Shown: positions 1 to 64,000 of the stretch, piece by piece
Layout of the letters: every line of letters starts with the position of its first letter
Position numbering within the stretch: position 1 is the first letter of the stretch
DNA from: an uncultured virus (IMG/VR IMGVR_UViG_3300032093_000098)
Lineage: Duplodnaviria > Heunggongvirae > Uroviricota > Caudoviricetes
Direction: 5' to 3' (one strand)
IMG/VR virus record: IMGVR_UViG_3300032093_000098
Length of the DNA: 64,000 nt
Notes under the pieces: model-generated
The model's input: the letters and a program-made list of their open reading frames with translations, nothing else
Databases searched by the model: none
Told to the model about the DNA's origin: nothing
Translations under genes and position numbers: made by a program

Positions 1-132
1 GTGCGCTAATTTAATCACGATCTGCGTCCATCAATCGGCTTTTGTCGTATTTAATTTATTCATTTTCTATATGTCAATTTTTTGTATGTCTTTACAAAAT
101 ACCACTGTGTTGATAATCTTTATTGAATTTAT

Positions 133-585
133 TTAGTGCTTGCTAAATCCAAAATACTTGTCTAAAAACTTCATAAACGCCATTGAGCAATATTCGTTTT
201 CGTAAATGTACTTTAGATAAGGAATTGGAATGTACCGAATTTTTCTTTCAGCGTATCTGCCAAATGGCATTATTGAATCTAACGTCATGTTTTCAACTTC
301 CTTTTTTCTTTCCTCGTTTTGACGTTTTCTTTCCTCGATTAGAATATCCATTATATCAAAAGAGTTATTGCCAAAATATAGCGTCAAAAACTCTTTGGTG
401 TCGGTTATTACTCCTCGCTCATTACTTGCAATTACGTGGTACTTTTTACTGTTTATGAAAACATCAATTTTTAGTGATTGCTTCCAAAGACGAAAATGAG
501 AAAATTGAATTTTGCGAACTTTGAAATTTAATTCATCCGCTAACTTGTAAATTTCATCCAAAAATTCATTTGATTGAGTTTTCAT
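133..585 (-). CDS. Hypothetical protein with C-terminal DUF3820/QSregVF_b-like domain
   Basis: C-terminal MPFGRYAERKIRYIPIPYLKYI resembles the MPFGKY..hP..YL.W motif of this small domain family. Confidence 0.55.
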   Translation of the reverse strand: MKTQSNEFLDEIYKLADELNFKVRKIQFSHFRLWKQSLKIDVFINSKKYHVIASNERGVITDTKEFLTLYFGNNSFDIMDILIEERKRQNEERKKEVENMTLDSIMPFGRYAERKIRYIPIPYLKYIYENEYCSMAFMKFLDKYFGFSKH

Positions 586-639
586 TTTTTTTTTTTGATT
601 TTTAGATTTAATTTATTTAGTATTTTATTGTTATTATTC

Positions 640-990
640 AGAGGGATTAGATTCGGATGGGAAAGAAGTGTCAGCCCCGCTAATTTCTTAACTGGTTGCC
701 ACCTCTCCTGAAAAAACGTCATTATTCGTCGGTCATGAGTTCATCAGGTCAGCCATTTTGAAACATGGTCGTCAAATGGCGTGGAAGTCTTTAAGTTTGA
801 TCCACAAACTCGTCGGCCTACGTCACTTTCCTTAGTGTCAACGTTGATAGTATTACCGACCGCCCTCATTCCGTGTCTACCTATGTGTGTTTGGCCACGT
901 CGTGTTTAGCCCCCAATCCAAACACACTTTATTTGTTATCTCGAAAATCATCCGTGTTCTAAGTGCTCAGAGAAAGCGCGGAAATTTTAC
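640..990 (-). ncRNA. Candidate structured non-coding RNA or long leader
   Basis: No ORF >=60 aa; hairpins at 751-780, 794-810 and 884-927; lies downstream of the promoter at ~1156-1190. Confidence 0.35.
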
Positions 991-994
991 CCAA

Positions 995-1096
995 CAAAAA
1001 AGCCAGTAGGTAGGATCTACTGGCTTAATTGTATCGTTTCGGAGAAGTATTTTAACTCTCCTCCACTTGTTTACCGATCCTACCGATTAACAAGTG
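995..1096 (-). promoter_or_regulatory. Leader with terminator hairpin and upstream hairpin whose loops are complementary (copy 1)
   Basis: AAGCCAGTAG-GTAGGAT-CTACTGGCTT (1000-1026) with U-tract on the minus strand; CACTTGTT..AACAAGTG (1064-1096); GGTAGGATC (1009-1017) is the reverse complement of GATCCTACC (1076-1084). Confidence 0.65.
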
Positions 1097-1155
1097 ATGG
1101 CTTAGAAGCCAAACGAAGGTACATTACAAAACACACCTTCCGTTGAAGGATCGGC

Positions 1156-1188
1156 ACAAAACTAAAACATTTTCTTTTCCGATGCAAG
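1156..1188 (-). promoter_or_regulatory. Bacteroidota-type housekeeping sigma promoter
   Basis: Minus strand reads TTGCAT...TAGTTTTG (TAnnTTTG -7 box). Confidence 0.6.
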
Positions 1189-1285
1189 TTTTTGTGAAAA
1201 TATTTTGTTAAAAACCAAACGGCCACTCCTTTCCCTCTTTCTTTCGGGTATTGATTCCTTTCCTCAAAAAAGTTTCCGTAGTTTT

Positions 1286-1594
1286 TTAGTCTCTGTTCAT
1301 TCTTTCCTGCAACTCTTTTCTGATCTGTTCAACTCCGTCAATATCGTCCTCCTGATCTATGAAATTAAGCCCGAACAACTCAATCTCTGCATCATAACGC
1401 GAGGACTTGTAAGGCTCACTTTCTGAATCAACTTTTTCATTCCATTCATCATAGCCGGAAATTCGGATGTCGCAGTACAGTTCGTATCCGTCAAAGAATT
1501 TGTGAATGGTAAAAGTTTCATTCCCGTTGACAGATTGCAGGTATTTTTCGATAAACTGCCAACATTTGTTTGTTAGTTCTTGTGTGGTCATCAT
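1286..1594 (-). CDS. Hypothetical acidic phage protein
   Basis: Open frame with ATGA overlap to the upstream gene. Confidence 0.6.
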   Translation of the reverse strand: MMTTQELTNKCWQFIEKYLQSVNGNETFTIHKFFDGYELYCDIRISGYDEWNEKVDSESEPYKSSRYDAEIELFGLNFIDQEDDIDGVEQIRKELQERMNRD

Positions 1595-1890
1595 ACAAAA
1601 TTTACTTGTTCTTTTTTTAGGTTAGCCAGCACCGTTTCTTCGACGGTTATGATAATTTGTGCAATTCTTTCGTTTGCTCTTTGCCTCAACTCATCCGTGT
1701 CCAATAATTCATACTCCATTTCTTTTTCAATCTGTTTCATGTCTGCTTCCGCTTCATCCTTCGTTTCGCCATTTACTGAGCGCATGAGAGTGAAATTCCA
1801 TTCGGTGTTATCGACAAATGGAAATACTAACGTGATCGTGCCCTTGAAGAATTCCGTCTTCTTATAAGGCGTTTTTTGTATTCGTATCAT
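1591..1890 (-). CDS. Hypothetical protein
   Basis: Likely start MIRIQK at 1890; operon packing. Confidence 0.55.
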   Translation of the reverse strand: MIRIQKTPYKKTEFFKGTITLVFPFVDNTEWNFTLMRSVNGETKDEAEADMKQIEKEMEYELLDTDELRQRANERIAQIIITVEETVLANLKKEQVNFV

Positions 1891-1921
1891 CTTGATTAGC
1901 TTGTTTGTTTTCTGTTTGTTA

Positions 1922-2359
1922 TTAGTCAAAAATTGACACTTGTTCGTTTGGCTCTGGGATGTAGATATCAAGTACTTCTGCTGCGAACCTCTTGACGTCC
2001 TCGAGATAGTCCATGAATTCAGATGTAGAGAGGGAGCTTGTTTTTCTTGGGATCTTTATTATCTCGCCTGTTTTTTCGTCCTGCAATTCAGTGAACAGAA
2101 ATCTTGACTTAAGAAATTCGTGTGCGGTGTCTTTGTCTGTTTCGTGGCCGAGCTCCTTCAGTCTTTCGCACACCATGTGCAGGACGACTCCGAAATAATA
2201 AGCGTTTTGAAACACTGACCGGTATTTTCTTTTCCTTTTCACTTCGACCTCTACGTCTCTATCTTTCTCTCCGGCAAGGCTCTTCATATGATCGTCGAAA
2301 AGTTTCCTGTTCTTGATCTTTAACGATCCGTCTGGCTTTATTGATGCGTTGAATTTCAT
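1922..2359 (-). CDS. NinB/Orf-like (DUF1367-like) recombination protein
   Basis: RSVFQNAYYFG and TSSLSTSEFMDYLEDV motifs; likely start MKFNAS at 2359. Confidence 0.7.
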   Translation of the reverse strand: MKFNASIKPDGSLKIKNRKLFDDHMKSLAGEKDRDVEVEVKRKRKYRSVFQNAYYFGVVLHMVCERLKELGHETDKDTAHEFLKSRFLFTELQDEKTGEIIKIPRKTSSLSTSEFMDYLEDVKRFAAEVLDIYIPEPNEQVSIFD

Positions 2360-2607
2360 CACTTGGTCCTCCATATTCTGAATCCACCCTCGCAAAAGCG
2401 AGAGGAGAACTTTTTCCCATTGTTTTTTCCATGGTGAATCGCCAGGCACATTGCGTTGGCTCTTGTCGTTACAACACGATCTTTCGGAACAGCCACGAAA
2501 AACGATTCTCCGACCGCCATTTCGTCAAACGGGTATTTCAGCTTGTATTTCCGATTTGCTTTTCCGATCGGTACGTCTTTTTCTATTTTCACTTTCTTTG
2601 ATGTCAT
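2359..2607 (-). CDS. Small conserved phage protein, putative DNA-binding
   Basis: KYPFDEMAVGESFFV...GFRIWR pattern; basic. Confidence 0.6.
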   Translation of the reverse strand: MTSKKVKIEKDVPIGKANRKYKLKYPFDEMAVGESFFVAVPKDRVVTTRANAMCLAIHHGKNNGKKFSSRFCEGGFRIWRTK

Positions 2608-2625
2608 GATACTGGTTTTTTGTTA

Positions 2626-3627
2626 TTATTCTGAATCTTCCTCTACGGTGACGCCTACCTTTTTTGCCGCGCTTACGATCTCCTCGAAATTGTATCCGGC
2701 TTTTTCTATTTCAGCTCTCACTTCTTCGTTTTTCTTGGTTATGTTTTCTCCGTTGGCATATCGAGCAACAACCCTTGACCACTTGCTCACCTGAGACTTA
2801 ACTGAGTCTGAGTAATCTCTCGGCTGCTCAAATCCGTAAAGCAGGGTGAGGTAGTTGGAGTACTCTATCCCGAAATTCTTTTTAAACCTTCCGTCCTCGA
2901 GCATTATGAGAGGCTCAAGGGGAGGCTGTATCCCCGTCTCGTAGTAGCGGGTCATTACCCTCAGATCCTGCGTGTATTCAGCCTCGAGCTCTGCCGTTGG
3001 GCTAAACTCAAATCCCTGCATTCTAAGATCATCCTTGCAGATGTACACGATTTCCCCCGGGACAGACAGCCCCTTCATGTAGTGGAAAAGCTGCATCCGG
3101 TGGTGTTTTATTGGCTTTTCAGTCTTCTCCATAGCGTCCATCACGAACGATGAACAGGACTTGATTTCGAGAACCTTTGTTCTCAGTTTGACGTCTCCGT
3201 ACTTCTCGTAAAGCTTTTCGGCGATGTACAGAGACGCCGCTTGTATTGATGGCGGCAGGTAGCTTGATGAGATGTCGTGCTTGGCTCTCTCTATATCGAT
3301 GCTGCCACCGGCAAGGAAGTCGAGCCTGCCCGAGCATTTGATCAGACCCGGGTACTCATTGACTATCCTCTCTTGGGTGTTTTGGATCAGCCCCGCCCTT
3401 TCGAGCACGAATCTGACCACCCACTCTACGAGATTACCTGCCTCAAATTTCCTGAGGCTTCTCATGTTGGGTGGATTTGTTGGCGCGACAGCCTTCATCT
3501 TCAGATACCGGTCTACGAACGGTAACCCGATTTCAGATGCATAGCAGTAATCTCTTGGCTCAAGAGTTTTGTTTGGCGAGTATACGCACTCGTTCCAAAG
3601 GTGTGTAAAATTCCAAGGTGTATTCAT
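2626..3627 (-). CDS. PD-(D/E)XK nuclease (Cas4/YqaJ-like exonuclease)
   Basis: ASEIG, SGRLDFL, LEIKS and QLFHYM motifs in the expected order. Confidence 0.7.
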   Translation of the reverse strand: MNTPWNFTHLWNECVYSPNKTLEPRDYCYASEIGLPFVDRYLKMKAVAPTNPPNMRSLRKFEAGNLVEWVVRFVLERAGLIQNTQERIVNEYPGLIKCSGRLDFLAGGSIDIERAKHDISSSYLPPSIQAASLYIAEKLYEKYGDVKLRTKVLEIKSCSSFVMDAMEKTEKPIKHHRMQLFHYMKGLSVPGEIVYICKDDLRMQGFEFSPTAELEAEYTQDLRVMTRYYETGIQPPLEPLIMLEDGRFKKNFGIEYSNYLTLLYGFEQPRDYSDSVKSQVSKWSRVVARYANGENITKKNEEVRAEIEKAGYNFEEIVSAAKKVGVTVEEDSE

Positions 3628-3839
3628 TTTCGTTGAATGTTAAAAAATGTTTGTTTGATTTCGTTTGGCATCCCCTTCACAAGTTTTCCGGACGGCACGT
3701 ATCCACTTCCTGCCATCCCTATGAACTTCACGGATTTGCCGATTATTGCATAAATCTCTCGTGAGTATTTCACAATTTCGTACCCGTCTTTAGTTTTGTA
3801 GATTCTTGTGTTGGAATTAGTATTTTTTGTGGAATTCAT
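3624..3839 (-). CDS. Hypothetical protein
   Basis: ORF with 4-nt overlap to the next gene. Confidence 0.55.
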   Translation of the reverse strand: MNSTKNTNSNTRIYKTKDGYEIVKYSREIYAIIGKSVKFIGMAGSGYVPSGKLVKGMPNEIKQTFFNIQRK

Positions 3840-3861
3840 TGTCCCGCATATTAATTAGATG

Positions 3862-4161
3862 CTAATTAGCACCTGTTAGCAGCTCTGATATGGCTTCTTC
3901 GAGGTCTTTTTCTTCGTTGTCGGTCAGTAGCTTCTTGAATAGCCATGAGCCAACGAGCCACGCTCTGTTGTCGGCGTTCCAGACATTGCCGCACACGTTA
4001 CATTCCCTCAGCGGGCGGTTTGTTTTTAATCCTACATCCAGCAAGGACATGCACCCGCAGGGCGACGACACGACGTCCCTTACCGTGTATATCTTACCCT
4101 TAATCACGACTCCCTGGGAGTGTGTTTGTATGCAAATTACTTCGTCTCCTGGTTTAAACAT
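3862..4161 (-). CDS. Hypothetical protein, possible Zn-binding
   Basis: FKPGDEVICI N-terminus; CxC and CxxC motifs. Confidence 0.6.
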   Translation of the reverse strand: MFKPGDEVICIQTHSQGVVIKGKIYTVRDVVSSPCGCMSLLDVGLKTNRPLRECNVCGNVWNADNRAWLVGSWLFKKLLTDNEEKDLEEAISELLTGAN

Positions 4162-4357
4162 TTGAATCTGTTATTAAGTTGAGAATTGATTGGTACAGGT
4201 CAAGATCCTGCTCGAGCGCCTCTACGAAATCGACCTCAAAACACTTATCGATTAGTGCCTCGCTCGTTTCGATTCGACCCTTCGTGTCGGCTATGTCTTT
4301 TGACAGCCACATGATCTTTCTTTGAATGTTTTTTATTACTAATTGCTTTTCCATCAT
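4154..4357 (-). CDS. Hypothetical coiled-coil protein
   Basis: ORF with operon packing. Confidence 0.5.
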   Translation of the reverse strand: MMEKQLVIKNIQRKIMWLSKDIADTKGRIETSEALIDKCFEVDFVEALEQDLDLYQSILNLITDSNV

Positions 4358-4361
4358 GTGA

Positions 4362-4598
4362 TTAGTTTTGAATAAATTCGATTGAGTATTCCCGTCCGGC
4401 TGACGTTAAGTCTTCTTCAAATTCGCCTTTATCGAAGTAGGTTATCGATCCGAGGATTTCTCCCCCGATGTCTGAAAGGGTTACAAAGTAGTAGCCGTCC
4501 TTCCTATCATCTCTTCCTGTCCAGAAAATGTGCTGAATTTCTACAGGCAGGTTATCACATAGCCTCCTGAATTCTTGGTTGTGGTATGCTGTTTTCAT
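4362..4598 (-). CDS. Hypothetical protein
   Basis: Start MKTAYH just downstream of a promoter. Confidence 0.55.
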   Translation of the reverse strand: MKTAYHNQEFRRLCDNLPVEIQHIFWTGRDDRKDGYYFVTLSDIGGEILGSITYFDKGEFEEDLTSAGREYSIEFIQN

Positions 4599-4610
4599 AG
4601 TTTGTTTTTG

Positions 4611-4640
4611 CAAATGTATTAATTACTGAAATAATGTCAA
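4611..4640 (-). promoter_or_regulatory. Bacteroidota-type promoter
   Basis: Minus strand TTGACA...TACATTTG. Confidence 0.7.
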
Positions 4641-4675
4641 TATTGATTTGCATGCGGCTTGGATGTCGATGTATG

Positions 4676-4837
4676 TCATTTGGCTAATCGTTTAAGATCA
4701 ACATTAAACTGCCGGATTGCATTCTCCCTGAGTTGGTCAGAGATACGATTCTCAAGTGACTGACTTCTGATGTAGCAGCACCATTCGTTGAATGATGTCA
4801 TGGGCTTGTCAGGCTGTGCGGTGTGGTGGATGTTCAT
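4676..4837 (-). CDS. Small hypothetical protein (53 aa, not in ORF track)
   Basis: MNIHHTAQPDKPMTSFNEWCCYIR...; ATGA overlap with 4834..5142. Confidence 0.45.
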   Translation of the reverse strand: MNIHHTAQPDKPMTSFNEWCCYIRSQSLENRISDQLRENAIRQFNVDLKRLAK

Positions 4838-5142
4838 GATTCTATAAGATGAAATGTTAAGTGATCCACGTCCTGACTGAAGTCATGCGAGTACATATCG
4901 CGGTACATTTTGAACAGCCCTGACTTCAGGACTGCGATCTGTCCTCTGAGTTGTGACATACGGAGTTCATCCTTCAGCCGTGCGCCGATGTTACCGTACC
5001 ACATCACGTTGTTTGGATCGGTGTAGTTTTTCTGAAATGCGATCAAGTTGTTAAGGTGTTCGATTCTGTGGCGCAACCTGTTGAGAATCGCGATCTGTTT
5101 TTCATGCGCTTCGATGGCGCGGGAGATGTCTGTCTGTGTCAT
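4834..5142 (-). CDS. Hypothetical protein
   Basis: ORF with AT-rich leader. Confidence 0.55.
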   Translation of the reverse strand: MTQTDISRAIEAHEKQIAILNRLRHRIEHLNNLIAFQKNYTDPNNVMWYGNIGARLKDELRMSQLRGQIAVLKSGLFKMYRDMYSHDFSQDVDHLTFHLIES

Positions 5143-5205
5143 GTGTATAGTTTTTAACCGCCAAACCCCGCCGTTGTTTCAGGGCGGGGCTGGTGGAGGT
5201 GAGTA

Positions 5206-5661
5206 TTATTGGTTGCCTACTACTTTTGCCGCCGCCAATTTTGCGTACTGTCTTTTTTGCGTTTCTGTGCCGGCGATTTGCGGCTGAGGCAATTCGATCT
5301 CTCTTTGGTTGTCGATGTCGTAGATCGCTTTCTGCCCATTCATGATCCCGAACTCAGCGGCATCAACAAGGCTGTCGAATCTGACCGACAAGTCAAGATA
5401 TAGACATCCATTGTTCCACCATCCTCCGATCGATACGTTTTCACGTTCAGCCATCAGCCCTTTCTCTGCCACGAAGTCGATAACATATGCCGCGACCGAT
5501 CTCTCGAGCACCTCTTGTGTCATTTTGTGGTCACCGTAGAAGACCTTGCGCTCGTGTCCGGCCATCGAGGCCATGATGCCGGAGGTGATTTCTCCCTGAG
5601 TCAGGGAGTAGGAAGCCCCGCTGCCCGCAGCAAGGGTTCTTGAGAATTGCTTTAAATTCAT
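5206..5661 (-). CDS. Early protein, possibly SAM-lyase-fold; homologous to a module of the 2593-aa virion protein
   Basis: IGGWW..LYLDLS..AAEFG..NGQKAIYD; aligns by eye with the region encoded at 50820-51170. Confidence 0.55.
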   Translation of the reverse strand: MNLKQFSRTLAAGSGASYSLTQGEITSGIMASMAGHERKVFYGDHKMTQEVLERSVAAYVIDFVAEKGLMAERENVSIGGWWNNGCLYLDLSVRFDSLVDAAEFGIMNGQKAIYDIDNQREIELPQPQIAGTETQKRQYAKLAAAKVVGNQ

Positions 5662-5678
5662 CTTGTGTGTTGTTTGTG

Positions 5679-5709
5679 CAAATATATGCGGTTAATATTA
5701 CTATGCAAA
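5679..5709 (-). promoter_or_regulatory. Bacteroidota-type promoter
   Basis: Minus strand TTTGCAT...TATATTTG. Confidence 0.65.
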
Positions 5710-5716
5710 CTTTTTT

Positions 5717-5872
5717 TTAATTATTTCCGTAAATGCTTGCCTCTTCTTCGATGCTCATTACGGTCACTCCTGATCTGTTCAGGGTGTATATCAGGGCGCT
5801 AAGTTCTTCCGTGCTGATGTTGATGTCAACACTGAGCGTCACCCTTACTTCTTGTTCAATTGGTGTTGCCAT
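5717..5872 (-). CDS. Small hypothetical protein (51 aa, not in ORF track)
   Basis: MATPIEQEVRVTLSVDINIS...; fills the gap between genes. Confidence 0.45.
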   Translation of the reverse strand: MATPIEQEVRVTLSVDINISTEELSALIYTLNRSGVTVMSIEEEASIYGNN

Positions 5873-5876
5873 TTTT

Positions 5877-6098
5877 TTATTTGTTTGAGTTAAAAAATGC
5901 TTTTACTTTATCCGTGTACGTTATCTCTTTGAACGGATCACCTTCAAGGTCGAATCCGTAAAGATGCATGACGTTGCAAATGTCTGCATCGGTTCTTTCC
6001 GTGTGCATTACTGCTTGCTTTGCGGCTATGTAATTTATGTGGCTGAAAATACTGAGCGCTATCCATGCGGTCAGAATAATTGTGAAAATTGCTTTCAT
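5877..6098 (-). CDS. Small membrane-anchored protein
   Basis: Likely start MKAIFTIILTAWIALSIF; hydrophobic N-terminus. Confidence 0.5.
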   Translation of the reverse strand: MKAIFTIILTAWIALSIFSHINYIAAKQAVMHTERTDADICNVMHLYGFDLEGDPFKEITYTDKVKAFFNSNK

Positions 6099-6118
6099 GT
6101 TGTTGTTGATTAGTTGTT

Positions 6119-6397
6119 TTATTGGGCGCATAAACCCCAAGTTTCAATTGACTTTACGTTTGATCGAGTGACGCCTAGTTCGCGGCAAATGAAGCGAGCT
6201 ATCGCCTTCTTATTGCTTTGTAGGGTCATGTCGCAGGGGTACTTTACGCCCGCCCCCTGAATGAGGTCTGCGGGACTCATCCCTAGTACGCGAGCGCAGA
6301 ACTTGACGTCCTGTCCAAGGTAGAAGTTTCTGCCGTAGGCATTGAGTGTCCAATCGTGTGAGAAGCCGTAGCCTCCTGTCGTTACTGAAATTGTCAT
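6119..6397 (-). CDS. Hypothetical early protein
   Basis: Likely start MTISVTTGG after an AT-rich leader. Confidence 0.55.
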   Translation of the reverse strand: MTISVTTGGYGFSHDWTLNAYGRNFYLGQDVKFCARVLGMSPADLIQGAGVKYPCDMTLQSNKKAIARFICRELGVTRSNVKSIETWGLCAQ

Positions 6398-6488
6398 TGT
6401 ATTAAGATTTAAATTGTTTCTAAAGTAAAGGGAGGTCAACCGTTGCCGACCCTCCCTTCGTTGCATTTCAAGCCCTGCTATGCAGGAG

Positions 6489-6530
6489 AACAGGAGCGGG
6501 AATCGAACCCGCCTTGCTCCAAGTCCTGTT
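6489..6530 (-). ncRNA. tRNA-like minihelix (acceptor-like stem plus T-arm)
   Basis: Minus strand AACAGGA-cttggagcaag-GCGGG TTCGATT CCCGC-TCCTGTT. Confidence 0.55.
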
Positions 6531-6924
6531 ATTTTACTTCGTCGGCGTAGTCCTCGTACTCAAGGAAGTACGCCTCGTCGAATTGATACCTCTCACCCTC
6601 GAAGTTGTCATTGTACACCAATGAATCGATTACGGTGATTGATGGGTAGTTGACCTGCCTGTGTCGGTATGGTATGCACTCCTGTGTAAGCAGAGCGCAT
6701 AGCATTCTACCCATCAACTCAGCCCACCTGCCATCCTGATACTCGGATGAGTGTGCGACCCGCACCACGGCTGTAGGCTCGACGTTTGACTCGTACTCGC
6801 CATTGCGGAGTTGAACCTGCACTGACTCGTTGGTGCTTCCGAATGCGTTGTTAATGAAACGAGCGAGATGCTCGTAGTTGAATGGGTTATTGTTTAATCC
6901 GATGTTGAAAGTTGTGTACTTCAT
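6529..6924 (-). CDS. Putative S-adenosylmethionine lyase (T3 SAMase-like)
   Basis: GEYESNVEPTAVVRV...MLCALLTQECI parallels T3 SAMase GCY..EEKTVRVR...LACNEWEQDCV; size and early location fit. Confidence 0.6.
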   Translation of the reverse strand: MKYTTFNIGLNNNPFNYEHLARFINNAFGSTNESVQVQLRNGEYESNVEPTAVVRVAHSSEYQDGRWAELMGRMLCALLTQECIPYRHRQVNYPSITVIDSLVYNDNFEGERYQFDEAYFLEYEDYADEVK

Positions 6925-6936
6925 TGGTTTATTGAA

Positions 6937-7140
6937 TTACTTGTTAAAGAACATTGTGTTGAATGCTGATTTGATGCGCTCTTCTTGTTGGAAGTAGTCC
7001 TCATCAACTTGATGAAAGCCCTTGCGCTTCATGACCGCGAGGAAGTTGGCCTCGTGCCTGTCATCGTTGATTGTCACTTCCATGGGGAAGGAATAGCCGC
7101 CTGTCTTGCGGAAATAAAACGATTTTACTTTGTGTGTCAT
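6937..7140 (-). CDS. Hypothetical early protein
   Basis: Likely start MTHKVKSF at 7140; the upstream ORF extension overlaps structured RNA. Confidence 0.5.
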   Translation of the reverse strand: MTHKVKSFYFRKTGGYSFPMEVTINDDRHEANFLAVMKRKGFHQVDEDYFQQEERIKSAFNTMFFNK

Positions 7141-7154
7141 TTTATTAAGTTTTA

Positions 7155-7231
7155 GCGCAGCAGAGGGACTCGAACCCTCGCCGATGCCATTATCCTCGGA
7201 TATATGGCATTGGATCACCTTGATTTGCTGC
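7155..7231 (-). ncRNA. tRNA-like element with non-canonical anticodon arm
   Basis: GCAGCA/TGCTGC acceptor stem, ATC-AAGGT-GAT D-like arm, long ATGCCAT..ATGGCAT arm, GAGGG TTCGAGT CCCTC T-arm; no encoded CCA. Confidence 0.55.
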
Positions 7232-7622
7232 TGGCTTTTGTTGTTGTTATAATTGTCATTTGCGGCACATTTGCCTTTGCGAGCAGTCACGTTGTTAGTG
7301 TTAACTGCTCCCCACATTACTGCGGGATTTATATTGCGCTGTTGCGCTTTTTTACAGGCCATTGCGGTACTCTGCTTTTTACTCCCGTGCTATTTACACG
7401 GCTCAGGTAAGTTTTGCCTGTAACTCCTAAACTCGTTACTGACTGGCTGCCGAATGTTGTCGGCTATTTGCGGGCTTACTCCCGTCGCGTCGTTGCCTTC
7501 GCGCTCACCCTTTTTTCTGATCAGGAAAGGGAATCAAAACCTGTTGCTGTCTTTCAATTCTGACCGATATCCCATCGGGCATACTTGTGGGTGACTTGAG
7601 CACTCCATTGTTCCGTTGAACG
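7232..7622 (-). ncRNA. Candidate long structured RNA or leader of the first early transcript
   Basis: Many hairpins (CCGTG-taaatag-CACGG, CCCGCA-gtaa-TGTGGG, GAGCAGTTA..TGACTGCTC, GTAAC..GTTAC) between the promoter and the tRNA-like element. Confidence 0.4.
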
Positions 7623-7625
7623 GGG

Positions 7626-7659
7626 CAAAGATATGTATGAATGAAAGTATTAATGCAAA
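7626..7659 (-). promoter_or_regulatory. Bacteroidota-type early promoter
   Basis: Minus strand TTTGCAT...TATCTTTG. Confidence 0.65.
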
Positions 7660-8476
7660 TATGAATGAGGCTCTGAACATATAGTAAAACCAAGGTGTTC
7701 AGGACGTGGCTTTCTTGAAACCCGCGCCACACAAGGGCAAAACCACATTGCAAATTTTTTTTCAATTATTTTCATTTTCTGAGGAATGACGGGGCTTTCA
7801 GAGCGAAAAAAAAATCAAAAAAAGTTTGTTATTCCTTGGAATCCGCATAAACATTGACTATATTTGTCTCCGTTCTCATGAAAGCCTTGTCGGCAAAGGG
7901 ATACAGCCGACGCGGGGTATCAGAAAAAATGGCCATTTGACTCTCATTGCTGCCTGACAATTGTAGTTGAAACAGGAGTCAAAAACAGGCCAAAAACGCG
8001 ATGATTAACACACGATCTCTCAGTCACCTGATTAGCATATCATCCAGTCAGTTCAAGTGGTTTAAACGCAGCCTACGGCCATTCGCGGGCAATCAATCAC
8101 ACAATTGTCCTCCCAATACTCATACAAACAAGAGTTAACGAATAAAACCCTCACGCACGCACGCACATTGGCCTGCTCCCCTCTCTTGTTGCCCTAACAA
8201 AAAAATCCCAAACCCCAGTCCTGATGCGGGTTTCCTGAGTTTTTGACCGCTTTACGGCGCTCTCCATGATCTGCGGCAGCCATGCTTTTTCCCCTCCAAA
8301 ACCGAACATAATTTGGATTCCTAACGTAAATCGCATCAATTGTAACTGATTGATTCTCAATAAAAGCATGACAGATTCTCCCGAGCGGAGACCATTTTAT
8401 GGTTGGATTCCTGTTTGAGCATGATTTGCGTGCCTGTTGCCGAAGTGATGCCCGCCCGAGCCTCCAAGAACCTGAC

Positions 8477-8697
8477 GGCTTTATTGCAGGCCGCAGGATG
8501 GACGATGCATCTGCCTGCTTGGTTTATCCTGTGCGCAGATGAACGATCGGTTTATTGTGCCCGCAGATGCCTGATCAGGGTTATTCCATTGGTCTGAGGT
8601 GTGCGGGCAATCTACATCAGCGCAAGGTGCAGGATCTCTCCTCGGCACGGGTGCATTCTATGCACGCACAGCATTACGACACTATGCACGCATAGCT
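8477..8697. repeat. Degenerate ~28-bp repeats and a direct repeat
   Basis: GG(C)TTTAT..GCAG(G)ATG..GAT units at 8477, 8521 and 8549; CTATGCACGCA[CT]AGC twice at ~8658 and ~8682. Confidence 0.5.
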
Positions 8698-8933
8698 TTA
8701 TCTGCTATCCTCAATGAACTGACAGCTAGCTACTTATATCTACATGATTATCAGGGCTTTATGTGTTTCCATTCACATCGGTACTGTCTCTCCCCGACAG
8801 CTATCTGGCTGCAAATCAATTGGTTGGCAATATATTGATCGTCAGCACGTTGGCCTGACCCACCCCCTTTGCCAAGTCGACTTCGGAAGTTGCGGCGCCA
8901 GTGACGGTGTGGGGTAGACCCCCCGACCACAGA

Positions 8934-9060
8934 CAGAAAGTAATTTTTCCAACCAGGGACAGAAAGTAATTTTTCCAACCACAGACAGGAGGTGTTTTTT
9001 CGAGCCAGGGGCAGAAAGTAATTTTTCGAACCAGGAACAGAGCGGTGATTTTTGTACCGG
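8934..9060. repeat. 26-bp tandem repeat array (5 units)
   Basis: CAGAAAGTAATTTTTCCAACCAGGGA-like units start at 8934, 8960, 8986, 9012 and 9038. Confidence 0.85.
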
Positions 9061-9137
9061 TATTCACGGTGTATGTTTTTCGGCGGTTGATTCGTTGACC
9101 CGTATTGGGTCGCTGGCCAAAAAAAATCAATTTTTTT

Positions 9138-9168
9138 TTGCAAACAATGGCATTTTGTGCTATGTTTG
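9138..9168 (+). promoter_or_regulatory. Bacteroidota-type promoter
   Basis: TTGCAA...TATGTTTG just before ATG 9183. Confidence 0.6.
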
Positions 9169-9182
9169 TCGAAAATAATTTT

Positions 9183-9443
9183 ATGAACGGTAAGCCAAAG
9201 AAAAAGACTACCGAGGGAGCTAACCAGGGCATGTCTTGTAGCAAGGATGGTTGTGGCGCGGTAAAAACTAACTCAAGCGTTGGTACCAACCGTCAGAACG
9301 CTGCTGGGGCAAAAGGTTTATCTTCCCGCCCTCAGTACGGCTCGAAGGTAGTTACCCCTCGGCAGGCTGAGAAGAGGGCTCAGAAAATGGCAAAAATTAG
9401 GTCTTCGGCTCCGTCTGGCAAGTCAAACAGGGATAAATTTTAA
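9183..9443 (+). CDS. Small highly basic protein
   Basis: Likely start MNGKPKKK; K/R/S/A-rich. Confidence 0.55.
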   Translation: MNGKPKKKTTEGANQGMSCSKDGCGAVKTNSSVGTNRQNAAGAKGLSSRPQYGSKVVTPRQAEKRAQKMAKIRSSAPSGKSNRDKF

Positions 9444-9446
9444 AAC

Positions 9447-9716
9447 ATGAAGAAAGGAAACCCACAAAAGAAAGCGGAGAGGATCGACTCTCGGGCGTCA
9501 AAGAAAATGGACAAGGCCAAGTCTACATGGAATAAGGCAGAGGCCATGAGAAAGTCCCCCGTTGGATCCAACCGAACGTTTGCTCAGGAGGATTTCGGGA
9601 AAATGGCTCACCAGGTCAAGACCGAGAGGCTGTACGCAAAATCTGCAAGGCAGGCCGACAAGGCAAAAGAGTTGAAGACCCGGGCGGGGATCGTCAGAGC
9701 CGGGTCAAAGAAGTAA
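9447..9716 (+). CDS. Small highly basic protein
   Basis: K/A/R-rich ORF followed by a terminator. Confidence 0.6.
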   Translation: MKKGNPQKKAERIDSRASKKMDKAKSTWNKAEAMRKSPVGSNRTFAQEDFGKMAHQVKTERLYAKSARQADKAKELKTRAGIVRAGSKK

Positions 9717-9761
9717 AGGCTTTTTTCATAGTTGAATTAAGGATAGGTTTTGGTAGCAATG

Positions 9762-9790
9762 AAAAGCCCCTCAAACGTGAGGGGTTTTTT
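9762..9790. terminator. Intrinsic terminator, probably bidirectional
   Basis: AAAAGCCCCTCA-aacg-TGAGGGGTTTTTT between convergent genes. Confidence 0.8.
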
Positions 9791-9865
9791 CATCCATATC
9801 CACCCCAATCGGGCGTACTTGTGCAGGTTTGTCATCCATAGCCAATAGTTATCGGCAAATAAATT

Positions 9866-10066
9866 TTACTTCCTATCCCTCTCCGAAATGAACCTTGCAT
9901 CGCCTTGTAAATACTTTACTGCATCCCAAAGGTCATCTAATACTATTGTCCCAAGTGGTAGCAAATTACCTTTACCATCTTTTACACCTGACAAGTAAAT
10001 TGCAAGGTCACTTAGCGATTTTGTGTTAATCATTTTTCTTTCTTGAACTGGTTGTTTGTCTTCCAT
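9866..10066 (-). CDS. Hypothetical protein (cassette-like gene 1)
   Basis: ORF bounded by GTTATCGGC (9848) and GCCTATAAC (10085). Confidence 0.55.
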   Translation of the reverse strand: MEDKQPVQERKMINTKSLSDLAIYLSGVKDGKGNLLPLGTIVLDDLWDAVKYLQGDARFISERDRK

Positions 10067-10084
10067 AATCCGTAAAATTTATCA

Positions 10085-10218
10085 GCCTATAACATACGCT
10101 ATACAAAAGTGGGGCTGTGTGCCAAATCTGTATAGTTGTGCATCTAATTTGCTTTTGTGCGGTAAGCAAGGGTTATGCATCTTATTCCCCACCTTCGTAT
10201 AGCGTTTTGCCGTTAGCT
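10085..10218 (+). repeat. attC-like site
   Basis: CTATAAC...ACGCTATACAAAAGTGGGG / CCCCACCTTCGTATAGCGT...GTTAGCT imperfect inverted repeat. Confidence 0.65.
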
Positions 10219-10608
10219 TCAATTGCCTGCCAACGCACGTTTATCCGTTAAAAATTTCATTAATAAATAAACACCATCATTTACGCCTGACCAATAGAAA
10301 TCTTTATCTAAAGTCGGGTTTGCTTTGTGCCATTCATTTATAAAATCGTCAACAAGTTTTTTAGCTTCTTCATGGTTAGGTAACTTATTATGTTCTTCAA
10401 TAATTGCTGCCGTTAATTCACGAGCTTTACCAAGTGAAATATTTTCATTGTGAACGTGTCCCCAAACATCTTGAATAATCCAACAAGCAGGTAAATGTTT
10501 GTGATAAATCGGATTTAAAACTTGTCCCGATTTTTGGCGTTCCATTAATTCTTCTACGGTAATTTCTTTATCAAACCCGTATTTTTCGTGTAATTCTTCT
10601 ACTGTCAT
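10219..10608 (-). CDS. Hypothetical protein (cassette-like gene 2)
   Basis: ORF between two attC-like sites. Confidence 0.6.
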   Translation of the reverse strand: MTVEELHEKYGFDKEITVEELMERQKSGQVLNPIYHKHLPACWIIQDVWGHVHNENISLGKARELTAAIIEEHNKLPNHEEAKKLVDDFINEWHKANPTLDKDFYWSGVNDGVYLLMKFLTDKRALAGN

Positions 10609-10662
10609 TTGTTTATTTATTAATTGTTAATATTCATTCTAAAGCCAACGCAATGCAACTAA

Positions 10663-10726
10663 AGCTAACAGCACCTAAACCGCAACTCCGCTACGCTCCG
10701 CAGCGTTTAGCTGCAAACCGTTAGGT
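10663..10726 (+). repeat. attC-like site (short)
   Basis: AGCTAAC-aGCACCTAAACCGC..GCGTTTAGCTGC-aaacc-GTTAGGT. Confidence 0.7.
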
Positions 10727-10732
10727 GCAATG

Positions 10733-11119
10733 CTATCCGACTGACAACTCAAAATAATAATGACCTCCAGTTCGCCACATGACATATCTCATTTGAAAGT
10801 GAGTAAGCCACATATTAGATGTGATGGCTGCAATAGTTTCTTCGTTGCCACTCCATCCACCTGTATGTAATTCAAGTTTGTGTATGCCTTTGTATTTTCT
10901 GTGCAAAACAAATCCCCAATCTGACATATACCACCCATCAACAAGAACCTTTTTTACAAAAGTGAGCAAAGGCAAACTTTCATCTGGCTTGTAAGTTTTA
11001 ATAAATTGCAGCCATTCCTCCGTTGGATAACCTTCATCATCCAAAAGCACGGCAGGTAACACAGTGTTGCCGTCATTGCTGGCTTCTGTGCTATTTTGAA
11101 AGTTTTGTTCTGTATTCAT
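10733..11119 (-). CDS. Hypothetical protein (cassette-like gene 3)
   Basis: ELHTGGWSGNEE motif; N-terminus encoded inside the attC-like site. Confidence 0.65.
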   Translation of the reverse strand: MNTEQNFQNSTEASNDGNTVLPAVLLDDEGYPTEEWLQFIKTYKPDESLPLLTFVKKVLVDGWYMSDWGFVLHRKYKGIHKLELHTGGWSGNEETIAAITSNMWLTHFQMRYVMWRTGGHYYFELSVG

Positions 11120-11185
11120 CTTTCGTTTTTCAATTAAACATTTGTGCTAATAAACCGCCACTGCAGCAATGCCTTAACGTTAGTA
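11054..11185 (+). repeat. attC-like site (degenerate)
   Basis: AGGTAAC..GTTGCCGTCATTGCTGGC / GCCACTGCAGCAAT..GTTAGTA. Confidence 0.5.
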
Positions 11186-11203
11186 GCAAGCGGGCGGACA
11201 CTC

Positions 11204-11425
11204 TTAATCATTTGCTTTACTCGCTTCGTTAATTCTTTGGTTAATCATCTGGTAGATTTCATCTACAAGAGTATACTCTTTTTTGTTGAGTTCTCTGTAC
11301 TTCCAGATTTGTCTAATATCCTCTCTGATATTATGCAAAGCAATGTAGTACTCCTGTCCATTAATAGCATAGCGGAAGTCATCTCCATCTTCAGGAAGAT
11401 TAAACTCTAGTATTGCTTTACTCAT
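11204..11425 (-). CDS. Small phage protein (KAILEFNLPED type)
   Basis: Paralog of 18204..18407. Confidence 0.65.
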   Translation of the reverse strand: MSKAILEFNLPEDGDDFRYAINGQEYYIALHNIREDIRQIWKYRELNKKEYTLVDEIYQMINQRINEASKAND

Positions 11426-11546
11426 TTTTTTTTGAAATATAAAACTTGTCAAACAGATATGCTATTATTCTAATAAGAATTTGTAGAATTAAAAATATAC
11501 CAAACGGTAAACCGAACATAATAACTACTAATTCTTCTATTGTCAT
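11418..11546 (-). CDS. Small membrane peptide (42 aa, not in ORF track)
   Basis: MTIEELVVIMFGLPFGIFLILQILIRIIAYLF; overlaps both neighbours. Confidence 0.45.
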   Translation of the reverse strand: MTIEELVVIMFGLPFGIFLILQILIRIIAYLFDKFYISKKNE

Positions 11547-11815
11547 TTGTCACCTCCTTCATTTTTTGTAGTTAAAGTACATCTACTACCTGGTAAACTT
11601 GTTGTGTTAAGCATCTCAAGGTGATCCACAGAAGCAGTAAGTGTCACAGACTTGTGCTGGTCATCATGTGGAATACTCTTGTTGTCTCTAATCCTTTCAA
11701 GATTACCCAGTTGTTTTTTAAAGGCATCAAGTTCCGCACTTAGAATCATCTTTTCGTTTTGCAGGTTCTTGATATGCTCTTCACAATCTCTAATTGCAAA
11801 TTCTATCTTGTTCAT
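11543..11815 (-). CDS. Hypothetical coiled-coil protein
   Basis: ATGA-coupled ORF. Confidence 0.55.
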   Translation of the reverse strand: MNKIEFAIRDCEEHIKNLQNEKMILSAELDAFKKQLGNLERIRDNKSIPHDDQHKSVTLTASVDHLEMLNTTSLPGSRCTLTTKNEGGDK

Positions 11816-12429
11816 TGTTTAGATTGTTTAAGTGATTGAATAACTCTTTCTTTTGCTTTAGCTGATAAAACAGTACAATTCATAGCTTCCCTAACTTGTT
11901 CCTCTGTATATAGAGTTTCTTTGGCTTTGTTGTAACCTGCTTTGAATGCTTTTCTTATTAAAGAAGAATTTGGATATAAATCATCATTTAATGGATAAAA
12001 TTCCTCAGCCAACTTCTCTACATCTTCCACCATCTTCCCGACATCAGGAACATGGTTGACCATTTCGTTGACCTCACCAATATGGTTTATCATCTTGTTG
12101 CTGTCACCAAGTTGATCAATGACTTCATCCCATGCATCATAATTATTAACCGCATATACCTCGCTGGTGTCAACAGGATGATGAATTAGTTTGGCATAGG
12201 TTAATCCATTTACGCCTACTTCACCATTTTCCCATTCTGTAACCATATCAAAATTTATTTCTTTACCATCCCAATCAACTGAGTAATCACCATAGTCAAT
12301 GCAGGTTTTCACATCAGCGGGATGCAATGGAAATGTTCCCCACCAAGACTTGTAACCTATTGGTGTTTTTTCTGCTACTTTATGTTCCACCACCCACCCT
12401 TGGTCTGTTTTCACTAATGTTCCTTTCAT
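11812..12429 (-). CDS. Hypothetical mosaic protein with 10-aa repeats
   Basis: DQLGDSNKMI/NHIGEVNEMV/NHVPDVGKMV repeats. Confidence 0.6.
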   Translation of the reverse strand: MKGTLVKTDQGWVVEHKVAEKTPIGYKSWWGTFPLHPADVKTCIDYGDYSVDWDGKEINFDMVTEWENGEVGVNGLTYAKLIHHPVDTSEVYAVNNYDAWDEVIDQLGDSNKMINHIGEVNEMVNHVPDVGKMVEDVEKLAEEFYPLNDDLYPNSSLIRKAFKAGYNKAKETLYTEEQVREAMNCTVLSAKAKERVIQSLKQSKQ

Positions 12430-12665
12430 AGTTTTACCTCCTCATAAGTTGCTTCAAATATTTCCTTGTCAACTAACCACCTTTCCCCCTTGATCCCGAC
12501 ACACAAGTAGTGCTTGCCAAACTCGCCAATGTGATAAGGGTTTTCTAGTGTTTTGATGTATGGCAGGTCACCACCAAACTCTTCGGTGTGAAGGATAAAC
12601 CCATCCTCGTCCCCCTGTTCAAATAACTTAGCTTGTACTGTTGCTGTTTTTCTATACGTTTTCAT
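12426..12665 (-). CDS. Small conserved phage protein (PGDYG-like)
   Basis: YRK..V.A..IKTLE..GIKGE.W.V.KEIFEATYE pattern. Confidence 0.55.
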   Translation of the reverse strand: MKTYRKTATVQAKLFEQGDEDGFILHTEEFGGDLPYIKTLENPYHIGEFGKHYLCVGIKGERWLVDKEIFEATYEEVKL

Positions 12666-12976
12666 AGCTTTTGTATTTCTTGTTCTACTTGTTCTAAATA
12701 CTCCAACATATCATACCCCGTCATGTGGTCTGGGTGTTCACCTTCAAAGGTAAATTTGCGTTCTCCAATGGCATCAAAGGCAAAATATTCAGGTTTGTGG
12801 AGTCCATCAAAGATGCCTTTCATGTGCTTTACTGCTATCAAAGCACATTGCTTGGCTTGATATAAACTCATTTCTGTGCAATCACAATATCTTTTATTTG
12901 GAAAATGCTCAATACCACAATGCTCTGTATTGTACATCTTATCTACTAATTCTTCTGCATATTGTTTTGGATTCAT
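12662..12976 (-). CDS. Hypothetical protein
   Basis: ATGA-coupled ORF; AKQCALIAV motif. Confidence 0.6.
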   Translation of the reverse strand: MNPKQYAEELVDKMYNTEHCGIEHFPNKRYCDCTEMSLYQAKQCALIAVKHMKGIFDGLHKPEYFAFDAIGERKFTFEGEHPDHMTGYDMLEYLEQVEQEIQKL

Positions 12977-13197
12977 TTGTCACCTCCGTATGTTTCGTTG
13001 TAAAAATCTTCAATTGTCATTTCACCAACTTCATATATCTGCCTAAGATAGTTGTTAGTAAATTGAATCATCTGCTCCTTGTCCATTTCTTTGGCTTCTG
13101 CTAAACACTTTCTAAAATGCTCTCTTTCTTTTGGGTCAGAGAACTCAAGGAATGGTAATAAATGTGCAAATAACCACTCTACTGCTGTTTGTTTCAT
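12973..13197 (-). CDS. Hypothetical protein (MKQTAVEWL type)
   Basis: N-terminal motif typical of small Bacteroidota-phage proteins. Confidence 0.6.
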   Translation of the reverse strand: MKQTAVEWLFAHLLPFLEFSDPKEREHFRKCLAEAKEMDKEQMIQFTNNYLRQIYEVGEMTIEDFYNETYGGDK

Positions 13198-13199
13198 AA

Positions 13200-13469
13200 T
13201 TATTTGTATTTTCTTATTAGTTCAAACGTCTTTTTTATATCCGTCCAATTGAGATGTATCTCCTCGCCACGCCTAACAGGATACCACGCTATGGTGTATC
13301 CGTGGTTAGCGTTGTAGAAGTCTTCCCTCTTTATAACATTGCCGTTAACCTTGTTAAGATATATCCAAGGTATGTTTCCTACAAGCTCAATGTTGACTCC
13401 TATCTTCTGAAGTCTCCTTACGAAAACACTCAGTTCATTTTCATCCTCCTGTTTAAGAAAATTTTTCAT
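13200..13469 (-). CDS. Hypothetical protein
   Basis: Likely start MKNFLKQ; GNIPWIYL motif. Confidence 0.55.
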   Translation of the reverse strand: MKNFLKQEDENELSVFVRRLQKIGVNIELVGNIPWIYLNKVNGNVIKREDFYNANHGYTIAWYPVRRGEEIHLNWTDIKKTFELIRKYK

Positions 13470-13519
13470 TTTTCGGTGCAAGGGTACTGCATATATATAT
13501 CTATCCGTTAGCGGCAACC

Positions 13520-13807
13520 TCACAGAAACTCCTCCACCTTGTGAGTGTCTAACCCAGTATAAGTGTGTATTAGTTTCCGTAAAGCCAAACCGCAACTTTC
13601 TGCCATTTTCATTCTATCCTCAACTGACATACCATCGTAATCTTGGTTGTCATACATTTTGTCCATCAATGCAGTTTGGAAAATAATAGTAGCGTTCATG
13701 AAATCCCTGTTGGAATAATTAGGCTTGTTTTCATTCCCTTTTGCTTCTGCATTTTGCGTTAGCAAGTCGTTTGCTATTGCTTCAAGTGTTGTTTTATAAC
13801 TTCTCAT
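13520..13807 (-). CDS. Hypothetical protein (cassette-like gene 4)
   Basis: Bounded by GTTAGCGGC (13507) and GCCGCCAAC (13834). Confidence 0.6.
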   Translation of the reverse strand: MRSYKTTLEAIANDLLTQNAEAKGNENKPNYSNRDFMNATIIFQTALMDKMYDNQDYDGMSVEDRMKMAESCGLALRKLIHTYTGLDTHKVEEFL

Positions 13808-13928
13808 TGTGTATTAATTTGTGAAAAAGGGCAGCCGCCAACAAGTGCTATGCAATATGGCGGCTGACGTGCTTCGGTTAAACATTTTACTTAATTCAAC
13901 TGTGGTGCACGGATTGCTGTTTGCTGAC

Positions 13929-14957
13929 TCACCAAATGTCTTCCATTCCGGTTTCGACGAAGTAGCTCCTTCCTGCGTTTTCGTTTTTACCCTGAGCTGG
14001 CAGGAATTCGGCGTAAGCGACGATCATCGGATCGTTTTCAAGCTGGGAGTTGTAGGTGATGACTTTTGTTTCTGGGTTATACGAGTCAACAGTTCCGGGA
14101 ACCAACGTAATGGTGTTGTCCTGGGATGCGTTGAATCCGGCTGTTGCTGAAGCTCCGTAGGCGTTTGTGCCCGGTTGGTTGTACAGGTTCCACCTGAACG
14201 CAAACGATGGGCAAATTTTACCGTAAGAAGCAATTTTGTTTGGGGATCCCGTTGCCGGCTCGCCATTAATGTGGAAAATACCCTTGATCTGATTATCGGA
14301 CACCTTTTCAATGTCCATGGCGATACTTGTAACGTGAGTTTGCGGATCTACGACAACGCTATTGAACGTCATCCTTGTGTTGAACGCGATCTGCTCTTCC
14401 GTCATCCCGGTTATGGCCTTAAGCTGCTCAAGGCTCCATCTCACGAACTGGCGCTTGCTCGTCCATGTCCGAATGGTGCCTGATGAAGACCTTGTGATGG
14501 TCTTCTGAATTCGAAAAAACACACCTGGTCTTACAGGAGGGCTTGCCGGATCGCTCGGAAGCTTTGTCAGCGGATCCACATTGAGGCCAACGTCAGAAAT
14601 GACGTCAAACGAATGCCCCGTCTCGTTGCTGTACAGCTCCACTTTTTGCCACGGAAACCAGTGACCGCCCGTGCCGGTCTCCCTCGGCTTGGTGGTGACA
14701 ATCATGTTCTCGTCAATCGAAACTATGTCGTGACCATATGCATGCAAGTAGTTGGACAAAAGATTCAGCGTGTACGCCCCAAACAGCTCGGATGTGGTGG
14801 ACACATACGTTTTTACCGATACGCTTTTGGGGGACACGGTAAAGTCGTGTGTCTCTTCGACAATCAGCGCCCGGTTGGTGCGGGTTTGGATTTGACCCTC
14901 GTACCTTGCGCATTCGTCGGGGAGCTGAAGAAGCTCTAACGCTTTTTGAATACTCAT
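13929..14957 (-). CDS. Hypothetical protein, beta-rich, unknown function
   Basis: 342-aa ORF with AT-rich leader. Confidence 0.7.
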   Translation of the reverse strand: MSIQKALELLQLPDECARYEGQIQTRTNRALIVEETHDFTVSPKSVSVKTYVSTTSELFGAYTLNLLSNYLHAYGHDIVSIDENMIVTTKPRETGTGGHWFPWQKVELYSNETGHSFDVISDVGLNVDPLTKLPSDPASPPVRPGVFFRIQKTITRSSSGTIRTWTSKRQFVRWSLEQLKAITGMTEEQIAFNTRMTFNSVVVDPQTHVTSIAMDIEKVSDNQIKGIFHINGEPATGSPNKIASYGKICPSFAFRWNLYNQPGTNAYGASATAGFNASQDNTITLVPGTVDSYNPETKVITYNSQLENDPMIVAYAEFLPAQGKNENAGRSYFVETGMEDIW

Positions 14958-14976
14958 TTTATTTTGTTTTTATGGA

Positions 14977-15168
14977 TTAACGCTGTTTTTTCGACTCTAC
15001 GATATCCCACCTGTAGGAATACCAGTCTCTGTTCATGCCAAGCATTTTATCAAGCTTCCAGCAGTCGTTGAGACACTTGCTTTTCGCCTGCTCTGGGTTT
15101 TTCGCTCTTGTTTTCGCGTAGTGCACCCTATTGGCGCCGTCCCACACGGTTATTTCGTAATTAATCAT
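14977..15168 (-). CDS. Hypothetical protein
   Basis: ATGA-coupled ORF. Confidence 0.5.
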   Translation of the reverse strand: MINYEITVWDGANRVHYAKTRAKNPEQAKSKCLNDCWKLDKMLGMNRDWYSYRWDIVESKKQR

Positions 15169-15560
15169 TCTTCGCCCTCCCCTGATATCAATACGTCCGT
15201 ACCGTCAGGAATAGGCGTTCCATTCGCTTCGGCCTCTGCGATCGCTTTTTTGACGTTTCGAATCGCCATTGTTATGGCGTACCAAAACTCCAGCGGCAGC
15301 CCCGACAGCTCCGCAAGCGTCTCGTCCATTGTGGCCAAGGCTCTTACATACTCGTCCCCGCCGTTTACCTGGCCAAGAGTGGTGTATAGGTGTTTGAACT
15401 TAGTTTCGAGCTTCGAAACCAGATTGTTTGATGACATTTTCAGGTCGTGAGTAAAAATGCCCTTGGAAACGCCCTCATCATGGCAGTGGGTGTATATTTG
15501 CTGTGCAGCAAGACCTGTTACGACAACCCGATAGGATCTGATAGCTTGTTCTTTTGTCAT
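15165..15560 (-). CDS. Hypothetical protein
   Basis: Likely start MTKEQ. Confidence 0.55.
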   Translation of the reverse strand: MTKEQAIRSYRVVVTGLAAQQIYTHCHDEGVSKGIFTHDLKMSSNNLVSKLETKFKHLYTTLGQVNGGDEYVRALATMDETLAELSGLPLEFWYAITMAIRNVKKAIAEAEANGTPIPDGTDVLISGEGEE

Positions 15561-15633
15561 TTGTTTTGAAATATGTTGCAATCATACAACATAGTGATGC
15601 TTTTTTGCAAATTTATATGCAAAATTTAACAAT

Positions 15634-15891
15634 TTAATTCCTCAGAATCATAATGCTCTCTCTTGTCCGCCTGTCTATCTCTCTTTCCACCAGTGTTTGT
15701 GGTTTTCCAACGACAAATTGCGCGCCACCGGATCCTATTACGCAGAGATTTTCAAAGTCGTGATACGGACCTATGAAGTCCACAGAATAAAATACAAAGT
15801 CCTCAGTGTGAAATACTTCCGGTGTGCCGTACCCCTGCTCGTATTTATCTATTTCTTCGTCATTAACGACCGGGAGGCGGAGCTTAAGCAT
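15634..15891 (-). CDS. Hypothetical protein
   Basis: ORF preceded by a TAAATTTG box. Confidence 0.55.
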   Translation of the reverse strand: MLKLRLPVVNDEEIDKYEQGYGTPEVFHTEDFVFYSVDFIGPYHDFENLCVIGSGGAQFVVGKPQTLVEREIDRRTRESIMILRN

Positions 15892-15958
15892 TGTGTGGTA
15901 TTTTGTAAAGCAAATTTAATGAAAAGCATCCGCAAGGGAGCTGTTTTGGTAGAAAAAT

Positions 15959-15983
15959 AAAGCCCGCGCTGGCGGCGGGCTTT
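15959..15983 (-). terminator. Intrinsic terminator
   Basis: AAAGCCCGC-gctggcg-GCGGGCTTT with U-rich tail on the minus strand. Confidence 0.65.
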
Positions 15984-15986
15984 AAA

Positions 15987-16301
15987 TTACGCGTTAACAA
16001 CCTCTGCCTGACCGTTCAGGGCAATTGGCGGAGGAATTACGTTAATCTCAAATCGGTATGCGGTTGCGTTGCTTTTTGAGTTGATCAATCTTACAACGCT
16101 TTTGCCTACATTTACGGCTTTCACGGACAGTTCCTGGCCGTTTTCAGTGACATCAAGGCACTTGTCGTTGGTGAGGCTCCACTCCAAATCTGGGGCAAAT
16201 CCCTCGCTTACAACAACATCAAACGCTTGACCCTGAATGGCGTCTACAGACCCATTAAAGTCTCGTATGATGTTTCCTGAGATTAGAAAGTCAAGTTTCA
16301 T
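15987..16301 (-). CDS. Ig-like (Big_2-like) domain protein
   Basis: LEWSLTNDKCLDV..G..SVKAVNVGKSVV pattern. Confidence 0.5.
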   Translation of the reverse strand: MKLDFLISGNIIRDFNGSVDAIQGQAFDVVVSEGFAPDLEWSLTNDKCLDVTENGQELSVKAVNVGKSVVRLINSKSNATAYRFEINVIPPPIALNGQAEVVNA

Positions 16302-16312
16302 GGTGCCGGATA

Positions 16313-16678
16313 TTAATTGATGTCGCTTTCAATTGTTACTGCGGCTCCAATGTTGTCGGCCTGTACGCCAACCATCAGTCCGGCAAACTCCTCTGAAAGC
16401 TCAATAACGCCATCTCCGCGATCGGCGTCAACCTTTACTTTCACAGAGTACGCACCCTCGTTGCCCGTGTTCAGGGATCGAACCCGGCATGTAAAAAAGC
16501 CTTCTGTGTTTTCGTCAACCTCCAGGAACACAATGTCTGACCCGGACGTCAGTTCCCATGTGGCGTTTCCGTCAACTTTTGCCGGAACAGGAGCCCCGGA
16601 AATAGGGTCGGTACCCGTGGGTGAAATGGAGAGTACCACTAATTGTCCTTGTGGTAAAATGTTTGGAATTGCAATCAT
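16313..16678 (-). CDS. Ig-like beta-sandwich protein
   Basis: PAKVDG.ATW...VKVKVDADRGDGV; beta-strand rich. Confidence 0.45.
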   Translation of the reverse strand: MIAIPNILPQGQLVVLSISPTGTDPISGAPVPAKVDGNATWELTSGSDIVFLEVDENTEGFFTCRVRSLNTGNEGAYSVKVKVDADRGDGVIELSEEFAGLMVGVQADNIGAAVTIESDIN

Positions 16679-16763
16679 TGTGATAATTTTTTAATTGGGT
16701 GAATTTAGATCGCAAAAATAGATAGAACTTAAGTCGGTTGTGTGAATTCGGAAATAATTTATG

Positions 16764-17750
16764 TCAGACAATTTTACCCCTGTGTATTCTGAAATTCTTC
16801 ACATGAAATTCAGAGCCGTTTCTTGTGATAAAAGCAAAGCCGTGATTCCACTTGTTGTATGGTGAATAGTCGGGCGAAAGTTCACACAAACAACCAACGC
16901 TCCATGTGGTTATCATCTTGTCATTAACGTCACGTTCGGTATGCTCCGATGTCTGATGGCTGTGTCCGCAAATGGCGTTGGCCTTTGCCCTCATATAAAG
17001 TCCTCGCGCCACGTTTACGGGACTGAATACCGTACTTCCGAACTCATGGCCGTGAAAGACTGACAGCTTCCCTATGTTGGCCTTTGTTCGGCCTCCAATG
17101 TATTCGATGTTGAACTCTGACAGCTTGAGTAATGCAGCCAAAGTGAACGCCTCGATGTCGAGCAGTTCAGGTGCTTTGATCCGCATAAACCGCCAGTATC
17201 TTTCTTCGTGATTTCCCTCTTTGAAATAGATTTTGGCCTTCGGAAATTCACGCCTGAGTATCTCGAAGAACTTGTGAGCCTGTTTCAACTCATGGCTGAA
17301 TCTGCGTTTCTTCGGGTCTTTCTCAAATGATGATAACTGATAACAGTCTATCACATCACCGTTCAGATAGATGCAGTCTGCATCGTGTTCTTTCCCGTAT
17401 TTCAGTGCCACTGTAATGCTTTCCTCGTCGTGATAAGGGAAGTGGACGTCGGATAAAAAAAGTATTCGAGTACCATCGACCTCAACGCTTTTACGAGGTT
17501 TTGAACTTGATTTAGGTATGTCGTCGAATGGGTTTGGCGATCGTGGTGGAACGTACCGATCTTTATACTTAACCTTTGAATCCTTGGTGCCACCCTTACC
17601 TTCTATTCGCCTCAGTGCGCCCCTGCAACTCTCGACGCTAACATATAACGCCGGATGTTCTTTGCAGATTTTCTTTGCGAGCGTCAGGTTTGGCGTGTTG
17701 GGAAACCTGTTTCGGTATTCAATCAGGACGTCGGTTCTTGTCATTGCCAT
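16764..17750 (-). CDS. Calcineurin-like metallophosphoesterase with N-terminal HTH-like region
   Basis: SDVH, NGDVID, EGNHE, HGHE and GHSH motifs; likely start MAMTRT. Confidence 0.85.
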   Translation of the reverse strand: MAMTRTDVLIEYRNRFPNTPNLTLAKKICKEHPALYVSVESCRGALRRIEGKGGTKDSKVKYKDRYVPPRSPNPFDDIPKSSSKPRKSVEVDGTRILFLSDVHFPYHDEESITVALKYGKEHDADCIYLNGDVIDCYQLSSFEKDPKKRRFSHELKQAHKFFEILRREFPKAKIYFKEGNHEERYWRFMRIKAPELLDIEAFTLAALLKLSEFNIEYIGGRTKANIGKLSVFHGHEFGSTVFSPVNVARGLYMRAKANAICGHSHQTSEHTERDVNDKMITTWSVGCLCELSPDYSPYNKWNHGFAFITRNGSEFHVKNFRIHRGKIV

Positions 17751-18034
17751 AGTTTTATTTGGTTTGAATAAGTATTTGCCCTTGCCTCGTTCCAAAGCAG
17801 GTATAAATCGTTTACATGAACATTCACAATTAACGGGGCTTCCGCATCCTCTCCCGACACCCAAACACAACTCATGTTGCGGTACTCAATACTTTCCGCA
17901 ATTCTGTAAATGTGATCTGCCCTGACGTAATGAATTAAGAACTCAGGCTTATCTTTTCCATGAGCCAAAACTTCTAAACATAAATCTTCTGAAAGTAGCT
18001 CAATCTCGTTTTTGGGTCTTCTCGGTGATGCCAT
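17741..18034 (-). CDS. Hypothetical protein
   Basis: ORF overlapping the next start. Confidence 0.5.
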   Translation of the reverse strand: MASPRRPKNEIELLSEDLCLEVLAHGKDKPEFLIHYVRADHIYRIAESIEYRNMSCVWVSGEDAEAPLIVNVHVNDLYLLWNEARANTYSNQIKLWQ

Positions 18035-18203
18035 TGATTAATTTTTTATTTAAGATATTGATTACATACAAATAGATTCGCAAAAATAACGACTTGTTGC
18101 AATTGGTAGAATTTACAGCGAAATGAATTAATTCTAAAAAAATATACCCAGTTGGGTACAAAGCAGGGCATTAACCCGTTTTTAACACCTAATAGGGTAT
18201 GAC

Positions 18204-18407
18204 TTAGTCAATCCCGACCTCGGAAACAAGGGAGCAAACAAATTCATAAGCCCCCAACAACTCCTTATTGCGCCTCGGACAGTCCTTAACCCGCCTCCTT
18301 AAATTCTCCCTAATAGCAAGCAACGCCGAATGATACATCGAACCACCACTCGCCCACTTAAACAAGTCCTGATCCTCAGGCAAATCAAATTCTAAAATTG
18401 CTTTCAT
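18204..18407 (-). CDS. Small phage protein (KAILEFDLPED type)
   Basis: Paralog of 11204..11425. Confidence 0.65.
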   Translation of the reverse strand: MKAILEFDLPEDQDLFKWASGGSMYHSALLAIRENLRRRVKDCPRRNKELLGAYEFVCSLVSEVGID

Positions 18408-18432
18408 TTGAATTAATTTATCCGTTTACAAA

Positions 18433-18750
18433 CTATCTATCCCGTCCTCCGGCCAGTAAATTCTCTTTCTTCTTCAATCCGGCATCAGTGCTCGCGTTTT
18501 TTATTTTCTCAATCCTGTCCAATGAACCGCATAGCCACAGGTACATGTCGTTCCCGGTAAGCTCGTACAGCACTTCGTTTATCTTTCGCATAAGAACCCT
18601 CTCATGCCATTTTATAAGCATGCTTGGCTTGTGAGACGGATCTGACTGGATTGTGAGAAGGTGTCTTCTTAGCTCTCGATAAAAAACAACGTCTGGCTTT
18701 CCAGTTTTGTTTGCCGGAATTTCTGGATGCTTTTTTTCTAACCGGCTCAT
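18433..18750 (-). CDS. Hypothetical protein
   Basis: ATGA-coupled ORF. Confidence 0.5.
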   Translation of the reverse strand: MSRLEKKHPEIPANKTGKPDVVFYRELRRHLLTIQSDPSHKPSMLIKWHERVLMRKINEVLYELTGNDMYLWLCGSLDRIEKIKNASTDAGLKKKENLLAGGRDR

Positions 18751-19166
18751 TGTCCAAGGTATTTGGAAATTGCCACCATTTCCGATGTTGGGAACGTTGA
18801 TATCAGCCCCCTGATCATTTTTCTTCTTGCGGGGACGCAGAGATAATCGTTTTGAACAGCCCGCTTTGCGTAAATAACGGTCGAGTGATCCCTGCCAACA
18901 ATTGTCCCAATAGACTTCAAACTATCTCCGTAGCACACTTTTGAAAACGCCATAAAAACCTGCCTCGGGAACACCACTTCCTCGTTTTTCTTTTTGCTTT
19001 TTATTTGGTCTTGCGAGACGCCAAAATGAGAGCAAATTCGATCAAGCATCCATTCCTTTGTTCCGCCGTTTTCAAGATCGTGTATTTGATCGTACGCTAA
19101 TTTAAATTCCTCAACGCACTCTTCTTTTACCATTGACAAAAGGTCTTCGTATTTGTATCGCTTCAT
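18747..19166 (-). CDS. DnaA C-terminal HTH domain protein
   Basis: ICSHFGVSQDQIKSKKK..VVFPRQVFM..SLKSIG..GRDHSTVIYA = DnaA domain IV pattern; likely start MKRYKY. Confidence 0.85.
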   Translation of the reverse strand: MKRYKYEDLLSMVKEECVEEFKLAYDQIHDLENGGTKEWMLDRICSHFGVSQDQIKSKKKNEEVVFPRQVFMAFSKVCYGDSLKSIGTIVGRDHSTVIYAKRAVQNDYLCVPARRKMIRGLISTFPTSEMVAISKYLGQ

Positions 19167-19198
19167 TTTTATTATTGATTTGTTAAAAAAAAAGGAAT

Positions 19199-19217
19199 GG
19201 GGCGGTTTTTCCGCCCC
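19199..19217 (-). terminator. Terminator-like hairpin after SSB
   Basis: GGGGCGG-aaaaa-CCGCCCC followed by a U-rich tract. Confidence 0.5.
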
Positions 19218-19224
19218 AAAATGA

Positions 19225-19854
19225 TCAGAACGGGAGGTCATCCTCGTGTTGAGAATCCGTCGCAGGCTCTGCTTGTTTTTCTGTTTTTCCAATGACTGTC
19301 GCTTCCATCTTGGGAATGAAAACTTTCGAAAGATAGTCTTCAAAAAATTGCTGGCGATCAGTGTCGTCCCAAACAATTTCACCCTTCACCTTTACCTGAA
19401 CCATTTGCGGCATTCCCTTTGGATCGTCTTTTGTCCAATACCAATCAACGTTGTTTTCTCCTTGACGGATGTACAGCATTGTTTTTTTCTGCCCATCAAT
19501 CTCTTTCATCCACGGAGCAAGAGTAATGCTTTTTGACAGATCAATGTTTGGCATGCAGAGAAAGAATCCGGAAGAGTACCGGGAAGACCACGGCATCTGA
19601 ACTTGAAACTTTTCTCCAATATCTTCAAGGACAATGCACAGTTGCGGGCCGTATCCCTTATCTGAGCTTCTCTTGAACACGTCTACAATTCTGCCCGTAA
19701 CCGAAGGGTACCTTTTTTCGTACCAGATTCTCGATCCGTCTTTTGACCGGCACTCAACGGCGCCTTCTGTTCCTTTTTCAACTCGTTTTGCAATACGTCC
19801 TTCAGATATGCTGAGGTACGTTTTGTCTGAACCACTGTTTGTGTCTAATCCCAT
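19225..19854 (-). CDS. Single-stranded DNA-binding protein (putative)
   Basis: Acidic tail ending EDDLPF; adjacent to primase-helicase. Confidence 0.65.
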   Translation of the reverse strand: MGLDTNSGSDKTYLSISEGRIAKRVEKGTEGAVECRSKDGSRIWYEKRYPSVTGRIVDVFKRSSDKGYGPQLCIVLEDIGEKFQVQMPWSSRYSSGFFLCMPNIDLSKSITLAPWMKEIDGQKKTMLYIRQGENNVDWYWTKDDPKGMPQMVQVKVKGEIVWDDTDRQQFFEDYLSKVFIPKMEATVIGKTEKQAEPATDSQHEDDLPF

Positions 19855-19934
19855 TTTTTTTATGATTAATTATTAATTGTGAAATGCAAACATATAACAC
19901 GCAAGGCTTGTGACCAAATATTTTTTGTTAATTT

Positions 19935-21875
19935 TTATTCCCACGACTCTTTGTGCCCGTTTGGGTGGGTCTCCTCTTCCCATTCTTTGATGTCTTTAGA
20001 GTCTGTCCAGCTTCTGTTTGGCCTTATTGCCGACGGCTTTGGCTGCTCTATTGGGTACTGAACATTTTTTCCATCAATTGCTTGCTGCAGGTAGTCTACG
20101 CCGTTAAATGTAAATCTCCTGATTCTTCTGTTAAGCTGAAAAATGCAAAATCCTTTTTGACCCACTATTTTTTGCTTCTTGATTTTTTTGCTGTGGAATT
20201 CGCACGTCGGATCATCCGGAGCCGTTTGGGCAAATGGCCTGTGATAAATCAGTATGTTGTCAACCTTGTTGTTCCACATCGCTCCGTCAGCCAAATCAAA
20301 AACGTCAGGGCACGGATAGTTTCCGTCATCGCCCTTCCTCATCTTGTGAGGGTGAATAACAATGTCAAAGCAAACGTTGTTTTTTCTTGCGAAACGCGTG
20401 CAGTCCGACAAAAACGTTTCAAGGTACTTATCCGTTCTTCCCGAGCTCTTAGCATAATCGTTGGCCATTTGGTTGAACGGATCTATGACGACCCTGTCTA
20501 CGTTGAATTTTATTATCAAGCTGAGGAATATCTCCTTGACATAATCAGGGGTAGGGGCTACGTCTTTTGGGTAAACCATAAAAATGTGCTCGCCGATCAT
20601 TTTGTACACCTTCATGTACGATTCGTATGGCGGTCTCCCTGGGTTGTTAGGAGTGCAGTCGCACCCAAAATATATCTCTACAAGATCGTGGTAAAACTGC
20701 TCCGCAGGAAGTTCTTCCGGCGTGAATATGGCCACCTTTTCGCCAAAAACAACCATTCTGAAGATCATTTCCCACTTCATAAATGCCGATTTCCCGTAGT
20801 TTCCTATTCCTGATATCGCGGTAAGCTCCCCTTTTGCTCTTTTGAAATGTTTGTCAATCTCCGGGACACCAAGCGGTTGGGCTGTCTTGTACCCATTAAG
20901 GTATATGCTTGCCGCCCGATCAGAAACCTCTTCCGCATAAATAACATCTTCTTTCGACATTTCTGCGGCGTCTTCTTCCGTAATGATTATGTCGATCTCT
21001 CTCTTGGTTGTTCTTGTCACAAGTTTCTCGTTGGTAAACTCAGCGGTGTTCCATTGTGACTTATTCGCCCTGTAGGCGCTTCTTACGGCGTTTCTGCATT
21101 CTTTTTGACTAAAGCTTGCGTCTGGCACAACATATGTCATCATCATGTTGTAACACGTTTCCTCAAGCATTCCAAACCTACAGCAACTCGCGGCGAGTTT
21201 GAACACAAAATGATTTCTCTCGCCTTCCCGAAAAGCATCTCCTCTTGATGCCATCCATGTTAAAAGGTTGTTGAATATTTTGTCATCGTCGGTAACTGTA
21301 ATTTGCTCCGTGTGTTGCCTCCTGTTTTCTACACGATCGGAGACCGGCAGCTTATCGAACGCCAGAGCCTGATGATTCATCAAAATATTCGGGTCAAACG
21401 ACTCAAAACATAGTCTTGAAACGTTTCTGCCGGTCTTATCGGCATCTGGAAACTCCTGCATAAGCGCGTCAAAGTGCTCGGCATGCTTTGACTCCCATTC
21501 TATTTCAACCAAGGCTTTTACTCCGTTTCCAGAAGGAGAAATCCACGCGGCTAAAACATACTTGGAAAGCGCCAACTCTTTCTTTTTTTGTTCAGCATCT
21601 GGCACCTTGTCAAAATCAAGCACAACATACCCGGAATGCTCCATCAGGCTTCCGTCTGCCCTTTTTGAAAACCTACCGCTAAAACACACTCCAGGTAGCG
21701 TTTTTTTGATTTCGTCAGCTTCTTCTTTTGTCTTGGCCGATCTGATCTTTTCGACAGTTTCACGAGACTTACCGTCTTTAATCCTGTCAAGAGCCTTGGA
21801 AATAGTGATCACGTCACCGGTAATGTCTCTTGAGTTTCTGTATATGGAAACCTTACCATTTATTGTTTTCGTCAT
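19935..21875 (-). CDS. Primase-helicase: BT4734/VirE-N domain, PriCT-like domain, SF4 (DnaB/Twinkle-like) helicase
   Basis: KKTLPGVCFSG, LDFD, SPSGNGVK, SRLCFESFDP; GERNHFVF; Walker A GIGNYGKS, Walker B VVIDPFN, HPHK. Confidence 0.85.
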   Translation of the reverse strand: MTKTINGKVSIYRNSRDITGDVITISKALDRIKDGKSRETVEKIRSAKTKEEADEIKKTLPGVCFSGRFSKRADGSLMEHSGYVVLDFDKVPDAEQKKKELALSKYVLAAWISPSGNGVKALVEIEWESKHAEHFDALMQEFPDADKTGRNVSRLCFESFDPNILMNHQALAFDKLPVSDRVENRRQHTEQITVTDDDKIFNNLLTWMASRGDAFREGERNHFVFKLAASCCRFGMLEETCYNMMMTYVVPDASFSQKECRNAVRSAYRANKSQWNTAEFTNEKLVTRTTKREIDIIITEEDAAEMSKEDVIYAEEVSDRAASIYLNGYKTAQPLGVPEIDKHFKRAKGELTAISGIGNYGKSAFMKWEMIFRMVVFGEKVAIFTPEELPAEQFYHDLVEIYFGCDCTPNNPGRPPYESYMKVYKMIGEHIFMVYPKDVAPTPDYVKEIFLSLIIKFNVDRVVIDPFNQMANDYAKSSGRTDKYLETFLSDCTRFARKNNVCFDIVIHPHKMRKGDDGNYPCPDVFDLADGAMWNNKVDNILIYHRPFAQTAPDDPTCEFHSKKIKKQKIVGQKGFCIFQLNRRIRRFTFNGVDYLQQAIDGKNVQYPIEQPKPSAIRPNRSWTDSKDIKEWEEETHPNGHKESWE

Positions 21876-22665
21876 AAGTAGGGGCTTGTTTTTTCATGTT
21901 GACTATATCTGTTTCGGTGGAAAATTCTTGTTCCCAGCATCTTTGGTTTAACCATGTCTGTAGGTTTTTCCATTGTGGGAAAAATTCTTTTTTAGACCTT
22001 GCGGCCTCTCGCGCTGCCAACTCCTTATCAAGAGCCGGCATGAGTAGCGGGAGCGCTTCTTTCCAGTCCTTGTGCTTTTTGAACGTTCTGAACTCTGTCA
22101 TAGACCCCTTCTTGGTTCCGCCATACTTTTTACGGAAATCCTCAAAGGATGCCGGCACCTGATTTTTGACTTCCTCGCACAGCAGCGGTTTGGGGGCTGA
22201 ATTTGAAAACTTCAAGCGATCAAACACATCTCTTTTGTATGTATTTTTATTTCTTTGTAAAGTTGTTTCTTTGTATATACCCGGTTCTACCGATTGTCGG
22301 TTTTCACCGATAACGGGAAAACCTGATATCGGTGAAAGCTCATCTTGGTTGAGCTCGTGCTGTGGGGAATCATAGATGACGTGATCCCAGCCAATTAGTT
22401 TACCGGTAGATTTGTCCGACGTCCTTTTGCTGAAGATGTACCCCTTGTCTTGAAGGGACTTAAAAACCCTGTCTATTGCATGCTTCCCATCAGGAAGGCG
22501 CTCATAAAGATTTTTTTTGTAAATCACCCAGTCGTCAGGAAGAGACAAAAGGAACGACAACATCCCCTTCTCTTCAAGCGTTAGGCCAACGGACTGAGTC
22601 AGTTCGTTTGGCAAGACGGAGAACCCGTGTTTGCGCTTGGCTTTAATTATTTGTCCTGTATTCAT
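21853..22665 (-). CDS. Phage replication initiator / HTH replisome organizer
   Basis: FSVLPNE..LTLEEKGMLSFLLSLPDDW N-terminus and WKNLQTWLNQRCWE C-terminus; likely start MNTGQ. Confidence 0.75.
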   Translation of the reverse strand: MNTGQIIKAKRKHGFSVLPNELTQSVGLTLEEKGMLSFLLSLPDDWVIYKKNLYERLPDGKHAIDRVFKSLQDKGYIFSKRTSDKSTGKLIGWDHVIYDSPQHELNQDELSPISGFPVIGENRQSVEPGIYKETTLQRNKNTYKRDVFDRLKFSNSAPKPLLCEEVKNQVPASFEDFRKKYGGTKKGSMTEFRTFKKHKDWKEALPLLMPALDKELAAREAARSKKEFFPQWKNLQTWLNQRCWEQEFSTETDIVNMKKQAPTYDENNKW

Positions 22666-22669
22666 AGAA

Positions 22670-22764
22670 GAAAAAAAACAAGCCCCGTGTGGAGTACCGG
22701 GGCTTGGGTTGGTCAAACTTGCGTTCAACTTGCCAAACCCTCATTTTGACTCCACTCAAAATGA
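22670..22764 (-). promoter_or_regulatory. Leader with terminator hairpin and complementary-loop upstream hairpin (copy 2)
   Basis: AAGCCCCG-TGTGGAGTAC-CGGGGCTT (22680-22705) with U-tract on the minus strand; TCATTTTGA-CTCCAC-TCAAAATGA (22741-22764); GTGGAGT and ACTCCAC are complementary. Confidence 0.65.
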
Positions 22765-22785
22765 CGGCCTGGCTGTAAGACTTTG

Positions 22786-22874
22786 CAAACATAGCAAAAC
22801 AAAATCATCTTGTCAACATTTAATCGAAAATATTTTATCAACTATTGACACGTCGTTAATTGTATGTATATTTG
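22786..22874. promoter_or_regulatory. Back-to-back divergent promoters (replication vs late module)
   Basis: Minus: TTGACA-N17-TATGTTTG (22816-22786); plus: TTGACA-N16-TATATTTG (22845-22874). Confidence 0.8.
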
Positions 22875-22889
22875 CAAATAAAAAACGCA

Positions 22890-23102
22890 ATGCTTACACC
22901 GCCGGACGGAACTGTTTTTGTAGAGTCAGTAAACAACAAGGGCAAACACATTGAGGCCGTTATTGAGTCAATTGGGGCTGACGTTGATTATGAAGTAGGA
23001 ACAAAGGTTGGCATTATTGGGCACATCGAAAAGCTTGAGATACAAGGGGAAACTAAGTTCTCAGTAAACGAAAAATACATAGCATTTATAATTGAACAAT
23101 GA
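22890..23102 (+). CDS. Small GroES-like protein
   Basis: P..G.VFV..AVIESIG..V..EVG.KV..GETKFSVNEKYI pattern. Confidence 0.45.
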   Translation: MLTPPDGTVFVESVNNKGKHIEAVIESIGADVDYEVGTKVGIIGHIEKLEIQGETKFSVNEKYIAFIIEQ

Positions 23103-23437
23103 GACATGTTAGCAACGCCCTTCGAATAATGAAGGAAAAAACAGGAACGGATTATTCACAATTTATCCGTATTCAAAACGAAGAAGACACGACCGGCGTT
23201 CCGCCGGTGGTAAGCTTTCAGGTACAGAGCGATCCAATATCGATTATTGGAATCAATGGTATTCAGGCTGTCGACATAATCCGATACGCCGCGTGTCTTA
23301 TCGAAAGTCTGAATACCGCATTTCCTTGTGATGAAAATTCGTCAACCATTTTTATGCTTGAAGAGGCTATTCACTGGCAAAACAAAAGAACTCAAAACAG
23401 GACAGAAAGGGGCGTTGAAGGAAAAAACGAAGCTTAA
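23099..23437 (+). CDS. tad1: Tad1-like cyclic-nucleotide sponge (anti-Thoeris/anti-CBASS candidate)
   Basis: FQ..NG..DII..FPCDEN..LEEAIHWQNKRTQNRTERGVEGKN parallels Tad1 FQ..[35 protein letters not shown]. Confidence 0.65.
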   Translation: MRHVSNALRIMKEKTGTDYSQFIRIQNEEDTTGVPPVVSFQVQSDPISIIGINGIQAVDIIRYAACLIESLNTAFPCDENSSTIFMLEEAIHWQNKRTQNRTERGVEGKNEA

Positions 23438-23745
23438 TGAATACTGCTTGCATAATAATAATTTTTTGCGCTTTAGCGCTTATTCTGTCAATGTTTTGGC
23501 AGGAACTCAAGATGTTTACCTTGAGTGCTTTTGATTTTAGATCGAAAAACCAGTACAGGATATGTAGGTTTAAAAATGTTTTTACGGTGCAATACAGGTC
23601 TCGCCAGCACGGGTTGTGGGAGGTTTATTACTCGCATTTGTTCAATACATGGATGTTTGACACGCAGGAAGACGCCGAAATAGCACTCCGAGAATGCATG
23701 GATTATTTTAAAGCCAAGCAAGCACACGATAACAGAAAGAATTAA
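23437..23745 (+). CDS. Membrane-anchored hypothetical protein
   Basis: Hydrophobic N-terminus. Confidence 0.55.
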   Translation: MNTACIIIIFCALALILSMFWQELKMFTLSAFDFRSKNQYRICRFKNVFTVQYRSRQHGLWEVYYSHLFNTWMFDTQEDAEIALRECMDYFKAKQAHDNRKN

Positions 23746-23748
23746 AAG

Positions 23749-24069
23749 ATGAGCAATAAAAAGGTTTGGTCAAGAGCAAAGCAATTACTTCAGACAATGA
23801 TTGACGACAGGATTGAGATATACGAGGTGACTCGCATACTCAACCCAATGTCTAACGAGTCAAGAAAGAAGCTGTCTTTGTGCAGGACGGACATAACAGA
23901 CGAAGATCTCGATCAAATTGAAGAAACGATAAAAAGGTATAAGGAGACCCTTATCGACATGTCTTCTACGGTTGTCACGCAAAGAGTGAAGAGGTCTGAG
24001 TTTTTCAAAAAACTTGAACAACATTATGATAAGAACAAAAACAAAAAGTCAGTACGAAAAAGGAATTAG
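23749..24069 (+). CDS. Hypothetical protein
   Basis: ORF with operon packing. Confidence 0.55.
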   Translation: MSNKKVWSRAKQLLQTMIDDRIEIYEVTRILNPMSNESRKKLSLCRTDITDEDLDQIEETIKRYKETLIDMSSTVVTQRVKRSEFFKKLEQHYDKNKNKKSVRKRN

Positions 24070-24283
24070 CGTCTACGATTACTACATCCGCAGAGAGGTA
24101 GTTGAAAAAAGCAAGCTTGATTCTCTCGTGACGAATCCTGAAGTCGTGGCTATTTTTGACGGATCTTACGCATCCATAAGAAGGGCTATCGTAAAGATGA
24201 GGGACAAGAAAAGTGTCGGGAAAAAATTCTTTGAAAAGCAAATGGCTTTTCTTGAGGTGTATGAAAAAAACTTTGTAAAATGA
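24026..24283 (+). CDS. Hypothetical protein
   Basis: Likely start MIRTKTK. Confidence 0.5.
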   Translation: MIRTKTKSQYEKGISVYDYYIRREVVEKSKLDSLVTNPEVVAIFDGSYASIRRAIVKMRDKKSVGKKFFEKQMAFLEVYEKNFVK

Positions 24284-25092
24284 ATTTTACAGGAATTGAC
24301 ATAGACAAGCTTAAGTTGCTCAATGGCTGCTGCCTTGTTCAGCTTCACTCTTATACAGAGGATGAGATTTCATTTAATGGCGGAACACTGAAGCTTGTTC
24401 ACAAGGTAAAAACATACGCCTCAGAGGCCGACCCAAGGGATATCGTAAGCGCCGTGAAGGGGATGAAAAAGTTTCGGTATAAGGACAAGGAGGCAATGAA
24501 GGAATATCAGTCGATGGCGGCTGAGTTGAATAAAAAGGTTGACGAAAACAAGGAGAGCCAGCAGGACAAGCAGGCCGTAAGAAGAGGAGTAATCGTGAAA
24601 CTCCCGCATGCATGCCTTGGTGATTCCGGGTGGGACTATGAATGCGAGTTTGATGGAAACGTGGGGGACGAAGTATGGTTTGACGCCACCTACACCAGGG
24701 AAATGATAACCGAAGGAGAGGGAGGGTTCGAAATTGACGGAAAAATATTCCTGATGATTCCCGTTAAGTCAATTTATGCGGTTAAAAAAGATGACGAAAT
24801 ATTGGGGCTGAACGGTTTTGTGATAGGGAAAAGGCTGCCGAACGACAGGAAGCAGGGGTCGCTATATCTGCCTGACACGAAAACAGCAAGGGTCGAGGTT
24901 GTTGTGCCAAACGCAAGAACGCCGATATACAAAGAAAACTCTCCGTGGACAAACACCGTTGTGAAAAAGGGAGACATTGTTTTGATGAGAGACATCTTTG
25001 CTATACCTCTTGACGCAACACTTGCAAAAAGCACTGACTTGGTCAGATTTCAAACAAGGGTAATAAGAGCTTACGAGCATGATCAAGCTTGA
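24280..25092 (+). CDS. Tandem GroES-like co-chaperonin domain protein
   Basis: Two GroES-like repeats (LLNGCCLV..GVIV..VGDEVWF; LNGFVI..VKKGDIV) upstream of terminase. Confidence 0.55.
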   Translation: MNFTGIDIDKLKLLNGCCLVQLHSYTEDEISFNGGTLKLVHKVKTYASEADPRDIVSAVKGMKKFRYKDKEAMKEYQSMAAELNKKVDENKESQQDKQAVRRGVIVKLPHACLGDSGWDYECEFDGNVGDEVWFDATYTREMITEGEGGFEIDGKIFLMIPVKSIYAVKKDDEILGLNGFVIGKRLPNDRKQGSLYLPDTKTARVEVVVPNARTPIYKENSPWTNTVVKKGDIVLMRDIFAIPLDATLAKSTDLVRFQTRVIRAYEHDQA

Positions 25093-25732
25093 TTTCAGTA
25101 AAATAGCGTATAACATTGAGGCTATCCCGGAGGGTCAGGCGGTTATATACGGCTTTTCCGACCTCGCAAGCCAGTCCCATGTGTTTGATCGCAGTGACGA
25201 TCTACCGCATGGGGTTGACGCAGACAAGGTGTTGAGGTACCTGATATACATGTTTGCTCCCGGTACGCCGGTGAGGGACGCATACCCGGACATTAATCAG
25301 CGGAAGAGGTATACCCTTAACAAGTTAAATATTGTTATCGATGAAAACGATACAGACGAAGGGTACGCTCAGCTTTGCTTGATGAATGCCACGTGGGCGG
25401 TAGAAAGGTACATAGCCTTCACGAGACTTCAGTGTTCCGAGGACTACTCGATCATGAGCACTGCCGATATTCGAATAGCAGCTCTTCAGAGAGCGCTATT
25501 GACACAACCGGTTGACAAGTCTGGGGATGACAAAAATTTCCAAGAAGGTCTTGAAAGATGGAGGCAAACGCTTGTTGATGCGCGGGGTCGCATAATGAAT
25601 GACGAGACGAGCATAACTCTTCAGAAGGCGATCACGTTTTCTGTTAGGGCTGAAAACCTCGGGATACAACCCGAGTATTATGCCAGGGTGTGGAGGGAGA
25701 AGAAAGAAATATTTCCAGACGTTATACCATAG
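25079..25732 (+). CDS. Putative terminase small subunit or packaging-associated protein
   Basis: Position directly upstream of TerL; helical. Confidence 0.4.
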   Translation: MIKLDFSKIAYNIEAIPEGQAVIYGFSDLASQSHVFDRSDDLPHGVDADKVLRYLIYMFAPGTPVRDAYPDINQRKRYTLNKLNIVIDENDTDEGYAQLCLMNATWAVERYIAFTRLQCSEDYSIMSTADIRIAALQRALLTQPVDKSGDDKNFQEGLERWRQTLVDARGRIMNDETSITLQKAITFSVRAENLGIQPEYYARVWREKKEIFPDVIP

Positions 25733-28195
25733 ATGGAGCACGAATACCAACAGGAGGACGAGTACGTTATTTTTCATGAAAATGACCCGGATCTTGATAC
25801 AATCAAGATTAAACTACCAAGGCTTGAGGAGTGGTATAGTGACGTTTTGAAAAGACCGGTCTCAAGGGAAGAGGCGCTAACATTTGTTGATGGGTACGGG
25901 CTGCCTCCTGAAAAACAAAAGTTTACCCACCAAGAGATGCCCGAAAAACTCAAGCTCATCTATGAGGTTGTTTTTAATAAAAAGCACGCCACCAACAGAA
26001 CCAGGTACAAGGAGGCCACAGACGTGAGGCTTGAGGATCTCTACGAAGAGATAGAGACAAATCAAAAATACTACGCTTCTGAAATCGTATGGATTAAGAC
26101 GCAGATAAAAAGAAGGTATATTGGATACTGGTGTTTTATCAAGGGGAAGCCAACGTATCTTAATGGCGCCAATTATTTTTTTCTAAACTTTTGGCCGGTA
26201 AAAAACTTTGGGAAAAACAACAACAGGGCTGATTACAGGGATTATCAACGGCAGATATTTCACTTTTTGATGTACTGCTACACTACCCATGAAGCGTTTT
26301 ACAAACACAGGATCACATACAGGGAAAACGGCGCTGTAAAGGTTCGGTATTCAAACCGAGATGTAAGGGACGTAGTGGAGGAGATGAAGGAAATGGATGT
26401 TGAATATTATGTGGAGCCCAACATTGCAATATCCATTGACATGGGCAGGAGGACTGTGCACGGCGCGAACTTTGTGTCCGGAAGACGAATAGCGAAGACG
26501 GCTATTTCTTGCTGCTTCTGCACATGGGGGACGCTCAATATGCCTGATCAGACATTCATCATCCAGGCAATGAATGAAGATCAGGCCATAAACAAAATAT
26601 TTGTTAAACAAATCCAAACGCCGGTTAGCAAGCTGCCGTTTTTCTTCAGGCCGCACTATCGCGGGAAGCTTGAGGCAAAGCAGGGGTTAAGATTTCAGTA
26701 CGAGGGGTCTGTGGCCGCCGCAGCAAGAGCCGGGATGATTCCCGAGCAGATGGAGTGTTTTATAACGCCGTTGACATCAAATGAAAAAGCGGCGGACGGC
26801 GAGGCTGAAATTGCTTTTGTCTACCGGGATGAACCGGCAAAAAAGACAGATGCAAAGGCCGCTGACCAAAACATACCGACGTGGTGGTACAACACCATGA
26901 AGCCGGCCATAGAGCGAGGAAGAAATATTCGTGGTTTTTGCGTCATGCCCTCGACTGTTGGCGACATGGAGAGTGGCGGTGGATCTCAGTTTTTCGAAAT
27001 AGCAAATGAGTCTCATTTTTCGGACAGGAACGAAAACGGCACGACAGCGTCTGGCCTTATCAATTTTTTCCTGCCCGGATATTATGCTCTTGAGGGCTAT
27101 ATTGACGAGTACGGAGCAAGCGTTGTCGAGGATCCGCCGGAACCGGTAATGTCCAATGATGGCAAGTGGATAAAAGAGGGTGCAAAAACGCATCTTTTAA
27201 ATCAGGCTGAGTATTTTGAAAAAAAGAAACAGTGGGGTAACCTGATTAAATTGCAGCAAAACTTTCCGATGTCGTGGAAGCAGGCTTTTGCTGTCATACC
27301 CAAAGACATGGGCATGCCGATTGAAAAAATGAGAGACAGGATATCTGAACTCAAATTTTCAAAGACTCCTCTTTCGACAAAAATCAACTTAAAGTGGGTA
27401 GGAAACAAGTTTGGTGGGGATGTGTTTATTGAAAATGATCCAAAGGGAAAATGGACAATGACATTCCTTCCTCCAATTGAGCAAAGAAACCTTCGGGTCG
27501 TTGTTTCTGCAGAAGAGGGTTATGTGCCACCAAAGGAGAAGGGTCTTATTTACGCCCCCGACCCGTCAGTTATGAATAAGTTTTTCCTGGCGTGTGACCC
27601 TGTGAAATTCCATAGAAGAAACACGGTTGGGAAAAAAAAGTCCAATGCCGCCGCCGCAATATTTTATAAGCGGGATTCCCAGGTAGACCCAGACACGAAG
27701 CCTCGCAACGAATGGGTGTCAAACGATTGGGTGATGATATATAATCACCCGGTTGACGACAAGGAGGAGTACCACGAGGAATGGCTGAAGGCGGCCATAT
27801 TGTTTGGCGCCTACGTTTACCCAGAATGGCCTGACGGAGAGTCTATCGTTGAGTATTTTAGAGAAAATGGATTTGACGGATACCTATTGAAGGATGTCGG
27901 CGCCGACGGCAAGCAAGATTCAAGACCCGGGGTTTGGGCTGGCGTTGCTGAGCAAAATGAAATGGCCGGTGATATAATGACGTTTTTCTACAACAATGCA
28001 AGGTATGTAAAGATATGGGAAATACTTGACGAATGGACTCAAATGAGAGGCATTGACGATCTTACCAATCATGACTTGTGCGCTGCGACTGGCTGGTGCA
28101 TGAGGGCGATAAAAAGCAGGATGCCTGATATTTACAAAGATGTTTATCGTCCAATTGAGGTTACGGGTGGATTTGACACATACAGTATAGACTGA
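25733..28195 (+). CDS. terL: Terminase large subunit
   Basis: YRDYQ, GRRIAKT (Walker A-like), VYRDE (Walker B), PSTVG coupling motif, FLACDPV and DLCAA nuclease motifs; precedes portal. Confidence 0.88.
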   Translation: MEHEYQQEDEYVIFHENDPDLDTIKIKLPRLEEWYSDVLKRPVSREEALTFVDGYGLPPEKQKFTHQEMPEKLKLIYEVVFNKKHATNRTRYKEATDVRLEDLYEEIETNQKYYASEIVWIKTQIKRRYIGYWCFIKGKPTYLNGANYFFLNFWPVKNFGKNNNRADYRDYQRQIFHFLMYCYTTHEAFYKHRITYRENGAVKVRYSNRDVRDVVEEMKEMDVEYYVEPNIAISIDMGRRTVHGANFVSGRRIAKTAISCCFCTWGTLNMPDQTFIIQAMNEDQAINKIFVKQIQTPVSKLPFFFRPHYRGKLEAKQGLRFQYEGSVAAAARAGMIPEQMECFITPLTSNEKAADGEAEIAFVYRDEPAKKTDAKAADQNIPTWWYNTMKPAIERGRNIRGFCVMPSTVGDMESGGGSQFFEIANESHFSDRNENGTTASGLINFFLPGYYALEGYIDEYGASVVEDPPEPVMSNDGKWIKEGAKTHLLNQAEYFEKKKQWGNLIKLQQNFPMSWKQAFAVIPKDMGMPIEKMRDRISELKFSKTPLSTKINLKWVGNKFGGDVFIENDPKGKWTMTFLPPIEQRNLRVVVSAEEGYVPPKEKGLIYAPDPSVMNKFFLACDPVKFHRRNTVGKKKSNAAAAIFYKRDSQVDPDTKPRNEWVSNDWVMIYNHPVDDKEEYHEEWLKAAILFGAYVYPEWPDGESIVEYFRENGFDGYLLKDVGADGKQDSRPGVWAGVAEQNEMAGDIMTFFYNNARYVKIWEILDEWTQMRGIDDLTNHDLCAATGWCMRAIKSRMPDIYKDVYRPIEVTGGFDTYSID

Positions 28196-28261
28196 TTATT
28201 TTGAACATTTTATGAAAAAATGTTATAAATTTGCCGTTATCAAAATAACTTCGCACAAAGT

Positions 28262-30658
28262 ATGCTTTTACCACAATTAGCTGGAGGGATCTTATTCCCT
28301 GATGACAATATCCCCGAAAAGGATAAGCTTGATCCGAGTTTCGGTTTGAAGTGCGGAAGGGCGCTTTATTCAAGATTTTGCGCTGGAGGGACATATTTTT
28401 CGATGCCCCAACTACCAGAGATGCAGGACACACGAAACTACGGAGCCGGGATGCAGTCTACCGAAAGATATAAAAGTCGTTTTTTCAACGGGTCTCCAGT
28501 CGGCAGCAAGGGAAGCAAGCAAGCTCCGTCCGGCGCTCCTATCGGCGATATGACAAAGGCTCAAAGAAAAGCACTTGTTAACATTAGTTATGATATTTTT
28601 TCTCCGATGAGAAAAATGACCAATGTTCTTTTGTCTGTACTTGCCGACAATGACTACAAGGTAGACTGTCTGTCGCTTGACAGAAGTGTGATAGAAACAA
28701 AAAGGCGATCCAAGGCCACGATACTTGCAAGAAGCAAGGTGGTGAATCCCTTTCTTGAATCTATCGGATTAAAAAAGCTGCATGTTCCGTTTGTTGCAAG
28801 AGATCAGTCAACGGTTGATATGGCCGACAGGCTTGGGTTTTTTAAGGCCAGATATGAAGTCGCCCTTGAGAAGCTTGCCGAGTCTGGTTTCCGCGCTGGG
28901 AAATACAAAGATCAGCGAATGGCTTACAATCGCGATGCGATTGATTACCACATTCGCATAGGAAAGATTTACAACGACGAAAAAACGGGACAGGTAAAGC
29001 CGCAGTATATTGATCCCGCAAGAACCGTTATGTTGTGGAACGAAGACAACGAGAGCGACCCCGTGGCGATAGGCCACATTGAGGTTGAGATGATACAATC
29101 GATTTACCCCAAGCTAAAGGAAGCTGGTTTTTCTGATAAAGAAATCCAGTCTATGGCAAAATCGTATGTTCCGTATCAAACAGACGTCTCATCAATCCCT
29201 GCGTGGGCATTTGAAAGAAAAGACCCGACAACAAACAAGTGGGTATGGATGGACTTTAAGGTGTATGTTTTAAAGTTTGAGTATTTGTCAACTGATTATT
29301 CTCAGTACGTTGAGAGAACGAACAAAAAAGGAGTTAAAACGTTCTTGAAAAACAACGTTCCTGTCGAGGATAAAAAGAAGAATCCAAACGAAAATTACCA
29401 CGAGGTGTCTTGCAATTACTGGTATGAGGGAAGTTACATAATATCTGGCACCGGACAGGATCGGATATACGGGTGGAGAAAAAAACCCAACCAAATGCAG
29501 GGCGGCCTCACGCCAAAATGCTCGTATGTGGTTGACAGGATTTACGGGCAAAGCCCAACGAGAAGCGTAAAGGGTCTTCTTGATGACCTGATGATCGCCG
29601 TCCTTAAGCTCAGGGCTGCCGTTTTTGTTGCTGCCCCGAAAGGATACAGAATAGACATTGGCGAGGCCGCAAACATCAAGATCGGGGGCGTGGAATACGA
29701 CTTGTTCGACCTGGTGCACGTTCACCGGCAAAACGGCATTCTTGTCGCCGCAACCAAATTCAATGCGGCAACAGGCAAGTACGTTTCCCAACCGTTGGTA
29801 GAGATGGACAATGGTCTTGGTCCTCAGGGTCAAGAGTGGCTTGCTCAGATAGCCAATATTCAATTAATGATTAAGGATATTCTCGGCATTCCGGATGCTA
29901 TGGCTGCGAGCCCCGATCAAAGCGCAGAAAGGCTCGTCGGAGTCATGGAGGCCGACTACAACGCTGGCAACCATGCCAACTGGCCGTTAAAAGAGTCCGA
30001 AAGAAGGTTTAAGGAAAAGATGGCGGAAAGAATGATTCATCAAGCCAGGATAGATATTCAGTTTGATCCGGATATTGAAGAGTTTTACAGAGCAATCATT
30101 GGAGACAACTTGGTAAACGCCCTCCATGAAATAGAGGATCTGTCTCTTGACGATTTGGCAATAACCTGTAGATCTTTGCCAAACGAAAAGGAAAAAGATG
30201 CTATTCTGCAAAGGGCAATTCAGATGTCTCAAATACCGACAAAGGACGGCTCCGTTTTGCTTTCCCCTTCAAGCGTTGAGCGGGTTGCTCAAATGCTTAA
30301 AAACGGAGATGTGGACGAGGCCCTGTGGTTCATGGCGAAGTCTGAGATGGAGGCAAGGGATCGCGAGGAAACGCACGCTAAAGAAATGCTTCAGCAAACC
30401 ATTCAGGGTCAGCAACAAACGGCGATCATGACGGAGCAGGAGAAGCTCAAGTCGGCAATGAAGCTTGCGGAAGTGGAGGTTAAGAAGTATGCGGCTATGG
30501 CAAACGTGGATCTTCAAAAAGAAAAAGAGCTATCAAGCCTCAAGGCCGACCAGGATTATGACATCCAATTGCTAAAGGGTGAGCAAGTTCTTGAACAAAT
30601 AAACCTTGAGGCTACCCTTGAGTCTCAGTACGGAAACGAAATAACAGGAAGAGTATAA
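28262..30658 (+). CDS. Portal protein (crAss-like size)
   Basis: 798 aa after TerL; YIDPARTV; helical C-terminus; synteny. Confidence 0.75.
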   Translation: MLLPQLAGGILFPDDNIPEKDKLDPSFGLKCGRALYSRFCAGGTYFSMPQLPEMQDTRNYGAGMQSTERYKSRFFNGSPVGSKGSKQAPSGAPIGDMTKAQRKALVNISYDIFSPMRKMTNVLLSVLADNDYKVDCLSLDRSVIETKRRSKATILARSKVVNPFLESIGLKKLHVPFVARDQSTVDMADRLGFFKARYEVALEKLAESGFRAGKYKDQRMAYNRDAIDYHIRIGKIYNDEKTGQVKPQYIDPARTVMLWNEDNESDPVAIGHIEVEMIQSIYPKLKEAGFSDKEIQSMAKSYVPYQTDVSSIPAWAFERKDPTTNKWVWMDFKVYVLKFEYLSTDYSQYVERTNKKGVKTFLKNNVPVEDKKKNPNENYHEVSCNYWYEGSYIISGTGQDRIYGWRKKPNQMQGGLTPKCSYVVDRIYGQSPTRSVKGLLDDLMIAVLKLRAAVFVAAPKGYRIDIGEAANIKIGGVEYDLFDLVHVHRQNGILVAATKFNAATGKYVSQPLVEMDNGLGPQGQEWLAQIANIQLMIKDILGIPDAMAASPDQSAERLVGVMEADYNAGNHANWPLKESERRFKEKMAERMIHQARIDIQFDPDIEEFYRAIIGDNLVNALHEIEDLSLDDLAITCRSLPNEKEKDAILQRAIQMSQIPTKDGSVLLSPSSVERVAQMLKNGDVDEALWFMAKSEMEARDREETHAKEMLQQTIQGQQQTAIMTEQEKLKSAMKLAEVEVKKYAAMANVDLQKEKELSSLKADQDYDIQLLKGEQVLEQINLEATLESQYGNEITGRV

Positions 30659-30659
30659 C

Positions 30660-31697
30660 ATGGAAGACAACACAAACGCTGGTCAGCAGAATGATCCAGC
30701 AAACACAGCGGCACAATCGGCGCAACCCCAGGAATGGTACAGTGCTTTTGGATTTGAAAGCGAAGACGCGTTCAAGCAAGAGTTCGAGCAGCTAAAAGGC
30801 TACAAGACGCTCGCCTCAGAGTTGGACGAAAGAGCAAAAGATGTTGAGGAGGGATTCGCTATCCTTCAGGCGGCCGAAGACCCGTACGCGGGGAATGAAG
30901 AGGCAAGGATGCTCGTAGAATTTTCTAAAAAAGGCATCCCATCATCTGTGGCAAACAAGCTGATGAAGATGGACGTTGACTTGGTAATGAGCGACCCGCT
31001 TTCTGCCATCGTCGCTGCCGAGGCTATTAAAAATGCCGAGAAATTCAAAAAGCTCGGAGAAGAGGTCATCGAAGAGGCTGTGCGGGAAAAGTATGGCATC
31101 GGCCCGGGCGATTATGATCCGACGGCACTAATGAAGTCTGATGCTCTTGATGCTGCCGAGCTGATTGTAAAATTGAAAAAAGATGTTGCAGAAAGCAAAA
31201 ATCCGTTTATATTTGCAAAAGAATTGAAAACCCAGAACGAAAAGACGTTCGCGGAAAGGCAGACCTTAGCATTTTCAGAGGCCGAAAACTTCTCAAAACA
31301 GCTCAAGGAAGTGCCGTACAAGTTTGGTGAAAATCAAGTGTCGCTGAAAGTTTCGAGCGAAGAGACTGAGTCAATCTTGAAATCGCAATACGCATCGTAT
31401 CTGGGAAGGGCTTTTGACCCTACGACTCAGGAAGGCAAAAAACAAATCCAGGATTGGGTGTCCAATCAAATCCTCGTTCATAAGGTTCAGACCGGGGAGC
31501 TTGGGATTCAAATCCAGGAAGCTATTCAGAGCGGAGCGTTGAAAGCGGCTGTTCAAACCGTCTACAATGGTCAGCCAAAAATGGTTAACAGAGTAGGCAA
31601 AGTCATAACGGACGCAAAGAATCTCACGCCGGCACAGAAAGATTTGCTTGCACGAGGAGTTCCTTTGCCGTCTCAACAAATTCAGTCTAACCCCTAA
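30660..31697 (+). CDS. Putative scaffolding protein
   Basis: Acidic and helical; between portal and capsid. Confidence 0.55.
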   Translation: MEDNTNAGQQNDPANTAAQSAQPQEWYSAFGFESEDAFKQEFEQLKGYKTLASELDERAKDVEEGFAILQAAEDPYAGNEEARMLVEFSKKGIPSSVANKLMKMDVDLVMSDPLSAIVAAEAIKNAEKFKKLGEEVIEEAVREKYGIGPGDYDPTALMKSDALDAAELIVKLKKDVAESKNPFIFAKELKTQNEKTFAERQTLAFSEAENFSKQLKEVPYKFGENQVSLKVSSEETESILKSQYASYLGRAFDPTTQEGKKQIQDWVSNQILVHKVQTGELGIQIQEAIQSGALKAAVQTVYNGQPKMVNRVGKVITDAKNLTPAQKDLLARGVPLPSQQIQSNP

Positions 31698-31709
31698 AAA
31701 AATTGAAAA

Positions 31710-33125
31710 ATGGGATTTACACCTAATGGAAATATAGCGCCTATTGCAGCCCCCGGCGGGATGACATATGGCGGCATCCAGAATAACTGGGATGCACTCA
31801 TGGAGGACTTCGACGCGGTAGCGTACCTCCCTTTTGGCGACGAGTATTGGGACGCCATGAACCAAATTATGAACGCGATTGGAAACCGGGAGATTGCAAA
31901 GCAGCCAACTGTACGTTGGTTTGAGTTGACTCGCCAGGAGGTTCCGCTCACGATCAACGATACAGCAACTATTACTGATGCGGGCGTAGCTGTAGACGTT
32001 GCGGCCTCAGATGTTGTTACAGTTGGCGGCACCAGATATCTTTGGGCTGCGAAAAACGAGATTTACCGACATGCAAAAACAGGTAAGCTTGTTCAGGTTA
32101 TTGCAAAAGATGCGAGCACCACTCCAGCTACTGTAACGCTCAAGACCCTGAAGGCGTCACCAGGCGGCAACATTAGTGTTGTGCCGAATGACAAGTTCTT
32201 CTATATTGGCGTGAGTGTTCCGGAGAACTCTTCTGCTCAGGAAGCGAAGTTCACCTTCGATACCTTGCATTCTGCGAAGATCCAAACAATGCGCCATGAT
32301 GGCTTGACAAGCTCCGAGGCGCTGTACAATCAGCTTTGGTATAGCCAAATTGAAAACGGCATGCAAACGCCGTATTCGAACTCTCGTGACGTCCTGTATT
32401 TGCAGCGCGAGCACCAGGTGTCTATTGTGAACTCGTTCCTTGGAATGGACACGGACAACACCTTGACTGCATCGGAATCGTTCCAAACAACAACCGGTTT
32501 GATTCCTTCCATCATCGCCTCTGGTCAGGTTCATGACGCTGCGGGATTTGTCGATCAGACAGACTTTTACACTCTTGAAGCAATGCTGACCTCTCAGGAT
32601 GCATCGATCAAGAATTACATGGTCTGGACTACCGGCAAAACATCAGCCAACATCGAGCAGGCAATGTTTGAATACAACAAGAACGCAAACATCACTTTGA
32701 ATAAGGTTCAAATGGAGAAGACGTTCTGGGGCGAGGGTGCTTATGCCGACCTCATGCGCTCGACTTACTCGTTCAACAATCTTGTCTTCAACAACAAGAA
32801 CTTTGGACTTGTTCGTATGGGTATTTTCGACAACCCTCAGACGTTTGCGACGACTGACTCTAACTGGTTGGACTACGCTGTGTTCCTCCCATTGAGTTCA
32901 GGCAACATCGATGATGGTCTCGGAAACATGGGTAAGTATGTTCGCTTGTGCCACAAGCCGGGCGCGTTCATGAACATGTGGCAGACCGGCGGTCGTGCTG
33001 CGGCAAACAAGACCGAAAAGTGGGAACTTGGAATTCACATTGTTTCCGAAATCGGATTTAAGTTTGTGAATGCAAACAAGTACGGAATGTTCATCAATGC
33101 TTCAGCCCCTGGTCCTGAAGTATAA
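31710..33125 (+). CDS. Major capsid protein
   Basis: 471 aa; VRWFE..; TTTGLIPSI; SEIGFKFVNANKY C-terminus; followed by a strong terminator. Confidence 0.8.
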   Translation: MGFTPNGNIAPIAAPGGMTYGGIQNNWDALMEDFDAVAYLPFGDEYWDAMNQIMNAIGNREIAKQPTVRWFELTRQEVPLTINDTATITDAGVAVDVAASDVVTVGGTRYLWAAKNEIYRHAKTGKLVQVIAKDASTTPATVTLKTLKASPGGNISVVPNDKFFYIGVSVPENSSAQEAKFTFDTLHSAKIQTMRHDGLTSSEALYNQLWYSQIENGMQTPYSNSRDVLYLQREHQVSIVNSFLGMDTDNTLTASESFQTTTGLIPSIIASGQVHDAAGFVDQTDFYTLEAMLTSQDASIKNYMVWTTGKTSANIEQAMFEYNKNANITLNKVQMEKTFWGEGAYADLMRSTYSFNNLVFNNKNFGLVRMGIFDNPQTFATTDSNWLDYAVFLPLSSGNIDDGLGNMGKYVRLCHKPGAFMNMWQTGGRAAANKTEKWELGIHIVSEIGFKFVNANKYGMFINASAPGPEV

Positions 33126-33138
33126 TCAGAATCAAGAT

Positions 33139-33168
33139 AAAAAGGGGGCAATGTCGCCCCCTTTTTTT
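33139..33168 (+). terminator. Intrinsic terminator after capsid gene
   Basis: GGGGGC-aatgtc-GCCCCC-TTTTTTT. Confidence 0.85.
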
Positions 33169-33184
33169 AAAACCAATATACGTT

Positions 33185-34117
33185 ATGCTTTTCGATATAA
33201 GCACCATGCAACCGGTCTCTATCCCGCAGTGGGCTGAAGACCAAATGAAAGAGGATTTTCCCGAGTTTTACAAAGGCAAGTCCGTACAAATTATAATAGG
33301 CGAAGACAAAAGGGTTAAAACCCTGAAGGTTCCGTCCAACTCTCACGACAACGAGCCGAGGCCGTACTACGAGGTACGAAGCAATTCAAGGAAAGCGAGA
33401 GGTGTACTTATTGACCCGGAAACCGGAGAGCAGTACCACATTCAATACACGTCTGCCGCTCCTCGGCCAGGTGCGAGCGGGATTCAATTCGCCTACCCGC
33501 ACTGCAACGTGACTGTAAGTGATGGCATGCGCATTCAGCCAGGGCAAAAAGACTTGCTGTTTTACCTGCATTACCTGTGTCCTGTCATTAAGAACAACAG
33601 GTGTGCTTTCCGTTCCGCTGACCCCTGGTACGAGTATTACAAGCCAGAGATTGAAGCTGCTGACCGGATCAACCAGGCCAAGGAACGTGTGGATCTCGAA
33701 AAACTCGTGTACTTCGACACGCCTTACGAAACAGTTCTTAAGGCAATTGACGGGCTCGCAATGAAGAGAACCGGCAACGAGGAGCGAGACAGGGTTGCGC
33801 TGAGAGACGCCATAGCTAAGGGCTCCGACACGTTTAAAAGAAACGCGTTTGGCATCCTCGGGTCTTTCCAAAAGAAGGCAGCCGCACAGGAACCAGAGGC
33901 AGAGACTGTCAGCGAGATGCTCAATCGTCTTTTGAATGAAAAAATTATCAAAAATGACGAAGGAAAGTGGTATCTTCGCGACAAAAGAGGGGATGGTGAT
34001 AAATGGTTAAAGGCGCCGTTTTATGAGACTCAAGGAGACTTGAAAGAGGCGTTTTTCGAACTGTCTGATCACCTTTCCGCGAACAATGAATTGCTTGTTA
34101 AACTCAGAAAACAATAA
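33185..34117 (+). CDS. Conserved head-module protein of unknown function
   Basis: ORF after the capsid gene, as in crAss-like synteny. Confidence 0.6.
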   Translation: MLFDISTMQPVSIPQWAEDQMKEDFPEFYKGKSVQIIIGEDKRVKTLKVPSNSHDNEPRPYYEVRSNSRKARGVLIDPETGEQYHIQYTSAAPRPGASGIQFAYPHCNVTVSDGMRIQPGQKDLLFYLHYLCPVIKNNRCAFRSADPWYEYYKPEIEAADRINQAKERVDLEKLVYFDTPYETVLKAIDGLAMKRTGNEERDRVALRDAIAKGSDTFKRNAFGILGSFQKKAAAQEPEAETVSEMLNRLLNEKIIKNDEGKWYLRDKRGDGDKWLKAPFYETQGDLKEAFFELSDHLSANNELLVKLRKQ

Positions 34118-34120
34118 AAG

Positions 34121-35851
34121 ATGTTAAGTACCGTCACTCTTACGCTCGACTTGTCGTATAAAAATCCGCTAACGGGAGCCCCAGAACCTCGAGGAATCGT
34201 CAAAGACTCCACAGATTATGCGGGTCTTGGTGTTGATTTGGCAACATTTAAAGCGAAGGGTCTCGGGACAATTTCTTTTAATGGGGATATTATTGAAGAC
34301 CAAAATACGGTCGGTAGCCCCATGATTGATCTTGAAAACTGGGAGTCTCTTCACCCTGGAGAGACTCCTGTTTTCTATTTCCCGATCGTTGTTGACGCTA
34401 ACGGGAATCCGGCACATGGCGTTTACGCCTTGCAGTACTCGTTAAGGCTGTTGTCCAATCCTCTCGATGGTGGAGTTTCTATTTTTGCGGAAACACCACC
34501 GAACCAAGTCGAGACAGATGGTGACGAGTGGCTTTCCCAATTCCTTGTCTCAGGGAATCAAATGACTCTTGTAACCGGGTCTCCGAACCTCAGCGTAACA
34601 GTCTCTTCTGTTTCTGAAGGCGACAACGGGGCGATAATTGTGGTTAACGAAGCCCTTGATCCGGAAGCTCCGCATGACGACATTGCTTTTGACATTACAA
34701 ATGTTCAGTTACAGGCTTCTTATTTGTTCTCTGGATGTGAACTAACTCCTGCGGACGTCTCTTTTGTATACGATTGCGAATATGGAGACCACGGAACATG
34801 GGCGGCGGCAAATACCACAGATTTGGCAACTGGCGAGTCCGTGAAAAGCCTTTCGTGCACAATTACTTATCCCGGTTGGACTTTCAGCACGCCTGGATTT
34901 ACTCCGTCGATAACAACGACTTCACTCCCTTATCCATCAATTGAGACAGACAACCCTCTTGCTACGGGTACCTATACAGTAGCCCTTTCTGAGGTGATTG
35001 AAAAAACCCAACAGGACGGACTGATTATTCAGTACACGTCTTCAGTTAAAAAGGAGTTTCAGGTTTCTTGCTCTGGGTCTTTGTGCGGTCTCGCGCCGTG
35101 CATTGAGAATCTCAGGAAGGCTCACGAGGCTGAGTTGAGGGCTAACGGCGTTTCGAAATACCAGGTGTATGTAGACAACATCCTTTTCTATTACATGGAG
35201 GCGCAGAACTATAAGATATGCGGCGACCTCGATAAATACAAAGAGGCTGTGTCTCTGATTAAATCATCCCTCGACGCTTCCGGATGCGAATGTGCGTGCT
35301 GCGATGACGAGACGTACTATTGGGTTTCAAATAATTCCGGCCAGTCAATAATCGATCAGCTTATCGCCACGATTCAGTACAAGCTTTACGATGGGGTTCC
35401 TGGAGCAACTCAGGACGAGACAGCTGGTGTCCTGGTCGGAGCGATCTGGCAAGACTTCAACACGGGTATTGAGTACAGGTGCACCGACAACACCCCGGGC
35501 GCGGCAGTGTGGGTGATGTATTACAATCCTGCTGAGCCGTATCTTGTCTACGAAGCTCTTCTGACACAGTCAAGCGCAGATTCTCCAACGGCAATCGTAA
35601 TGAAGAACACCTACGGTTCAGACCCGATTTTATCGAGAGCTGCTTCAGGGGTGTACACCGTGTCGCTCACTGGTGCTTTCACTTCTGGTGGAACAGCCGT
35701 TTTGATAGCGAACAATAGCTTCAACCCTCAGGTAACAATACAGGCGCTCTGGAATGATGTTGACAGCATTGCTGTACTGACGTCAGACGGCGGGGTGAGC
35801 AATGACGGCTTGTTGGGTAGAACATACCTTATGATTAAGACATTGGTTTAA
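34121..35851 (+). CDS. Structural protein with Cys cluster
   Basis: Beta-rich; CSGSLCGLAPC..CECACC; fibre-like C-terminal domain. Confidence 0.6.
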   Translation: MLSTVTLTLDLSYKNPLTGAPEPRGIVKDSTDYAGLGVDLATFKAKGLGTISFNGDIIEDQNTVGSPMIDLENWESLHPGETPVFYFPIVVDANGNPAHGVYALQYSLRLLSNPLDGGVSIFAETPPNQVETDGDEWLSQFLVSGNQMTLVTGSPNLSVTVSSVSEGDNGAIIVVNEALDPEAPHDDIAFDITNVQLQASYLFSGCELTPADVSFVYDCEYGDHGTWAAANTTDLATGESVKSLSCTITYPGWTFSTPGFTPSITTTSLPYPSIETDNPLATGTYTVALSEVIEKTQQDGLIIQYTSSVKKEFQVSCSGSLCGLAPCIENLRKAHEAELRANGVSKYQVYVDNILFYYMEAQNYKICGDLDKYKEAVSLIKSSLDASGCECACCDDETYYWVSNNSGQSIIDQLIATIQYKLYDGVPGATQDETAGVLVGAIWQDFNTGIEYRCTDNTPGAAVWVMYYNPAEPYLVYEALLTQSSADSPTAIVMKNTYGSDPILSRAASGVYTVSLTGAFTSGGTAVLIANNSFNPQVTIQALWNDVDSIAVLTSDGGVSNDGLLGRTYLMIKTLV

Positions 35852-36606
35852 TGGACACTACACTCGGAAAAATATATGACGAGCTTTTGTTCCGTGCTGG
35901 GAAAGATCTCCGGGGCGGGTTTGTCACCCCGAGCGATTTTAACAGGGCGATAGGAATCGTTAATCAGCGATACCTCAACACCCTTGTGAGTAACTTTGAA
36001 AAAAACAGAAAGGTTACCAGTGACTTGCAACCGTTCATAAAAACACTCGGCTCCCCGCAGTACGCTCCTTTAAAGTTCACCCCGGTTTTGCCGGGCAACC
36101 CTAAGAAAGGAGGGTACGCAGACATACCGGAAGACATTTGGTACGAGGCGGAATCGAGCTATCTTGAGCTTTTAAACGACGGTTGCTCCACGGATTCCAA
36201 TTATCGGTCGGTCGATTTTGTGAGTCAGCACCAGTTCAATGCCGTGATGCGCAGTTCTGTTTTGAGTCCGGTTGACAATCCGCAAGAAAACGACCCGGTG
36301 CTTGTCACAAGAAACGACAAGTATTTCATATACCCGTTTCTTGACCGGATATCATTTACATACATCAGAAGACCGAAGGTTCCGTACTTCGATTATGATT
36401 TGGTGAATAGGGTCGCTGTTTACCTTCCGCCTGGAAGCGTGCACACAAACAACTCGGTAGCGCCAGCGGGCAGCCCGAGTCAAAGCGTCGAATTTGAGTA
36501 CCCGGAAAGCACTGTCGATCACATTACCGACATGATTAAGACTTACATCGGAATAGGAAACGAAAATCAGTGGAACATTCAAACTCAAATGCCAGATAGA
36601 GTATGA
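35851..36606 (+). CDS. Tail ring/adaptor protein
   Basis: GFVTPSDFN..DLQPF..YIRRPKVP; position. Confidence 0.6.
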   Translation: MDTTLGKIYDELLFRAGKDLRGGFVTPSDFNRAIGIVNQRYLNTLVSNFEKNRKVTSDLQPFIKTLGSPQYAPLKFTPVLPGNPKKGGYADIPEDIWYEAESSYLELLNDGCSTDSNYRSVDFVSQHQFNAVMRSSVLSPVDNPQENDPVLVTRNDKYFIYPFLDRISFTYIRRPKVPYFDYDLVNRVAVYLPPGSVHTNNSVAPAGSPSQSVEFEYPESTVDHITDMIKTYIGIGNENQWNIQTQMPDRV

Positions 36607-37196
36607 TAACCAAGAGACAGGCCATAGAGTTTATTCAGCACAGGCTTAGCGGCGGAGATACTCCGGAGGACTTGCGCCGTCTTTACCCCAGGTCGATTAT
36701 TGCCCGGGTAATAAATTACGCCTTGTCGGATGCGGTCACAAGAGACCCGTACCTATTGGAAGACGTTGCCGTTCCGTATGACTTTGCCGTGTCTTCTGAT
36801 TCAAAGGGTTACTATGTGTCGCTTTCCCCGCAGCCGATTTCTGGATCTCTCGCAATCTACTCCGTAACAGATGAGTCGGATAGCGATAACCGGTATTTTG
36901 TTCAGTCAAAGATCGACGCGTCTACAATGGAGGTTTTAAGGGGGAAAAATAAAAACGGCGCAGTATTTTATAAGAACGCGCTCAGGTTTAATAAAAAGCC
37001 CGTCGGCACGGTCACGGTCACTATGATTCCGAATGTTTATCAAATGGAAGATGACGACCCTTTGATTATCCCGATGCAAGACGGCTTTGGTGAAATGGCA
37101 TTTTTCCAGTTGTGTCTACAGGCTCTTTCAACTCAGGGCTATCAAGACGATCTGAATGACAGCTCTGTGGACGCTCAAAATATTCAAAGAGGATGA
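36603..37196 (+). CDS. Tail ring/adaptor protein
   Basis: Synteny; ATGA-coupled. Confidence 0.55.
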   Translation: MITKRQAIEFIQHRLSGGDTPEDLRRLYPRSIIARVINYALSDAVTRDPYLLEDVAVPYDFAVSSDSKGYYVSLSPQPISGSLAIYSVTDESDSDNRYFVQSKIDASTMEVLRGKNKNGAVFYKNALRFNKKPVGTVTVTMIPNVYQMEDDDPLIIPMQDGFGEMAFFQLCLQALSTQGYQDDLNDSSVDAQNIQRG

Positions 37197-37924
37197 TCAT
37201 AAAAGATATTCGATATATTGCTACATCCGCGTTGTACAGGCTCGGCAAATCACCCAGCGGCAGAGAGCTTAACTGGATGGTTCAGGTGGCTATTGACTAT
37301 ATGAGCGAAAAAGCGCCGCTTGACGGGTTAGTTAGTCTCAAGACGATTCATACCAAGCTGGATACCGGCGCAAGGGTATTCACGCTCCCGCCCGACTGCA
37401 TGCGGATTGTGAAAATCGGAATGAAGTCAGGAAAGAGGATATGGACTCTTACTCCAGACACGTCTCTTGTTTTTCCCGATTCGGCCTTTTCTTGTGAAAG
37501 CGACTCTACGGATCCGGTTATTACCGACGGGTATTATCCGTCGGGTTATTTTGGGTATTTTTACGGGTATCAAAACTACACCAGAGGCAGCGGAAGAAAT
37601 GAGAATTATTACCGAATAGACGGCAGAAATATTTTGTTTGACCACAACATGGATGGCGGACAGGTGGTTATTGAATATCTGTCCAATGGGTCAAACATTA
37701 GCGACAAGACATTGATCGATATGGCTTATGCCGAGCCTTTCAGGCTTTACTTGATGAGCGAATATTGCTTTCACAAGGGCAACGCCATGGATCGACCAAA
37801 ATATAAAGAGCTTCAAATGCAATACGAGGCCGCCCAGTGGAGCGCAAATCTCCTTGTGAAGGCTCCGAGGCTTTACGAAACAATAGACGCGCTTGCTCAA
37901 AGCTCGGCTCTAAATCTTGGGTAA
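37193..37924 (+). CDS. Tail tubular/ring protein
   Basis: LPPDCMRIVKIG..YRID..VVIEYLSNG. Confidence 0.6.
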   Translation: MIIKDIRYIATSALYRLGKSPSGRELNWMVQVAIDYMSEKAPLDGLVSLKTIHTKLDTGARVFTLPPDCMRIVKIGMKSGKRIWTLTPDTSLVFPDSAFSCESDSTDPVITDGYYPSGYFGYFYGYQNYTRGSGRNENYYRIDGRNILFDHNMDGGQVVIEYLSNGSNISDKTLIDMAYAEPFRLYLMSEYCFHKGNAMDRPKYKELQMQYEAAQWSANLLVKAPRLYETIDALAQSSALNLG

Positions 37925-40900
37925 TGGATTTTAATGAGCAAATAATATTTACCGGTGGGATCAACACCGACGATGACACAAGGTCAATACCGCAAGGTGA
38001 CTACAGGGACTTCAATTATTGTAGGCTCGGGCAGGCGGCGGGGCAGGGCGCTTCCGTTATTACTTCTTGGGGCACTGTCGATATTTCGAACCCAGAAGTA
38101 GACCCTCGCGATCAAGTGATAGGAGCCACAATATGGGATAGGGCGCAAGGAGCGTCGAGATCGATCGTTTACTTTGTTTGGGCGTATGACAATGATCATG
38201 AAATATGGGTTTTTGACATCAACACAGAAACGCACCAACTTGCTGTCAGATCTCAGCACCTAAATTTTTCGAAAGACTTCCCGATTATTCACGCCAACAC
38301 GTTTGACGACATATTAAAGTTCACAGACGGAAGATGGAACGACCAAATGTACATTGATGGCAACAGGGTTTTCAATCCTCCGTACCAGATCAATCTCGAA
38401 AAGGCAATCAGCGGCTTTTACACGAATATCAGCCTGCAAACAATCGATGCAATTAAGTGGCCACCTATACCTCCATACGTTCAATATATCACTGATATCT
38501 CAAGGAACGACAACAAGATTTCAAAGAAGCTTTTTAAGTTCTGCGTTCAGTACATTTATGAGAACAACGAGTTGAGCTCGTGGTCGATGTATAGCAATCT
38601 TCCTCTTCCGGATCAGTCGGAATTTGTCACCGGCTCGAACTGGCTCAGAACGAATTATGACAACGGAATATCGATCACGTTTCCAACAGGGCCGAAGGAA
38701 GTTATTGGATTTAATATTGCCGTGCAGCAATTCGACGAAAGCACGGGTGGAGCGGAAGGCCCGTTTTCTGTTTTTGCCGAAAAAAACAAAGAAAGAGACA
38801 GCATCTCTGATGACGTTAATTACACGCTGAATTTTTATGGCAATGTTTCGTCAAAGGTCGCTGTTGATTTCCAAAAAAATTACGACAGGTTACCTATCGC
38901 CGCCAGGTGTCAGGAGTATTTGCCTACCAGCCAAGTCGCTTACATTAACTTCAGGGAAGGCTACAACAAAATAGAAATTGCCGCAGAAGCGGATTACGTC
39001 ATAAAAGGCGTGAAGTGGTCCGCGTTTTCCGGCCTGATATTCACGGCTGTTTGGGACGGAGTCGGCGGGGGGACGCTAAAGACTGGTGTGGATTTATGGG
39101 ATGTAAATACAGAGTTCCCGTACAGCGCAGGTATGGTCATAACCATAAATGGCCCAACGACCATACCTACTCTTCTCGGGTATATTGTGACCCAAGAAGA
39201 CGTTGATGCCGCGTTGGCTCTACCTACCGTTCTTGATCAGAACGAATACATGTTTCAGTTGATAGGGGACTTTTTTATGTCCGCTCTTGGTCAACCGGCC
39301 GGGACGATAGCCGTTGTTGGCAGTATTTTGGAATATTACTTCACCGACATCCCGAGCGACATCAACATAACAAAGAGCAAATTTACAAGGCTCAACGACG
39401 CGAGGCCGACGTTGAAAACGGGCGCAACGCATGAGTTCGGGATAGTTTATGGAGACAGGGCTTTCAGGGACGGTACTGTTCAAACTTCTGATCAAATGAG
39501 CGTTTTTGTGCCGTTCTTTTTTGACATAGACAGAACGTCCCTTGACAATAGTTACGATCCATTCACTGTTTCCCCAAAGATTTCGATAAACCACACCCCG
39601 CCGGTTTGGGCTGATCGGTACTGGATTGTCGCAAAGCCAGCCACTGAGATATTGAGTTTTGGGCACTACATGGTTTCTGTTGAAAACATCTACGCCGAGC
39701 CCGCTGTCATATTGGATTCTGCAAGTCAAGAGACAAGGTACAAGATAATTTTAGACAACAAGTACACCAATGTTTACAACATAGGCGCAACTATAAATCA
39801 CGTTCCTCAAAAAGGAGACAAGCTCCGATTCGTAAGGAGACGATCTCCCGAGGTGTGGGATAATTTTAGCAGCGTGCTTGGCGGATATGCTCAGTACGTT
39901 GAGGTGGATGTTCTTGACTACTTCCCGGCTGATGGTCCAGGCGGACGCCCGGTTGTCTACACAACCCTTTTCGACATTGGTCTCATTGAGAACTTTGACA
40001 ATATTGAAAACCCGGGCGGATACATTGTTGAGATATACACCCCGCGCCCGTTTGTTGATGATGACGGGGGCTTGTTTATTTCCGGGTGGAAGGACATAAC
40101 CCCGTCGATCCCAATTATTGATCCTCACACCCCTGACAGGAGACATGGTGCCCCGTTTGACTACACGGCTCAATGCATTGAGATCGCTCCTGATAGCTAC
40201 GTTTTCTCAATGACAAGCGACAGAACCGATTTGATTGGGCAATCTTTTAACCTTGTTATTTATTACAACGACGGATCAACCGAGACCGTGAATTCTGAGC
40301 AGATAGTCTCGGCCGAATATCGCGTTGACAACAATACGACTTATATCACGTTTTTGAATCAGGACGCATTTGACCAGATATCGTATATTACGATGTCTTA
40401 CAGCTCTCCCCAACAAATAGCTCCGCAGCCGGTGCTTCCGGCATACATTTACCCTTCGTATGGAGACGTGTACCTTAGAATGAGGAATTTCGGAACCGGT
40501 TACGCCGGCGTTTCGTCTCAGTATTATTATTACATTGAAGATCCTCACTATTCGGACTATTGGCTTAGCGACGTGCACAATACGGGCAGAACCAGGATTG
40601 AGTCTCCCACGTTTCAAATGGTGCACCGTAAGGCTGACGCCATTCATTCCAATCCCTATGGAGGCTTAAACAGGTCTGTAAACGGAACCTCTACCTTTGT
40701 CCTTGACAACTCAAATATTATTGAGATGAACCCTCTTTTTGGAGAGGTGGTTAGGGCTATCATGGCCGGCAGAGAGGGTAAAACGCTTAAATGCATTCAG
40801 CCGTTTAAGGAAAACTCTATTTACATACAGTTCTACCCCAACGAGGTCGGATCGGACTCTTCGGTAAGGGTTAGTAAGGCCACGTTCGCGTCATGGTTTG

Positions 40901-42246
40901 ACTACAAGTCTCGATTTGGAACAACCGATCCCGGTTCTGTAGCTCTTTTGCCAAACGGCGAAATTGCTTATTTTGACGCAAATTCCGGCGTATTTGTTTT
41001 GTCTCAAACCAACGGTCAAACAATCATCAGCGAGATTGATCCGTCAAGCAGGGTTGATTTTAAGTTCAGGACTGAAACAAAAAGAATTGCGGGCTTGTTT
41101 TCAAAAGGCAGCGGCTCGAAATGCAGGGCATACGTCAACGAGCTTTTGGGCGAGGTCGGTTTTGCCTTCGATCTCGTAGAGAGTTCGGAGTCTGCTACAG
41201 GTCTCATTTCTTTTGCGGACGCCGGGACAAATTACTTTATTGCCGCAGGATCAGAAGAGGACATACTTCCTCTTTTAGGCAATGAGATTACGATTTACCT
41301 CCCTCTCCCGGATTCTCCGTACAATCTCGCTCCGCAAACAACAATTGTTGATTATGTGGCGTCTTTTGGTTCGAGTGTCGTGATTTTTATTCGAGATCCG
41401 CTGCTTTACACTTATTCCGGCGAGCCAAGGCCAGTCGGAGAAGATCCGTATTACTACATATCGCCCAAAAAAGAACGAAAGCATGTTGTTTTCGATTATT
41501 TGTCAATGAGGTGGAGATCGACTTACGATTATCCGTTCACAAATTTTGTTAACTACGGACAACTATTGTTCGGGTGGGATGAGCAGGCGAGATTTTACAA
41601 GCACAACGAAAAGTCCTCTTATCAATTTCACGGAAAGGACTTCGTTCAAAAGATAACGTTTGTTTCGAACGAGCGCCCTCTTGATGTCAAAAGGTATCAG
41701 AATTTTTCTCAAATGGGATCTCAGCCGTTTACGGTTGAGGCTTCATCTGAGCCAAATTTGAGCTACACGTCAGGCATGTACACAATAATAGCTCCTCAGG
41801 AGATGAGCCAATACGAGGGCTACACGAGGTGTTATTACAAGAAAAATTTGTACGACCCAGTATTTTTAAATTCCGCTATTCAGTCGACATCTTTTGTTGG
41901 TATAGATCCTGATATCGACGACTTTGTTGCTGGCTGGGAGCTTGCCGGAAATCAAACTGGGCTACTTGGTGTCGAGGTGGTTATTATTCAGCCGAACGGA
42001 AACTTCATAGGGGTCGTTACCTCCGCCGATTACGACTCCGTCTCTGACATTACTTTTATTGAAACGACATATGGGAACCCTGTTGATACCGGGATTCCTG
42101 GCCTTCTTTATTCTGCCGATTTAGCAATATCCGCAGGCGAAGACATGAGGTCTTATTCGTTAACACATACGCTGAGTTATCCTGTTTCGGAAAATGAATT
42201 GCCGGCACAGCTATTTGGTGTTGCAATTAAGGGCGTACTTTCATAA
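37924..42246 (+). CDS. Tail nozzle/stabilization protein (P22 gp10 / crAss muzzle-like)
   Basis: Start MDFNEQIIFTGGINTDDD; 1440 aa, beta-rich; LKTGATHEFGIVYGD. Confidence 0.75.
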   Translation: MDFNEQIIFTGGINTDDDTRSIPQGDYRDFNYCRLGQAAGQGASVITSWGTVDISNPEVDPRDQVIGATIWDRAQGASRSIVYFVWAYDNDHEIWVFDINTETHQLAVRSQHLNFSKDFPIIHANTFDDILKFTDGRWNDQMYIDGNRVFNPPYQINLEKAISGFYTNISLQTIDAIKWPPIPPYVQYITDISRNDNKISKKLFKFCVQYIYENNELSSWSMYSNLPLPDQSEFVTGSNWLRTNYDNGISITFPTGPKEVIGFNIAVQQFDESTGGAEGPFSVFAEKNKERDSISDDVNYTLNFYGNVSSKVAVDFQKNYDRLPIAARCQEYLPTSQVAYINFREGYNKIEIAAEADYVIKGVKWSAFSGLIFTAVWDGVGGGTLKTGVDLWDVNTEFPYSAGMVITINGPTTIPTLLGYIVTQEDVDAALALPTVLDQNEYMFQLIGDFFMSALGQPAGTIAVVGSILEYYFTDIPSDINITKSKFTRLNDARPTLKTGATHEFGIVYGDRAFRDGTVQTSDQMSVFVPFFFDIDRTSLDNSYDPFTVSPKISINHTPPVWADRYWIVAKPATEILSFGHYMVSVENIYAEPAVILDSASQETRYKIILDNKYTNVYNIGATINHVPQKGDKLRFVRRRSPEVWDNFSSVLGGYAQYVEVDVLDYFPADGPGGRPVVYTTLFDIGLIENFDNIENPGGYIVEIYTPRPFVDDDGGLFISGWKDITPSIPIIDPHTPDRRHGAPFDYTAQCIEIAPDSYVFSMTSDRTDLIGQSFNLVIYYNDGSTETVNSEQIVSAEYRVDNNTTYITFLNQDAFDQISYITMSYSSPQQIAPQPVLPAYIYPSYGDVYLRMRNFGTGYAGVSSQYYYYIEDPHYSDYWLSDVHNTGRTRIESPTFQMVHRKADAIHSNPYGGLNRSVNGTSTFVLDNSNIIEMNPLFGEVVRAIMAGREGKTLKCIQPFKENSIYIQFYPNEVGSDSSVRVSKATFASWFDYKSRFGTTDPGSVALLPNGEIAYFDANSGVFVLSQTNGQTIISEIDPSSRVDFKFRTETKRIAGLFSKGSGSKCRAYVNELLGEVGFAFDLVESSESATGLISFADAGTNYFIAAGSEEDILPLLGNEITIYLPLPDSPYNLAPQTTIVDYVASFGSSVVIFIRDPLLYTYSGEPRPVGEDPYYYISPKKERKHVVFDYLSMRWRSTYDYPFTNFVNYGQLLFGWDEQARFYKHNEKSSYQFHGKDFVQKITFVSNERPLDVKRYQNFSQMGSQPFTVEASSEPNLSYTSGMYTIIAPQEMSQYEGYTRCYYKKNLYDPVFLNSAIQSTSFVGIDPDIDDFVAGWELAGNQTGLLGVEVVIIQPNGNFIGVVTSADYDSVSDITFIETTYGNPVDTGIPGLLYSADLAISAGEDMRSYSLTHTLSYPVSENELPAQLFGVAIKGVLS

Positions 42247-42257
42247 ATTTGCCACTT

Positions 42258-42692
42258 GTGAGCAGCAAGATTAAGATAAAGCCGATTTTGTCCGCTTTTT
42301 CGGGTGATCGAGAAATAGAAAATTTTTGCGATCCAAACAGCCACGACAAAACGGGCAGCGGCGTTGCTGTTGACACGTTTAATAAACTCAGGGCTTGGGA
42401 CGAGCTTAGTGATGATGGGGTTTTTACCGAGGTTTTTAACGGGGGCAACGTTGTTGGGTTTATTTACACCGTCCCGGGCAGGCTTGTTAGTTTCGGGGTA
42501 TCCCCAAACCACAGGGTAAAACCGGTTTTAAAAAAGGTGTTTGAAGATATTGTTGAGATGGCGGGAGATGAGTTTTTGTGCGCTATGTGGACGAGAAATT
42601 CAAGAGGAATTCAGTGGTTGCAGCGGTGCGGGATGGAGATTTTAACTTGTGATGACGTTGTCACAGAATTAATTTATAAAAAATGCCAGTAA
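42258..42692 (+). CDS. GNAT-like protein preceding internal virion genes
   Basis: SFGVSPNHR..NSRGIQWLQRCGM; start uncertain (GTG 42258). Confidence 0.5.
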   Translation: MSSKIKIKPILSAFSGDREIENFCDPNSHDKTGSGVAVDTFNKLRAWDELSDDGVFTEVFNGGNVVGFIYTVPGRLVSFGVSPNHRVKPVLKKVFEDIVEMAGDEFLCAMWTRNSRGIQWLQRCGMEILTCDDVVTELIYKKCQ

Positions 42693-43417
42693 CAGCAGCA
42701 ATAGTAGCAGGGACGATCGCAGCGGGCAAGGGGGTTCAGTCTCTTGTTCGTGCGAATCGCGCAAAAAAAGAAATGGAAAGACTCGGAAAGGGCTTGAAAG
42801 ACCCTTCTTTTTCCATGCCAGCCGAGCTGATGCAAGCATACGATGCCGCGAAGGCTATGCCGGTTTCCAGAAATATGCCCGGATACGGAGCTATTCAAAA
42901 CATGGCAAGCATGCAGCAGCAAGGGGCTCTTGGCGATATCTCAAAGTATGGCACCGGGCTTGACGCCGTCGCTGCCATGACGAACCTCGGAACGCAGTCC
43001 ATGGCTCAGCAGCAGGAGATCGGTATTCAAAACAGCCAAAACTATCAGTCTCAACTCGAGAACAGACAGCAAAACATGGCCGGTATCGCAAATCAGCTCG
43101 CCGGCTTTAGGCAATACGAGTATGAGCAAAATGTCTTGAATCCATTCCTTAGAACAAGCGCCGCTATTTCTGCGTTAAGAAGAAAAAGATACCAGGAGTC
43201 AAATCTTGCATTTGACTCTTTTGCCAACGTTTTGCAGGCTGGCGCAGGGGCTATTAACCCAGCTTCGATAACCGACACCGGCGGTGGTATGGCCGGCAAT
43301 ATTGCAGCTGGCGGCGGAACGTCTGGCGGCGGAACGTCTGGCGGCGCCAACACCGGGGCAAGAGGGTGGTCGAGCGCTCAAAATATGGTTGATGAATTTG
43401 GAAACGTTATTTTTTAA
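42683..43417 (+). CDS. Internal virion / DNA ejection protein
   Basis: Ala/Gly-rich N-terminus, Gln-rich helix, no Cys. Confidence 0.6.
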   Translation: MPVTAAIVAGTIAAGKGVQSLVRANRAKKEMERLGKGLKDPSFSMPAELMQAYDAAKAMPVSRNMPGYGAIQNMASMQQQGALGDISKYGTGLDAVAAMTNLGTQSMAQQQEIGIQNSQNYQSQLENRQQNMAGIANQLAGFRQYEYEQNVLNPFLRTSAAISALRRKRYQESNLAFDSFANVLQAGAGAINPASITDTGGGMAGNIAAGGGTSGGGTSGGANTGARGWSSAQNMVDEFGNVIF

Positions 43418-43423
43418 TTTAAA

Positions 43424-44635
43424 ATGGCAGTAAGCGCATCAGTTGTATACACAGGCGAGTCGGGCAATATGTCTGGCGACAACACCGGTGCCGCGTTTTT
43501 TGAGCGCGGAGACGCCCTTGATATCTCACAACAGGAGATAGCCCGATCAAGGGAGCTTGCAAGGGAAAAAAGAGACAGAGAAAAAGAAGTGAGAGAGCAG
43601 TGGCGAAACGCCATAATGCCCACAGAGGATCTATGGCTCGACGAGGAAGAAGAGGAGCTCAACGCTGTGATCAATGAGTACGACAATATGATTTCCGGTT
43701 TCGCTCAACGCGGGGCGGAATTTGCCGACCTTAGCTCGGACGAGATCAAGCAGAAGAAGCAATTGGAGGCAAGAATCAAGCTTTTAAGAACTCAGTCCGA
43801 TCAGAACAAGGCGTATTACGACCAGATCATGTCAGAGTTTCAAAAAGATCCGGACGGCCTTATTTATGATCCTGAAAAATCGACAAAAATGCTCGAGGAG
43901 TTTCGTGGATCAGGCAAAAGCATCGAGGCGAGGAATGAGGTCGCGAGAAAAAATGGCGTCTTGCCTAAAAGATATGACTTCTCTGGGGTGACCACGAACC
44001 TTGCCAAGGTTCTGCCAGATACCGATTTGCCTGGAAATAAAACAGGGAAAAATCCAAAGGCTTTTGAGCTTGTTCTTGATGATTTTCTCGCAAGCCCCGA
44101 GGGAGATCTTATGATCAGAGAGACCAATGAAGCAGAAGGGGATATAAAGAAAAGACTTCTTGATGAGTTCAATGTTATTTACAGACCGAAAAGCAAGCCT
44201 GTCGTTAAGACGTCTACCAAGGCGCCGACCGCTCCAAAAAGTGACTTTTCTCTCACTCCGACCGCAACAGGTACTGGGGTCGGGAAGTATAAAAACCTTG
44301 AGTTCAACGTTATGACCACCCCTAATTCGCCAGGGCAATCTGATTTATTTTGGGATTCAGGGTACAACACTATTAACATTCCGCACAAGGCGCTATCCCT
44401 TTATGACAACTCCGGGAATCCCCAGCAAGTTACGGTTCAGTCGGTATACCAAGGTCCGAACGGCACCGTATTAAGAACGACAGACAGTCATAATGAAGAG
44501 ATATGGATTGATTATTCGAATCCAAGAAATAAATCAACAGTAGACGGCGCTTATCAGGTTGACTTTAATGATGTCTTTGAAAAGGTCAGATCAACAGCTC
44601 CTTCAGACGGCGGATCTGGTGTGCCTTGGCTATAA
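43424..44635 (+). CDS. Internal virion / ejection protein
   Basis: Coiled-coil, no Cys; position. Confidence 0.55.
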   Translation: MAVSASVVYTGESGNMSGDNTGAAFFERGDALDISQQEIARSRELAREKRDREKEVREQWRNAIMPTEDLWLDEEEEELNAVINEYDNMISGFAQRGAEFADLSSDEIKQKKQLEARIKLLRTQSDQNKAYYDQIMSEFQKDPDGLIYDPEKSTKMLEEFRGSGKSIEARNEVARKNGVLPKRYDFSGVTTNLAKVLPDTDLPGNKTGKNPKAFELVLDDFLASPEGDLMIRETNEAEGDIKKRLLDEFNVIYRPKSKPVVKTSTKAPTAPKSDFSLTPTATGTGVGKYKNLEFNVMTTPNSPGQSDLFWDSGYNTINIPHKALSLYDNSGNPQQVTVQSVYQGPNGTVLRTTDSHNEEIWIDYSNPRNKSTVDGAYQVDFNDVFEKVRSTAPSDGGSGVPWL

Positions 44636-44659
44636 CAACACGAAATAAAAAAAACAAAT

Positions 44660-47600
44660 ATGGCTGTCCCAGCAAATGTAAAATATTACGAGTATCTCAA
44701 GTCAAAAAAGCTCGATGTGCCACCGACGTACGATTCGTTTCAAAAAACCCTCTCGGACAAAGAGAAGGCGATGAAGTACTATTCCTATCTTTCATCCAAA
44801 AAGTCCCAGGGCATGGACGTCGACATCCCTGCTTCTTTTGACTCTTTTTACAACACGTTAAACCCAAAGGGGGCATCATCAGAGGTTGGCGCGGCTTCTG
44901 GAGAAGATTTAAACGCGCCGCAGCAGCCTTCCGCTCCGAGTTTTACGGGGGCGAAAGGAATGAAGCCAAGGGGAATTCAGCCCGCCTTAAAACAAGAAGC
45001 TGAAAAGCCACGGCCAACCAAACCGTATCAAGATATCATGCCAAAGATGGAGGAAGCTCCATCCGAAACAACGCAGGCCGCAGTTCCCGCTCCTATATCG
45101 TTTGCCGAGCAGGAGCAAGAAAAGGCAAACGAAAGCATAAGGAGAGGATATCTACCATCGAATCCAGCGATAGTTAACGACCGTGTAATTAGCGAGGTAG
45201 AGAAGGTCAGAGAAGAGGAGGGGATGGAGCCTATAGAGGACGTTTTGTCGAGAAGGGTTGCCCTCAATCAGATAGACGACGTAATGGAGACTTTCGGTCT
45301 ATCAAGCGAACAGGTTGACGACTATATGGAAAATTCGGCAAGAGACATTGACTCGATGGCTCTTGACCAGATAACCCAGGCGGCGGGCATGGACAGTGAA
45401 TTTCTTGAATACAAGAAATCATTAAAGACGGGAGACGCCATAAGCCCCATCTATCAAGGAAGGATGAGGGAGAGTCAAAAAAAGGTTTTTGACGCAGCTA
45501 TGGGCGACTATTGGAATTTCTTGGCGAGAAGCAATTACGGGGCATACAAGGACAACAAGGACAAGTATGATGCGCTGAAGGCAAAGACTGCCGAGGAGAG
45601 AACGACTGAAGACGAAAGATGGTTAAAGCTCACGGAAGACAGAGCCACGGCTCTCTATTCCGCTGCGGCAAAGAAGGAGGCTATTGGTTTGAAGGATAAT
45701 ATTTCCCAAAAACTAAAATCTGTTGCCGGCGTTGATTACGGAAAGTATCTTTCTGCGACAAAAGACTTCAATGCCAAGGCTTCTGCTCTTGAAAAAGAGC
45801 ACGCCGCCGGGAAGATAAACGACCAACAGTACGAGGAAAAATACAATGCTGCGTACGATGAATTAGAGGCCATCAAGAGAGACTCGGGCGTGAATGATAG
45901 CACAATGGCTACACTCAATGAGATTGACGACCTGACGTCAAAATACGGGCGGACACTCCTGAAAGACGTAGCGGTAAAAACTTCAGGTTTTTCCGAGACT
46001 CGTAGCTACGATAAGTGGCTCGAGGAACTGGAAGAGAAGAAAAGGAATTCGGAAGACTATGAGAGGTTGTGGAAGGAGTCTGGGGCGTTCGGTAAAGCGG
46101 TGCTTGGAGGTTATGAGTTTACCAGGAAATTGGGTGGCAGCGTATTTAATTCCGCTATGGACGTGGCTGGGGGTCTCGTGAGAGTTCTTGATGCTGCGGA
46201 CGCCAAGGGGCTTTACCAAGGTGTTGGCTATGATTTTTCGGATCAGATGTACGACAAAATCATGAACATGAAGGCCGTAACAGAATCCAAAAGGTTTGAT
46301 GCGGACGCCGATTCTGTTCTTTATAATTTGGCCGACATGACCGGAAACGGATTTGGTTCTGTTGTTGCTTTTGGTCTTGGCGGATCTGCGGCACTTGCTT
46401 TAAAGGCGCCGGCAGCCGCTGGCACGTTCGTCACAGGATACCTCATGGCCGAGTCATCTACTTATCAAGAGTTGATGGATAGCGGCGTCGTGTCAAGCCA
46501 GGAGGCCACCTTGATCTCAAATGCCGTAGCGCCAGTGGTAGCCTCCATAGAACTTCTTGTCCCTGACTCAAAAGTTATCCAGGGGTATGTTCGACCGGCC
46601 ATAAGAGCTGCCGTTGTTCAGGGAAAGCCTCTTTTGAAGGCTGTTGACGAATCCTTGCAAACATACGCAAAGTCATTTGGCAAAGAGGCGTTCGAAGAGG
46701 GACTTGGATATGTGGGTGAGGTGTCGGCAAAAAACATTGTTGACGCGGTTGGCGGCTACGATTATTTCAATCAAGAGTTTTCACTGAAGGACTTGGTGAT
46801 CAATTCTCTTGGCGGCGGGCTTACCGGCGGCTTGATGAATTTCTTCAGCTACTCATCAACTCCATCTCCCGTTAAAGAGAGGGCGGTTCTTGAGATGGCT
46901 GAAAACGGGCAGCAGATTATAGATTCACACAAAAACGAAAGAACCATATCGGATCTCAGGACCACGCTGAGCAAGCCGATGGAAGATTTGCGCGGGCTTA
47001 AAGCCCATCCAAATTGGAACAATCTCGACAGAAGCAAGCAAGCCCGGGTTTTTTCCATTAGTCAGCAAATAAGATCCCTCGAAGAGTCATCCGTACAAGA
47101 CCCGATCGTTAAGGCTCAGGTCGGCAGATTGAAGGCTGAGCAGCAAGAAATATTGTCTCTTGGCGCGAACGGAATGGACGCAAAGGCTGTTGGTGTTTCG
47201 ACTGACAAGCAGAGGGTTTTTATTGGTGATCAGCAGGCGTTTTTTTACATAAACGAGGACGGCGATTACGAGATAGAGTACAATGACGGCAGAAGCGTTG
47301 TTGTGTCTAAGGGCGAAGGCGCAGCCGAAAAGGTTCGTGCCATGGGGATAAGGGCCGACGACGGAGAGGTCGCGGCAATGAATAAAGAGAATCAAAACAC
47401 ACTCATTACCCCAAGGCTCGAAAGAGGTGCTACTGTTGACTACAACGGAAAGAACGCAACGGTAAATAGCTACAAAGAAAAAGACGGCAAGGTGGTGTAT
47501 GTAAATTTGACCACCGAAGACGGAAGGACTCTGCAGATCAGGGAAGGTCAGGCAGGGGTGGGACAAGAATTATTAAATAATTTAAATAATCTACCTTATG

Positions 47601-50600
47601 ATCAAAAAGACCAAACAAGGATATCAGGTGAAGTCGGAAAAGGGCAAGAACCTGTCACAACCCAACCTGTCGAAAGCACAAGCGAAGAAGCGCCTGCAAC
47701 AGGTGGAGTTCTTCAAGCACAAGAAGAAATAGACTCTGTAAGACAGCGGATAAATGCAATTGAAGCCGCAAGAAGAGAGGGCAGAATCCTTGAAGATGAA
47801 AAGCCTAATGAATTAAAGGGACTTAAGGCAAGGGAAAAAGAATTATTGTCCCAAGAGACCAAACCGTCTGGACAAAAATTAACCGTTGGAAGCAAAATTC
47901 AATGGGACGTATTCGGCAATGAATCAATGAATGAATGGACTGTTGCTGAAGAAACTACAACTAAAGGCGGACAACCAGCGGTAAGGCTTACTCGGTTTAT
48001 AGAACAGGGCGTTGCCGAAGGCGGCGGAGTTGCGGGGTACACTCAAGAACATATTGTGCCAATCGCTGACTTGCAAGGCAAGCCGGCCGCCGAAGCCGCC
48101 CCCCAAACACAAGGGCAAGAAGAAGTAATAGCTCCACAAGCAACAGAAGAAGCCGCTCCAAAGACCGAAGAAAAACCAACCCGTAAGACTCGACTCGCCA
48201 AATTATTTGAGGTATCCGAAGGAGAGGAGGCCGTGCCAGCAATTGAGCAGGCCCTTTCTGAAACCGGCATAAAGGTAGAAGTTATGGACGATGCCGAATA
48301 CAACGAGGACAATCGCATAAAAGACAGTCAAGGTCGCGGTTCAGAAGGTATGTTTGTGGCTGATGACGGAACGATTATCTTAAACCGAGATAAGATTAAG
48401 GGCGAATGGGGTAAAACTATCGTGTTCCACGAAGGTATTCACCCCGTGGTAAACATCATTCGCAACACTGATCCGAAACGATACAAGGCAATCGTGGAAG
48501 GACTAAAGGCAGAAGCTGCGAGGAACAACGATGTTGCCAGAGTTGCTGCCGACATTGCTGCTTCTGAAGAGTATCAAAGAAGAGGTCCTGAGAGTATTGA
48601 AGACGAGACCGTTGTTGAAACCATGGCTCGCGTGGCTACAGGGGATGTCAATATCGATAAGTTTGAACCTACCTTCCGCGAGAAGTTCATTGAATTCATG
48701 AACGACATAGCTAAGGCACTTGGATTGAGACCTATCCTCACAAATTCTCCACGAGTTGAGGTGAAGCGTTTGGCTGATCAGATCAACAAAATGTTGAATG
48801 AGGGCGGTAAAATTAGCGATGTTGTAGGGAAGAAAAATGTAGGTGAATTTCAGAACAAGATAACTTTAACCGATACAAACTCTGTTTTTTCAAATACAAG
48901 CTCTCAAGCCAGATTTGAAATGAAGTTTTTGGAAGACTCTGAAGACTTTACCAAATTAATAGAAGAAGGGCGCGTAGTTCATAACGCAAGTTTAGATGAC
49001 ATAAACGGAGAAACTGTTGTTATTCATAATCCGGATAACTTTTCAACTGGAGAAATAAAGTTCAGAGGAAAGGATCTTGTGAAGGGCGAAGGTGGTGTTT
49101 ACTTTGTTTTGCTGTACGATGATGTATGGGCCTCTGGTAAAAAATCAAGTGCTTCGCAATTAGCTTCTTTGATAAATGAGTCATTACAAAAATCAACTGA
49201 TGGTAAAGGTCGATTAGTTCTGGTAAAAGGAGACGCAAGCAAGAATTTAACAAGTGTAAAGGGAGCCAAGGCTCTTATGGGTGTTATGGAGATATTGGCG
49301 GATGATGGATTGATTCCGCTAAGTGCTTTTAGAAAAGCATTGAACATTGCCGGAAAGAAGTACGGTATCAATTTCGACGGAAGAAACGATGCTAAATCTA
49401 TCCACAAGGATATTCAGGATAAATTTATGAATGTATCCAATTCATCTTTCGAAAGAAGAGGTGATTTCGTTCGTGATGTAATTGATGCCATAGCCAATCA
49501 AAATGTATTGTCCAAGGAGGCTATAGCGGAAATCGCTGAATCTATTGGAGCTAAAAGGAAAATGACCACGTTCTCTAAGGCGAGCATCCTTGATTCTGTT
49601 GCGTATGCGACCAGCGAAAGGATGCTCAGAGATATTCCTAATTCTCATGTATACGCTGTAATAGAAACGTCTTCAAAAGTAAAGCCTGAATTTGTAGGCA
49701 AGCATGAGTCTTACCCATGGCATATAGTTACTGAGGACGGAAGCAAACCTATTCTTTATATACTTAAGGACAGACCATTCTATAACGATGCATTTGTAGC
49801 CGCTAAAAGCACTGAGAAAGTAAAAGAAGGGGAAAGATTTGGTGACGTAAGCCGTGCTGGATTGGCTCAAAGAGGCATGGGGCTTGCTAAAGTGGAAACG
49901 AAACCGACTGGCCAACCGTCCAAGGGCATCAAACGCGGCAGAAACTTAGTCAAGGACACCTACTACGAAGCCGGCCTGACCGAAGACAAGAATGACTATG
50001 TATTCTTCCATGTATCGTCAGCTCCCAAGGCTTCGATTATGAAGGGTATTGATAGTACCAAGTATACCTCGCTTAGAACGGCAAGAGAAGAGAAGGGCCT
50101 ACAATATGGTGTTGCCTCTTATTACACTCGTCCGGAAGATGGAGAAAGAATGGTGGGTGGTGAAAAGTATGCGGTTCGCGTACCTAAGGGCAAGGTTTAT
50201 CCTATCGATTCCGATCCAATGGGATACGGAGAAAAGGCTGAGGAAAATGTACCACAAGGTACACCATTCCGTGGAGAGGCCGTGAAGCGTGAGATCGCAG
50301 ACATGGCTAAGAAGGATGGATACCAAATGATTGTTGGCGAGTGGTCTTACAGCCGCACTGGAAAGCCAGCAGGAGAGATTCCTGAGTTCCGCGCAGACGC
50401 ACTTGTGCCACTCAAGCCTACTGCCGAGAAGCCAACGTCGTTCACATCAAACGCCGAGAAGGGCATGGAGAGAATTCCGTTCCCAAGTCAGCAGAGCGAA
50501 CAGGCTAAGCAGGAACTTGAGAACATCGCCTCTGAGGTGCGTGATATTATGTCGAGCAAGAAGAAGTTCTCAAGCAAGGAATACCAGCTTGCCGACAGCG

Positions 50601-52441
50601 TTTACATGAGCGGTCAGGTTACGGAAAATAAGTACGAAGACAACGAATTCAAGCGCGACATCACTCCAGAAGAGTACGACATGATGACCAAAGTTCTTCC
50701 TAAGAATATGCAGGAAGACGCAGCCCGTGTGCGTGGACTGTTGTTCGGTGGTAAGAAAAAAGGACAGGCTTCTAAGGGTATTCCAAGAACATCTAAAGAG
50801 TTCGCAGGGAATGTGGGAGAGACGATCGACCGCATCAAGGCTGCAACATCGGAGGACGGGGCAACGCTCAACCTCGATGGTACAACTTACGAAGACGGAG
50901 GTCTTGTGGTTCCTGCCGGTTCATTGAACGTGGCCCAGGATGAGGTTACTGCCGAGGGCTTGTTTGACTTCTTGAAGGACAACGAGGAGAATATTTCCAG
51001 CGACATATTCAAGATTGGACTTTACAAGTTCCCAGACCGTCCAGAGGTTTCTTATGACTTGAACATCGTGATTCCAAGGGAGTACCGTGATGTGGCCTTG
51101 AAGTTTGGTGAGTTATCTGGACAGGAATCACTGTTTGACCTTGACACATTCGAGAACATCAAGACCGGATCGGACGGTAAGAATCCACGCAAATTCACGG
51201 CCCAAGAGCTTGCTGAGATTGCTAAGGATTTGTCTGAGGGCAGACTTCCAAAGATTGTTGGAGGCAAGGGACAGCCATCAATGATGAAGCGTACTCCAGC
51301 CTTGGCATCCGTAGAGAGTACGGCTAAGGCGTTGGGAGGGATGAAGGATGACGCTGAAAATATATTTAGTAAATACAAAATACAAGGGTATGGTAGTAGA
51401 TTTACATATCCAAACAAGATAAATATAAGCAGAATATCTGATTTAGAGTATCTAAAAGAATGGGTAAAGGGCGTTAACCCTAATTTGGATATTGATTTTG
51501 AAAAAAATGACCCCGAATATAGGAGTATCGCAGACAAGCAGATTGATTGGAATATAAAAGAGCTTTCAAGCATACTTAGTAATGCAAAAAATAAGGGTTA
51601 TATTATTGGCAAGAGGGTAATAAATACGGATGGTACTCCAATAGATATAAAAAACATAGGTCATTCTTTTTCGGTAGATGATTCTAATTTGCCGTCTTTT
51701 GGTAATTCCGATAAGTTAAAAACAAAAACAACTGTAAAAATACCATTTGAGGCTATAAATTTAGAGGCTACCACTGATAGGTTTGCGTATTATGGTAACT
51801 CGGAGTATGAGATTGTTGTTAAGCCTAATGAAAAACTTGAACTATTAAAGTACGAAGAAGTGGACAGAAGTAATAGATATGCTTCTAAGCCAATAACAGA
51901 AAAAGAAATCTCAAGTGGTTTCTATAGAATAGAAAAACAAGTCTCCGAAGCCTACCACAAAGCCAAAGCAGACGGCAGCAATCCTGAACTTGTAAAAGCA
52001 GTAGAAGATTTAATCGGCAAGCCAAAACAAGGACAGCCATCAAGACTAAAGCGCACCCCAGCCCAAATCAGACAAGCTGTAGAAGATGGGGTAGATGCAG
52101 TTGAAGCAGCGATCGCTGAGAGCATGGATCCACAGCAGGCCGTTGACGAGAACATCTCAAACCAGGAATGGTACGGTGATTTGAGTGCTGCCCAGAAGGA
52201 ACAGTTGAATGAAATCCTTCAAGATGAGTTCGGCGCATCAGTTAGGGAGAAAAATGCCGTCAACGACAAGGCCAGGGCGGTGTCTGATTTGTGGGCGGAA
52301 GGAAGCCGCGAATCTAAGAAGAGAATAACTGATATTTTGGAAGATGAGCCTGAGCTTTCGTACATTTACGCCAATTATCCAAAAATACTAAAACAGCTTG
52401 AGTCGGCTGGGTTGATAACAAAAACAGACGGATGTCCATGA
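44660..52441 (+). CDS. Giant internal virion (polyvalent) protein
   Basis: 2593 aa; Gly/Ala hydrophobic segments, HEGIH zincin motif (48428-48442), GQ[PA]S-delimited modules. Confidence 0.75.
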   Translation: MAVPANVKYYEYLKSKKLDVPPTYDSFQKTLSDKEKAMKYYSYLSSKKSQGMDVDIPASFDSFYNTLNPKGASSEVGAASGEDLNAPQQPSAPSFTGAKGMKPRGIQPALKQEAEKPRPTKPYQDIMPKMEEAPSETTQAAVPAPISFAEQEQEKANESIRRGYLPSNPAIVNDRVISEVEKVREEEGMEPIEDVLSRRVALNQIDDVMETFGLSSEQVDDYMENSARDIDSMALDQITQAAGMDSEFLEYKKSLKTGDAISPIYQGRMRESQKKVFDAAMGDYWNFLARSNYGAYKDNKDKYDALKAKTAEERTTEDERWLKLTEDRATALYSAAAKKEAIGLKDNISQKLKSVAGVDYGKYLSATKDFNAKASALEKEHAAGKINDQQYEEKYNAAYDELEAIKRDSGVNDSTMATLNEIDDLTSKYGRTLLKDVAVKTSGFSETRSYDKWLEELEEKKRNSEDYERLWKESGAFGKAVLGGYEFTRKLGGSVFNSAMDVAGGLVRVLDAADAKGLYQGVGYDFSDQMYDKIMNMKAVTESKRFDADADSVLYNLADMTGNGFGSVVAFGLGGSAALALKAPAAAGTFVTGYLMAESSTYQELMDSGVVSSQEATLISNAVAPVVASIELLVPDSKVIQGYVRPAIRAAVVQGKPLLKAVDESLQTYAKSFGKEAFEEGLGYVGEVSAKNIVDAVGGYDYFNQEFSLKDLVINSLGGGLTGGLMNFFSYSSTPSPVKERAVLEMAENGQQIIDSHKNERTISDLRTTLSKPMEDLRGLKAHPNWNNLDRSKQARVFSISQQIRSLEESSVQDPIVKAQVGRLKAEQQEILSLGANGMDAKAVGVSTDKQRVFIGDQQAFFYINEDGDYEIEYNDGRSVVVSKGEGAAEKVRAMGIRADDGEVAAMNKENQNTLITPRLERGATVDYNGKNATVNSYKEKDGKVVYVNLTTEDGRTLQIREGQAGVGQELLNNLNNLPYDQKDQTRISGEVGKGQEPVTTQPVESTSEEAPATGGVLQAQEEIDSVRQRINAIEAARREGRILEDEKPNELKGLKAREKELLSQETKPSGQKLTVGSKIQWDVFGNESMNEWTVAEETTTKGGQPAVRLTRFIEQGVAEGGGVAGYTQEHIVPIADLQGKPAAEAAPQTQGQEEVIAPQATEEAAPKTEEKPTRKTRLAKLFEVSEGEEAVPAIEQALSETGIKVEVMDDAEYNEDNRIKDSQGRGSEGMFVADDGTIILNRDKIKGEWGKTIVFHEGIHPVVNIIRNTDPKRYKAIVEGLKAEAARNNDVARVAADIAASEEYQRRGPESIEDETVVETMARVATGDVNIDKFEPTFREKFIEFMNDIAKALGLRPILTNSPRVEVKRLADQINKMLNEGGKISDVVGKKNVGEFQNKITLTDTNSVFSNTSSQARFEMKFLEDSEDFTKLIEEGRVVHNASLDDINGETVVIHNPDNFSTGEIKFRGKDLVKGEGGVYFVLLYDDVWASGKKSSASQLASLINESLQKSTDGKGRLVLVKGDASKNLTSVKGAKALMGVMEILADDGLIPLSAFRKALNIAGKKYGINFDGRNDAKSIHKDIQDKFMNVSNSSFERRGDFVRDVIDAIANQNVLSKEAIAEIAESIGAKRKMTTFSKASILDSVAYATSERMLRDIPNSHVYAVIETSSKVKPEFVGKHESYPWHIVTEDGSKPILYILKDRPFYNDAFVAAKSTEKVKEGERFGDVSRAGLAQRGMGLAKVETKPTGQPSKGIKRGRNLVKDTYYEAGLTEDKNDYVFFHVSSAPKASIMKGIDSTKYTSLRTAREEKGLQYGVASYYTRPEDGERMVGGEKYAVRVPKGKVYPIDSDPMGYGEKAEENVPQGTPFRGEAVKREIADMAKKDGYQMIVGEWSYSRTGKPAGEIPEFRADALVPLKPTAEKPTSFTSNAEKGMERIPFPSQQSEQAKQELENIASEVRDIMSSKKKFSSKEYQLADSVYMSGQVTENKYEDNEFKRDITPEEYDMMTKVLPKNMQEDAARVRGLLFGGKKKGQASKGIPRTSKEFAGNVGETIDRIKAATSEDGATLNLDGTTYEDGGLVVPAGSLNVAQDEVTAEGLFDFLKDNEENISSDIFKIGLYKFPDRPEVSYDLNIVIPREYRDVALKFGELSGQESLFDLDTFENIKTGSDGKNPRKFTAQELAEIAKDLSEGRLPKIVGGKGQPSMMKRTPALASVESTAKALGGMKDDAENIFSKYKIQGYGSRFTYPNKINISRISDLEYLKEWVKGVNPNLDIDFEKNDPEYRSIADKQIDWNIKELSSILSNAKNKGYIIGKRVINTDGTPIDIKNIGHSFSVDDSNLPSFGNSDKLKTKTTVKIPFEAINLEATTDRFAYYGNSEYEIVVKPNEKLELLKYEEVDRSNRYASKPITEKEISSGFYRIEKQVSEAYHKAKADGSNPELVKAVEDLIGKPKQGQPSRLKRTPAQIRQAVEDGVDAVEAAIAESMDPQQAVDENISNQEWYGDLSAAQKEQLNEILQDEFGASVREKNAVNDKARAVSDLWAEGSRESKKRITDILEDEPELSYIYANYPKILKQLESAGLITKTDGCP
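47598..47732 (+). CDS. Overprinted 44-aa basic protein in the +1 frame of the giant ORF
   Basis: MIKKTKQGYQVKSEKGKNLSQPNLSKAQAKKRLQQVEFFKHKKK; AT-rich leader AATTATTAAATAATTTAAATAATCTACCTT. Confidence 0.6.
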   Translation: MIKKTKQGYQVKSEKGKNLSQPNLSKAQAKKRLQQVEFFKHKKK

Positions 52442-52938
52442 TTAAAAAACTTGACAAAAAGGTTGTAGATCTTCTTCTCCCTCGGATGAAAGATGAATAC
52501 AGCGCATTTTACTTTTATCGCGCCGCCAGCAATTGGTGCCAAGGGGTTGGCTTTTTTCAAGCCGCCAAGTTTTTTGCCGCTGAGTCGCAGGACGAGCTTG
52601 AGCATGCAAAGAAAATTGAAAAATACATCACCGATTGGAACGTAATCCCGGAACTGCCGACTGTAAATCGCCCGCAGATTGAGTTTTCGGGCATCATGGA
52701 GGTGTTGGAAGAGGCTTACAAGCTTGAATACGACCTGTACGAGGCTTACGAAGAAACGTCTAAGAAGCTTTTTGAGATTGATCTGTGCGCGTTTGATTTT
52801 CTCCAACCGTTGCGATTGATCCAGAACGATTCCGTATCCGAGTATAGCGACAAGCTGAACCTGCTCGAAGGAGTAGACGTTGCCGATAAGTTCAAAGTTT
52901 TATTGTTGGAAGAAAAGTTGTTTTCCGTAAATGGCTAA
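52438..52938 (+). CDS. Non-haem ferritin (FtnA-like)
   Basis: E..A...Y...NW..G..AAKFF..ES.DE.EHA.K..Y; LE; FDFL..Q; ATGA overlap with the upstream stop. Confidence 0.85.
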   Translation: MIKKLDKKVVDLLLPRMKDEYSAFYFYRAASNWCQGVGFFQAAKFFAAESQDELEHAKKIEKYITDWNVIPELPTVNRPQIEFSGIMEVLEEAYKLEYDLYEAYEETSKKLFEIDLCAFDFLQPLRLIQNDSVSEYSDKLNLLEGVDVADKFKVLLLEEKLFSVNG

Positions 52939-55900
52939 TCCTTGCAAAATAACATACACACCCAAGGGAGGGAATCCGCGAGAATATGACTATGCCGAAT
53001 TCATGACCGCCCTTAAGGACGGTCTTTTTGCTGAATTAACAAGGTCAGGCGCGATAAACCCAAATGCAATGAAGGGCGAAAACCCATTTGTTGCCACCAA
53101 ACAAAAGCCAAGCCCAAAACAAACGGCTCAGGATCGAGCCGTGCAGAGCATGCATGAGTTCATGAAGGACGGGATAAGTGCGGCCTACGGGGATGTCAAA
53201 GGAGGCGCTTACGCGTCAAGAGCAAGGGAGCAGCGCGGGATGAAGGATAAGGATTACGTCTCTTATAATCAGGACTCGTTAAACCTTCTTGGTCAGCAAA
53301 AGTTTCAAGAGCTTCTTGACAGATATAATTCGGGAGAAAAGGACGTGTTCGATACGGTTCTCGAGGCCATGGACAACATGACCGATAGAGAGAGAAAGAA
53401 TTCTCCGGTGCTGAGTCCGCTTTATAGTGTGGTGCTGACTAAAGCTGCCCACCATTTCTTTATGACTGGCAACATGGCTGCGGCTAATAAGATATACAGC
53501 GAACTATCGGCATCCCTTTCAGCAAAGGGTCAGGACATATCAACCGCCAGCGCACTATCTGCGCCCGAGCAATTGGCAAATAGATTGATGTTTGAGGATA
53601 CAGGCCGCCAATCATTTTTGAATCGGGTAATATCCGGGGAAATGACCATTGGAGAAGCCATATCGGAAATAATTGCCATTGCAAGACTTGACCGAGATCA
53701 GGTAACCAGCATCGTTGCAAGGGTGGTCCCGAAGGTTGGTAAAAAAATCGTCGTCCCAACAAAAAGCAAGCAGTCCGATAAAAGAAGGGCAGAGGTTCAG
53801 GCGATTAAGGACATTCTTGATAAAATGAAGTCCGGACAGCCTTCCGCAATGAGAAGAGGAGGGCAACCATCCCCTTCTCGTCAAAACAGGATCCCCGCAG
53901 AGATAATTCCTCACATTGAGGAGCTCGCGAGGTCTTATGCGGAAGACGGTGCTGTATCGGTTAATCAAATAAAGTCAAGAGTGTGGGCGAACCTGAAGGG
54001 GCTGATACCTGGGTACAAGACAGATGTTGATGAGCTTATCGACCAGGCTGCCCAATCGCTTGAGTCAACCATAAAGTCAAACAAGAAGGCTTCCTCCGAG
54101 GCTCGACTCATTAGTGCGCTCGAGGGGGTCATTGACGATATGGATGCTTCTCGAAAAAAGGCGGTAAAAATACTTTCGGACATGATTCTGGAGAATGATC
54201 CGGGATATGTTGCCGCCAGAAGCAGGGGCGAAAAGGTAAAGGCAAGAGAAAGGCTTCAAAAAATTCTTGCCAACAAAACAGAGGCTGTTGGCATTTTATC
54301 ATCCGCAAGAGCGATAGCAGAGGCTCAGATCATGGGTAATGAAAATATCGATCCCGCAACAAAACAGGCTATCATAAACGGGATTGATGACATGGTTTCC
54401 GATATTCTTGATATGCCCGTTGGCAAATCTGAACTCAGAGCCGCGAGCTCGGCTCTTTCCGACGAATCTGTTAAGGACGCCATAATCGATATCGCCATAA
54501 AGCATTACGGAGACCCGCAGCCGGGTATAGAAAATCTTGCCGCCCAACTCGTGTCAGACCTTGGTGTGGATCCCGCTTATGCAAATGAATTGCAGCAGCT
54601 TCTTCAATCAGAGATTGCTGACGCGGTTTCCAAGAAAATGGACAAGGAGGCCGCGAGGATTGATCGGATTGTCGGCAACGTTCTCGCGGGGAAAGAAGTG
54701 AGAAAAGCGGTTGTTAACGCCATTACTAAAGGGGAGCTCACCGACACCATGCTTGGAGATGCCTTGATGAACGCCCTTGATTATAGGGGTTTTTCAGCAA
54801 AGGATATTGAAACTCTCAGAAACTATTTCACAAGACTTCAGCAACTAACCCCTGGAGAAGAGCTTTATCAGCAGATAAATCGATATATTAACGACGTTCT
54901 TTCCGATTACGACGAAACCACTGCGGCAATGATCGGCAGGTGGCTTACGGAGCAGATGTATATTTCCGCCCTCTCAAGCGTTATGAATACAGCCGTGATG
55001 GCATCTGGTGTTGGAGCCGTTGTGTCAACTATCCAACACGGGATTTTTACAGCCATAATGAATCCATCGAGAATGGCAAGAGCACTAAAGCATGCGCGGA
55101 GTATGAGGAAGGCTAAGGCAACAATGGGATGGGAGACTGTTGCTGCAAAATGGAGCAAGCCAGAGTCTCAATTTGGCGAAACCACCCTACTGGAGAGACC
55201 GGAAGAAAAGTCTCACGGGGCGGTTGTCAGGGTTACCCAGAAGACGTTTGCTCAAATATTCGAAGACATCGCAAAGGCCAAGGGGAATAGAAAAGGGTAT
55301 TTTATCGCTCAGGCAGTATTGAAGGCGATCAATCATTCTGTTACCATGTCGGGTGCAAGAAAAAGAAAGTGGATGCCGTCTTTTTCTCAAATATCTATGA
55401 CTATGATGTCCGCCCAGGATATTTTAATGGGGGGCTTCTTGCAAGACATGTACTCCTACATCGAGGCTGATCGTTATGTCCATAATTTGAATCGCTTATC
55501 AGGAGTTCCTATGAAGAAGGGCACGGAGGCGTGGAGCCAGTATAAGAAGGCTAAATTGGACGAGATCCTGTCTGCCGGTTCGGGCGCTATTGAAAAAATG
55601 CAACTTGAGGTGGAAGAAGAAGCTATGGATTTAATTCGAAAGGGAGAGGAATTACCGAAGGGGTGGAGAAGGCGTCGTCTCAGGGACAAGATTCATAAAG
55701 CCATGCCAGCGGAGGTTGTAAACGAGATGGCTCATCAGGCTAAAAAAGCGCTTTTGCTTCAGAAACCGGAGACATCTCTCGGGGCATGGATTTTTGACGG
55801 GGTCTCTCGGGCGCAGGGCATCAAGGACTCGGACAACGCAGGAAGAGTGTTTGGCAAGACTATACTGAACATGACCCTTGGCTTCATGCGTCTAAACATC

Positions 55901-57160
55901 ATAACCGCCGAGTACGCATGGAAGTCTGTGCCGGTAATCCCTGCTGCGGCTAAAATTGCCAAAGGAACCAATATCCGGTATGTGGACGGCAAACAGACAG
56001 AGGTGCCGATGACCACGGAAGACAAGGTAAACGTGATTTTGAAAAACGCTGCGGCAACAATGGTGTGGGCGGGGCTGATGGCGTCCATGTTTGATTACGA
56101 TGAAGAAGAGGAGAAAATTGTTCTTGACCCAGACTCCCCAATCAAGTTCTATGGATCAGCAGAAGATTCTAAACAGCGTGCCGAAATAGAGGCTGAAGGT
56201 GGCAAGGAGAATTCTATTAACGTTTTTGGAGTCAACATACCATTGCTTACACTTGGTTTTGCAATCGGTTCCGTTGGGAAGGTTCTTGGCGAAGTCTCTA
56301 ACGACATCAGGTTCTCCAAAGACGGATCGTCTGAATTGACCTTCGACAAAATGCTCGCGCTTGTTGTAGGCCAGATGACAGGCAGTGAGATGTCTGCTCC
56401 AAAAAGAGCCCTGGATAAGGTTTACCGAGGGTATGGTGAGCCAAAGGCCGGCGAAGCTCTCGAAATTTTGATGCTCGACGGAATCGAGACAGCGCTGTCT
56501 CCGTCTCAGATCGAGCAAATCAAAAATGACTACGAAGCGTGGAAAGGGTATCAAAAAGAAAAGAGGTCAGGAGTTGTTGACAATATTGTGGAAGACATAT
56601 ACTTCCTTGATGCCTTCATGGATACCAAGGGTGGCAAAATGTACGACCATTTTGGGCAGCCGGTGTATGTGACACCGAAGACCGACATTGTTACGTTTTT
56701 AATGCCCGAAAAAGTGTGGAAGGACGGGACAAGTCACGTTGAAAATAGTCCGTACTACAATCTCACAGAGCAAAAGTGGTTTCCAAAAAATTATTCGTCA
56801 TGGAACGCTAAGGCATGGAATGAAGTTCGTATCTTTGGCAAGACATACGAGGTGCCTATCGAGGATGAATTCAAGCAGTCGATCGGACTTGTGATTGACA
56901 AGGAGACATCTGCGGTTATCGATAGTCACCTTGATGTTATCAAGGGCTTGAATACCGACGACAGAAAGGTCGAAATGCTTAAGGACTACAGGCAACGTGC
57001 AGTGGACACTGTTCGAAGCGAGTTTGAGAGATTGACCGCCCGCGAAATATCCAAGTCTGTATCTCCAGGCATGCCCGAAGATCAGATCAGGGTCGCCGTA
57101 AGCAATGCCCGAGAAAAAGTGATTCTTGAAATGAGGACAAAATACAAAATAGATCAATGA
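52931..57160 (+). CDS. Large internal virion / ejection protein
   Basis: 1409 aa, helical, hydrophobic segments, YDHFGQPV near the C-terminus. Confidence 0.65.
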   Translation: MANPCKITYTPKGGNPREYDYAEFMTALKDGLFAELTRSGAINPNAMKGENPFVATKQKPSPKQTAQDRAVQSMHEFMKDGISAAYGDVKGGAYASRAREQRGMKDKDYVSYNQDSLNLLGQQKFQELLDRYNSGEKDVFDTVLEAMDNMTDRERKNSPVLSPLYSVVLTKAAHHFFMTGNMAAANKIYSELSASLSAKGQDISTASALSAPEQLANRLMFEDTGRQSFLNRVISGEMTIGEAISEIIAIARLDRDQVTSIVARVVPKVGKKIVVPTKSKQSDKRRAEVQAIKDILDKMKSGQPSAMRRGGQPSPSRQNRIPAEIIPHIEELARSYAEDGAVSVNQIKSRVWANLKGLIPGYKTDVDELIDQAAQSLESTIKSNKKASSEARLISALEGVIDDMDASRKKAVKILSDMILENDPGYVAARSRGEKVKARERLQKILANKTEAVGILSSARAIAEAQIMGNENIDPATKQAIINGIDDMVSDILDMPVGKSELRAASSALSDESVKDAIIDIAIKHYGDPQPGIENLAAQLVSDLGVDPAYANELQQLLQSEIADAVSKKMDKEAARIDRIVGNVLAGKEVRKAVVNAITKGELTDTMLGDALMNALDYRGFSAKDIETLRNYFTRLQQLTPGEELYQQINRYINDVLSDYDETTAAMIGRWLTEQMYISALSSVMNTAVMASGVGAVVSTIQHGIFTAIMNPSRMARALKHARSMRKAKATMGWETVAAKWSKPESQFGETTLLERPEEKSHGAVVRVTQKTFAQIFEDIAKAKGNRKGYFIAQAVLKAINHSVTMSGARKRKWMPSFSQISMTMMSAQDILMGGFLQDMYSYIEADRYVHNLNRLSGVPMKKGTEAWSQYKKAKLDEILSAGSGAIEKMQLEVEEEAMDLIRKGEELPKGWRRRRLRDKIHKAMPAEVVNEMAHQAKKALLLQKPETSLGAWIFDGVSRAQGIKDSDNAGRVFGKTILNMTLGFMRLNIITAEYAWKSVPVIPAAAKIAKGTNIRYVDGKQTEVPMTTEDKVNVILKNAAATMVWAGLMASMFDYDEEEEKIVLDPDSPIKFYGSAEDSKQRAEIEAEGGKENSINVFGVNIPLLTLGFAIGSVGKVLGEVSNDIRFSKDGSSELTFDKMLALVVGQMTGSEMSAPKRALDKVYRGYGEPKAGEALEILMLDGIETALSPSQIEQIKNDYEAWKGYQKEKRSGVVDNIVEDIYFLDAFMDTKGGKMYDHFGQPVYVTPKTDIVTFLMPEKVWKDGTSHVENSPYYNLTEQKWFPKNYSSWNAKAWNEVRIFGKTYEVPIEDEFKQSIGLVIDKETSAVIDSHLDVIKGLNTDDRKVEMLKDYRQRAVDTVRSEFERLTAREISKSVSPGMPEDQIRVAVSNAREKVILEMRTKYKIDQ

Positions 57161-57161
57161 T

Positions 57162-57386
57162 ATGCACATAATAGATCAAGCGACACATCCTTCTGACAAC
57201 CCTGGAGAGCAGGCTTTCGCAATTATCGTGACAGCTATTGCTGCCGTTGTCTCTTGGCAAGAGCAGTCCGAGTGGTTTTTTAGAATATTGTCACTATTGC
57301 TGGCTTCAGTGGTCTCTGCGATCGTCTTGATTAAGCACTACAATGAGCTTTCTAAGAAAAACGGGCGCAGGCGTAGAACAAAATAA
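57162..57386 (+). CDS. Putative holin
   Basis: Two hydrophobic segments and a basic C-terminal tail. Confidence 0.55.
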   Translation: MHIIDQATHPSDNPGEQAFAIIVTAIAAVVSWQEQSEWFFRILSLLLASVVSAIVLIKHYNELSKKNGRRRRTK

Positions 57387-57526
57387 ATGCCGCGAACATG
57401 CTGGTTCAGCGGCAAATATTAGTTTCGTCTCCCGACGTGTTGTTAAACTTTTGCAAAAATATCAAAAAACACACTAAAAATCCAAATTAAATTAATTAGT
57501 GTTAATTTTGCAGCAGTAAGTCTGAT

Positions 57527-58180
57527 ATGATAAAAATTAACATTGCCAACCCTGAGTTCCCTGAGTTGTCCGAATACAACCGAATCATGGGGTATCTCAA
57601 GGGGCAGTACCCTGAGCTATCCGTGTCTGTGGTTCGATCTGGCGACAATTATGCTATGAGCAAGGTGTCTGTATCGAGAGTTCGAGAGACTCATGTTCTT
57701 GCGGAGGGGTTCGCTATATATCCGCACTCACCAAACGCGGCTATCGGGCAATTAAAAGCCGATATTATCGCGATCACTCGATGCATGAAAGAGCTCGGTA
57801 TTGAGTTTGAGTACATAGACTTTCACGTTTCTCGCCCCGAGCAAGTGCACGTTACGCGCTCAAAAATGAACTCTTGCGTATCTGTAAGACAGCTTGTCTC
57901 TGTTTTAGAGGATGCCAATCACGAAAAACTACCAGAGGTATTAGCGTTTGTTGAGTCAAAGAGAGCCAAAGGTGGCCGCCCGAGTAAGAAGTCTATTATC
58001 GACATGGTTTTCTCTTCTCAAGAGGTAGACAAGAGGTCTTCGCCGTTGAGAACTGGAATTGAATGGGCAAACGTAAAGAGGTTGTGGGCAGATAAATTTC
58101 AGTCTTCAAAGTTTGTCAAACAATACAAAAGTCTTGATGAATTTTGTACATTTGCAACCGAAGAAGAGGTTAGCCAATGA
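57527..58180 (+). CDS. Hypothetical protein
   Basis: ORF preceded by a TAATTTTG box. Confidence 0.6.
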
Positions 58181-61100
58181 ATTTAGATTCGGTGGTAAAA
58201 ATACAAGTTGAAGGAAACGACATGGTGTCGTTTCTTGACTCGTCGAACGACTATGTGCATTCGGTTAACCAAGTCATTCCTACCAATACTCCTACATACC
58301 TATCTTACAGGTACGATAGGATTACTATATCTCAAGACCCGGGTAGTTCTATTTCTTTTTCCGTTTATGCGATCCAAGAGGTTGGGGGAAACTCATTCAC
58401 TCCGCTTTCGTTTCAGAGTCCTGCGGAAGATGTCTTAAAGAGAACAAAGGATATTTACAAACTACTCGTCTCTTCTGTTTTCAAGGGGTGTTGCGACTGC
58501 GGTGACTCTTCCCAAGAGTGTTCCATACATTATACGCATGGAGACGCCACTGTAGATGGCCATTTTTTGTACGATCCCGGCAATGCTATTAAATTTTCGT
58601 ATGTTACTGGCGGCAACCAGGATTTCTCAGGGTTTTTCCCGATTGTTCAGGATGGATCTTGGGTTTTTGTCTTTAGCAAAACTGACCCAACGGTGTATGC
58701 CGTTCTTCAATTGTCTTCTTTTGTTGATGCCGGCACCTACTGTGTTTTTAGCGCCACTGAGCTTAATGCTAACGGGGTGCCGTTTGTTGATGGAACTGAG
58801 TTTTGCATTCAGTTTACCAGCGTAGGCGGAAGCTTGGTTCAGGGTCTTCAGGATGTCATCACTCACGACCCGGTTTTAACAACAGACAATTCGGTAGACG
58901 GCAACAGCACGGACATGAACTGGATCGATTTTGATACGTTCACTGTAACCGGAACCTCTGCTGTAGAGCTTGAGGTGCATAACGGAACAGGGAGAGCTTC
59001 TGTTCTTGCGGGGACAGGGGAGGCCGAGGTTTTGTACTACACGTCTGGAGTCCCCATTGGCTTCATTGCTACGTCTACAGAGACGAAGGTTGTAACACCC
59101 GCCGTAAGCACAGGCGCGGCAACGCCAGGACAGGTATTGACCCTTGTGTCGATCGATGGGTCTGCGGAATGGCAAACACCCGCGTCAGGATCTGGAACGG
59201 TTACGTCAGTAGACATAACTGTGCCGTCTGCCTTCTCCGCTTCCGGCGGCCCGATCACATCCGCAGGAACGATTGCTATATCCGCCGTTGGTACGTCGGG
59301 TCAATACATTAAGGGGGACGGAACGCTTGGTAATTTTCCTGATCTTGGCGGTGGCGCCTCTGTGAATTATTACCTTAACGGCTCTGTTAACCAGGGCGTT
59401 TTTGGCGGAGATACTTATTACGAAATGAACAGGGTGCCTGTCGTTGGATCGGGTACTAACTTTACAATAGCAACCAACGGATATATAGCTCAATTTATAA
59501 CAGATGCAAACGACCCGTCTCAACTTAATATACCAGCGGGCAATTGGAATTTTGAGATGTATTTCCAAGCGTCAAGCGCAGGCGGGAGCCCTTCATTTTA
59601 TGTAGAGCTATACAAATGGGATGGAGCGGCTTTTACTTTAATAGCATCAAGTTCTGCTAGCCCTGAAGGAATAACTAATGGCACAACACTAGATTTATAT
59701 CTTACCGCATTGGCTGTACCCGCCACCACTTTGGCTCTCACAGATAGATTAGCGGTAAGGGTGTATGTAAATAATAGCGGTAGGACAATTACCCTGCATA
59801 CGGAAGACAACAATCTGTGTCAAGTTATAACCACTTTTACAACGGGTTTAACCGCATTGAATGGACTTACTGCACAAGTACAGAATTTAGCAGTAGGAAC
59901 ATCGGGAACTGACTTTAATATTAGTTCTGTTACAGCAACACACACGTTTAATTTACCAACGGCCTCAGCTACGAACAGAGGTGCCTTATCTTCTTCCGAC
60001 TGGACAACATTTAATTCGAAGGAGCCCGCGATAGCTGCCGGCACTACGGCTCAGTATTGGAGGGGTGACAAGACGTGGCAAACTCTCGACACTCTTGTTG
60101 TTCCTGAAAACACCAATCTTTACTTCACCAACTCAAGGGCAAGGCTTTCTATCAGCCTGACAACTACGGGAACAAGCGGTGCGGCCACTTACGATAACAC
60201 TACCGGGGTGTTAAATATCCCGCAATATTCGTCTGGTGGGGGAGGTGGTATATCGTCTCTTAATGGCCTTACCGCAGCGACACAGACGTTTGCTGTTGGC
60301 ACATCAGGCACAGATTTTGGCATATCTTCCACTTCTTCGACTCACACATTTAATTTGCCGACAGCCTCAGCCACAAACAGAGGTGCGCTTTCTTCTACCG
60401 ACTGGACTACATTTAACGACAAGGCTCCAACAAGTTCCCCTGCGTTCACAGGCGTCCCAACAGCGCCTACCGCAGCGTCTGGAACGAGTACCACCCAAAT
60501 AGCCACTACGGCATTTGTTCAGAACGCAGTAGCGCAGTCGGCCTCTCCTGAGTCAACATTTGGTGATGGATCTGACGGAAACGTCACGGTAACCGGACCT
60601 ATCAGCCTGACGTCCGACATGTACTACAACGACCTGACCATCTCTGGTGCGGGGTCAATCAATATGGCTGGGTACAGGGTGTTTGTGACCGGCAATCTTG
60701 ACTTATCGAACGCAGGCGCAAGTGCTCTCCATGCTAATGGTACAAGCGGGATAAACAACGCTACATCAGCAGCCGCTGCCGGGCAGCGCGGAGGAGTCGG
60801 GGTGACCTCCCCAGGATGGGGAACCGCCGAGTCGGGCGTCGCGCTTGGAGGCACGAGCGGGGCTGGTGGTACGTCACCTACAGGAAACGGAGCAAACGGC
60901 TCTGCCCCTACAAGTATAGGGGCCAACACGAGACATACAAGCGGTGGACCCGGTGGAGCCGGTGGAGCCGGTGGAGCTGCGACAGGAACCGGGGGAACCG
61001 GAGGCGCAGCACAGTCAACCTCAACATCTCCTGTGGCAAACGTGATAAGAACATTTATACACGCGGCAAGAAATCTTGACTTCACAAGGTATACAATTAA

Positions 61101-61656
61101 TTCTTCGAGCGGCGGTGCTTATGTTGCTGTCAATACTTGCGGCGGTAGACATGGCGGAGGCGGTGCCGGTGGCGGTGCCTCGACCGGTAACGGCAAGTCT
61201 GGCGGATCTGGTGGAGGAGGAGGCGGTATAGCTGTGATATACGCAAGGCAAATTACAGTCGGAGCCTCCACTAATTCGGCGGCGATTTCTGCCCTTGGTG
61301 GGAATGGCGGTGCTGGCGGAACATCTGCGTTCAATAGCGGTGGCGGCGGCGGCGGTGGTGCCGGCGGCGGCGGTTATGTGTACCTTGTTTTTGGATCTGT
61401 CACCGGTGGTTCGTATACGTTTGTATCAGCGGCCGGAGGAACAGGCGGAACGGGTAGTGACGGGACCGGACCGGGGGCTATTGGCGGAACAGGCGGAACA
61501 GGCGGGTCGGGGGGAAGAATAACGGCTATAAACCTGTCAACAGGAGATATGACGCACGTCGATGGGACAGGAAATGCGGCTTCAGCCCCGGTGACCGCAA
61601 CAACATCTACAGGAACCGCAGGGACCGTCGGAGGCACCTGCACATTCTCTTCTTGA
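58177..61656 (+). CDS. Tail fibre, Gly/Thr-rich
   Basis: [28 protein letters not shown], duplicated LNGLTA..DWTTFN unit, FGDGSDG plus Gly-rich C-terminus. Confidence 0.8.
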
Positions 61657-61868
61657 TAATGGAAAGGATAATAATGATATGCAGTAATTGCTCGACAGAA
61701 CTCGGATATGTTGAAGTATCCGAGGTGAGCCAAGGATTTTATCGTAAGTATATTTGCGGGGTGTGTATGGCTAACCTTGTGCCAGACAGCAATAGCCCGA
61801 TAGAGGATATTCCTGAGGAACCCCCTATTGATGAAGAGCCAATAAATGAAGAGCCAATAAACGAATAA
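61653..61868 (+). CDS. Small Zn-ribbon protein with acidic repeats
   Basis: CSNC..CGVC; EEPP/EEPIN repeats. Confidence 0.5.
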
Positions 61869-61879
61869 GGGCAATAAAG

Positions 61880-63964
61880 ATGAAAATTAACTCAGTAAAA
61901 TTTAAGGATAAAAATTCCTTTAATAAAAACAAGTCTAAAAGGAATGTTATTGAATTCCATGAGCCTTTTGGTATAATTGTATTTGCAGACGAGCAGCCAG
62001 TTGAGCCAGATGTGCAAAAGGTTTCATGTGTCACCGAAGTTACTTCTGATCTTGAGGAAATACCGTCAGGACTTGCTGTAGTAAGGGCTAATGATTACGC
62101 CAAGGCTATTGAATTAGTAAAATCTTTAGGATATAATATAGTTGAAGAGTTTAAAGCACTGTCTCAATTTGTAGTAGACATGCCTGAGTTTACTGAATTT
62201 AAAGATTTCAAAAATACTCTTATTTCTGACTCTATATCAGAAGTAATAGAGGACATGATTGTAAAAGTAGTAGAACAAGGTGATACTACCCCGTATTCTG
62301 GTCACTGGCACTTTGCTAATTTAAAGGCTCAGCAGGCTTGGGATCAATTGCCCGCCGGTGTTGTAAAAGATATCGCTGTTCTTGATATTGCCTGCGATGT
62401 TAATCATGAAGACCTTATTGGAAGAACTAATTTAAACTGGAATTGTGTTACTGACACTCCTGACGTAGCCCCGGTTTCGGTAAACGAAAAACATGGAACT
62501 TGCTGTGCTGGAATTATAGCTGCAGCCACTAATAATAATGTTGGCGTAGCTTCACTTGGTAATAATCAACTTAGAGTACAATTTTTACATATAGGGTATA
62601 ATTCAACTTCTTCTGGCTCATTTAGTACATCAGATAGTATTTTAACAAGAGCTGTAAATAAAGCAATGGCAAATCCTGATTGTGTAGGAATTTCTATGTC
62701 TTTTGGTGGTGGTGGATACCGCACCGCTTTTGCTCAAGCTTTACTATTAGCCTCTACAACAGGGAGAGAAGGTAAGGGTATTCCTTGTATGGCTTCTTCA
62801 GGAAATAGTAATTCAAATGAATTTACTCAATATCCTGCTTGCTATCCAGGGGTAATGGCAATTGGGGCATCCACTTCAGCAAACACAAGAGCTTCTTTTA
62901 GTAATTACGGAACAAAACTCTTTGCTTCTGCCCCAGGAACCTCTGTAATAACAACAGACAGAACTGGAGCTGATGGATATCACCCAACTAATTATCATTA
63001 TTTTTCTGGAACATCAGCAGCTTGCCCTGTTTTTGCTGCTGTTGTTGGGGCTTGTTTGATTAAAAACCCAAACTTGACAGATTCTCAATTGAAGGTAGTT
63101 CTTGCAAATTCATGTAGAAAAATTGGCGGATATGTTTATGATACAAATGGAAAATCCTTAGAGTTAGGATACGGTATTATAGATATGGATCTTGCTGTTA
63201 GAAACGCTGGCCAAGCAGTGGTTACACCTCCGCCACCCCCACCTCCAGCACCTATTAATGTAGATATTACTTCATCAATAACAGCAAATAGTATTGCTAC
63301 AATAGGAACACCATTGAGTGTATTTTTGTCGATTAGCATGAATCAGGAACCTGGATTTGCATTAACAAATATTCCTTTTAGGTTTTTTGTTAACCAAGGA
63401 ACAAGTTCTGAATTTAGTTCCGCGTCTTATGCCATTACCAGTGCTTTTCTTCAGCTTGGAAATGGGTTGTATTCTGCAAATACAACGATTAACTTTATTA
63501 TCCCTACAAATTTTACTACTGGTCAATACACCTTGGTTTGTCAAGTAGATCATACTAATGTTGTTAACGAAACCAATGAAAGCAACAATACATTTTCAAG
63601 AGCTATTACTTTGGTGTCCCCAATACCAGAACCCCCTGTTGGTACTGTTGATTTAGGGATTGTGCTAAAAGACTTCTCTTGGTCAAGTGGTAGATTAAGA
63701 ATCGGCTATGACTTAAAAAACAATGGTTCAGCCACAATTAACTCTTTCACATTGGTTAGAGGATTTGAAGGCAATACTCAATTGACATCGAACAGTAATC
63801 AGACCCTTAGACCCGGGCAGTCTGTTTACATTAACACTAATTGGCCGACAACCCTCACCCCTCAATTACCTGCGGTTTTTAGAGCTACATTAACTAAGGT
63901 TAACGGGCAAAATGCGGATAGTAATGCAGCTAACAATGTGTCAACATTATTAATTACTACATGA
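61880..63964 (+). CDS. S8 subtilisin-like serine peptidase with CARDB-like domains
   Basis: IAVLD, HGTCCAG, SSGN, GTSAACP; Pro linker; VDHTNVVNETNESNN and DSNAANN motifs. Confidence 0.9.
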   Translation: MKINSVKFKDKNSFNKNKSKRNVIEFHEPFGIIVFADEQPVEPDVQKVSCVTEVTSDLEEIPSGLAVVRANDYAKAIELVKSLGYNIVEEFKALSQFVVDMPEFTEFKDFKNTLISDSISEVIEDMIVKVVEQGDTTPYSGHWHFANLKAQQAWDQLPAGVVKDIAVLDIACDVNHEDLIGRTNLNWNCVTDTPDVAPVSVNEKHGTCCAGIIAAATNNNVGVASLGNNQLRVQFLHIGYNSTSSGSFSTSDSILTRAVNKAMANPDCVGISMSFGGGGYRTAFAQALLLASTTGREGKGIPCMASSGNSNSNEFTQYPACYPGVMAIGASTSANTRASFSNYGTKLFASAPGTSVITTDRTGADGYHPTNYHYFSGTSAACPVFAAVVGACLIKNPNLTDSQLKVVLANSCRKIGGYVYDTNGKSLELGYGIIDMDLAVRNAGQAVVTPPPPPPPAPINVDITSSITANSIATIGTPLSVFLSISMNQEPGFALTNIPFRFFVNQGTSSEFSSASYAITSAFLQLGNGLYSANTTINFIIPTNFTTGQYTLVCQVDHTNVVNETNESNNTFSRAITLVSPIPEPPVGTVDLGIVLKDFSWSSGRLRIGYDLKNNGSATINSFTLVRGFEGNTQLTSNSNQTLRPGQSVYINTNWPTTLTPQLPAVFRATLTKVNGQNADSNAANNVSTLLITT

Positions 63965-64000
63965 AATGAAGAAAATCTTAAAATATTTACAACTATTTGA

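What the first reader, a model, noticed from the sequence alone, without database searches (positions are those of the whole stretch)
995..1150. Kissing-loop attenuator architecture, copy 1, repeated with unrelated sequence at 22.7 kb
Seen: downstream of a minus-strand promoter lie hairpin A (1064-1096), a middle hairpin (1041-1061) and a terminator-like hairpin B (1000-1026) with a U-tract. The loop regions of A and B are 9-nt exact complements (GATCCTACC/GGTAGGATC). The same layout occurs at 22670-22764 with a different sequence, which is natural covariation. Inference: a cis RNA switch in which loop-loop pairing tunes termination. I do not recognise it as a named family.
Basis: partly seen in the sequence, partly recalled or inferred. 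Interest (0 to 1): 0.8.

Follow-up and report, generated by a model that had tools for sequence, protein, structure and literature searches.

The report
Kissing-loop leader RNAs in a phage
Two short promoter-to-terminator RNAs in a freshwater Bacteroidota-type phage carry a 5' hairpin loop that base-pairs with the loop of their own terminator hairpin, and this pairing co-varies across dozens of related phages, mostly in front of the replication-initiator gene, pointing to an undescribed RNA control element with many natural specificities.

Summary
On the minus strand, a TAnnTTTG promoter box is followed by a 5' hairpin, a middle hairpin and a GC-rich hairpin with a U-run. The loop of the 5' hairpin is an exact complement of the terminator loop: 9 nt at 1009-1017/1076-1084 and 7 nt at 22689-22695/22749-22755.

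Copy 2 is the leader of a replication-initiator gene. Among 82 unique leaders of homologous genes from viral and metagenome contigs, 66 carry the same arrangement, with 25 different complementary words. The exact cognate complement is present in 65 of 65 leaders tested, against 30 of 3948 non-cognate pairs. Two closely related leaders differ only by a 3+3 compensatory block in the two loops.

Copy 1 belongs to a second family with five variants, and its loops also co-vary.

No Rfam family matches, and no description turned up in the paper searches.

The pairing is therefore real and under selection. Whether it tunes termination, translation or a trans-acting RNA remains untested, because no RNA data were available.

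My best reading is a promoter-proximal leader that gates the replication module, with the loops acting as a specificity code.

The parts
1157..1164 (-). Copy 1: promoter -7 box TAGTTTTG (Bacteroidota-type TAnnTTTG). A TTG lies about 21 nt upstream, at about 1185-1187.
   Evidence: The box is kept in all five copy-1 family variants (TATCTTTG, TATATTTG, TACTTTTG). The consensus itself is recalled, not tested.
1099..1149 (-). Copy 1: 5' proximal small hairpins (CCUUCAACGGAAGG or the alternative GAAGG...CCUUC, and GGCUUCUAAGCC).
   Evidence: They are partly conserved in L155, L156 and L159.
1064..1096 (-). Copy 1: hairpin A. The outer stem is CACUUGUU/AACAAGUG, and the apical region carries the word GGUAGGAUC (1076-1084).
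   Evidence: The stem is conserved and the apical word is variable in relatives.
1041..1061 (-). Copy 1: middle hairpin GGAGA-loop-UCUCC. It is the most conserved part of the family.
   Evidence: the columns are invariant across the 5 variants.
993..1026 (-). Copy 1: intrinsic-terminator-like hairpin (1000-1026) whose loop word GAUCCUACC (1009-1017) is complementary to hairpin A, followed by a U-run.
   Evidence: GGCTTTTTTGTTG is invariant in the family.
22786..22793 (-). Copy 2: promoter -7 box TATGTTTG.
   Evidence: Of the 66 homologous leaders that carry the element, 59 have an exact TAnnTTTG ending 87-124 nt before the ATG.
22732..22773 (-). Copy 2: 5' hairpin of 17 pairs, including two G-U pairs. 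The loop word GUGGAGU lies at 22749-22755.
22712..22729 (-). Copy 2: middle hairpin.
   Evidence: A middle hairpin is present in all 16 type-I leaders, with variable sequence.
22670..22706 (-). Copy 2: terminator-like hairpin (22679-22706) with loop word ACUCCAC (22689-22695), then GUUUUUUUU (22670-22678).
21853..22665 (-). The gene gated by copy 2: a 270-aa replication-initiator / DnaD-like helicase-loader relative. A primase/helicase gene follows at 19935-21875.

Best explanation
Each element is a short promoter-proximal RNA, about 85-150 nt, that starts a few bases after a Bacteroidota-type promoter and ends in an intrinsic terminator. The loop of its 5' hairpin forms a 6-11 bp helix with an unpaired segment of the terminator hairpin: the apical loop in the window's two copies, and a 3' internal loop in some relatives. 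At copy 2 this folded leader sits between the early leftward promoter and the start codon of the replication-initiator gene, so it gates how many polymerases, and probably ribosomes, enter the replication module (initiator plus primase/helicase).

The loop-loop helix is required for that gate to work, and its sequence is free to change as long as both sides change together. This has produced many mutually orthogonal variants. Copy 1 is a second, orthogonal element of the same architecture. In the window it precedes a roughly 400-nt non-coding stretch.

Shown here: the structure, promoter box, U-run and position; that the pairing is selected; that it acts at RNA level on the sense strand; and the diversity of specificities. 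Inferred: that the hairpin plus U-run really terminates, that the pairing changes read-through or translation, and in which direction.
For: - Structure and significance.
- Terminator features. In addition, 59 of 66 element-bearing leaders have a T-run of 5 or more just before the ATG, against 3 of 16 leaders without the element.
- Promoter box: 59 of 66 against 4 of 16.
- Conservation of the arrangement: of 82 unique leaders with an ATG start and at least 120 nt upstream, 57 have a loop-loop Watson-Crick complement of 6 nt or more at p<=0.05 in within-loop shuffles. Nine more have it by eye where the minimum-energy fold was wrong; eight of those were verified by word look-up.
- Specificity: the exact cognate complement is present in 65 of 65, against 30 of 3948 non-cognate pairs, with 25 distinct words.
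- Formal pair counts on 16 type-I leaders: the kissing helix is 96.4% paired, and 2 of its 7 pairs switch GC->AU and AU->CG in 6 sequences each. The whole structure is 88.3% paired against 79.9% in shuffles (0 of 500 reach it) and 35-51% when slid.
- L048 and L049 leaders differ at 6 of 153 positions, all in the loops, as GCG->CTC paired with CGC->GAG. The surrounding 3.3 kb is 98.3% identical.
- Sense-strand RNA: frequent G-U pairs in the stems. An A->G change in L096 leaves a G-U in the kissing helix.
- Copy-1 family: the cognate longest complements are 9, 6, 7, 8 and 11 nt, against 3-6 nt off the diagonal.
- The gated gene is a replication initiator.
Against: - No alternative (antiterminator) helix was found. 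The complementary segment lies in loops, so pairing is compatible with the terminator and gives no obvious switch.
- The hairpin and U-run end 9-17 nt before the ATG, so the effect could be on translation rather than termination.
- Sixteen of 82 leaders lack the element. In six of them the upstream sequence shows no promoter box or terminator-like hairpin and I read the gene as lying inside an operon. The initiator family therefore does not need the element.
- Copy 1 has no adjacent ORF, and five records carrying copy-1-type elements have no homologue of this initiator. The element is thus not tied to one gene.
- Many leaders are close relatives, so the number of independent compensatory events is smaller than the number of sequences.
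Confidence: 0.6

Rival explanations
1. Self-addressed riboregulator. The terminated leader accumulates as a small RNA and acts in trans on nascent leaders of the same phage. Its terminator loop captures the 5' loop of a nascent transcript, or the reverse. This gives gene-dosage feedback on the initiator and makes the loops an incompatibility or immunity code, as with P4 CI RNA, IsrK or plasmid RNAI. It extends the best explanation rather than excluding it.
For: - The loops are among the most variable columns, next to strongly conserved scaffold (GGGTGCGG / CCAATCCC in type II).
- There are 25 words in 65 leaders.
- A clustered 3+3 compensatory switch occurs in an otherwise identical leader.
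- Two orthogonal elements occur in one genome, and two adjacent orthogonal ones in L062/L154.
- Loop changes of one to a few bases create new compatibility groups in I-complex plasmids (PMC10724649, abstract and passages).
- P4 blocks its own replication genes by leader-derived CI RNA pairing with seqA and seqC (PMC4825925, passage).
Against: - In a released leader the two loops can pair with each other, which would hide them from trans targets.
- No integrase or repressor was found, so there is no lysogenic immunity to serve.
- Covariation cannot tell intra- from intermolecular pairing.
Confidence: 0.25
2. Self-associating structural RNA. The two complementary loops pair between molecules, giving dimers or rings as in phi29-type prohead RNA, and the RNA has a structural or scaffolding role rather than a regulatory one.
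For: - Two loops of one RNA that are complementary to each other is the hallmark of prohead RNA, which multimerises by intermolecular kissing between identical molecules (PMC4201828, abstract seen in the listing).
- Copy 1 is a stand-alone RNA about 1 kb from the end of the window, near where a second assembly also ends.
Against: - The phage has an ordinary large terminase and portal.
- Most elements sit directly in front of a start codon.
- The linkers of 15-25 nt, or a middle hairpin, are long enough for intramolecular contact (the geometry is inferred).
Confidence: 0.07
3. DNA-level element. The inverted words are binding sites for a dimeric protein, or form part of an origin next to the initiator gene, and the hairpins are incidental.
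For: The words form an inverted repeat 60-68 bp apart beside a replication-initiator gene.
Against: - G-U pairs that would be A-C mismatches on the other strand or in duplex cruciforms.
- A G-U in the kissing helix of L096.
- A conserved promoter box upstream and a U-run downstream.
- The words always fall in RNA loops.
- A protein site would not drift through 25 unrelated words.
Confidence: 0.03

Closest known systems
Phage-plasmid P4 immunity (CI RNA with seqA/seqC) and its relative IsrK of Gifsy-1
   Same: Both have a promoter-proximal untranslated leader in front of the replication genes that contains short segments complementary to each other. In P4, RNA-RNA pairing causes premature termination, and a short form of the leader acts on longer transcripts from the same promoter (PMC4825925, passage read).
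   Different: There is no sequence or structure match: the Rfam scans found nothing. P4 uses a processed RNA and two target sites, whereas here there is one pair and the partner is the terminator loop itself. The host phylum differs, and no lysogeny genes were seen.
Antisense RNAI / stem-loop I kissing control of rep in I-complex (IncI, IncB/O, IncK) plasmids, with the activator pseudoknot
   Same: A loop-loop kissing helix decides expression of a replication initiator, and changes of one to a few loop bases create new compatibility groups (PMC10724649, abstract and passages). A cis long-range loop pairing that activates rep translation is cited there (Asano and Mizobuchi 1998; reference list only, content recalled).
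   Different: In the plasmids the partner is an antisense transcript from the opposite strand, so complementarity is automatic. Control is translational, and no terminator is involved. Here both partners lie on the same strand and must co-evolve.
Countertranscript-driven attenuation of rep in pT181 / pIP501-type plasmids
   Same: Both have an intrinsic terminator in the leader of a replication-initiator gene, with RNA-RNA loop contact as the input (recalled; the pT181 paper appears only in the reference list seen).
   Different: The plasmid systems need an antisense RNA and two mutually exclusive leader folds. Neither is evident here.
Prohead RNA (pRNA) of phi29-like phages
   Same: Both are phage RNAs with two loops complementary to each other (PMC4201828, abstract in the listing).
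   Different: In pRNA the pairing is intermolecular and builds a ring on the portal, with no terminator or leader role. Those phages infect Bacillus (recalled). There is no match in Rfam.

Membership tests
Any Rfam 15 family | Score at or above the family's gathering threshold | tested here: not met
   There were 0 matches in the whole window and 0 in 20 related loci. Four copy-1-type loci gave 0 at E<=0.1. Local E-value scans give only sub-threshold chance hits, e.g. Thr_leader at 24.7 against 55 bits and GcvB at 17 against 42 bits.
Intrinsic (Rho-independent) terminator | GC-rich hairpin immediately followed by a U-run | tested here: met
   1026-1000, 10 pairs, then TTTTGTTGGG; copy 2, then U8. 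A T-run of 5 or more is present in 59 of 66 related leaders. Actual termination was not tested.
Classical transcription attenuator / riboswitch expression platform | A mutually exclusive antiterminator helix that uses one arm of the terminator | tested here: not met
   The complementary word lies in the unpaired part of the terminator hairpin in the folds. It reaches at most 1-3 nt into the stem.
Riboswitch | Conserved ligand-binding core | tested here: not met
   There is no Rfam hit. The paired loops are among the most variable columns. At least five unrelated scaffold types share only the logic.
P4 CI / C4-type antisense RNA (family name recalled) | Match to the family model; two target sites flanking the RNA; processing from the leader | tested here: not met
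   There is no model match, and only one complementary pair per element. Processing is not testable with these tools.
Countertranscript (antisense-gene) control | A promoter on the opposite strand reading through the leader | tested here: inconclusive
   There is no TAnnTTTG on the + strand within 22666-22790. One lies at 22407-22414 (+) inside the gene, but such boxes occur at the chance rate (55 against 48.9 expected), and its conservation was not examined.
phi29-type prohead RNA | Match to the pRNA model; a packaging motor without a conventional terminase | tested here: not met
   There is no Rfam match, and a large terminase and a portal are present.

The most novel reading that the evidence does not exclude
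The loop pair is a self/non-self address. The terminated leader is a trans-acting RNA that occupies the 5' loop of nascent leaders carrying the same word. This gives copy-number feedback on the replication initiator and sorts freshwater Bacteroidota phages into RNA-defined incompatibility groups. The 25+ natural words would be the product of diversifying selection, and a phage can carry two or more orthogonal channels for different modules.
Probability: 0.25. Interest if true: 0.9.

Novelty: new variant of a known kind. Interest (0 to 1): 0.78.

Why it matters
RNA control of replication initiators through loop-loop contacts is textbook for enterobacterial and Gram-positive plasmids and for P4. 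I found nothing comparable described for phages of Bacteroidota, a phylum with its own promoter type and, as I recall, start-codon recognition that does not rely on Shine-Dalgarno pairing. Paper searches and passages of two large motif surveys gave no description, and Rfam has no model.

In this element both partners are written on the same strand of one roughly 100-nt RNA, and one partner is the loop of the terminator itself. Every change of specificity therefore needs a matched double change, and the record of such changes is unusually clean.

If the function is confirmed, three things follow. It would give a new regulatory logic for promoter-proximal terminators. It would provide a marker for replication modules in uncultured phages. 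And it would offer a ready-made natural set of at least 25 orthogonal kissing pairs on a few conserved scaffolds, useful for RNA engineering.

Tried and rejected
- **RNA-seq support:** no RNA holder was listed for the stretch, so no reads were laid.
- **Phage GenBank collection:** no DNA match to the first 8 kb.
- **Own assembly:** not held. The nearest record, G001, lacks the first ~8 kb and so lacks copy 1.
- **Flanking proteins of copy 1 as bait:** they gave only near-identical contigs. A DNA pattern on the conserved middle hairpin worked instead.
- **Automatic terminator finder:** picking the lowest energy merged the kissing helix into a nested fold and was abandoned.
- **Type-II alignment (A4):** it could not be used for formal pair counts, because loop-length differences shift the register.
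- **Copy-1 family loop test:** the within-loop shuffle test failed for 2 of 5 members because an inner stem hides the word in the minimum-energy fold. It was replaced by the cognate/non-cognate matrix.
- **Conserved leader peptide:** rejected by eye on the leaders. Short ORFs exist in some types but not in type III.
- **5' end pairing with the loop of hairpin A in copy 1** (the minimum-energy fold): not conserved in relatives.
- **Region 600-995 downstream of copy 1:** it does not fold better than shuffles (z -0.7).
- **Earlier notes of this scan:** none.
- **Survey of 10,006 viral structured-RNA candidates (PMC10690425):** it lists one candidate upstream of DnaD-domain genes. Its sequence files could not be read, so overlap with this element cannot be excluded.

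Full report
**What the window is.** Genes run leftward on the minus strand from 22665 to 1286 and rightward on the plus strand from 22890 to the end.
- The leftward block starts with a 270-aa relative of phage replication-initiation / DnaD-like helicase-loader proteins.
- It continues with a primase/helicase, a metallophosphoesterase, a Cas4-like nuclease and a NinB/Orf recombination mediator.
- The rightward block holds a large terminase, a portal, structural proteins and tail fibres.
- No integrase or repressor family scored at E<=1e-5 among the 70 window ORFs scanned.
- Near-identical DNA occurs in runs labelled freshwater metagenome.
- Intergenic regions carry TAnnTTTG boxes. I recall this as the Bacteroidota -7 promoter consensus.
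- Distant relatives of the initiator lie in Paludibacter and Cytophagaceae assemblies.

Copy 1, read on the minus strand:
- The -7 box lies at 1157-1164 and is followed by small 5' hairpins.
- Hairpin A is 1064-1096, the middle hairpin is 1041-1061, and the terminator-like hairpin is 1000-1026 followed by UUUUGUUGGG.
- GGTAGGATC occurs exactly twice in 64 kb, once in each of the two loops and on opposite strands.

Copy 2:
- The -7 box lies at 22786-22793.
- A 17-pair hairpin carries the loop word GUGGAGU, followed by a middle hairpin.
- A GC-rich hairpin with ACUCCAC in its loop follows, then U8, then five bases and the ATG of the initiator gene.

Both RNAs fold much better than shuffles, with z -5.0 and -5.9. 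Loop complementarity alone is not statistically special in one genome. A permissive scan found 24 hairpin pairs with 7-nt complementary loops, against 6-21 in shuffled windows. Only these two sites have a T-run after the second hairpin. The case therefore rests on comparison with relatives.

**Copy 2 has a large family.**
- The initiator protein retrieved 59 viral loci. I used 57; two partial matches without the N-terminus, L004 and L055, were dropped.
- An alignment of N-terminal domains retrieved 80 metagenome loci out of 157 relatives found, plus 10 genome loci. Three were dropped for lack of upstream DNA.
- This gave 109 unique 150-nt upstream regions.
- Of these, 82 end in ATG at the inferred start and have at least 120 nt upstream. 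The other 27 were set aside, although several show the element by eye (L066, L067, L088, L131, L141, L150, L152, L153).

Results for the 82 leaders:
- In 57, the minimum-energy fold contains two enclosed unpaired stretches with a Watson-Crick complement of 6 nt or more that is beaten by at most 5% of within-loop shuffles.
- Nine more have the complement where the fold or my 115-nt cut was wrong (L022, L026, L031, L048, L049, L105, L123, L124, L128). Eight of these were verified by word look-up. L123 has only 5 pairs.
- The 16 negatives have no element. In six of them (L018, L024, L025, L030, L100, L103) the upstream sequence shows no promoter box or terminator-like hairpin, and I read the gene as lying inside an operon. 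The rest have other contexts.
- Of the 66 positives, 59 have an exact TAnnTTTG ending 87-124 nt before the ATG, and 59 have a T-run of 5 or more just before the ATG. Among the negatives the figures are 4 and 3 of 16.

**The pairing co-varies.**
- The 65 leaders with a word of 6 nt or more use 25 different words. Examples are GAGTCAG/CTGACTC, GTTCAG/CTGAAC, ATGCAG/CTGCAT, GTGGCTT/AAGCCAC, GGGAAAC/GTTTCCC, GTGGAACA/TGTTCCAC, GTCGCAG/CTGCGAC, GTAGTATG/CATACTAC and AGAGCAAC/GTTGCTCT.
- The exact complement of a leader's own 5' word is found in its last 77 nt in 65 of 65 cases. The complement of a foreign word is found in 30 of 3948 pairs, mostly because one word also occurs in a stem of another type.
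- On an alignment of the 16 leaders built like copy 2, all helices are supported: 88.3% of cells are paired against 79.9% in shuffles (0 of 500 reach it) and 35-51% when the partner is slid.
- In that alignment the 7-pair kissing helix is 96.4% paired, with two positions switching together (G-C to A-U and A-U to C-G, six sequences each).
- The L048 and L049 leaders differ at six of 153 positions: GCG to CTC in the 5' loop and CGC to GAG in the partner. The 3.3-kb loci are 98.3% identical.
- Stems contain many G-U pairs on the sense strand. L096 differs from L095 by an A-to-G change that leaves a G-U in the kissing helix. The structure is therefore RNA, on the strand of the gene.

**Several scaffolds, one logic.** At least five scaffold types share no obvious sequence.
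- Long 5' hairpin, middle hairpin and simple terminator. This is the type of both window copies.
- Short 5' hairpin, A-rich linker and a tall terminator hairpin with a conserved GGGUGCGG / CCAAUCCC frame and the word in the apical loop.
- Types in which the word lies in a 3' internal loop of the terminator hairpin.

In every type the word sits in an unpaired part of the terminator hairpin. In the type-II alignment the word columns are among the most variable, next to nearly invariant frame columns.

**Copy 1 has its own family.**
- A pattern on the conserved middle hairpin found seven viral loci, giving five distinct variants.
- The hairpin A stem, the middle hairpin, the linker GAAACGAUAA and GGCUUUUUUGUUG are conserved.
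- The two words differ in each variant and remain complementary: GGTAGGATC/GATCCTACC, TGGTGG/CCACCA, GAGGTAG/CTACCTC, TGTGGAGA/TCTCCACA and TGTTGCGGGCA with its complement. In the matrix the cognate longest complements are 9, 6, 7, 8 and 11 nt, and the off-diagonal values are 3-6 nt.
- One relative (L062/L154) is 99.8% identical to the window up to the predicted start of the RNA, then diverges. The RNA and what follows it therefore behave as an exchangeable module.
- None of five records carrying copy-1-type elements encodes a homologue of the initiator; one of those records is rated complete.
- In L155 the genes beyond the element are convergent.
- A covariance model of the copy-2 type scores copy 1 at 18.4 bits, E 0.04. 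It finds a further element in L154, directly before the ATG of a 233-aa HTH_36 protein, with words GAGAGA/TCTCTC.

The architecture is thus used in front of at least two gene families and in front of non-coding DNA.

**How it most likely works.**
- Shown: a promoter box, a compact RNA, a canonical terminator shape, and a selected loop-loop helix.
- Inferred: most transcripts end at the U-run, and the 5' loop, made one to three seconds earlier, meets the partner segment as it emerges.

Because the partner lies in a loop, the helix does not replace the terminator stem; it reaches at most 1-3 nt into it. The element is therefore not a classical two-state attenuator. The helix may stabilise or distort the terminator hairpin, or fix the hairpin next to the start codon 9-17 nt away. 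I cannot tell the direction.

Two features suggest that recognition between molecules also matters: the concentration of change in the loops and the presence of orthogonal copies in one genome. This parallels P4, where a leader-derived RNA pairs with seqA and seqC to stop transcription before the replication genes (PMC4825925, passage). It also parallels I-complex plasmids, where loop bases of RNAI set compatibility (PMC10724649). Covariation cannot separate intra- from intermolecular pairing, and a pRNA-like self-association remains possible (PMC4201828, listing).

**Novelty.**
- No Rfam 15 family matches the window, 20 related loci or the copy-1 loci.
- Seven full-text searches found no description. 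Passages of a survey of 10,006 viral candidates and of a 2026 preprint on non-coding elements also gave none.
- That survey's sequence files could not be read, so an unnamed entry there cannot be excluded.

I rate the element a new variant of a known kind: RNA control of replication genes by loop-loop recognition, here with both partners in cis and the terminator loop as one partner.

Noticed in passing
L155:1285-1700 (+), L156:720-1135 (-), L159:725-1135 (-): Downstream of copy-1-type elements in three other phage records lies a conserved non-coding stretch of about 370 nt. It has many compensatory pairs: 25 of 75 predicted pairs change on both sides among only 3 sequences. There is no Rfam match. 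It may be an undescribed large structured RNA whose entry is gated by the element.
   Followed up: partly
window 600-995 (-): The corresponding ~400-nt non-coding stretch after copy 1 in the window shares only its first ~60 nt with L159. It does not fold better than shuffles (z -0.7). Its role is unknown.
   Followed up: partly
L154:1354-1478 (= L062 about 2156-2280): A further kissing-loop leader (words GAGAGA/TCTCTC) lies directly before the ATG of a 233-aa HTH_36 protein, only about 50 nt after the copy-1-type element of that phage. The two orthogonal elements are in tandem.
   Followed up: partly
window 1-12; L061: An independent 7.2-kb viral contig that matches the window at 99.8% ends about 12 nt from the window's first base. 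The window may therefore start at a real genome end.
   Followed up: no
window 22867-22874 (+): The rightward (structural) gene block starts from its own TATATTTG box only about 15 nt before the ATG at 22890. Its leader is very short, in contrast to the structured leftward leader in the same 225-nt divergent region.
   Followed up: no
window 19198-19218, 15958-15984, 18143-18160 (-); TAnnTTTG at 19887-19894, 18081-18088, 16713-16720, 15911-15918 (-): Further terminator-like hairpins and promoter boxes lie inside the leftward block. The copy-2 leader therefore probably gates only the first transcription unit (initiator and primase/helicase).
   Followed up: no
window 44660-52441, 52931-57160, 37924-42246 (+): Three very large ORFs (2593, 1409 and 1440 aa) lie in the structural block. 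Two of them have no PHROG match.
   Followed up: no
window 133-585 (-): The 150-aa protein after copy 1 has a borderline Pfam match to QSregVF_b (22.4 bits against a cut-off of 22). Its only relatives in the viral collection are identical copies.
   Followed up: no

What the first reader, a model, noticed from the sequence alone, without database searches (positions are those of the whole stretch)
9848..13900. Integron-like gene cassettes in a phage, all antisense, with self-complementary ends
Seen: attC-like inverted repeats at 10085-10218, 10663-10726 and 11054-11185, plus half-sites at 9848, 13507 and 13834. Each one-gene unit starts with GTT.. and ends with its near reverse complement: GTTATCGGC/GCCTATAAC (8/9), GTTAGCTTC/AAAGCTAAC (8/9), GTTAGGTGC/GCAGGTAAC (7/9), GTTAGCGGC/GCCGCCAAC (8/9). 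Known: this R'/R'' complementarity is the signature of excisable integron cassettes. Unusual: the ORFs are on the opposite strand to normal cassettes, one starts inside the site, and no integrase is in the window. Inference: the phage gains or shuffles accessory genes through attC recombination by a host or trans-acting integrase.
Basis: partly seen in the sequence, partly recalled or inferred. Interest (0 to 1): 0.82.

Follow-up and report, generated by a model that had tools for sequence, protein, structure and literature searches.

The report
Integron-like gene cassettes in a phage
A phage of Bacteroidota carries small accessory genes separated by folded DNA sites like those integrons use to swap genes; the same sites fill long arrays in host chromosomes, but in phages the genes face the other way.

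Summary
Three intergenic elements (10081-10224, 10657-10732, 11048-11191, all minus strand) belong to one structured repeat family of about 145 nt, bounded by TAAC...GTTA. I modelled the family from 80 copies. The bases just outside the boxes pair across each gene, not within a site: 77 of 117 junctions are perfect, against 2.3% of random pairs. That is the footprint of integron cassettes.

A 98%-identical phage (L003) carries different cassettes between the same flanks. Another phage (L019) shares exactly one unit, 10215-9848.

In Bacteroidota chromosomes the sites form co-oriented arrays, one spanning about 490 kb. Both arrays whose ends I examined lie near a Xer/IntI-like recombinase, and the genes lie on the opposite strand. 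In phages the genes lie on the better-folding strand.

No recombinase is in the window. The half-sites at 13507 and 13834 are only weak remnants. Recombination itself is inferred, not shown. This scan noted the same system before on other DNA.

The parts
9848..9856 (-). Terminal box (...TAAC on the minus strand; GTT... on the plus strand). It marks the end of the last cassette and of the variable region, at the end of the array where the recombinase lies in other arrays.
   Evidence: Pairs 8/9 with the outer box of site A. L019 homology ends at 9848. Contigs of 3 of 4 runs start at 9848. L003 has its own box at the same place, pairing 9/9 with its last site.
9866..10066 (-). Cassette gene, 66 aa, no family match
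   Evidence: ORF list; no Pfam or PHROG hit. Found with site A in L019 at 94% identity.
10081..10224 (-). Site A: full-length attC-like element (TAAC at 10215-10212, GTTA at 10093-10090 read on the minus strand)
   Evidence: 108.6 bits, E 1.3e-24. Its copy in L003 is 74.6% identical with compensatory stem changes. The minus strand folds at -21.3 against -16.7 kcal/mol.
10219..10608 (-). Cassette gene, 129 aa, no family match; its stop lies 4 nt before the TAAC box of site A
10657..10732 (-). Site B: short variant of the element. Both arms and boxes are kept; the middle of about 70 nt is absent.
   Evidence: 38 bits, E 3.5e-7, model positions 1-145 with an internal deletion; fold
10733..11119 (-). 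Cassette gene, 128 aa. Its start codon lies inside site C and it reads through that site's GTTA box.
   Evidence: The C-terminal half recurs in L054 at 90% identity.
11048..11191 (-). Site C: divergent full-length element with weakened stems
   Evidence: 49.8 bits, E 4.3e-10
11204..13807 (-). Block of about ten small, mostly overlapping minus-strand ORFs with low GC and no detectable sites. It is part of the region replaced in L003.
   Evidence: only three weak PHROG hits of unknown function
13485..13519 (-).
   Evidence: 13.6 bits, E 0.0019, in a 581-nt search only; not significant window-wide
13823..13916 (-). The upstream breakpoint with L003 lies at 13901/13902.
   Evidence: 11.2 bits
9762..9789 (.). 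Terminator-like hairpin between the convergent plus-strand genes and the cassette block; conserved in L003

Best explanation
The block 9848-11191 is the site-bearing end of a phage cassette array, built from a Bacteroidota-wide family of attC-like recombination sites.

Site anatomy. Each site is about 145 nt. On its better-folding strand (the window's minus strand) it reads:
- a TAAC box;
- a 5-6 nt unpaired spacer;
- a stem of about 16 bp with two conserved G-T wobbles;
- a middle of about 70 nt;
- the returning stem;
- a 1-2 nt spacer;
- a GTTA box.

The 3-5 bases outside the boxes are private to each gene and pair across the gene. This is expected if a cassette circularises and re-inserts by one strand exchange at AA|C (G|TT on the window's plus strand), as in integrons.

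Shown:
- the family, its structure and its covariation;
- the cross-gene pairing;
- unit-wise differences between near-identical phages;
- co-oriented arrays in host chromosomes, with a dedicated Xer/IntI-like tyrosine recombinase 2-3 kb past the array end in the two examined and beside the array of one phage contig;
- the inverted gene orientation in phages.

Inferred:
- that this recombinase cuts these sites on the folded single strand;
- that the window phage, which has no recombinase, exchanges cassettes using a host or co-infecting phage enzyme;
- that in phages the unit is 'site plus the gene behind it'.

The hairpin with its T-rich tail may also act as a terminator between cassettes.
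For: Family and structure.
- 216 complete copies; 160 of 196 unique cores measure 125-126 nt from TAAC to GTTA.
- 7 of 16 predicted pairs show compensatory changes, for example GC 34 / UA 28 / CG 9.
- 68 of 151 genomes sampled from the phylum of G002 have a hit at E <= 1e-6.

Cassette footprint. The 5-nt flanks are perfectly complementary across the gene in 77 of 117 junctions. The controls are 5 of 345 within one site, 3 of 117 for the outer flanks and 2.3% of random pairs. The effect holds in viral loci (33 of 54 on the 3 variable nt) and in genome loci (46 of 63). L003 shows 4 of 4 junctions pairing over 9-10 consecutive nt.

Exchange.
- L003 is 98.4% identical up to 13902 and about 98% identical again below the terminal box (BLAST match from 9858), with other cassettes between.
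- L019 shares 10215-9848 at 94% and nothing outside it.
- Contigs of 3 of 4 runs start at 9848.
- In 198 viral pairs with similar cores, identity is 0.70-1.00 at +1..+10 beyond GTTA. It falls to 0.27-0.37, the baseline, immediately before TAAC.

Enzyme and arrays.
- 251 hits in 78 bacterial loci.
- At least 150 co-oriented hits over 3,475,733-3,967,546 in G002.
- 0 of 91 multi-site loci have sites on both strands.
- Recombinases lie at the same end of the arrays in G002, G003 and phage contig G156. They are 46% and 38% identical, and their best NCBIfam hits are XerA/integron integrase and integron integrase.

Strand. The same strand folds better in 133 of 146 viral and 151 of 182 genome copies, although genes lie on it in phages and opposite it in bacteria.

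Cargo. Of 47 phage cassette ORFs, 8 are N6/N4 DNA methylases.
Against: - No recombination product was seen. The public runs are held only as contigs, and none showed a circle or a clean cassette deletion.
- The recombinases score below the curated cut-offs (168-178 bits against 265 for integron integrase; 201-211 against 220 for the XerA/integron-integrase model). The phage one has 270 aa, shorter than the 315-position integron-integrase model. The IntI-specific insertion is probably absent; I did not test this residue by residue.
- No conserved extrahelical bases are seen. The asymmetry lies in the spacers instead.
- In the window itself the pairing is imperfect (8/9, 8/9, 7/9).
- At the level of gene clusters, linkage of a gene to the site before it is not clearly stronger than to the site after it (4 of 13 against 1 of 12). 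Bacterial copies show no flank asymmetry.
- About 2.6 kb of the replaced block has no sites, and the upstream breakpoint (13901/13902) is not at a GTT box.
- Homologous recombination between the 145-nt repeats could also shuffle the genes.
Confidence: 0.75

Rival explanations
1. The repeats are regulatory cassettes (a terminator hairpin, perhaps with a promoter or leader), like the PeSL motifs of T4-type phages. Genes are shuffled by ordinary homologous recombination between them, and no site-specific enzyme is involved.
For: - Each site is a strong hairpin followed by a T-rich stretch (mean 5.2 T in 9 nt; 63 of 146 viral copies have 6 or more).
- In phages the sites sit between co-directional genes, with the stable strand in the transcript.
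- The 17 nt after GTTA are conserved up to the start codon.
- Gene-to-site linkage is weak in both directions.
- PeSL papers exist (PMC2839356, PMC4122927; search listing and start of abstracts only).
Against: - The same strand is the stable one in bacterial arrays, where it is antisense to the genes. Selection therefore does not act on the mRNA there.
- Cross-gene pairing of private flanks (77 of 117 against 2.3%) has no role in a terminator.
- A dedicated recombinase lies at one fixed end of the three arrays examined.
- Conservation stops sharply at TAAC.
- Arrays are strictly co-oriented (0 of 91 mixed).
Confidence: 0.12
2. These are ordinary integron cassettes (a CALIN) picked up from a host and lying in the normal gene-then-attC orientation. 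The 'antisense' reading would come only from reading a near-palindrome on the wrong strand.
For: - The box complementarity is symmetric, so it cannot give an orientation by itself (my reading).
- Gene stops abut the TAAC box of the next site, as cassette ORFs abut attC.
- The longer arm is the one next to the upstream gene's stop. That is where I recall the extra bases of classical attC sites to lie (recalled, not tested).
- Phage CALINs are in print (PMC9892861, section 3.4 read).
Against: - Bacterial arrays of this same family have genes on the other strand relative to the site.
- The better-folding strand is the same in both settings.
- ORFs that start inside a site and read out through GTTA would be split by a crossover at that box.
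- Conservation runs on beyond GTTA but stops at TAAC.
- The recombinases are not canonical IntI.
- Papers read in passages treat Bacteroidota as poor in integrons. That suggests the standard attC model does not see this family.
Confidence: 0.08
3. Chance palindromes or plain intrinsic terminators with no shared origin.
For: Single 9-mer matches at up to one mismatch are at chance level. The hairpin at 13823-13875 is terminator-like.
Against: Model scores of 38-109 bits in the window; hundreds of homologous copies with covariation.
Confidence: 0.01

Closest known systems
Integrons and their attC sites, especially sedentary chromosomal integrons with uniform attC sites (the Vibrio superintegron is recalled as the textbook case)
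   Same: - Imperfect palindromes bounded by ...AAC and GTT... boxes.
- Private box flanks that pair across each cassette.
- One strand folds better than the other.
- Co-oriented arrays of single-gene units lie near a tyrosine recombinase.
- Defence-type cargo in the bacterial arrays: DarT, GmrSD, methylase fragments.
   Different: - The recombinase is Xer-like and falls below the integron-integrase cut-off.
- The spacers are asymmetric (5-6 nt against 1-2 nt), and no conserved extrahelical bases are seen.
- Length is fixed at 125-126 nt.
- In phages the genes are inverted and sometimes start inside the site.
CALINs (attC clusters without an integrase) in phage genomes; Qi et al. 2023, PMC9892861
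   Same: Integrase-less clusters of recombination sites in virulent phages, with DNA methylases among the cargo (section 3.4 read; here).
   Different: Those were found with the standard attC tools: 17 CALINs in a screen of 10,705 phage genomes. Most had cassettes in the usual direction, and 5 of 6 tested sites were recombined by IntI1. The family here gave no match in the INPHARED phage collection. It is very common in uncultured Bacteroidota phages and has the genes inverted.
rAID-1 arrays of Bacteroidales; Ross et al. 2019 preprint 10.1101/471110, and PMC12247911
   Same: [quoted passage not shown] The bacterial arrays here have that layout, though with 2-3 kb between the recombinase and the first detected site. 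Some loci are labelled Bacteroidales.
   Different: Identity with rAID-1 was not tested. I had no rAID-1 sequence, and the motif figure is in a supplement I could not open. rAID-1 is described for gut Bacteroidales and immunity genes. No phage counterpart is mentioned in the passages I read ('phage' occurs 0 times in PMC12247911).
PeSL promoter/stem-loop cassettes of T4-type phages (PMC2839356, PMC4122927)
   Same: Repeated intergenic hairpin motifs flank small accessory genes in hypervariable regions of phage genomes and are linked to modular gene shuffling.
   Different: PeSLs are thought to work by homologous recombination and carry promoters (titles and starts of abstracts only). The family here has cross-gene pairing of flanks, a dedicated recombinase, and host chromosomal arrays.

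Membership tests
Integron attC site | Imperfect inverted repeat bounded by an inverse core ending in AAC and a core starting with GTT | tested here: met
   TAAC and GTT are invariant in the 80-sequence alignment (partly by the search pattern). 179 of 204 copies end in GTTA and 25 in GTTG.
Integron attC site | The outer box bases of a cassette pair with each other across the gene (the site is restored in the circular cassette) | tested here: met
   77 of 117 junctions perfect over 5 nt, against 5 of 345 within one site and 2.3% of random pairs.
Integron attC site | Conserved secondary structure rather than conserved sequence, with one strand favoured | tested here: met
   7 of 16 pairs show compensatory changes. 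The model strand is more stable in 284 of 328 copies.
Integron attC site | Extrahelical bases in the L box (feature recalled from the integron literature) | tested here: not met
   The consensus stem is continuous. The asymmetry is a 5-6 nt against 1-2 nt spacer next to the boxes.
Integron attC site | Recognised by the IntegronFinder or HattCI attC models | not testable with these tools
   Neither model is on hand. Rfam holds no match for the region, Flavo-1 included.
Integron (complete) | IntI-type integrase reaching the integron-integrase model cut-off | tested here: not met
   None in the window. Array-linked enzymes elsewhere score 151-178 bits against a cut-off of 265.
Integron (complete) | Cassette ORFs on the strand opposite the recombining (better-folding) strand | tested here: not met
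   Met in bacterial arrays (45 of 64 with both flanks antisense to the model strand). Not met in phages (44 of 57 with sense flanks) or in the window.
CALIN | Two or more attC sites with no integrase nearby (definition as used in PMC9892861) | tested here: inconclusive
   Three sites and no integrase. Whether they count as attC depends on the untestable model criterion.
rAID-1 | XerD-like recombinase at least 44% identical to the B. fragilis reference, 5' of two or more co-directional genes of GC 41% or lower | not testable with these tools
   The layout is met in L250 and L251. The reference protein was not available. The window has no recombinase.
Rfam Flavo-1 and other curated RNA families | Match to the covariance model | tested here: not met
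   0 matches at gathering score in 64 kb. Nothing relevant at E <= 10 in 9500-14200.

The most novel reading that the evidence does not exclude
Bacteroidota and their phages share a phylum-wide gene-capture system that works like an integron. It is run by a Xer-like recombinase and uses its own 145-nt folded sites. Phages keep a separate, mirror-image cassette pool: the gene lies on the folding strand, and the site lies ahead of the gene and sometimes supplies its start codon. That pool is stocked with counter-defence genes such as orphan methylases. Phages trade these cassettes during infection, using the host's or another phage's recombinase.
Probability: 0.45. Interest if true: 0.88.

Novelty: new variant of a known kind. 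Interest (0 to 1): 0.78.

Why it matters
Integrons are the textbook route by which bacteria stockpile and reshuffle single genes, and Bacteroidota are treated as nearly devoid of them (passages in PMC9024848 and the 2024 preprint). Here one site family is found in 68 of 151 sampled genomes of that phylum. One of its arrays spans about 490 kb. It also occurs in more than a hundred viral contigs.

If the inferred recombination is real, three things follow:
- It explains how these phages swap small accessory genes, methylases among them, at fixed points.
- It links the host and phage gene pools through one enzyme.
- The mirror-image orientation makes testable how strand choice and cassette expression are coupled.

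It may also give the repeats of rAID-1 arrays a mechanism; the authors call rAID biogenesis an open question.

Tried and rejected
- Rfam at gathering score and at E <= 10: no relevant family; Flavo-1 absent.
- BLAST of 8500-15500 against the INPHARED phages: no match.
- The window's whole genome is not held.
- Public runs were available only as contigs. They showed branch points but no cassette circles or clean deletions. The many short 'joints' in 11800-13200 have short sides and probably come from other organisms.
- I first argued the orientation from arm length, using the recalled position of extrahelical bases. I dropped this when the bacterial arrays gave a direct comparison.
- The first k-mer linkage count (21 right-only against 1 left-only) proved non-independent. 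The cluster-level recount is inconclusive (4 of 13 against 1 of 12).
- A partner box for site C's outer flank was sought in the window. Only the site's own box was found, at chance frequency.
- Pfam and PHROGs give nothing for the three cassette proteins.
- Literature searches for a description of this family found phage CALINs and rAID-1, but nothing on these sites or on inverted phage cassettes.
- bioRxiv supplements, including the rAID-1 motif figure, could not be seen.

Full report
CONTEXT. The window is a tailed phage. PHROG hits name a large terminase, a portal, a virion structural protein, a tail fibre and a primase-helicase. Pfam adds a BT4734-like primase domain. The stretch 10-14 kb has a GC content of 34-40%, against 45-50% around it. 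It holds only small minus-strand ORFs. It lies between a 342-aa gene and a hairpin terminator shared with convergent plus-strand genes.

THE OBSERVATION. Site A has 19-nt arms that are 89% complementary. Sites A and B fold more stably on the minus strand (-21.3 against -16.7 and -15.6 against -12.4 kcal/mol).

Read on the minus strand, A, B and two copies in a related phage share one plan: a private 3-5 nt flank, then TAAC, a spacer, a stem, a middle part, the returning stem, a short spacer, GTTA, and another private flank.

A pattern taken from that plan matched at least 120 stretches of viral contigs. With one more motif added, it matched at least 122 stretches of genome contigs, nearly all labelled Bacteroidota. 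Of the 196 unique complete cores, 160 measure 125-126 nt.

I aligned 80 copies that are less than 85% alike. That alignment gives 16 consensus pairs, 7 of them with compensatory changes. Several columns are invariant only because the search pattern fixed them.

The covariance model built from the alignment finds exactly three sites in the window, all on the minus strand:
- A: 108.6 bits
- C: 49.8 bits
- B: 38 bits, with the middle deleted

I treat them as possible remnants.

THE CASSETTE FOOTPRINT. I located 345 sites with both boxes using a profile search. From these I took 117 neighbouring co-oriented pairs lying 60-3000 nt apart. I then compared the 5 nt after GTTA of the first site with the 5 nt before TAAC of the second:
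- across the gene: perfectly complementary in 77 of 117
- within a single site: 5 of 345
- outer flanks of a pair: 3 of 117
- random pairs: 2.3%

The effect is present in viral loci and in bacterial loci alike. Some of the 40 imperfect junctions may hide short sites that the profile missed.

In the window the three junctions are imperfect (8/9, 8/9, 7/9). A lone 9-mer match is at chance level. The window's case therefore rests on the family.

EXCHANGE BETWEEN PHAGES. L001 and L002 are the same phage. L003 is 98.4% identical from 18000 down to 13902. It becomes about 98% identical again below the terminal box (the BLAST match starts at 9858). Between these points it carries 2.7 kb of other DNA instead of 4.0 kb. 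That DNA holds four sites whose junctions, including the terminal box, all pair over 9-10 consecutive nt.

L019 is otherwise unrelated over the stretch compared. It shares 10215-9848 at 94% identity: the TAAC of site A, the site, the 66-aa gene and the terminal box, and nothing beyond either end. Contigs from 3 of the 4 public runs laid begin at 9848.

Among 198 pairs of viral sites with similar cores, identity is 0.70-1.00 for ten bases beyond GTTA. It drops to the background of 0.27-0.37 immediately before TAAC. Breakpoints therefore cluster at the TAAC end.

HOST ARRAYS AND THE ENZYME. In 78 bacterial loci the model finds 251 hits (a minority are weaker opposite-strand echoes of the same palindromic sites), in co-oriented rows. 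No locus with two or more sites has them on both strands (0 of 91).

One Bacteroidota chromosome (G002) has at least 150 scored hits, all on one strand, between 3,475,733 and 3,967,546. Only 150 of about 1,700 candidates were scored there.

In G002 and G003 a tyrosine recombinase of 363-371 aa lies 2-3 kb beyond the last detected site, at the same end of the array. The two enzymes are 46% identical. Their best NCBIfam models are 'XerA / integron integrase' and 'integron integrase', both below the curated cut-offs.

A 180-kb viral contig (G156, locus L252) has at least 13 co-oriented sites. A 270-aa recombinase of the same kind lies at the same end relative to site polarity. It is 38% identical to the G002 enzyme.

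In a sample of 151 genomes from G002's phylum, 68 have a hit at E <= 1e-6.

ORIENTATION. The box pairing is symmetric and cannot orient a site. The bacterial arrays can.

In those arrays the ORFs lie on the strand opposite the model strand, and their stops abut the GTTA side. This is the classical gene-then-site layout. Of 64 bacterial sites, 45 have both flanks antisense and 1 has both sense. Of 57 viral sites, 44 have at least one sense flank and none antisense, 2 have an antisense flank and 11 are unclear.

The same strand is the better-folding one in 133 of 146 viral copies and 151 of 182 bacterial copies. The preference therefore cannot be an mRNA property in bacteria.

In phages several ORFs start inside a site and read out through GTTA. 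Examples are the window's 128-aa ORF and ORFs in L003, L012, L018 and L100.

Together, this makes 'site plus the gene behind it' the likely phage unit, with exchange at AA|C on the folding strand. Cluster-level linkage does not settle the question (4 of 13 against 1 of 12).

WHAT IS NOT SHOWN. No recombination product was seen. The enzyme is not a canonical IntI. I found no conserved extrahelical bases. The 2.6 kb from 11204 to 13807 has no sites, and the upstream breakpoint is not at a box. Homologous recombination between the repeats remains a partial alternative.

CARGO. The three window proteins have no family. Among 47 ORFs lying between sites in viral loci:
- 8 are N6/N4 DNA methylases
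- 1 is Rad52-like
- 1 is a resolvase
- 1 is an R2K ATP-grasp protein
- 36 have no Pfam match

The bacterial cassettes that I looked at include DarT, GmrSD and methylase fragments.

LITERATURE.
- Qi et al. 2023 (PMC9892861; abstract, section 3.4 and passages read) report 17 CALINs from a screen of 10,705 phage genomes. IntI1 recombined 5 of the 6 phage sites they tested.
- IntegronFinder 2 (PMC9024848; passages) reports only In0 elements and one complete integron in Bacteroidetes.
- A 2024 preprint (10.1101/2024.07.02.601686; passage) names Bacteroidota as an example of clades previously found without integrons.
- Ross et al. 2019 (10.1101/471110; passages) describe rAID-1 arrays of Bacteroidales, with a XerD-like recombinase and integron-like intergenic repeats.
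- A 2025 preprint (PMC12247911; passages) calls rAID biogenesis unresolved.

The bacterial arrays here may be that system or a sister of it; I could not test this. My five searches found no description of this site family or of inverted phage cassettes.

Earlier notes of this scan on other genomes reached the same general reading. They are not independent evidence.

VERDICT. This is a real and widespread integron-like cassette system of Bacteroidota and their phages. The window holds a small array without a recombinase, in the inverted, phage-type orientation.

Noticed in passing
G002:C1:3475733-3967546 (locus L251 covers its end): A single Bacteroidota chromosome carries a co-oriented array of these sites spanning about 490 kb. 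At least 150 hits were scored out of about 1,700 candidates, and a Xer-like recombinase lies past its high end.
   Followed up: partly
L252:5257-12860 (viral contig G156): A 180-kb viral contig has at least 13 co-oriented sites, including 66-106 nt short forms. Small genes lie on the same strand, and a 270-aa Xer-like recombinase sits at the array end, so this phage array has its own enzyme.
   Followed up: partly
alignment A2, columns about 40-115; window 11100-11160 (minus strand): The middle of the element holds up to three copies of a motif of about 12 nt (ACAAATGTT.AA-like), spaced about 20 nt apart. The motif is also present in divergent site C and in L003. It could be a binding site for an accessory protein or a promoter part.
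   Followed up: no
window 9840-9860; L003:11725-11750; L019:3355-3375: After the terminal TAAC box, the next 7 nt form a near-palindrome with the box's private bases. They differ between the window and L003 at just the matching positions, as if a minimal box-to-box site travelled with the last cassette.
   Followed up: partly
L003:9501-9580 and L003:9550-9795: A short ORF of about 27 codons starts in the middle of a site, reads through its GTTA box, and ends in an ATGA overlap with the start of the next gene. This may be a leader peptide with translational coupling.
   Followed up: no
window 12974-13140 and 11304-11470: In the contig lay-down these two short stretches have much higher summed depth than their neighbours in several runs (for example 225 against about 97, and 204 against about 13). 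These small genes or parts of them seem to be shared with other abundant organisms.
   Followed up: no
window 52432-52938, 61880-63964, 18747-19382, 2626-3627: Other phage genes of note: a ferritin-like protein between two giant ORFs, a subtilase S8 with a CARDB domain, a protein with a DnaA C-terminal helix-turn-helix, and a 333-aa protein hitting a PHROG labelled CRISPR/Cas-associated.
   Followed up: no
L007:9520-9600 (62%-identical relative of the flanking gene): More distant relatives (L004-L007) have ordinary-GC genes at this position. They show only one hairpin that starts with the family's first 11 letters and has no GTTA end. The model gave no hit in L004 or L007.
   Followed up: partly

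Follow-up and report, generated by a model that had tools for sequence, protein, structure and literature searches.

Lone terminal cysteines in two giant ejection-block proteins flanking a phage ferritin-like gene: a candidate head-to-tail clasp

The ejection-protein block

The window, that is the whole stretch of 64,000 nucleotides of DNA from an uncultured virus (IMG/VR IMGVR_UViG_3300032093_000098) that was analysed, is probably the structural half of the genome of a podophage of Flavobacteriia-type hosts; this assignment is part of the explanation proposed below and shares its strength. Downstream of the tail genes sits an ejection-protein block of two small and two giant proteins. The features on which the argument relies are the following.

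42683..43417, + strand: small protein of 244 aa, rich in Ala, Gly and Gln, with a hydrophobic N-terminus; 0 Cys, counterparts Cys-free in every locus tabulated
43424..44635, + strand: protein of 403 aa of the same ejection-protein block; 0 Cys, counterparts Cys-free in every locus tabulated
44660..52441, + strand: giant 1, 2593 aa, mosaic, of the 'polyvalent' type, sole Cys at residue 2592; its core (residues 1200-1930) has 170 database relatives
48227..48730, + strand: zincin-like, metallopeptidase-type domain (residues 1190-1357 of giant 1) whose HEGIH occupies 1257-1261 (nt 48428-48442)
52274..52438, + strand: C-terminal handle, giant 1 residues 2539-2593, ..DPELSYIYANYPKILKQLESAGLITKTDGCP, with HMM matches at the C-termini of homologues
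52433..52435, + strand: TGT codon of Cys2592, followed in the sequence by Pro and the stop
52438..52938, + strand: ferritin-like gene (Pfam Ferritin), 166 aa from an ATGA-overlap start or 168 aa from 52432
52931..57160, + strand: giant 2, 1409 aa, all-alpha past the handle, sole Cys at residue 5 (AlphaFold, residues 1-600, pLDDT 70.3)
52931..53104, + strand: N-terminal handle, giant 2 residues 1-58, a beta-hairpin (7-9, 17-19) and a helix (21-39), from profile search and AlphaFold
52943..52945, + strand: TGC codon of Cys5, from the sequence

The position among the tail genes and the annotation of the homologues, those of giant 1 being called structural protein in the Flavobacterium elemo phages and in phi38:1, indicate that giant 1 is probably carried in the virion and that the giants are probably injected with the phage DNA. 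Pairwise identity goes down to 31% for giant 1 (9 relatives) and to 17% for giant 2 (8 relatives). In the HEGIH motif of giant 1, the core residues H68, E69 and H72 hardly vary among 37 sequences. The zincin-like domain is modelled by AlphaFold with a pLDDT of 71.9, and its VIA-align matches with lethal-factor-like and Pro-Pro-endopeptidase zincins (Z 6.5-7.0, rmsd 3.8-4.7 over 132-158 residues) are middling and not decisive. Neither model (giant 1 residues 1190-1930; giant 2 residues 1-600) has a Foldseek match at E <= 0.001; giant 2 has no Pfam, PHROG or PDB sequence match, and the 244-aa protein no Pfam or PHROG family.

The giants resemble the polyvalent proteins (Iyer et al. 2017, PMC5512222), which are also mosaic multi-domain proteins of giant size, have their genes among those of the virion, are predicted to be injected and bear HExxH, a zincin-like HExxH domain being described there in N4-type giants. 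They differ from them in that no Pfam family, polyvalent-type families included, reaches threshold in the window's giants, where the families typical of polyvalent proteins appear as an Atlas lead scored 0.88, to be taken as a lead only; such families are present in the homologues of giant 1, for which the precomputed Pfam matches are PF18760 (ART-PolyVal), PF18838 (LPD23), PF18857, PF11697, PF23802 (DUF7178), PF04002 and PF02195. The note of the elemo phage record names DUF3293. We take PF11697 to be DUF3293, and RadC and ParB are presumably among the family names of these homologues.

Cysteines at the ends of the giants

The sequence-only reading had placed one cysteine at each of the facing ends of the giants, at the penultimate position of the first (2592, ..DGCP) and at position 5 of the second (MANPC), with none in the 244- and 403-aa proteins. 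A computational recount gives the same figures: one Cys in the 2593 aa of giant 1 (ORF 44660-52441; residue 2592, ending ..KTDGCP before the stop), one in the 1409 aa of giant 2 (ORF 52931-57160; residue 5, start MANPCK) and 0 in each of the 244-aa (42683-43417) and 403-aa (43424-44635) ORFs. The expression "facing ends" holds for the location of the lone cysteines, at the C-terminus of giant 1 and the N-terminus of giant 2, but the two ends do not abut, the ferritin-like ORF, which that reading had missed, being placed between them.

The depletion of cysteine is extreme across the four proteins: 2 are observed in 4,649 residues where 47-61 are expected (Poisson P about 8e-24), a frequency of 0.04% versus 1.0-1.3% elsewhere in the window, as given by the other ORFs of the structural module (76 Cys in 7,525 residues, 1.0%) and by the 68 other ORFs picked in the window (196 Cys in 15,016 residues, 1.3%). 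The best 120 of 170 homologues of the giant-1 core contain 73 Cys in 318,785 residues (0.023%), of which 52 are among the three C-terminal residues, 11 among the first ten and 10 internal; 6 of these 120 proteins carry a single internal Cys without known partner, which counts against the clasp proposed below.

Ejection proteins with near-zero cysteine are described in the Schitoviridae (gp71, gp72, gp73 and N4 gp50), and the suppression is explained there (PMC11445570) by the passage through the disulfide-forming periplasm. The N4-like phages are comparable to the window in that they have virion-carried giants (about 3,400 aa) with small partners, but differ from it in that these are reported without any Cys, hence with no terminal pair. 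They also differ in that their giants carry an RNA polymerase, whereas none is detected in the window's giants: a polymerase in giant 1 is not supported by any Pfam, PHROG or PDB sequence match, and the comparison with N4 gp50, with only residues 1190-1930 folded, gives a Foldseek E of about 1 and a probability of 0.07.

Between distant relatives, the BLASTP alignments are confined to the two handles, namely the C-terminal ~55 residues of giant 1 and the N-terminal ~58 residues of giant 2. The HMM of the C-terminal handle matches 44 of the best 120 of 170 giant homologues, each at the extreme C-terminus; a 45th (P0059), which looks truncated, has a partial match ending 6 residues before its terminus, and the interior of the single giants gives no HMM match. 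N79, L87 and C99 are the sole invariant columns among 36 sequences. The profile search with the N-terminal handle retrieved 133 clusters at 50% identity, and the match begins at residue 1-4 in 132. A Cys is found among the first 8 residues of 132 of the 133, the lone exception being a fragment of 96 aa in which the motif lies at residue 37; the handle Cys is present in all 98 proteins of at least 700 aa, and 110 of the 133 clusters have no second Cys. The invariant columns are M, A and (P, C, L). The conservation of the terminal cysteines, which had been suggested as a check on the sequence-only reading, is thus borne out on both sides (N-terminal Cys in 132/133 clusters, C-terminal Cys invariant in the 36 handles), and the invariance and the terminal position of both cysteines across the relatives are established. 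The short contig L058 counts against a clasp: the last 151 residues of its upstream protein are Cys-free and its downstream protein has Cys9. The words cysteine, disulfide and thiol are absent from the text of Iyer 2017 (PMC5512222); the polyvalent family as described there therefore does not include the terminal handles.

The cysteine codons are not forced by the gene overlaps. Indeed, the ferritin gene starts 6 nt past the giant-1 stop in 5 of 9 close relatives and the penultimate Cys is retained, which rejects the overlapping start codon as its cause, and the Cys5 codon of giant 2 is outside the overlap with the ferritin gene. Both codons are used at either end (TGC 26 and TGT 23 in 49 distinct C-terminal ends; TGT 34 and TGC 19 in 53 distinct N-terminal starts), and Pro follows the C-terminal Cys in 45 of 52 cases.

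Both cysteines are coupled to the two-giant architecture and are gained or lost together. Among 59 ferritin-anchored loci, both are found in 38 of the 38 in which both neighbours are complete, and neither in the 4 single-giant loci out of 4; on the ferritin tree, the single-giant state requires at least 2 changes. In locus L039, the C-terminal Cys is present and an extra gene is inserted before its MAC.. giant. Other single giants (L085 and, from cultured phages, the 3694-aa protein of the elemo phages and Cellulophaga phi38:1 gp101) have 0 Cys and no handle, and in the three-part variants Cys-Pro sites and N-terminal cysteines each number two, so that the ratio of Cys-Pro sites to N-terminal cysteines per genome is 0:0, 1:1 or 2:2. 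In these variants the first Cys-Pro is located 73-315 residues ahead of the C-terminus, where the C-terminal-handle HMM has no match; the expression "end to end" is therefore not strict. The sample of loci is biased, since most were fetched via the ferritin or a handle; the searches presupposing neither gave 9 loci and 1 locus.

Several other readings of this architecture were rejected. The single giants are not Rosetta-stone fusions of the two proteins, as they contain neither handle internally, both being simply absent. Read-through, hop or splice is not supported either: the giants are in frame in the window, not in L004, and a stop follows ..CP in all loci. In the three-part variants, the M23-like reading of the extension past the internal Cys-Pro finds no Pfam match on the L037 protein.

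The ferritin-like gene in the junction

The gene that separates the giants overlaps each of them by a few bases. Its product matches Pfam Ferritin (PF00210) over almost its full length, with 70.8 bits for a cut-off of 24.5 (E 1.4e-19), and aligns to the E. coli-type non-heme ferritins 4xgs/1eum with E about 1e-12. In the alignment to 4xgs, the Glu, Tyr, Glu-x-x-His, Glu and Gln positions are kept, the residue opposite the last Glu being ambiguous; we take these positions, in numbering and roles, to be the di-iron site of E. coli FtnA. Compared with this bacterial Ftn, the protein differs by the place of its gene inside a phage ejection-protein block and by an extra Cys near residue 119. A search of 50,697 phage records gave no match to it and no cultured phage with the cassette, and among the papers listed no title or abstract opening dealt with a ferritin gene in a phage ejection block.

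Every locus fetched by giant 1, and 12 of the 12 fetched by the N-terminal handle, have the ferritin placed between their Cys-tipped ends. The single-giant loci L038, L064 and L065-67 keep the ferritin and have no terminal Cys. The ferritin of the window has 2 Cys. The first is a family trait, because it is also found in E. coli FtnA; the second (about position 119) characterizes the cassette ferritins and is absent from the ferritins of unrelated contexts. One-Cys ferritins occur between both Cys-tipped ends in L070 and L071, in L069, where the giant-1 end and the giant-2 start are seen, and in L074, where only the giant-2 start is on the contig. The ferritin cysteines are therefore unlikely partners of the giants' cysteines, given these four one-Cys ferritins and a first Cys held in common with FtnA. 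The clasp model set out below does not account for the ferritin always present in the junction.

A candidate clasp and its alternatives

A precedent exists in cyanopodophage A4 (Anabaena phage A-4L), in which the cryo-EM study (PNAS 2025, PMC12002296) shows a disulfide joining gp27 Cys1715 to gp26 Cys5 and the C-terminal helix of gp27 docked in gp26. In the A4 sequences, gp27 (1717 aa) has Cys1715 as its sole Cys, gp26 (1114 aa) has only Cys5, and the preceding gp29 has 0. The likeness is that of consecutive ejection-block genes coding for large, otherwise Cys-free proteins, with an upstream Cys placed third from the C-terminus and a downstream Cys at position 5, as in giant 2. The differences are the motifs (..DNPCQF and MSKHC in A4, ..GCP and MANPC here), the 5-nt gap without ferritin between the two A4 genes, where a ferritin is interposed here, and the cyanobacterial host. 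As far as the available text of the A4 paper goes (PMC12002296), the bond is reported for one phage and not as a rule across phages. The handles have no detectable homology to gp27/gp26 (HMM E > 0.3; hhalign probability 0.2-0.3%), and, for the all-alpha giant-2 model, the 50 Foldseek matches listed include no A4 chain and none at E <= 0.001; the precedent is thus an analogy. The literature search found no terminal-Cys link between ejection proteins besides that of A4 (PMC12002296). For crAss001, the disulfides found described in the published atlas are those of the tail and of the portal vertex.

The model we propose, and regard as probable, is that the handles would be cognate docking handles whose cysteines would form an interchain disulfide stapling the giants head to tail in the virion. 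The last ~55 residues of giant 1 would bind the first ~58 residues of giant 2, and the penultimate ..C-P Cys would be oxidized with the M-A-x-P-C Cys. The stapled giants would be part of an internal core, or pre-ejectosome, as gp27-gp26 is in A4; the bond would fix a 1:1 co-packaging and/or the order of exit, and would be opened by reduction in the host cytoplasm. Cysteines at the extreme ends leave stubs of 1 and 3-4 residues, so that the two giants, once linked, would remain close to a linear chain. Protection of these stubs from exopeptidases may come from the flanking Pro.

Of the head-to-tail tether imagined in the sequence-only reading, the specific pairing of the giant-1 C-end with the giant-2 N-end is what gains support, from the conservation of the handles, the coupling to the architecture and the A4 precedent. 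The structure prediction of the two termini that had been suggested as a check gives a weak pass only: the co-fold of the handles reaches an ipSAE of 0.51 versus 0.00 for the best of 3 controls, with contacts agreeing in at least 68% between runs and a partner pLDDT of at least 60. Of 157 solved complexes, 116 reach the co-fold mark, against 2 of 215 mismatched pairs; those that reach it at 0.60 or under are only 18 of the 157 but both of the mismatches. The terminal cysteines may furthermore be argued to be paired because, under the periplasm logic of PMC11445570, an unpaired single thiol would be a risk.

A point against the model is that the cytoplasm does not favour disulfides, and the bond would have to be made once the particles are released, or else be assisted. 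It is conceivable, though we hold it to be rather unlikely, that the C-handle/ferritin/N-handle cassette is a self-contained clasp-making system in which the ferritin acts as a local oxidant or iron donor closing a Cys-Cys or Cys-metal-Cys link before packaging. A di-iron ferritin-like protein translated between both ends from the same mRNA would then act inside the reducing cytoplasm, and the handles would be a portable "plug" allowing the hypervariable polyvalent bodies to be swapped by recombination while keeping their place in the injected chain. A small protein with a Cys-x-x-Cys motif occupies the other junction of the three-part variants and would be consistent with each junction having its own redox helper; its candidacy as a thioredoxin-like enzyme was rejected, as it matches no Pfam family and the Atlas yields neither an assignment at 0.9 or higher nor a lead towards a redox function.

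Equally unlikely is that the two cysteines never meet, each giant forming homodimers or being bonded to the ferritin or to some other virion protein that contains Cys. In favour of this, the giants probably occur in more than one copy, as gp26 and gp27 of A4 are present in 5 copies each (PMC12002296), the cassette ferritins have their second Cys at about position 119, and the co-inheritance of the handles may reflect mere neighbourhood in one cassette. Such separate links are opposed by the per-genome match of Cys-Pro and N-terminal Cys numbers (0:0, 1:1, 2:2), by the one-Cys ferritins that still sit between Cys-tipped giants (L070/L071), the first ferritin Cys being a family trait, and by the heterotypic co-fold (0.51 against 0.00 for the controls), which lends weak support.

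Slightly less probable still is a metal or haem bridge, in which the thiolates, possibly with two copies per handle, would bind a metal, an iron-sulfur cluster or haem, and the ferritin would supply or buffer the iron. Such a bridge would give a role to the ferritin-like gene seen in the junction of every two-giant locus and to the kept residues, which are most of those aligned with the FtnA di-iron site, and it agrees with the Pro that follows the C-terminal Cys in 45 of 52 cases, Cys-Pro being the haem-regulatory motif of other proteins. Apart from the Cys, however, no conserved metal ligand is present in either handle (invariant columns N, L, C and M, A, (P, C, L), respectively), the single-giant loci L038, L064 and L065-67 have a ferritin without terminal Cys, and in A4 the pair is a plain disulfide (PMC12002296) and ferritin is absent.

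The least probable reading is the absence of any link, the terminal Cys being a reactive or catalytic thiol, a post-entry redox sensor or a processing signal at an incidental position: sequence alone proves no bond, and the zincin-like domain of giant 1 might process the termini, as proposed in Iyer 2017 (PMC5512222), but both cysteines are present or absent jointly with the two-giant architecture, conserved handles surround them, the A4 disulfide of the same geometry is solved (PMC12002296), and the handles lack the layout of a split intein. In the window, the donor Cys is penultimate and the acceptor Cys is preceded by M-A-N-P (or M-A), thus by Pro or Ala and not Asn, which rejects that candidate. 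In a split intein, the Cys begins an N-intein of ~100 aa that ends the first protein, and the C-intein ends with Asn, followed by Cys.

In conclusion, these observations bear on how podophages store, order and release the proteins injected ahead of their DNA. The A4 arrangement of lone terminal cysteines recurs, with unrelated sequences, as a strict rule in a large and diverse group of uncultured freshwater and marine phages with Bacteroidota-type hosts: one of the handles is carried by over 130 clusters (50% identity), and the cysteines appear and vanish together with the gene splits. What was known is the single disulfide of A4; what appears to be new, from sequences and by analogy, is the head-to-tail terminal-Cys design as a group-wide rule, with a ferritin in the junction. 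The partnership of the giants with a phage ferritin is also flagged here. The model offers a testable principle, in which lone terminal cysteines in Cys-free giants would mark coupled injected proteins and their order, and it would provide a sequence signature for injected effector ('polyvalent') proteins in metagenomes.

Layout of the structural module and its cysteines

The window divides into a phage structural module on the + strand, which takes up the right half, and a replication module on the − strand in the left half. The structural module begins with the large terminase, and its features needed here, with gene starts taken from the ORF calls made in this analysis, are as follows.

25733-28195, + strand, large terminase, at the start of the module
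28262-30658, + strand, portal
52438 (ATGA overlap) or 52432 to 52938, + strand, ferritin-like ORF (Pfam Ferritin, 70.8 bits)

The portal is followed by head and tail proteins, among them a 1469-aa virion protein, and then by ORFs of 147, 244, 403, 2593, 168 and 1409 aa, in that order; a 217-aa ORF, a tail-fibre-like protein and a subtilase-like protein lie downstream of the last. The terminase matched 87 phage records, at identities of no more than about 27% among the matches listed: 86 belong to phages of Flavobacterium, Cellulophaga, Tenacibaculum or Maribacter, and the remaining one is from an uncultured member of the Caudoviricetes. Cellulophaga phage phi38:1 has the same gene order as the window. 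A 694-aa protein (61880-63964), near the tail fibre at the end of this module, combines subtilase S8 and CARDB domains, and in the other half a 333-aa protein (2626-3627, − strand) hits PHROG 1706 (label 'CRISPR/Cas system associated') with an E-value of 1.6e-09.

The recount bore out the sequence-only reading: the 2593-aa protein (giant 1) has a single cysteine at its penultimate position, 2592 (..KTDGCP), the 1409-aa protein (giant 2) a single one at position 5 (MANPCK), and the 244-aa and 403-aa proteins have none. From the cysteine content of the other ORFs of the window (1.3%) and of the structural module (1.0%), 47-61 would be expected in the 4,649 residues of these four proteins. The same reading had the two giants facing each other through these ends; the lone cysteine at each end stands, and the ends are separated by the ferritin-like ORF, which it had missed and which overlaps both giants by a few bases. 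A full-length gene for a bacterial-type ferritin is lodged among the ejection-protein genes, and its translation is coupled to that of both giants.

The protein that follows giant 2 (215-259 aa; window 57527-58180, counterparts in loci L002-L075) ends in most relatives with ..[10 protein letters not shown], a cysteine adjoining the C-terminus, and in the window with ..[12 protein letters not shown], without that cysteine.

Conservation of the terminal cysteines and nature of the giants

A search with giant 1 retrieved nine IMG/VR loci, among which the terminal positions proved constant: giant 1 has exactly one cysteine, the penultimate residue, in the eight loci where its end is present, and giant 2 exactly one, at position 5, in all seven complete copies and in one partial copy. 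Pairwise identity meanwhile falls to 31% for giant 1 (233 of 3,726 alignment columns invariant) and to 17% for giant 2 (55 of 1,522). With more distant relatives, BLASTP alignments are confined to the ~60 C-terminal residues of giant 1 and the ~40-75 N-terminal ones of giant 2; these two ends, which we call the handles (residues 2539-2593 and 1-58, respectively), are therefore what is conserved in otherwise mosaic giants. An alignment of 36 C-terminal handles has just three invariant columns: N79, L87 and the cysteine. The cysteine codons TGC and TGT alternate at both sites (26/23 among distinct C-terminal ends of giant 1, 19/34 among distinct N-terminal starts of giant 2), so it is the residue that is under selection.

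Relatives of the giant 1 core (residues 1200-1930) number 170 and are 1,426-4,538 aa long. The 120 best contain, in 318,785 residues, 73 cysteines, of which 52 lie in the last three residues (45 of them directly followed by proline), 11 in the first ten and 10 internally, and 52 of the proteins have no cysteine at all. The N-terminal handle profile, searched over 1.84 billion representatives, returned 133 clusters at 50% identity. In 132 of them the match begins at residue 1-4, and in 132 a cysteine occurs within the first eight residues; the one that does not, a 96-aa fragment, has the motif at residue 37. No second cysteine is present in 110 of the 133 proteins; among those of at least 700 aa, the N-terminal cysteine is found in 98/98 and is the only one in 85. 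The consensus anchored on it reads (M-A-x-P)-C-I-I-T-Y-K-G-K-x-Y-S-Y-E-E-F, the preceding residue being proline in 96 of the 133 and alanine (MAC) in 23, and four of the proteins also have a cysteine at the C-terminal end.

Neither giant matched Pfam, PHROG or the PDB sequences. Families characteristic of 'polyvalent proteins' do occur in giant 1 homologues, and an Atlas lead (score 0.88) agrees, as a lead only. An HEGIH motif at residue 1257 is nearly invariant in 37 sequences. In the folded core (pLDDT 71.9, pTM 0.52), residues 1-168 of the model resemble lethal-factor-like and Pro-Pro-endopeptidase zincins with a middling Z of 6.5-7.0, and Foldseek with the core model gave nothing at E ≤ 0.001. 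This modelled likeness fits the zincin-like domain described in injected polyvalent proteins by Iyer et al. (PMC5512222), a paper that mentions neither cysteine, disulfide nor thiol. Residues 237-558 of the model, the second core domain (about residues 1426-1747 of giant 1; window 48935-49900), weakly resemble YTH/ASCH/McrB-N-type barrels, which are readers of modified bases, again at a middling Z (5-6.5). The model of giant 2 residues 1-600 (pLDDT 70.3) starts with a β-hairpin and a helix, the two elements of the handle, beyond which it is all-α; a structural search with it gave no significant match.

The cysteine pair, the ferritin and gene architecture

Among the comparative arguments, the coupling of the cysteine pair to gene architecture is the strongest. 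The loci were retrieved with the ferritin, with a cysteine-free relative and with the N-terminal handle, most of them through ferritin or handle. In the 59 ferritin rows left after removal of duplicates, both terminal cysteines are present in 38/38 loci where both neighbours are complete, and neither in 4/4 loci with a single giant; apart from L039, the other rows are truncated where the contig stops or come from unrelated contexts. L039, a further locus, has an additional gene inserted ahead of its MAC.. giant. Two or more changes are required on the ferritin tree to account for the single-giant state, and the single-giant loci L038/L064 are sister to the two-giant L035/L036 (support 94/92). 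Further single giants have no cysteine: that of L085 (2,912 aa, without ferritin), that of the cultured elemo phages (3,694 aa) and gp101 of Cellulophaga phi38:1 (1,691 aa). The handle HMMs found no match inside any single giant, so a fused form is absent.

In the three-part variants giant 1 is split: its N-part has one cysteine, in ..K-C-P-P-G.., 73-315 residues before the end, and is followed by a middle protein starting MAKGC and ending ..CP, then by the ferritin and by a MAK(N)PC giant. Tallied across architectures, Cys-Pro and N-terminal cysteines thus stand in a per-genome ratio of 0:0, 1:1 or 2:2. The C-terminal handle HMM did not match the internal Cys-Pro region, where only the dipeptide is common. 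Beside these joint presences and absences, a separate partner for each cysteine is an improbable explanation.

The single giant of L064 (3590-9967; 2,125 aa) has two internal cysteines (1496, 2039) and none terminal, the count being again even. Most three-part loci have a small protein of 233-501 aa between the N-part and the MAKGC.. protein (L018:5407-6108, L021:3747-5174, L056:5595-6935 and others), with ~60 conserved N-terminal residues and a G-C-H-E-C motif at 41-44; L037 is a three-part locus without it, and a family search with this protein found none. Downstream of the giants in L035 (14498-15883), two very cysteine-rich proteins starting MCGCK..CGC contrast with the adjoining cysteine-free block.

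The ferritin lies between the giants in every case among the loci fetched with giant 1 and in the junction of every two-giant locus, including 12/12 fetched by the handle alone (nine new contigs); it also follows the single giants of the ferritin rows, which lack the terminal cysteines. Its first cysteine is a family trait, common to E. coli FtnA. The junction ferritins group in a separate clade (support 99/96) that leaves out the ferritins of unrelated contexts. The 50,697 cultured phage records contain neither a relative of this ferritin nor a handle-ferritin-handle cassette.

A candidate head-to-tail clasp

The closest parallel is cyanopodophage A4, in which the available part of the cryo-EM report describes a disulfide between gp27 Cys1715 and gp26 Cys5 (PMC12002296). 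In the record of this phage (Anabaena phage A-4L), gp27 (1,717 aa) has only Cys1715 (..DNPCQF) and gp26 (1,114 aa) only Cys5 (MSKHC); gp29 has no cysteine and gp28 two (1036, 1039). The gp27 and gp26 genes are separated by 5 nt and no ferritin gene intervenes, whereas the window junction holds one, and relatedness between the handles and A4 proteins was not detectable. The two cysteines of gp28 form a C-x-x-C, a motif reminiscent of that in the small protein of the three-part loci. We found no other printed report of terminal-cysteine links between ejection proteins. In the injected proteins of N4-like phages cysteine is nearly absent, which the accessible part of the source ascribes to passage through a periplasm with disulfide-forming enzymes (PMC11445570), and the crAss001 atlas, in its available part, mentions no disulfides outside the tail and portal vertex. 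Next to the A4 disulfide, a metal or haem bridge at the two cysteines, of which the sequence-only reading had offered the metal form as an option, is unlikely, slightly more so than separate partners.

The two 100-residue ends, each with its own alignment, were co-folded. They scored 0.51 (ipSAE) in three runs against 0.00 for the best of three controls, and the runs share at least 68% of contacts with a partner pLDDT of at least 60. Of 157 solved complexes 116 reach the mark, as do 2 of 215 mismatched pairs, but at scores of 0.60 or below only 18 of the 157 complexes reach it, along with both mismatches. Co-folding thus weakly supports the pairing of the whole ends. That there is no link between the giants at all is the least probable of the explanations.

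We consider it rather probable that the handles dock onto each other as cognate modules and that a disulfide staples them in the virion, so that the giants are coupled head to tail. With the cysteines at the extreme ends, such a link would leave very short stubs, which would fit its passage through a narrow channel, as would the proline on the outer side of each cysteine. The clasp would serve 1:1 co-packaging and the ordered exit of the giants, and may be released by reduction.
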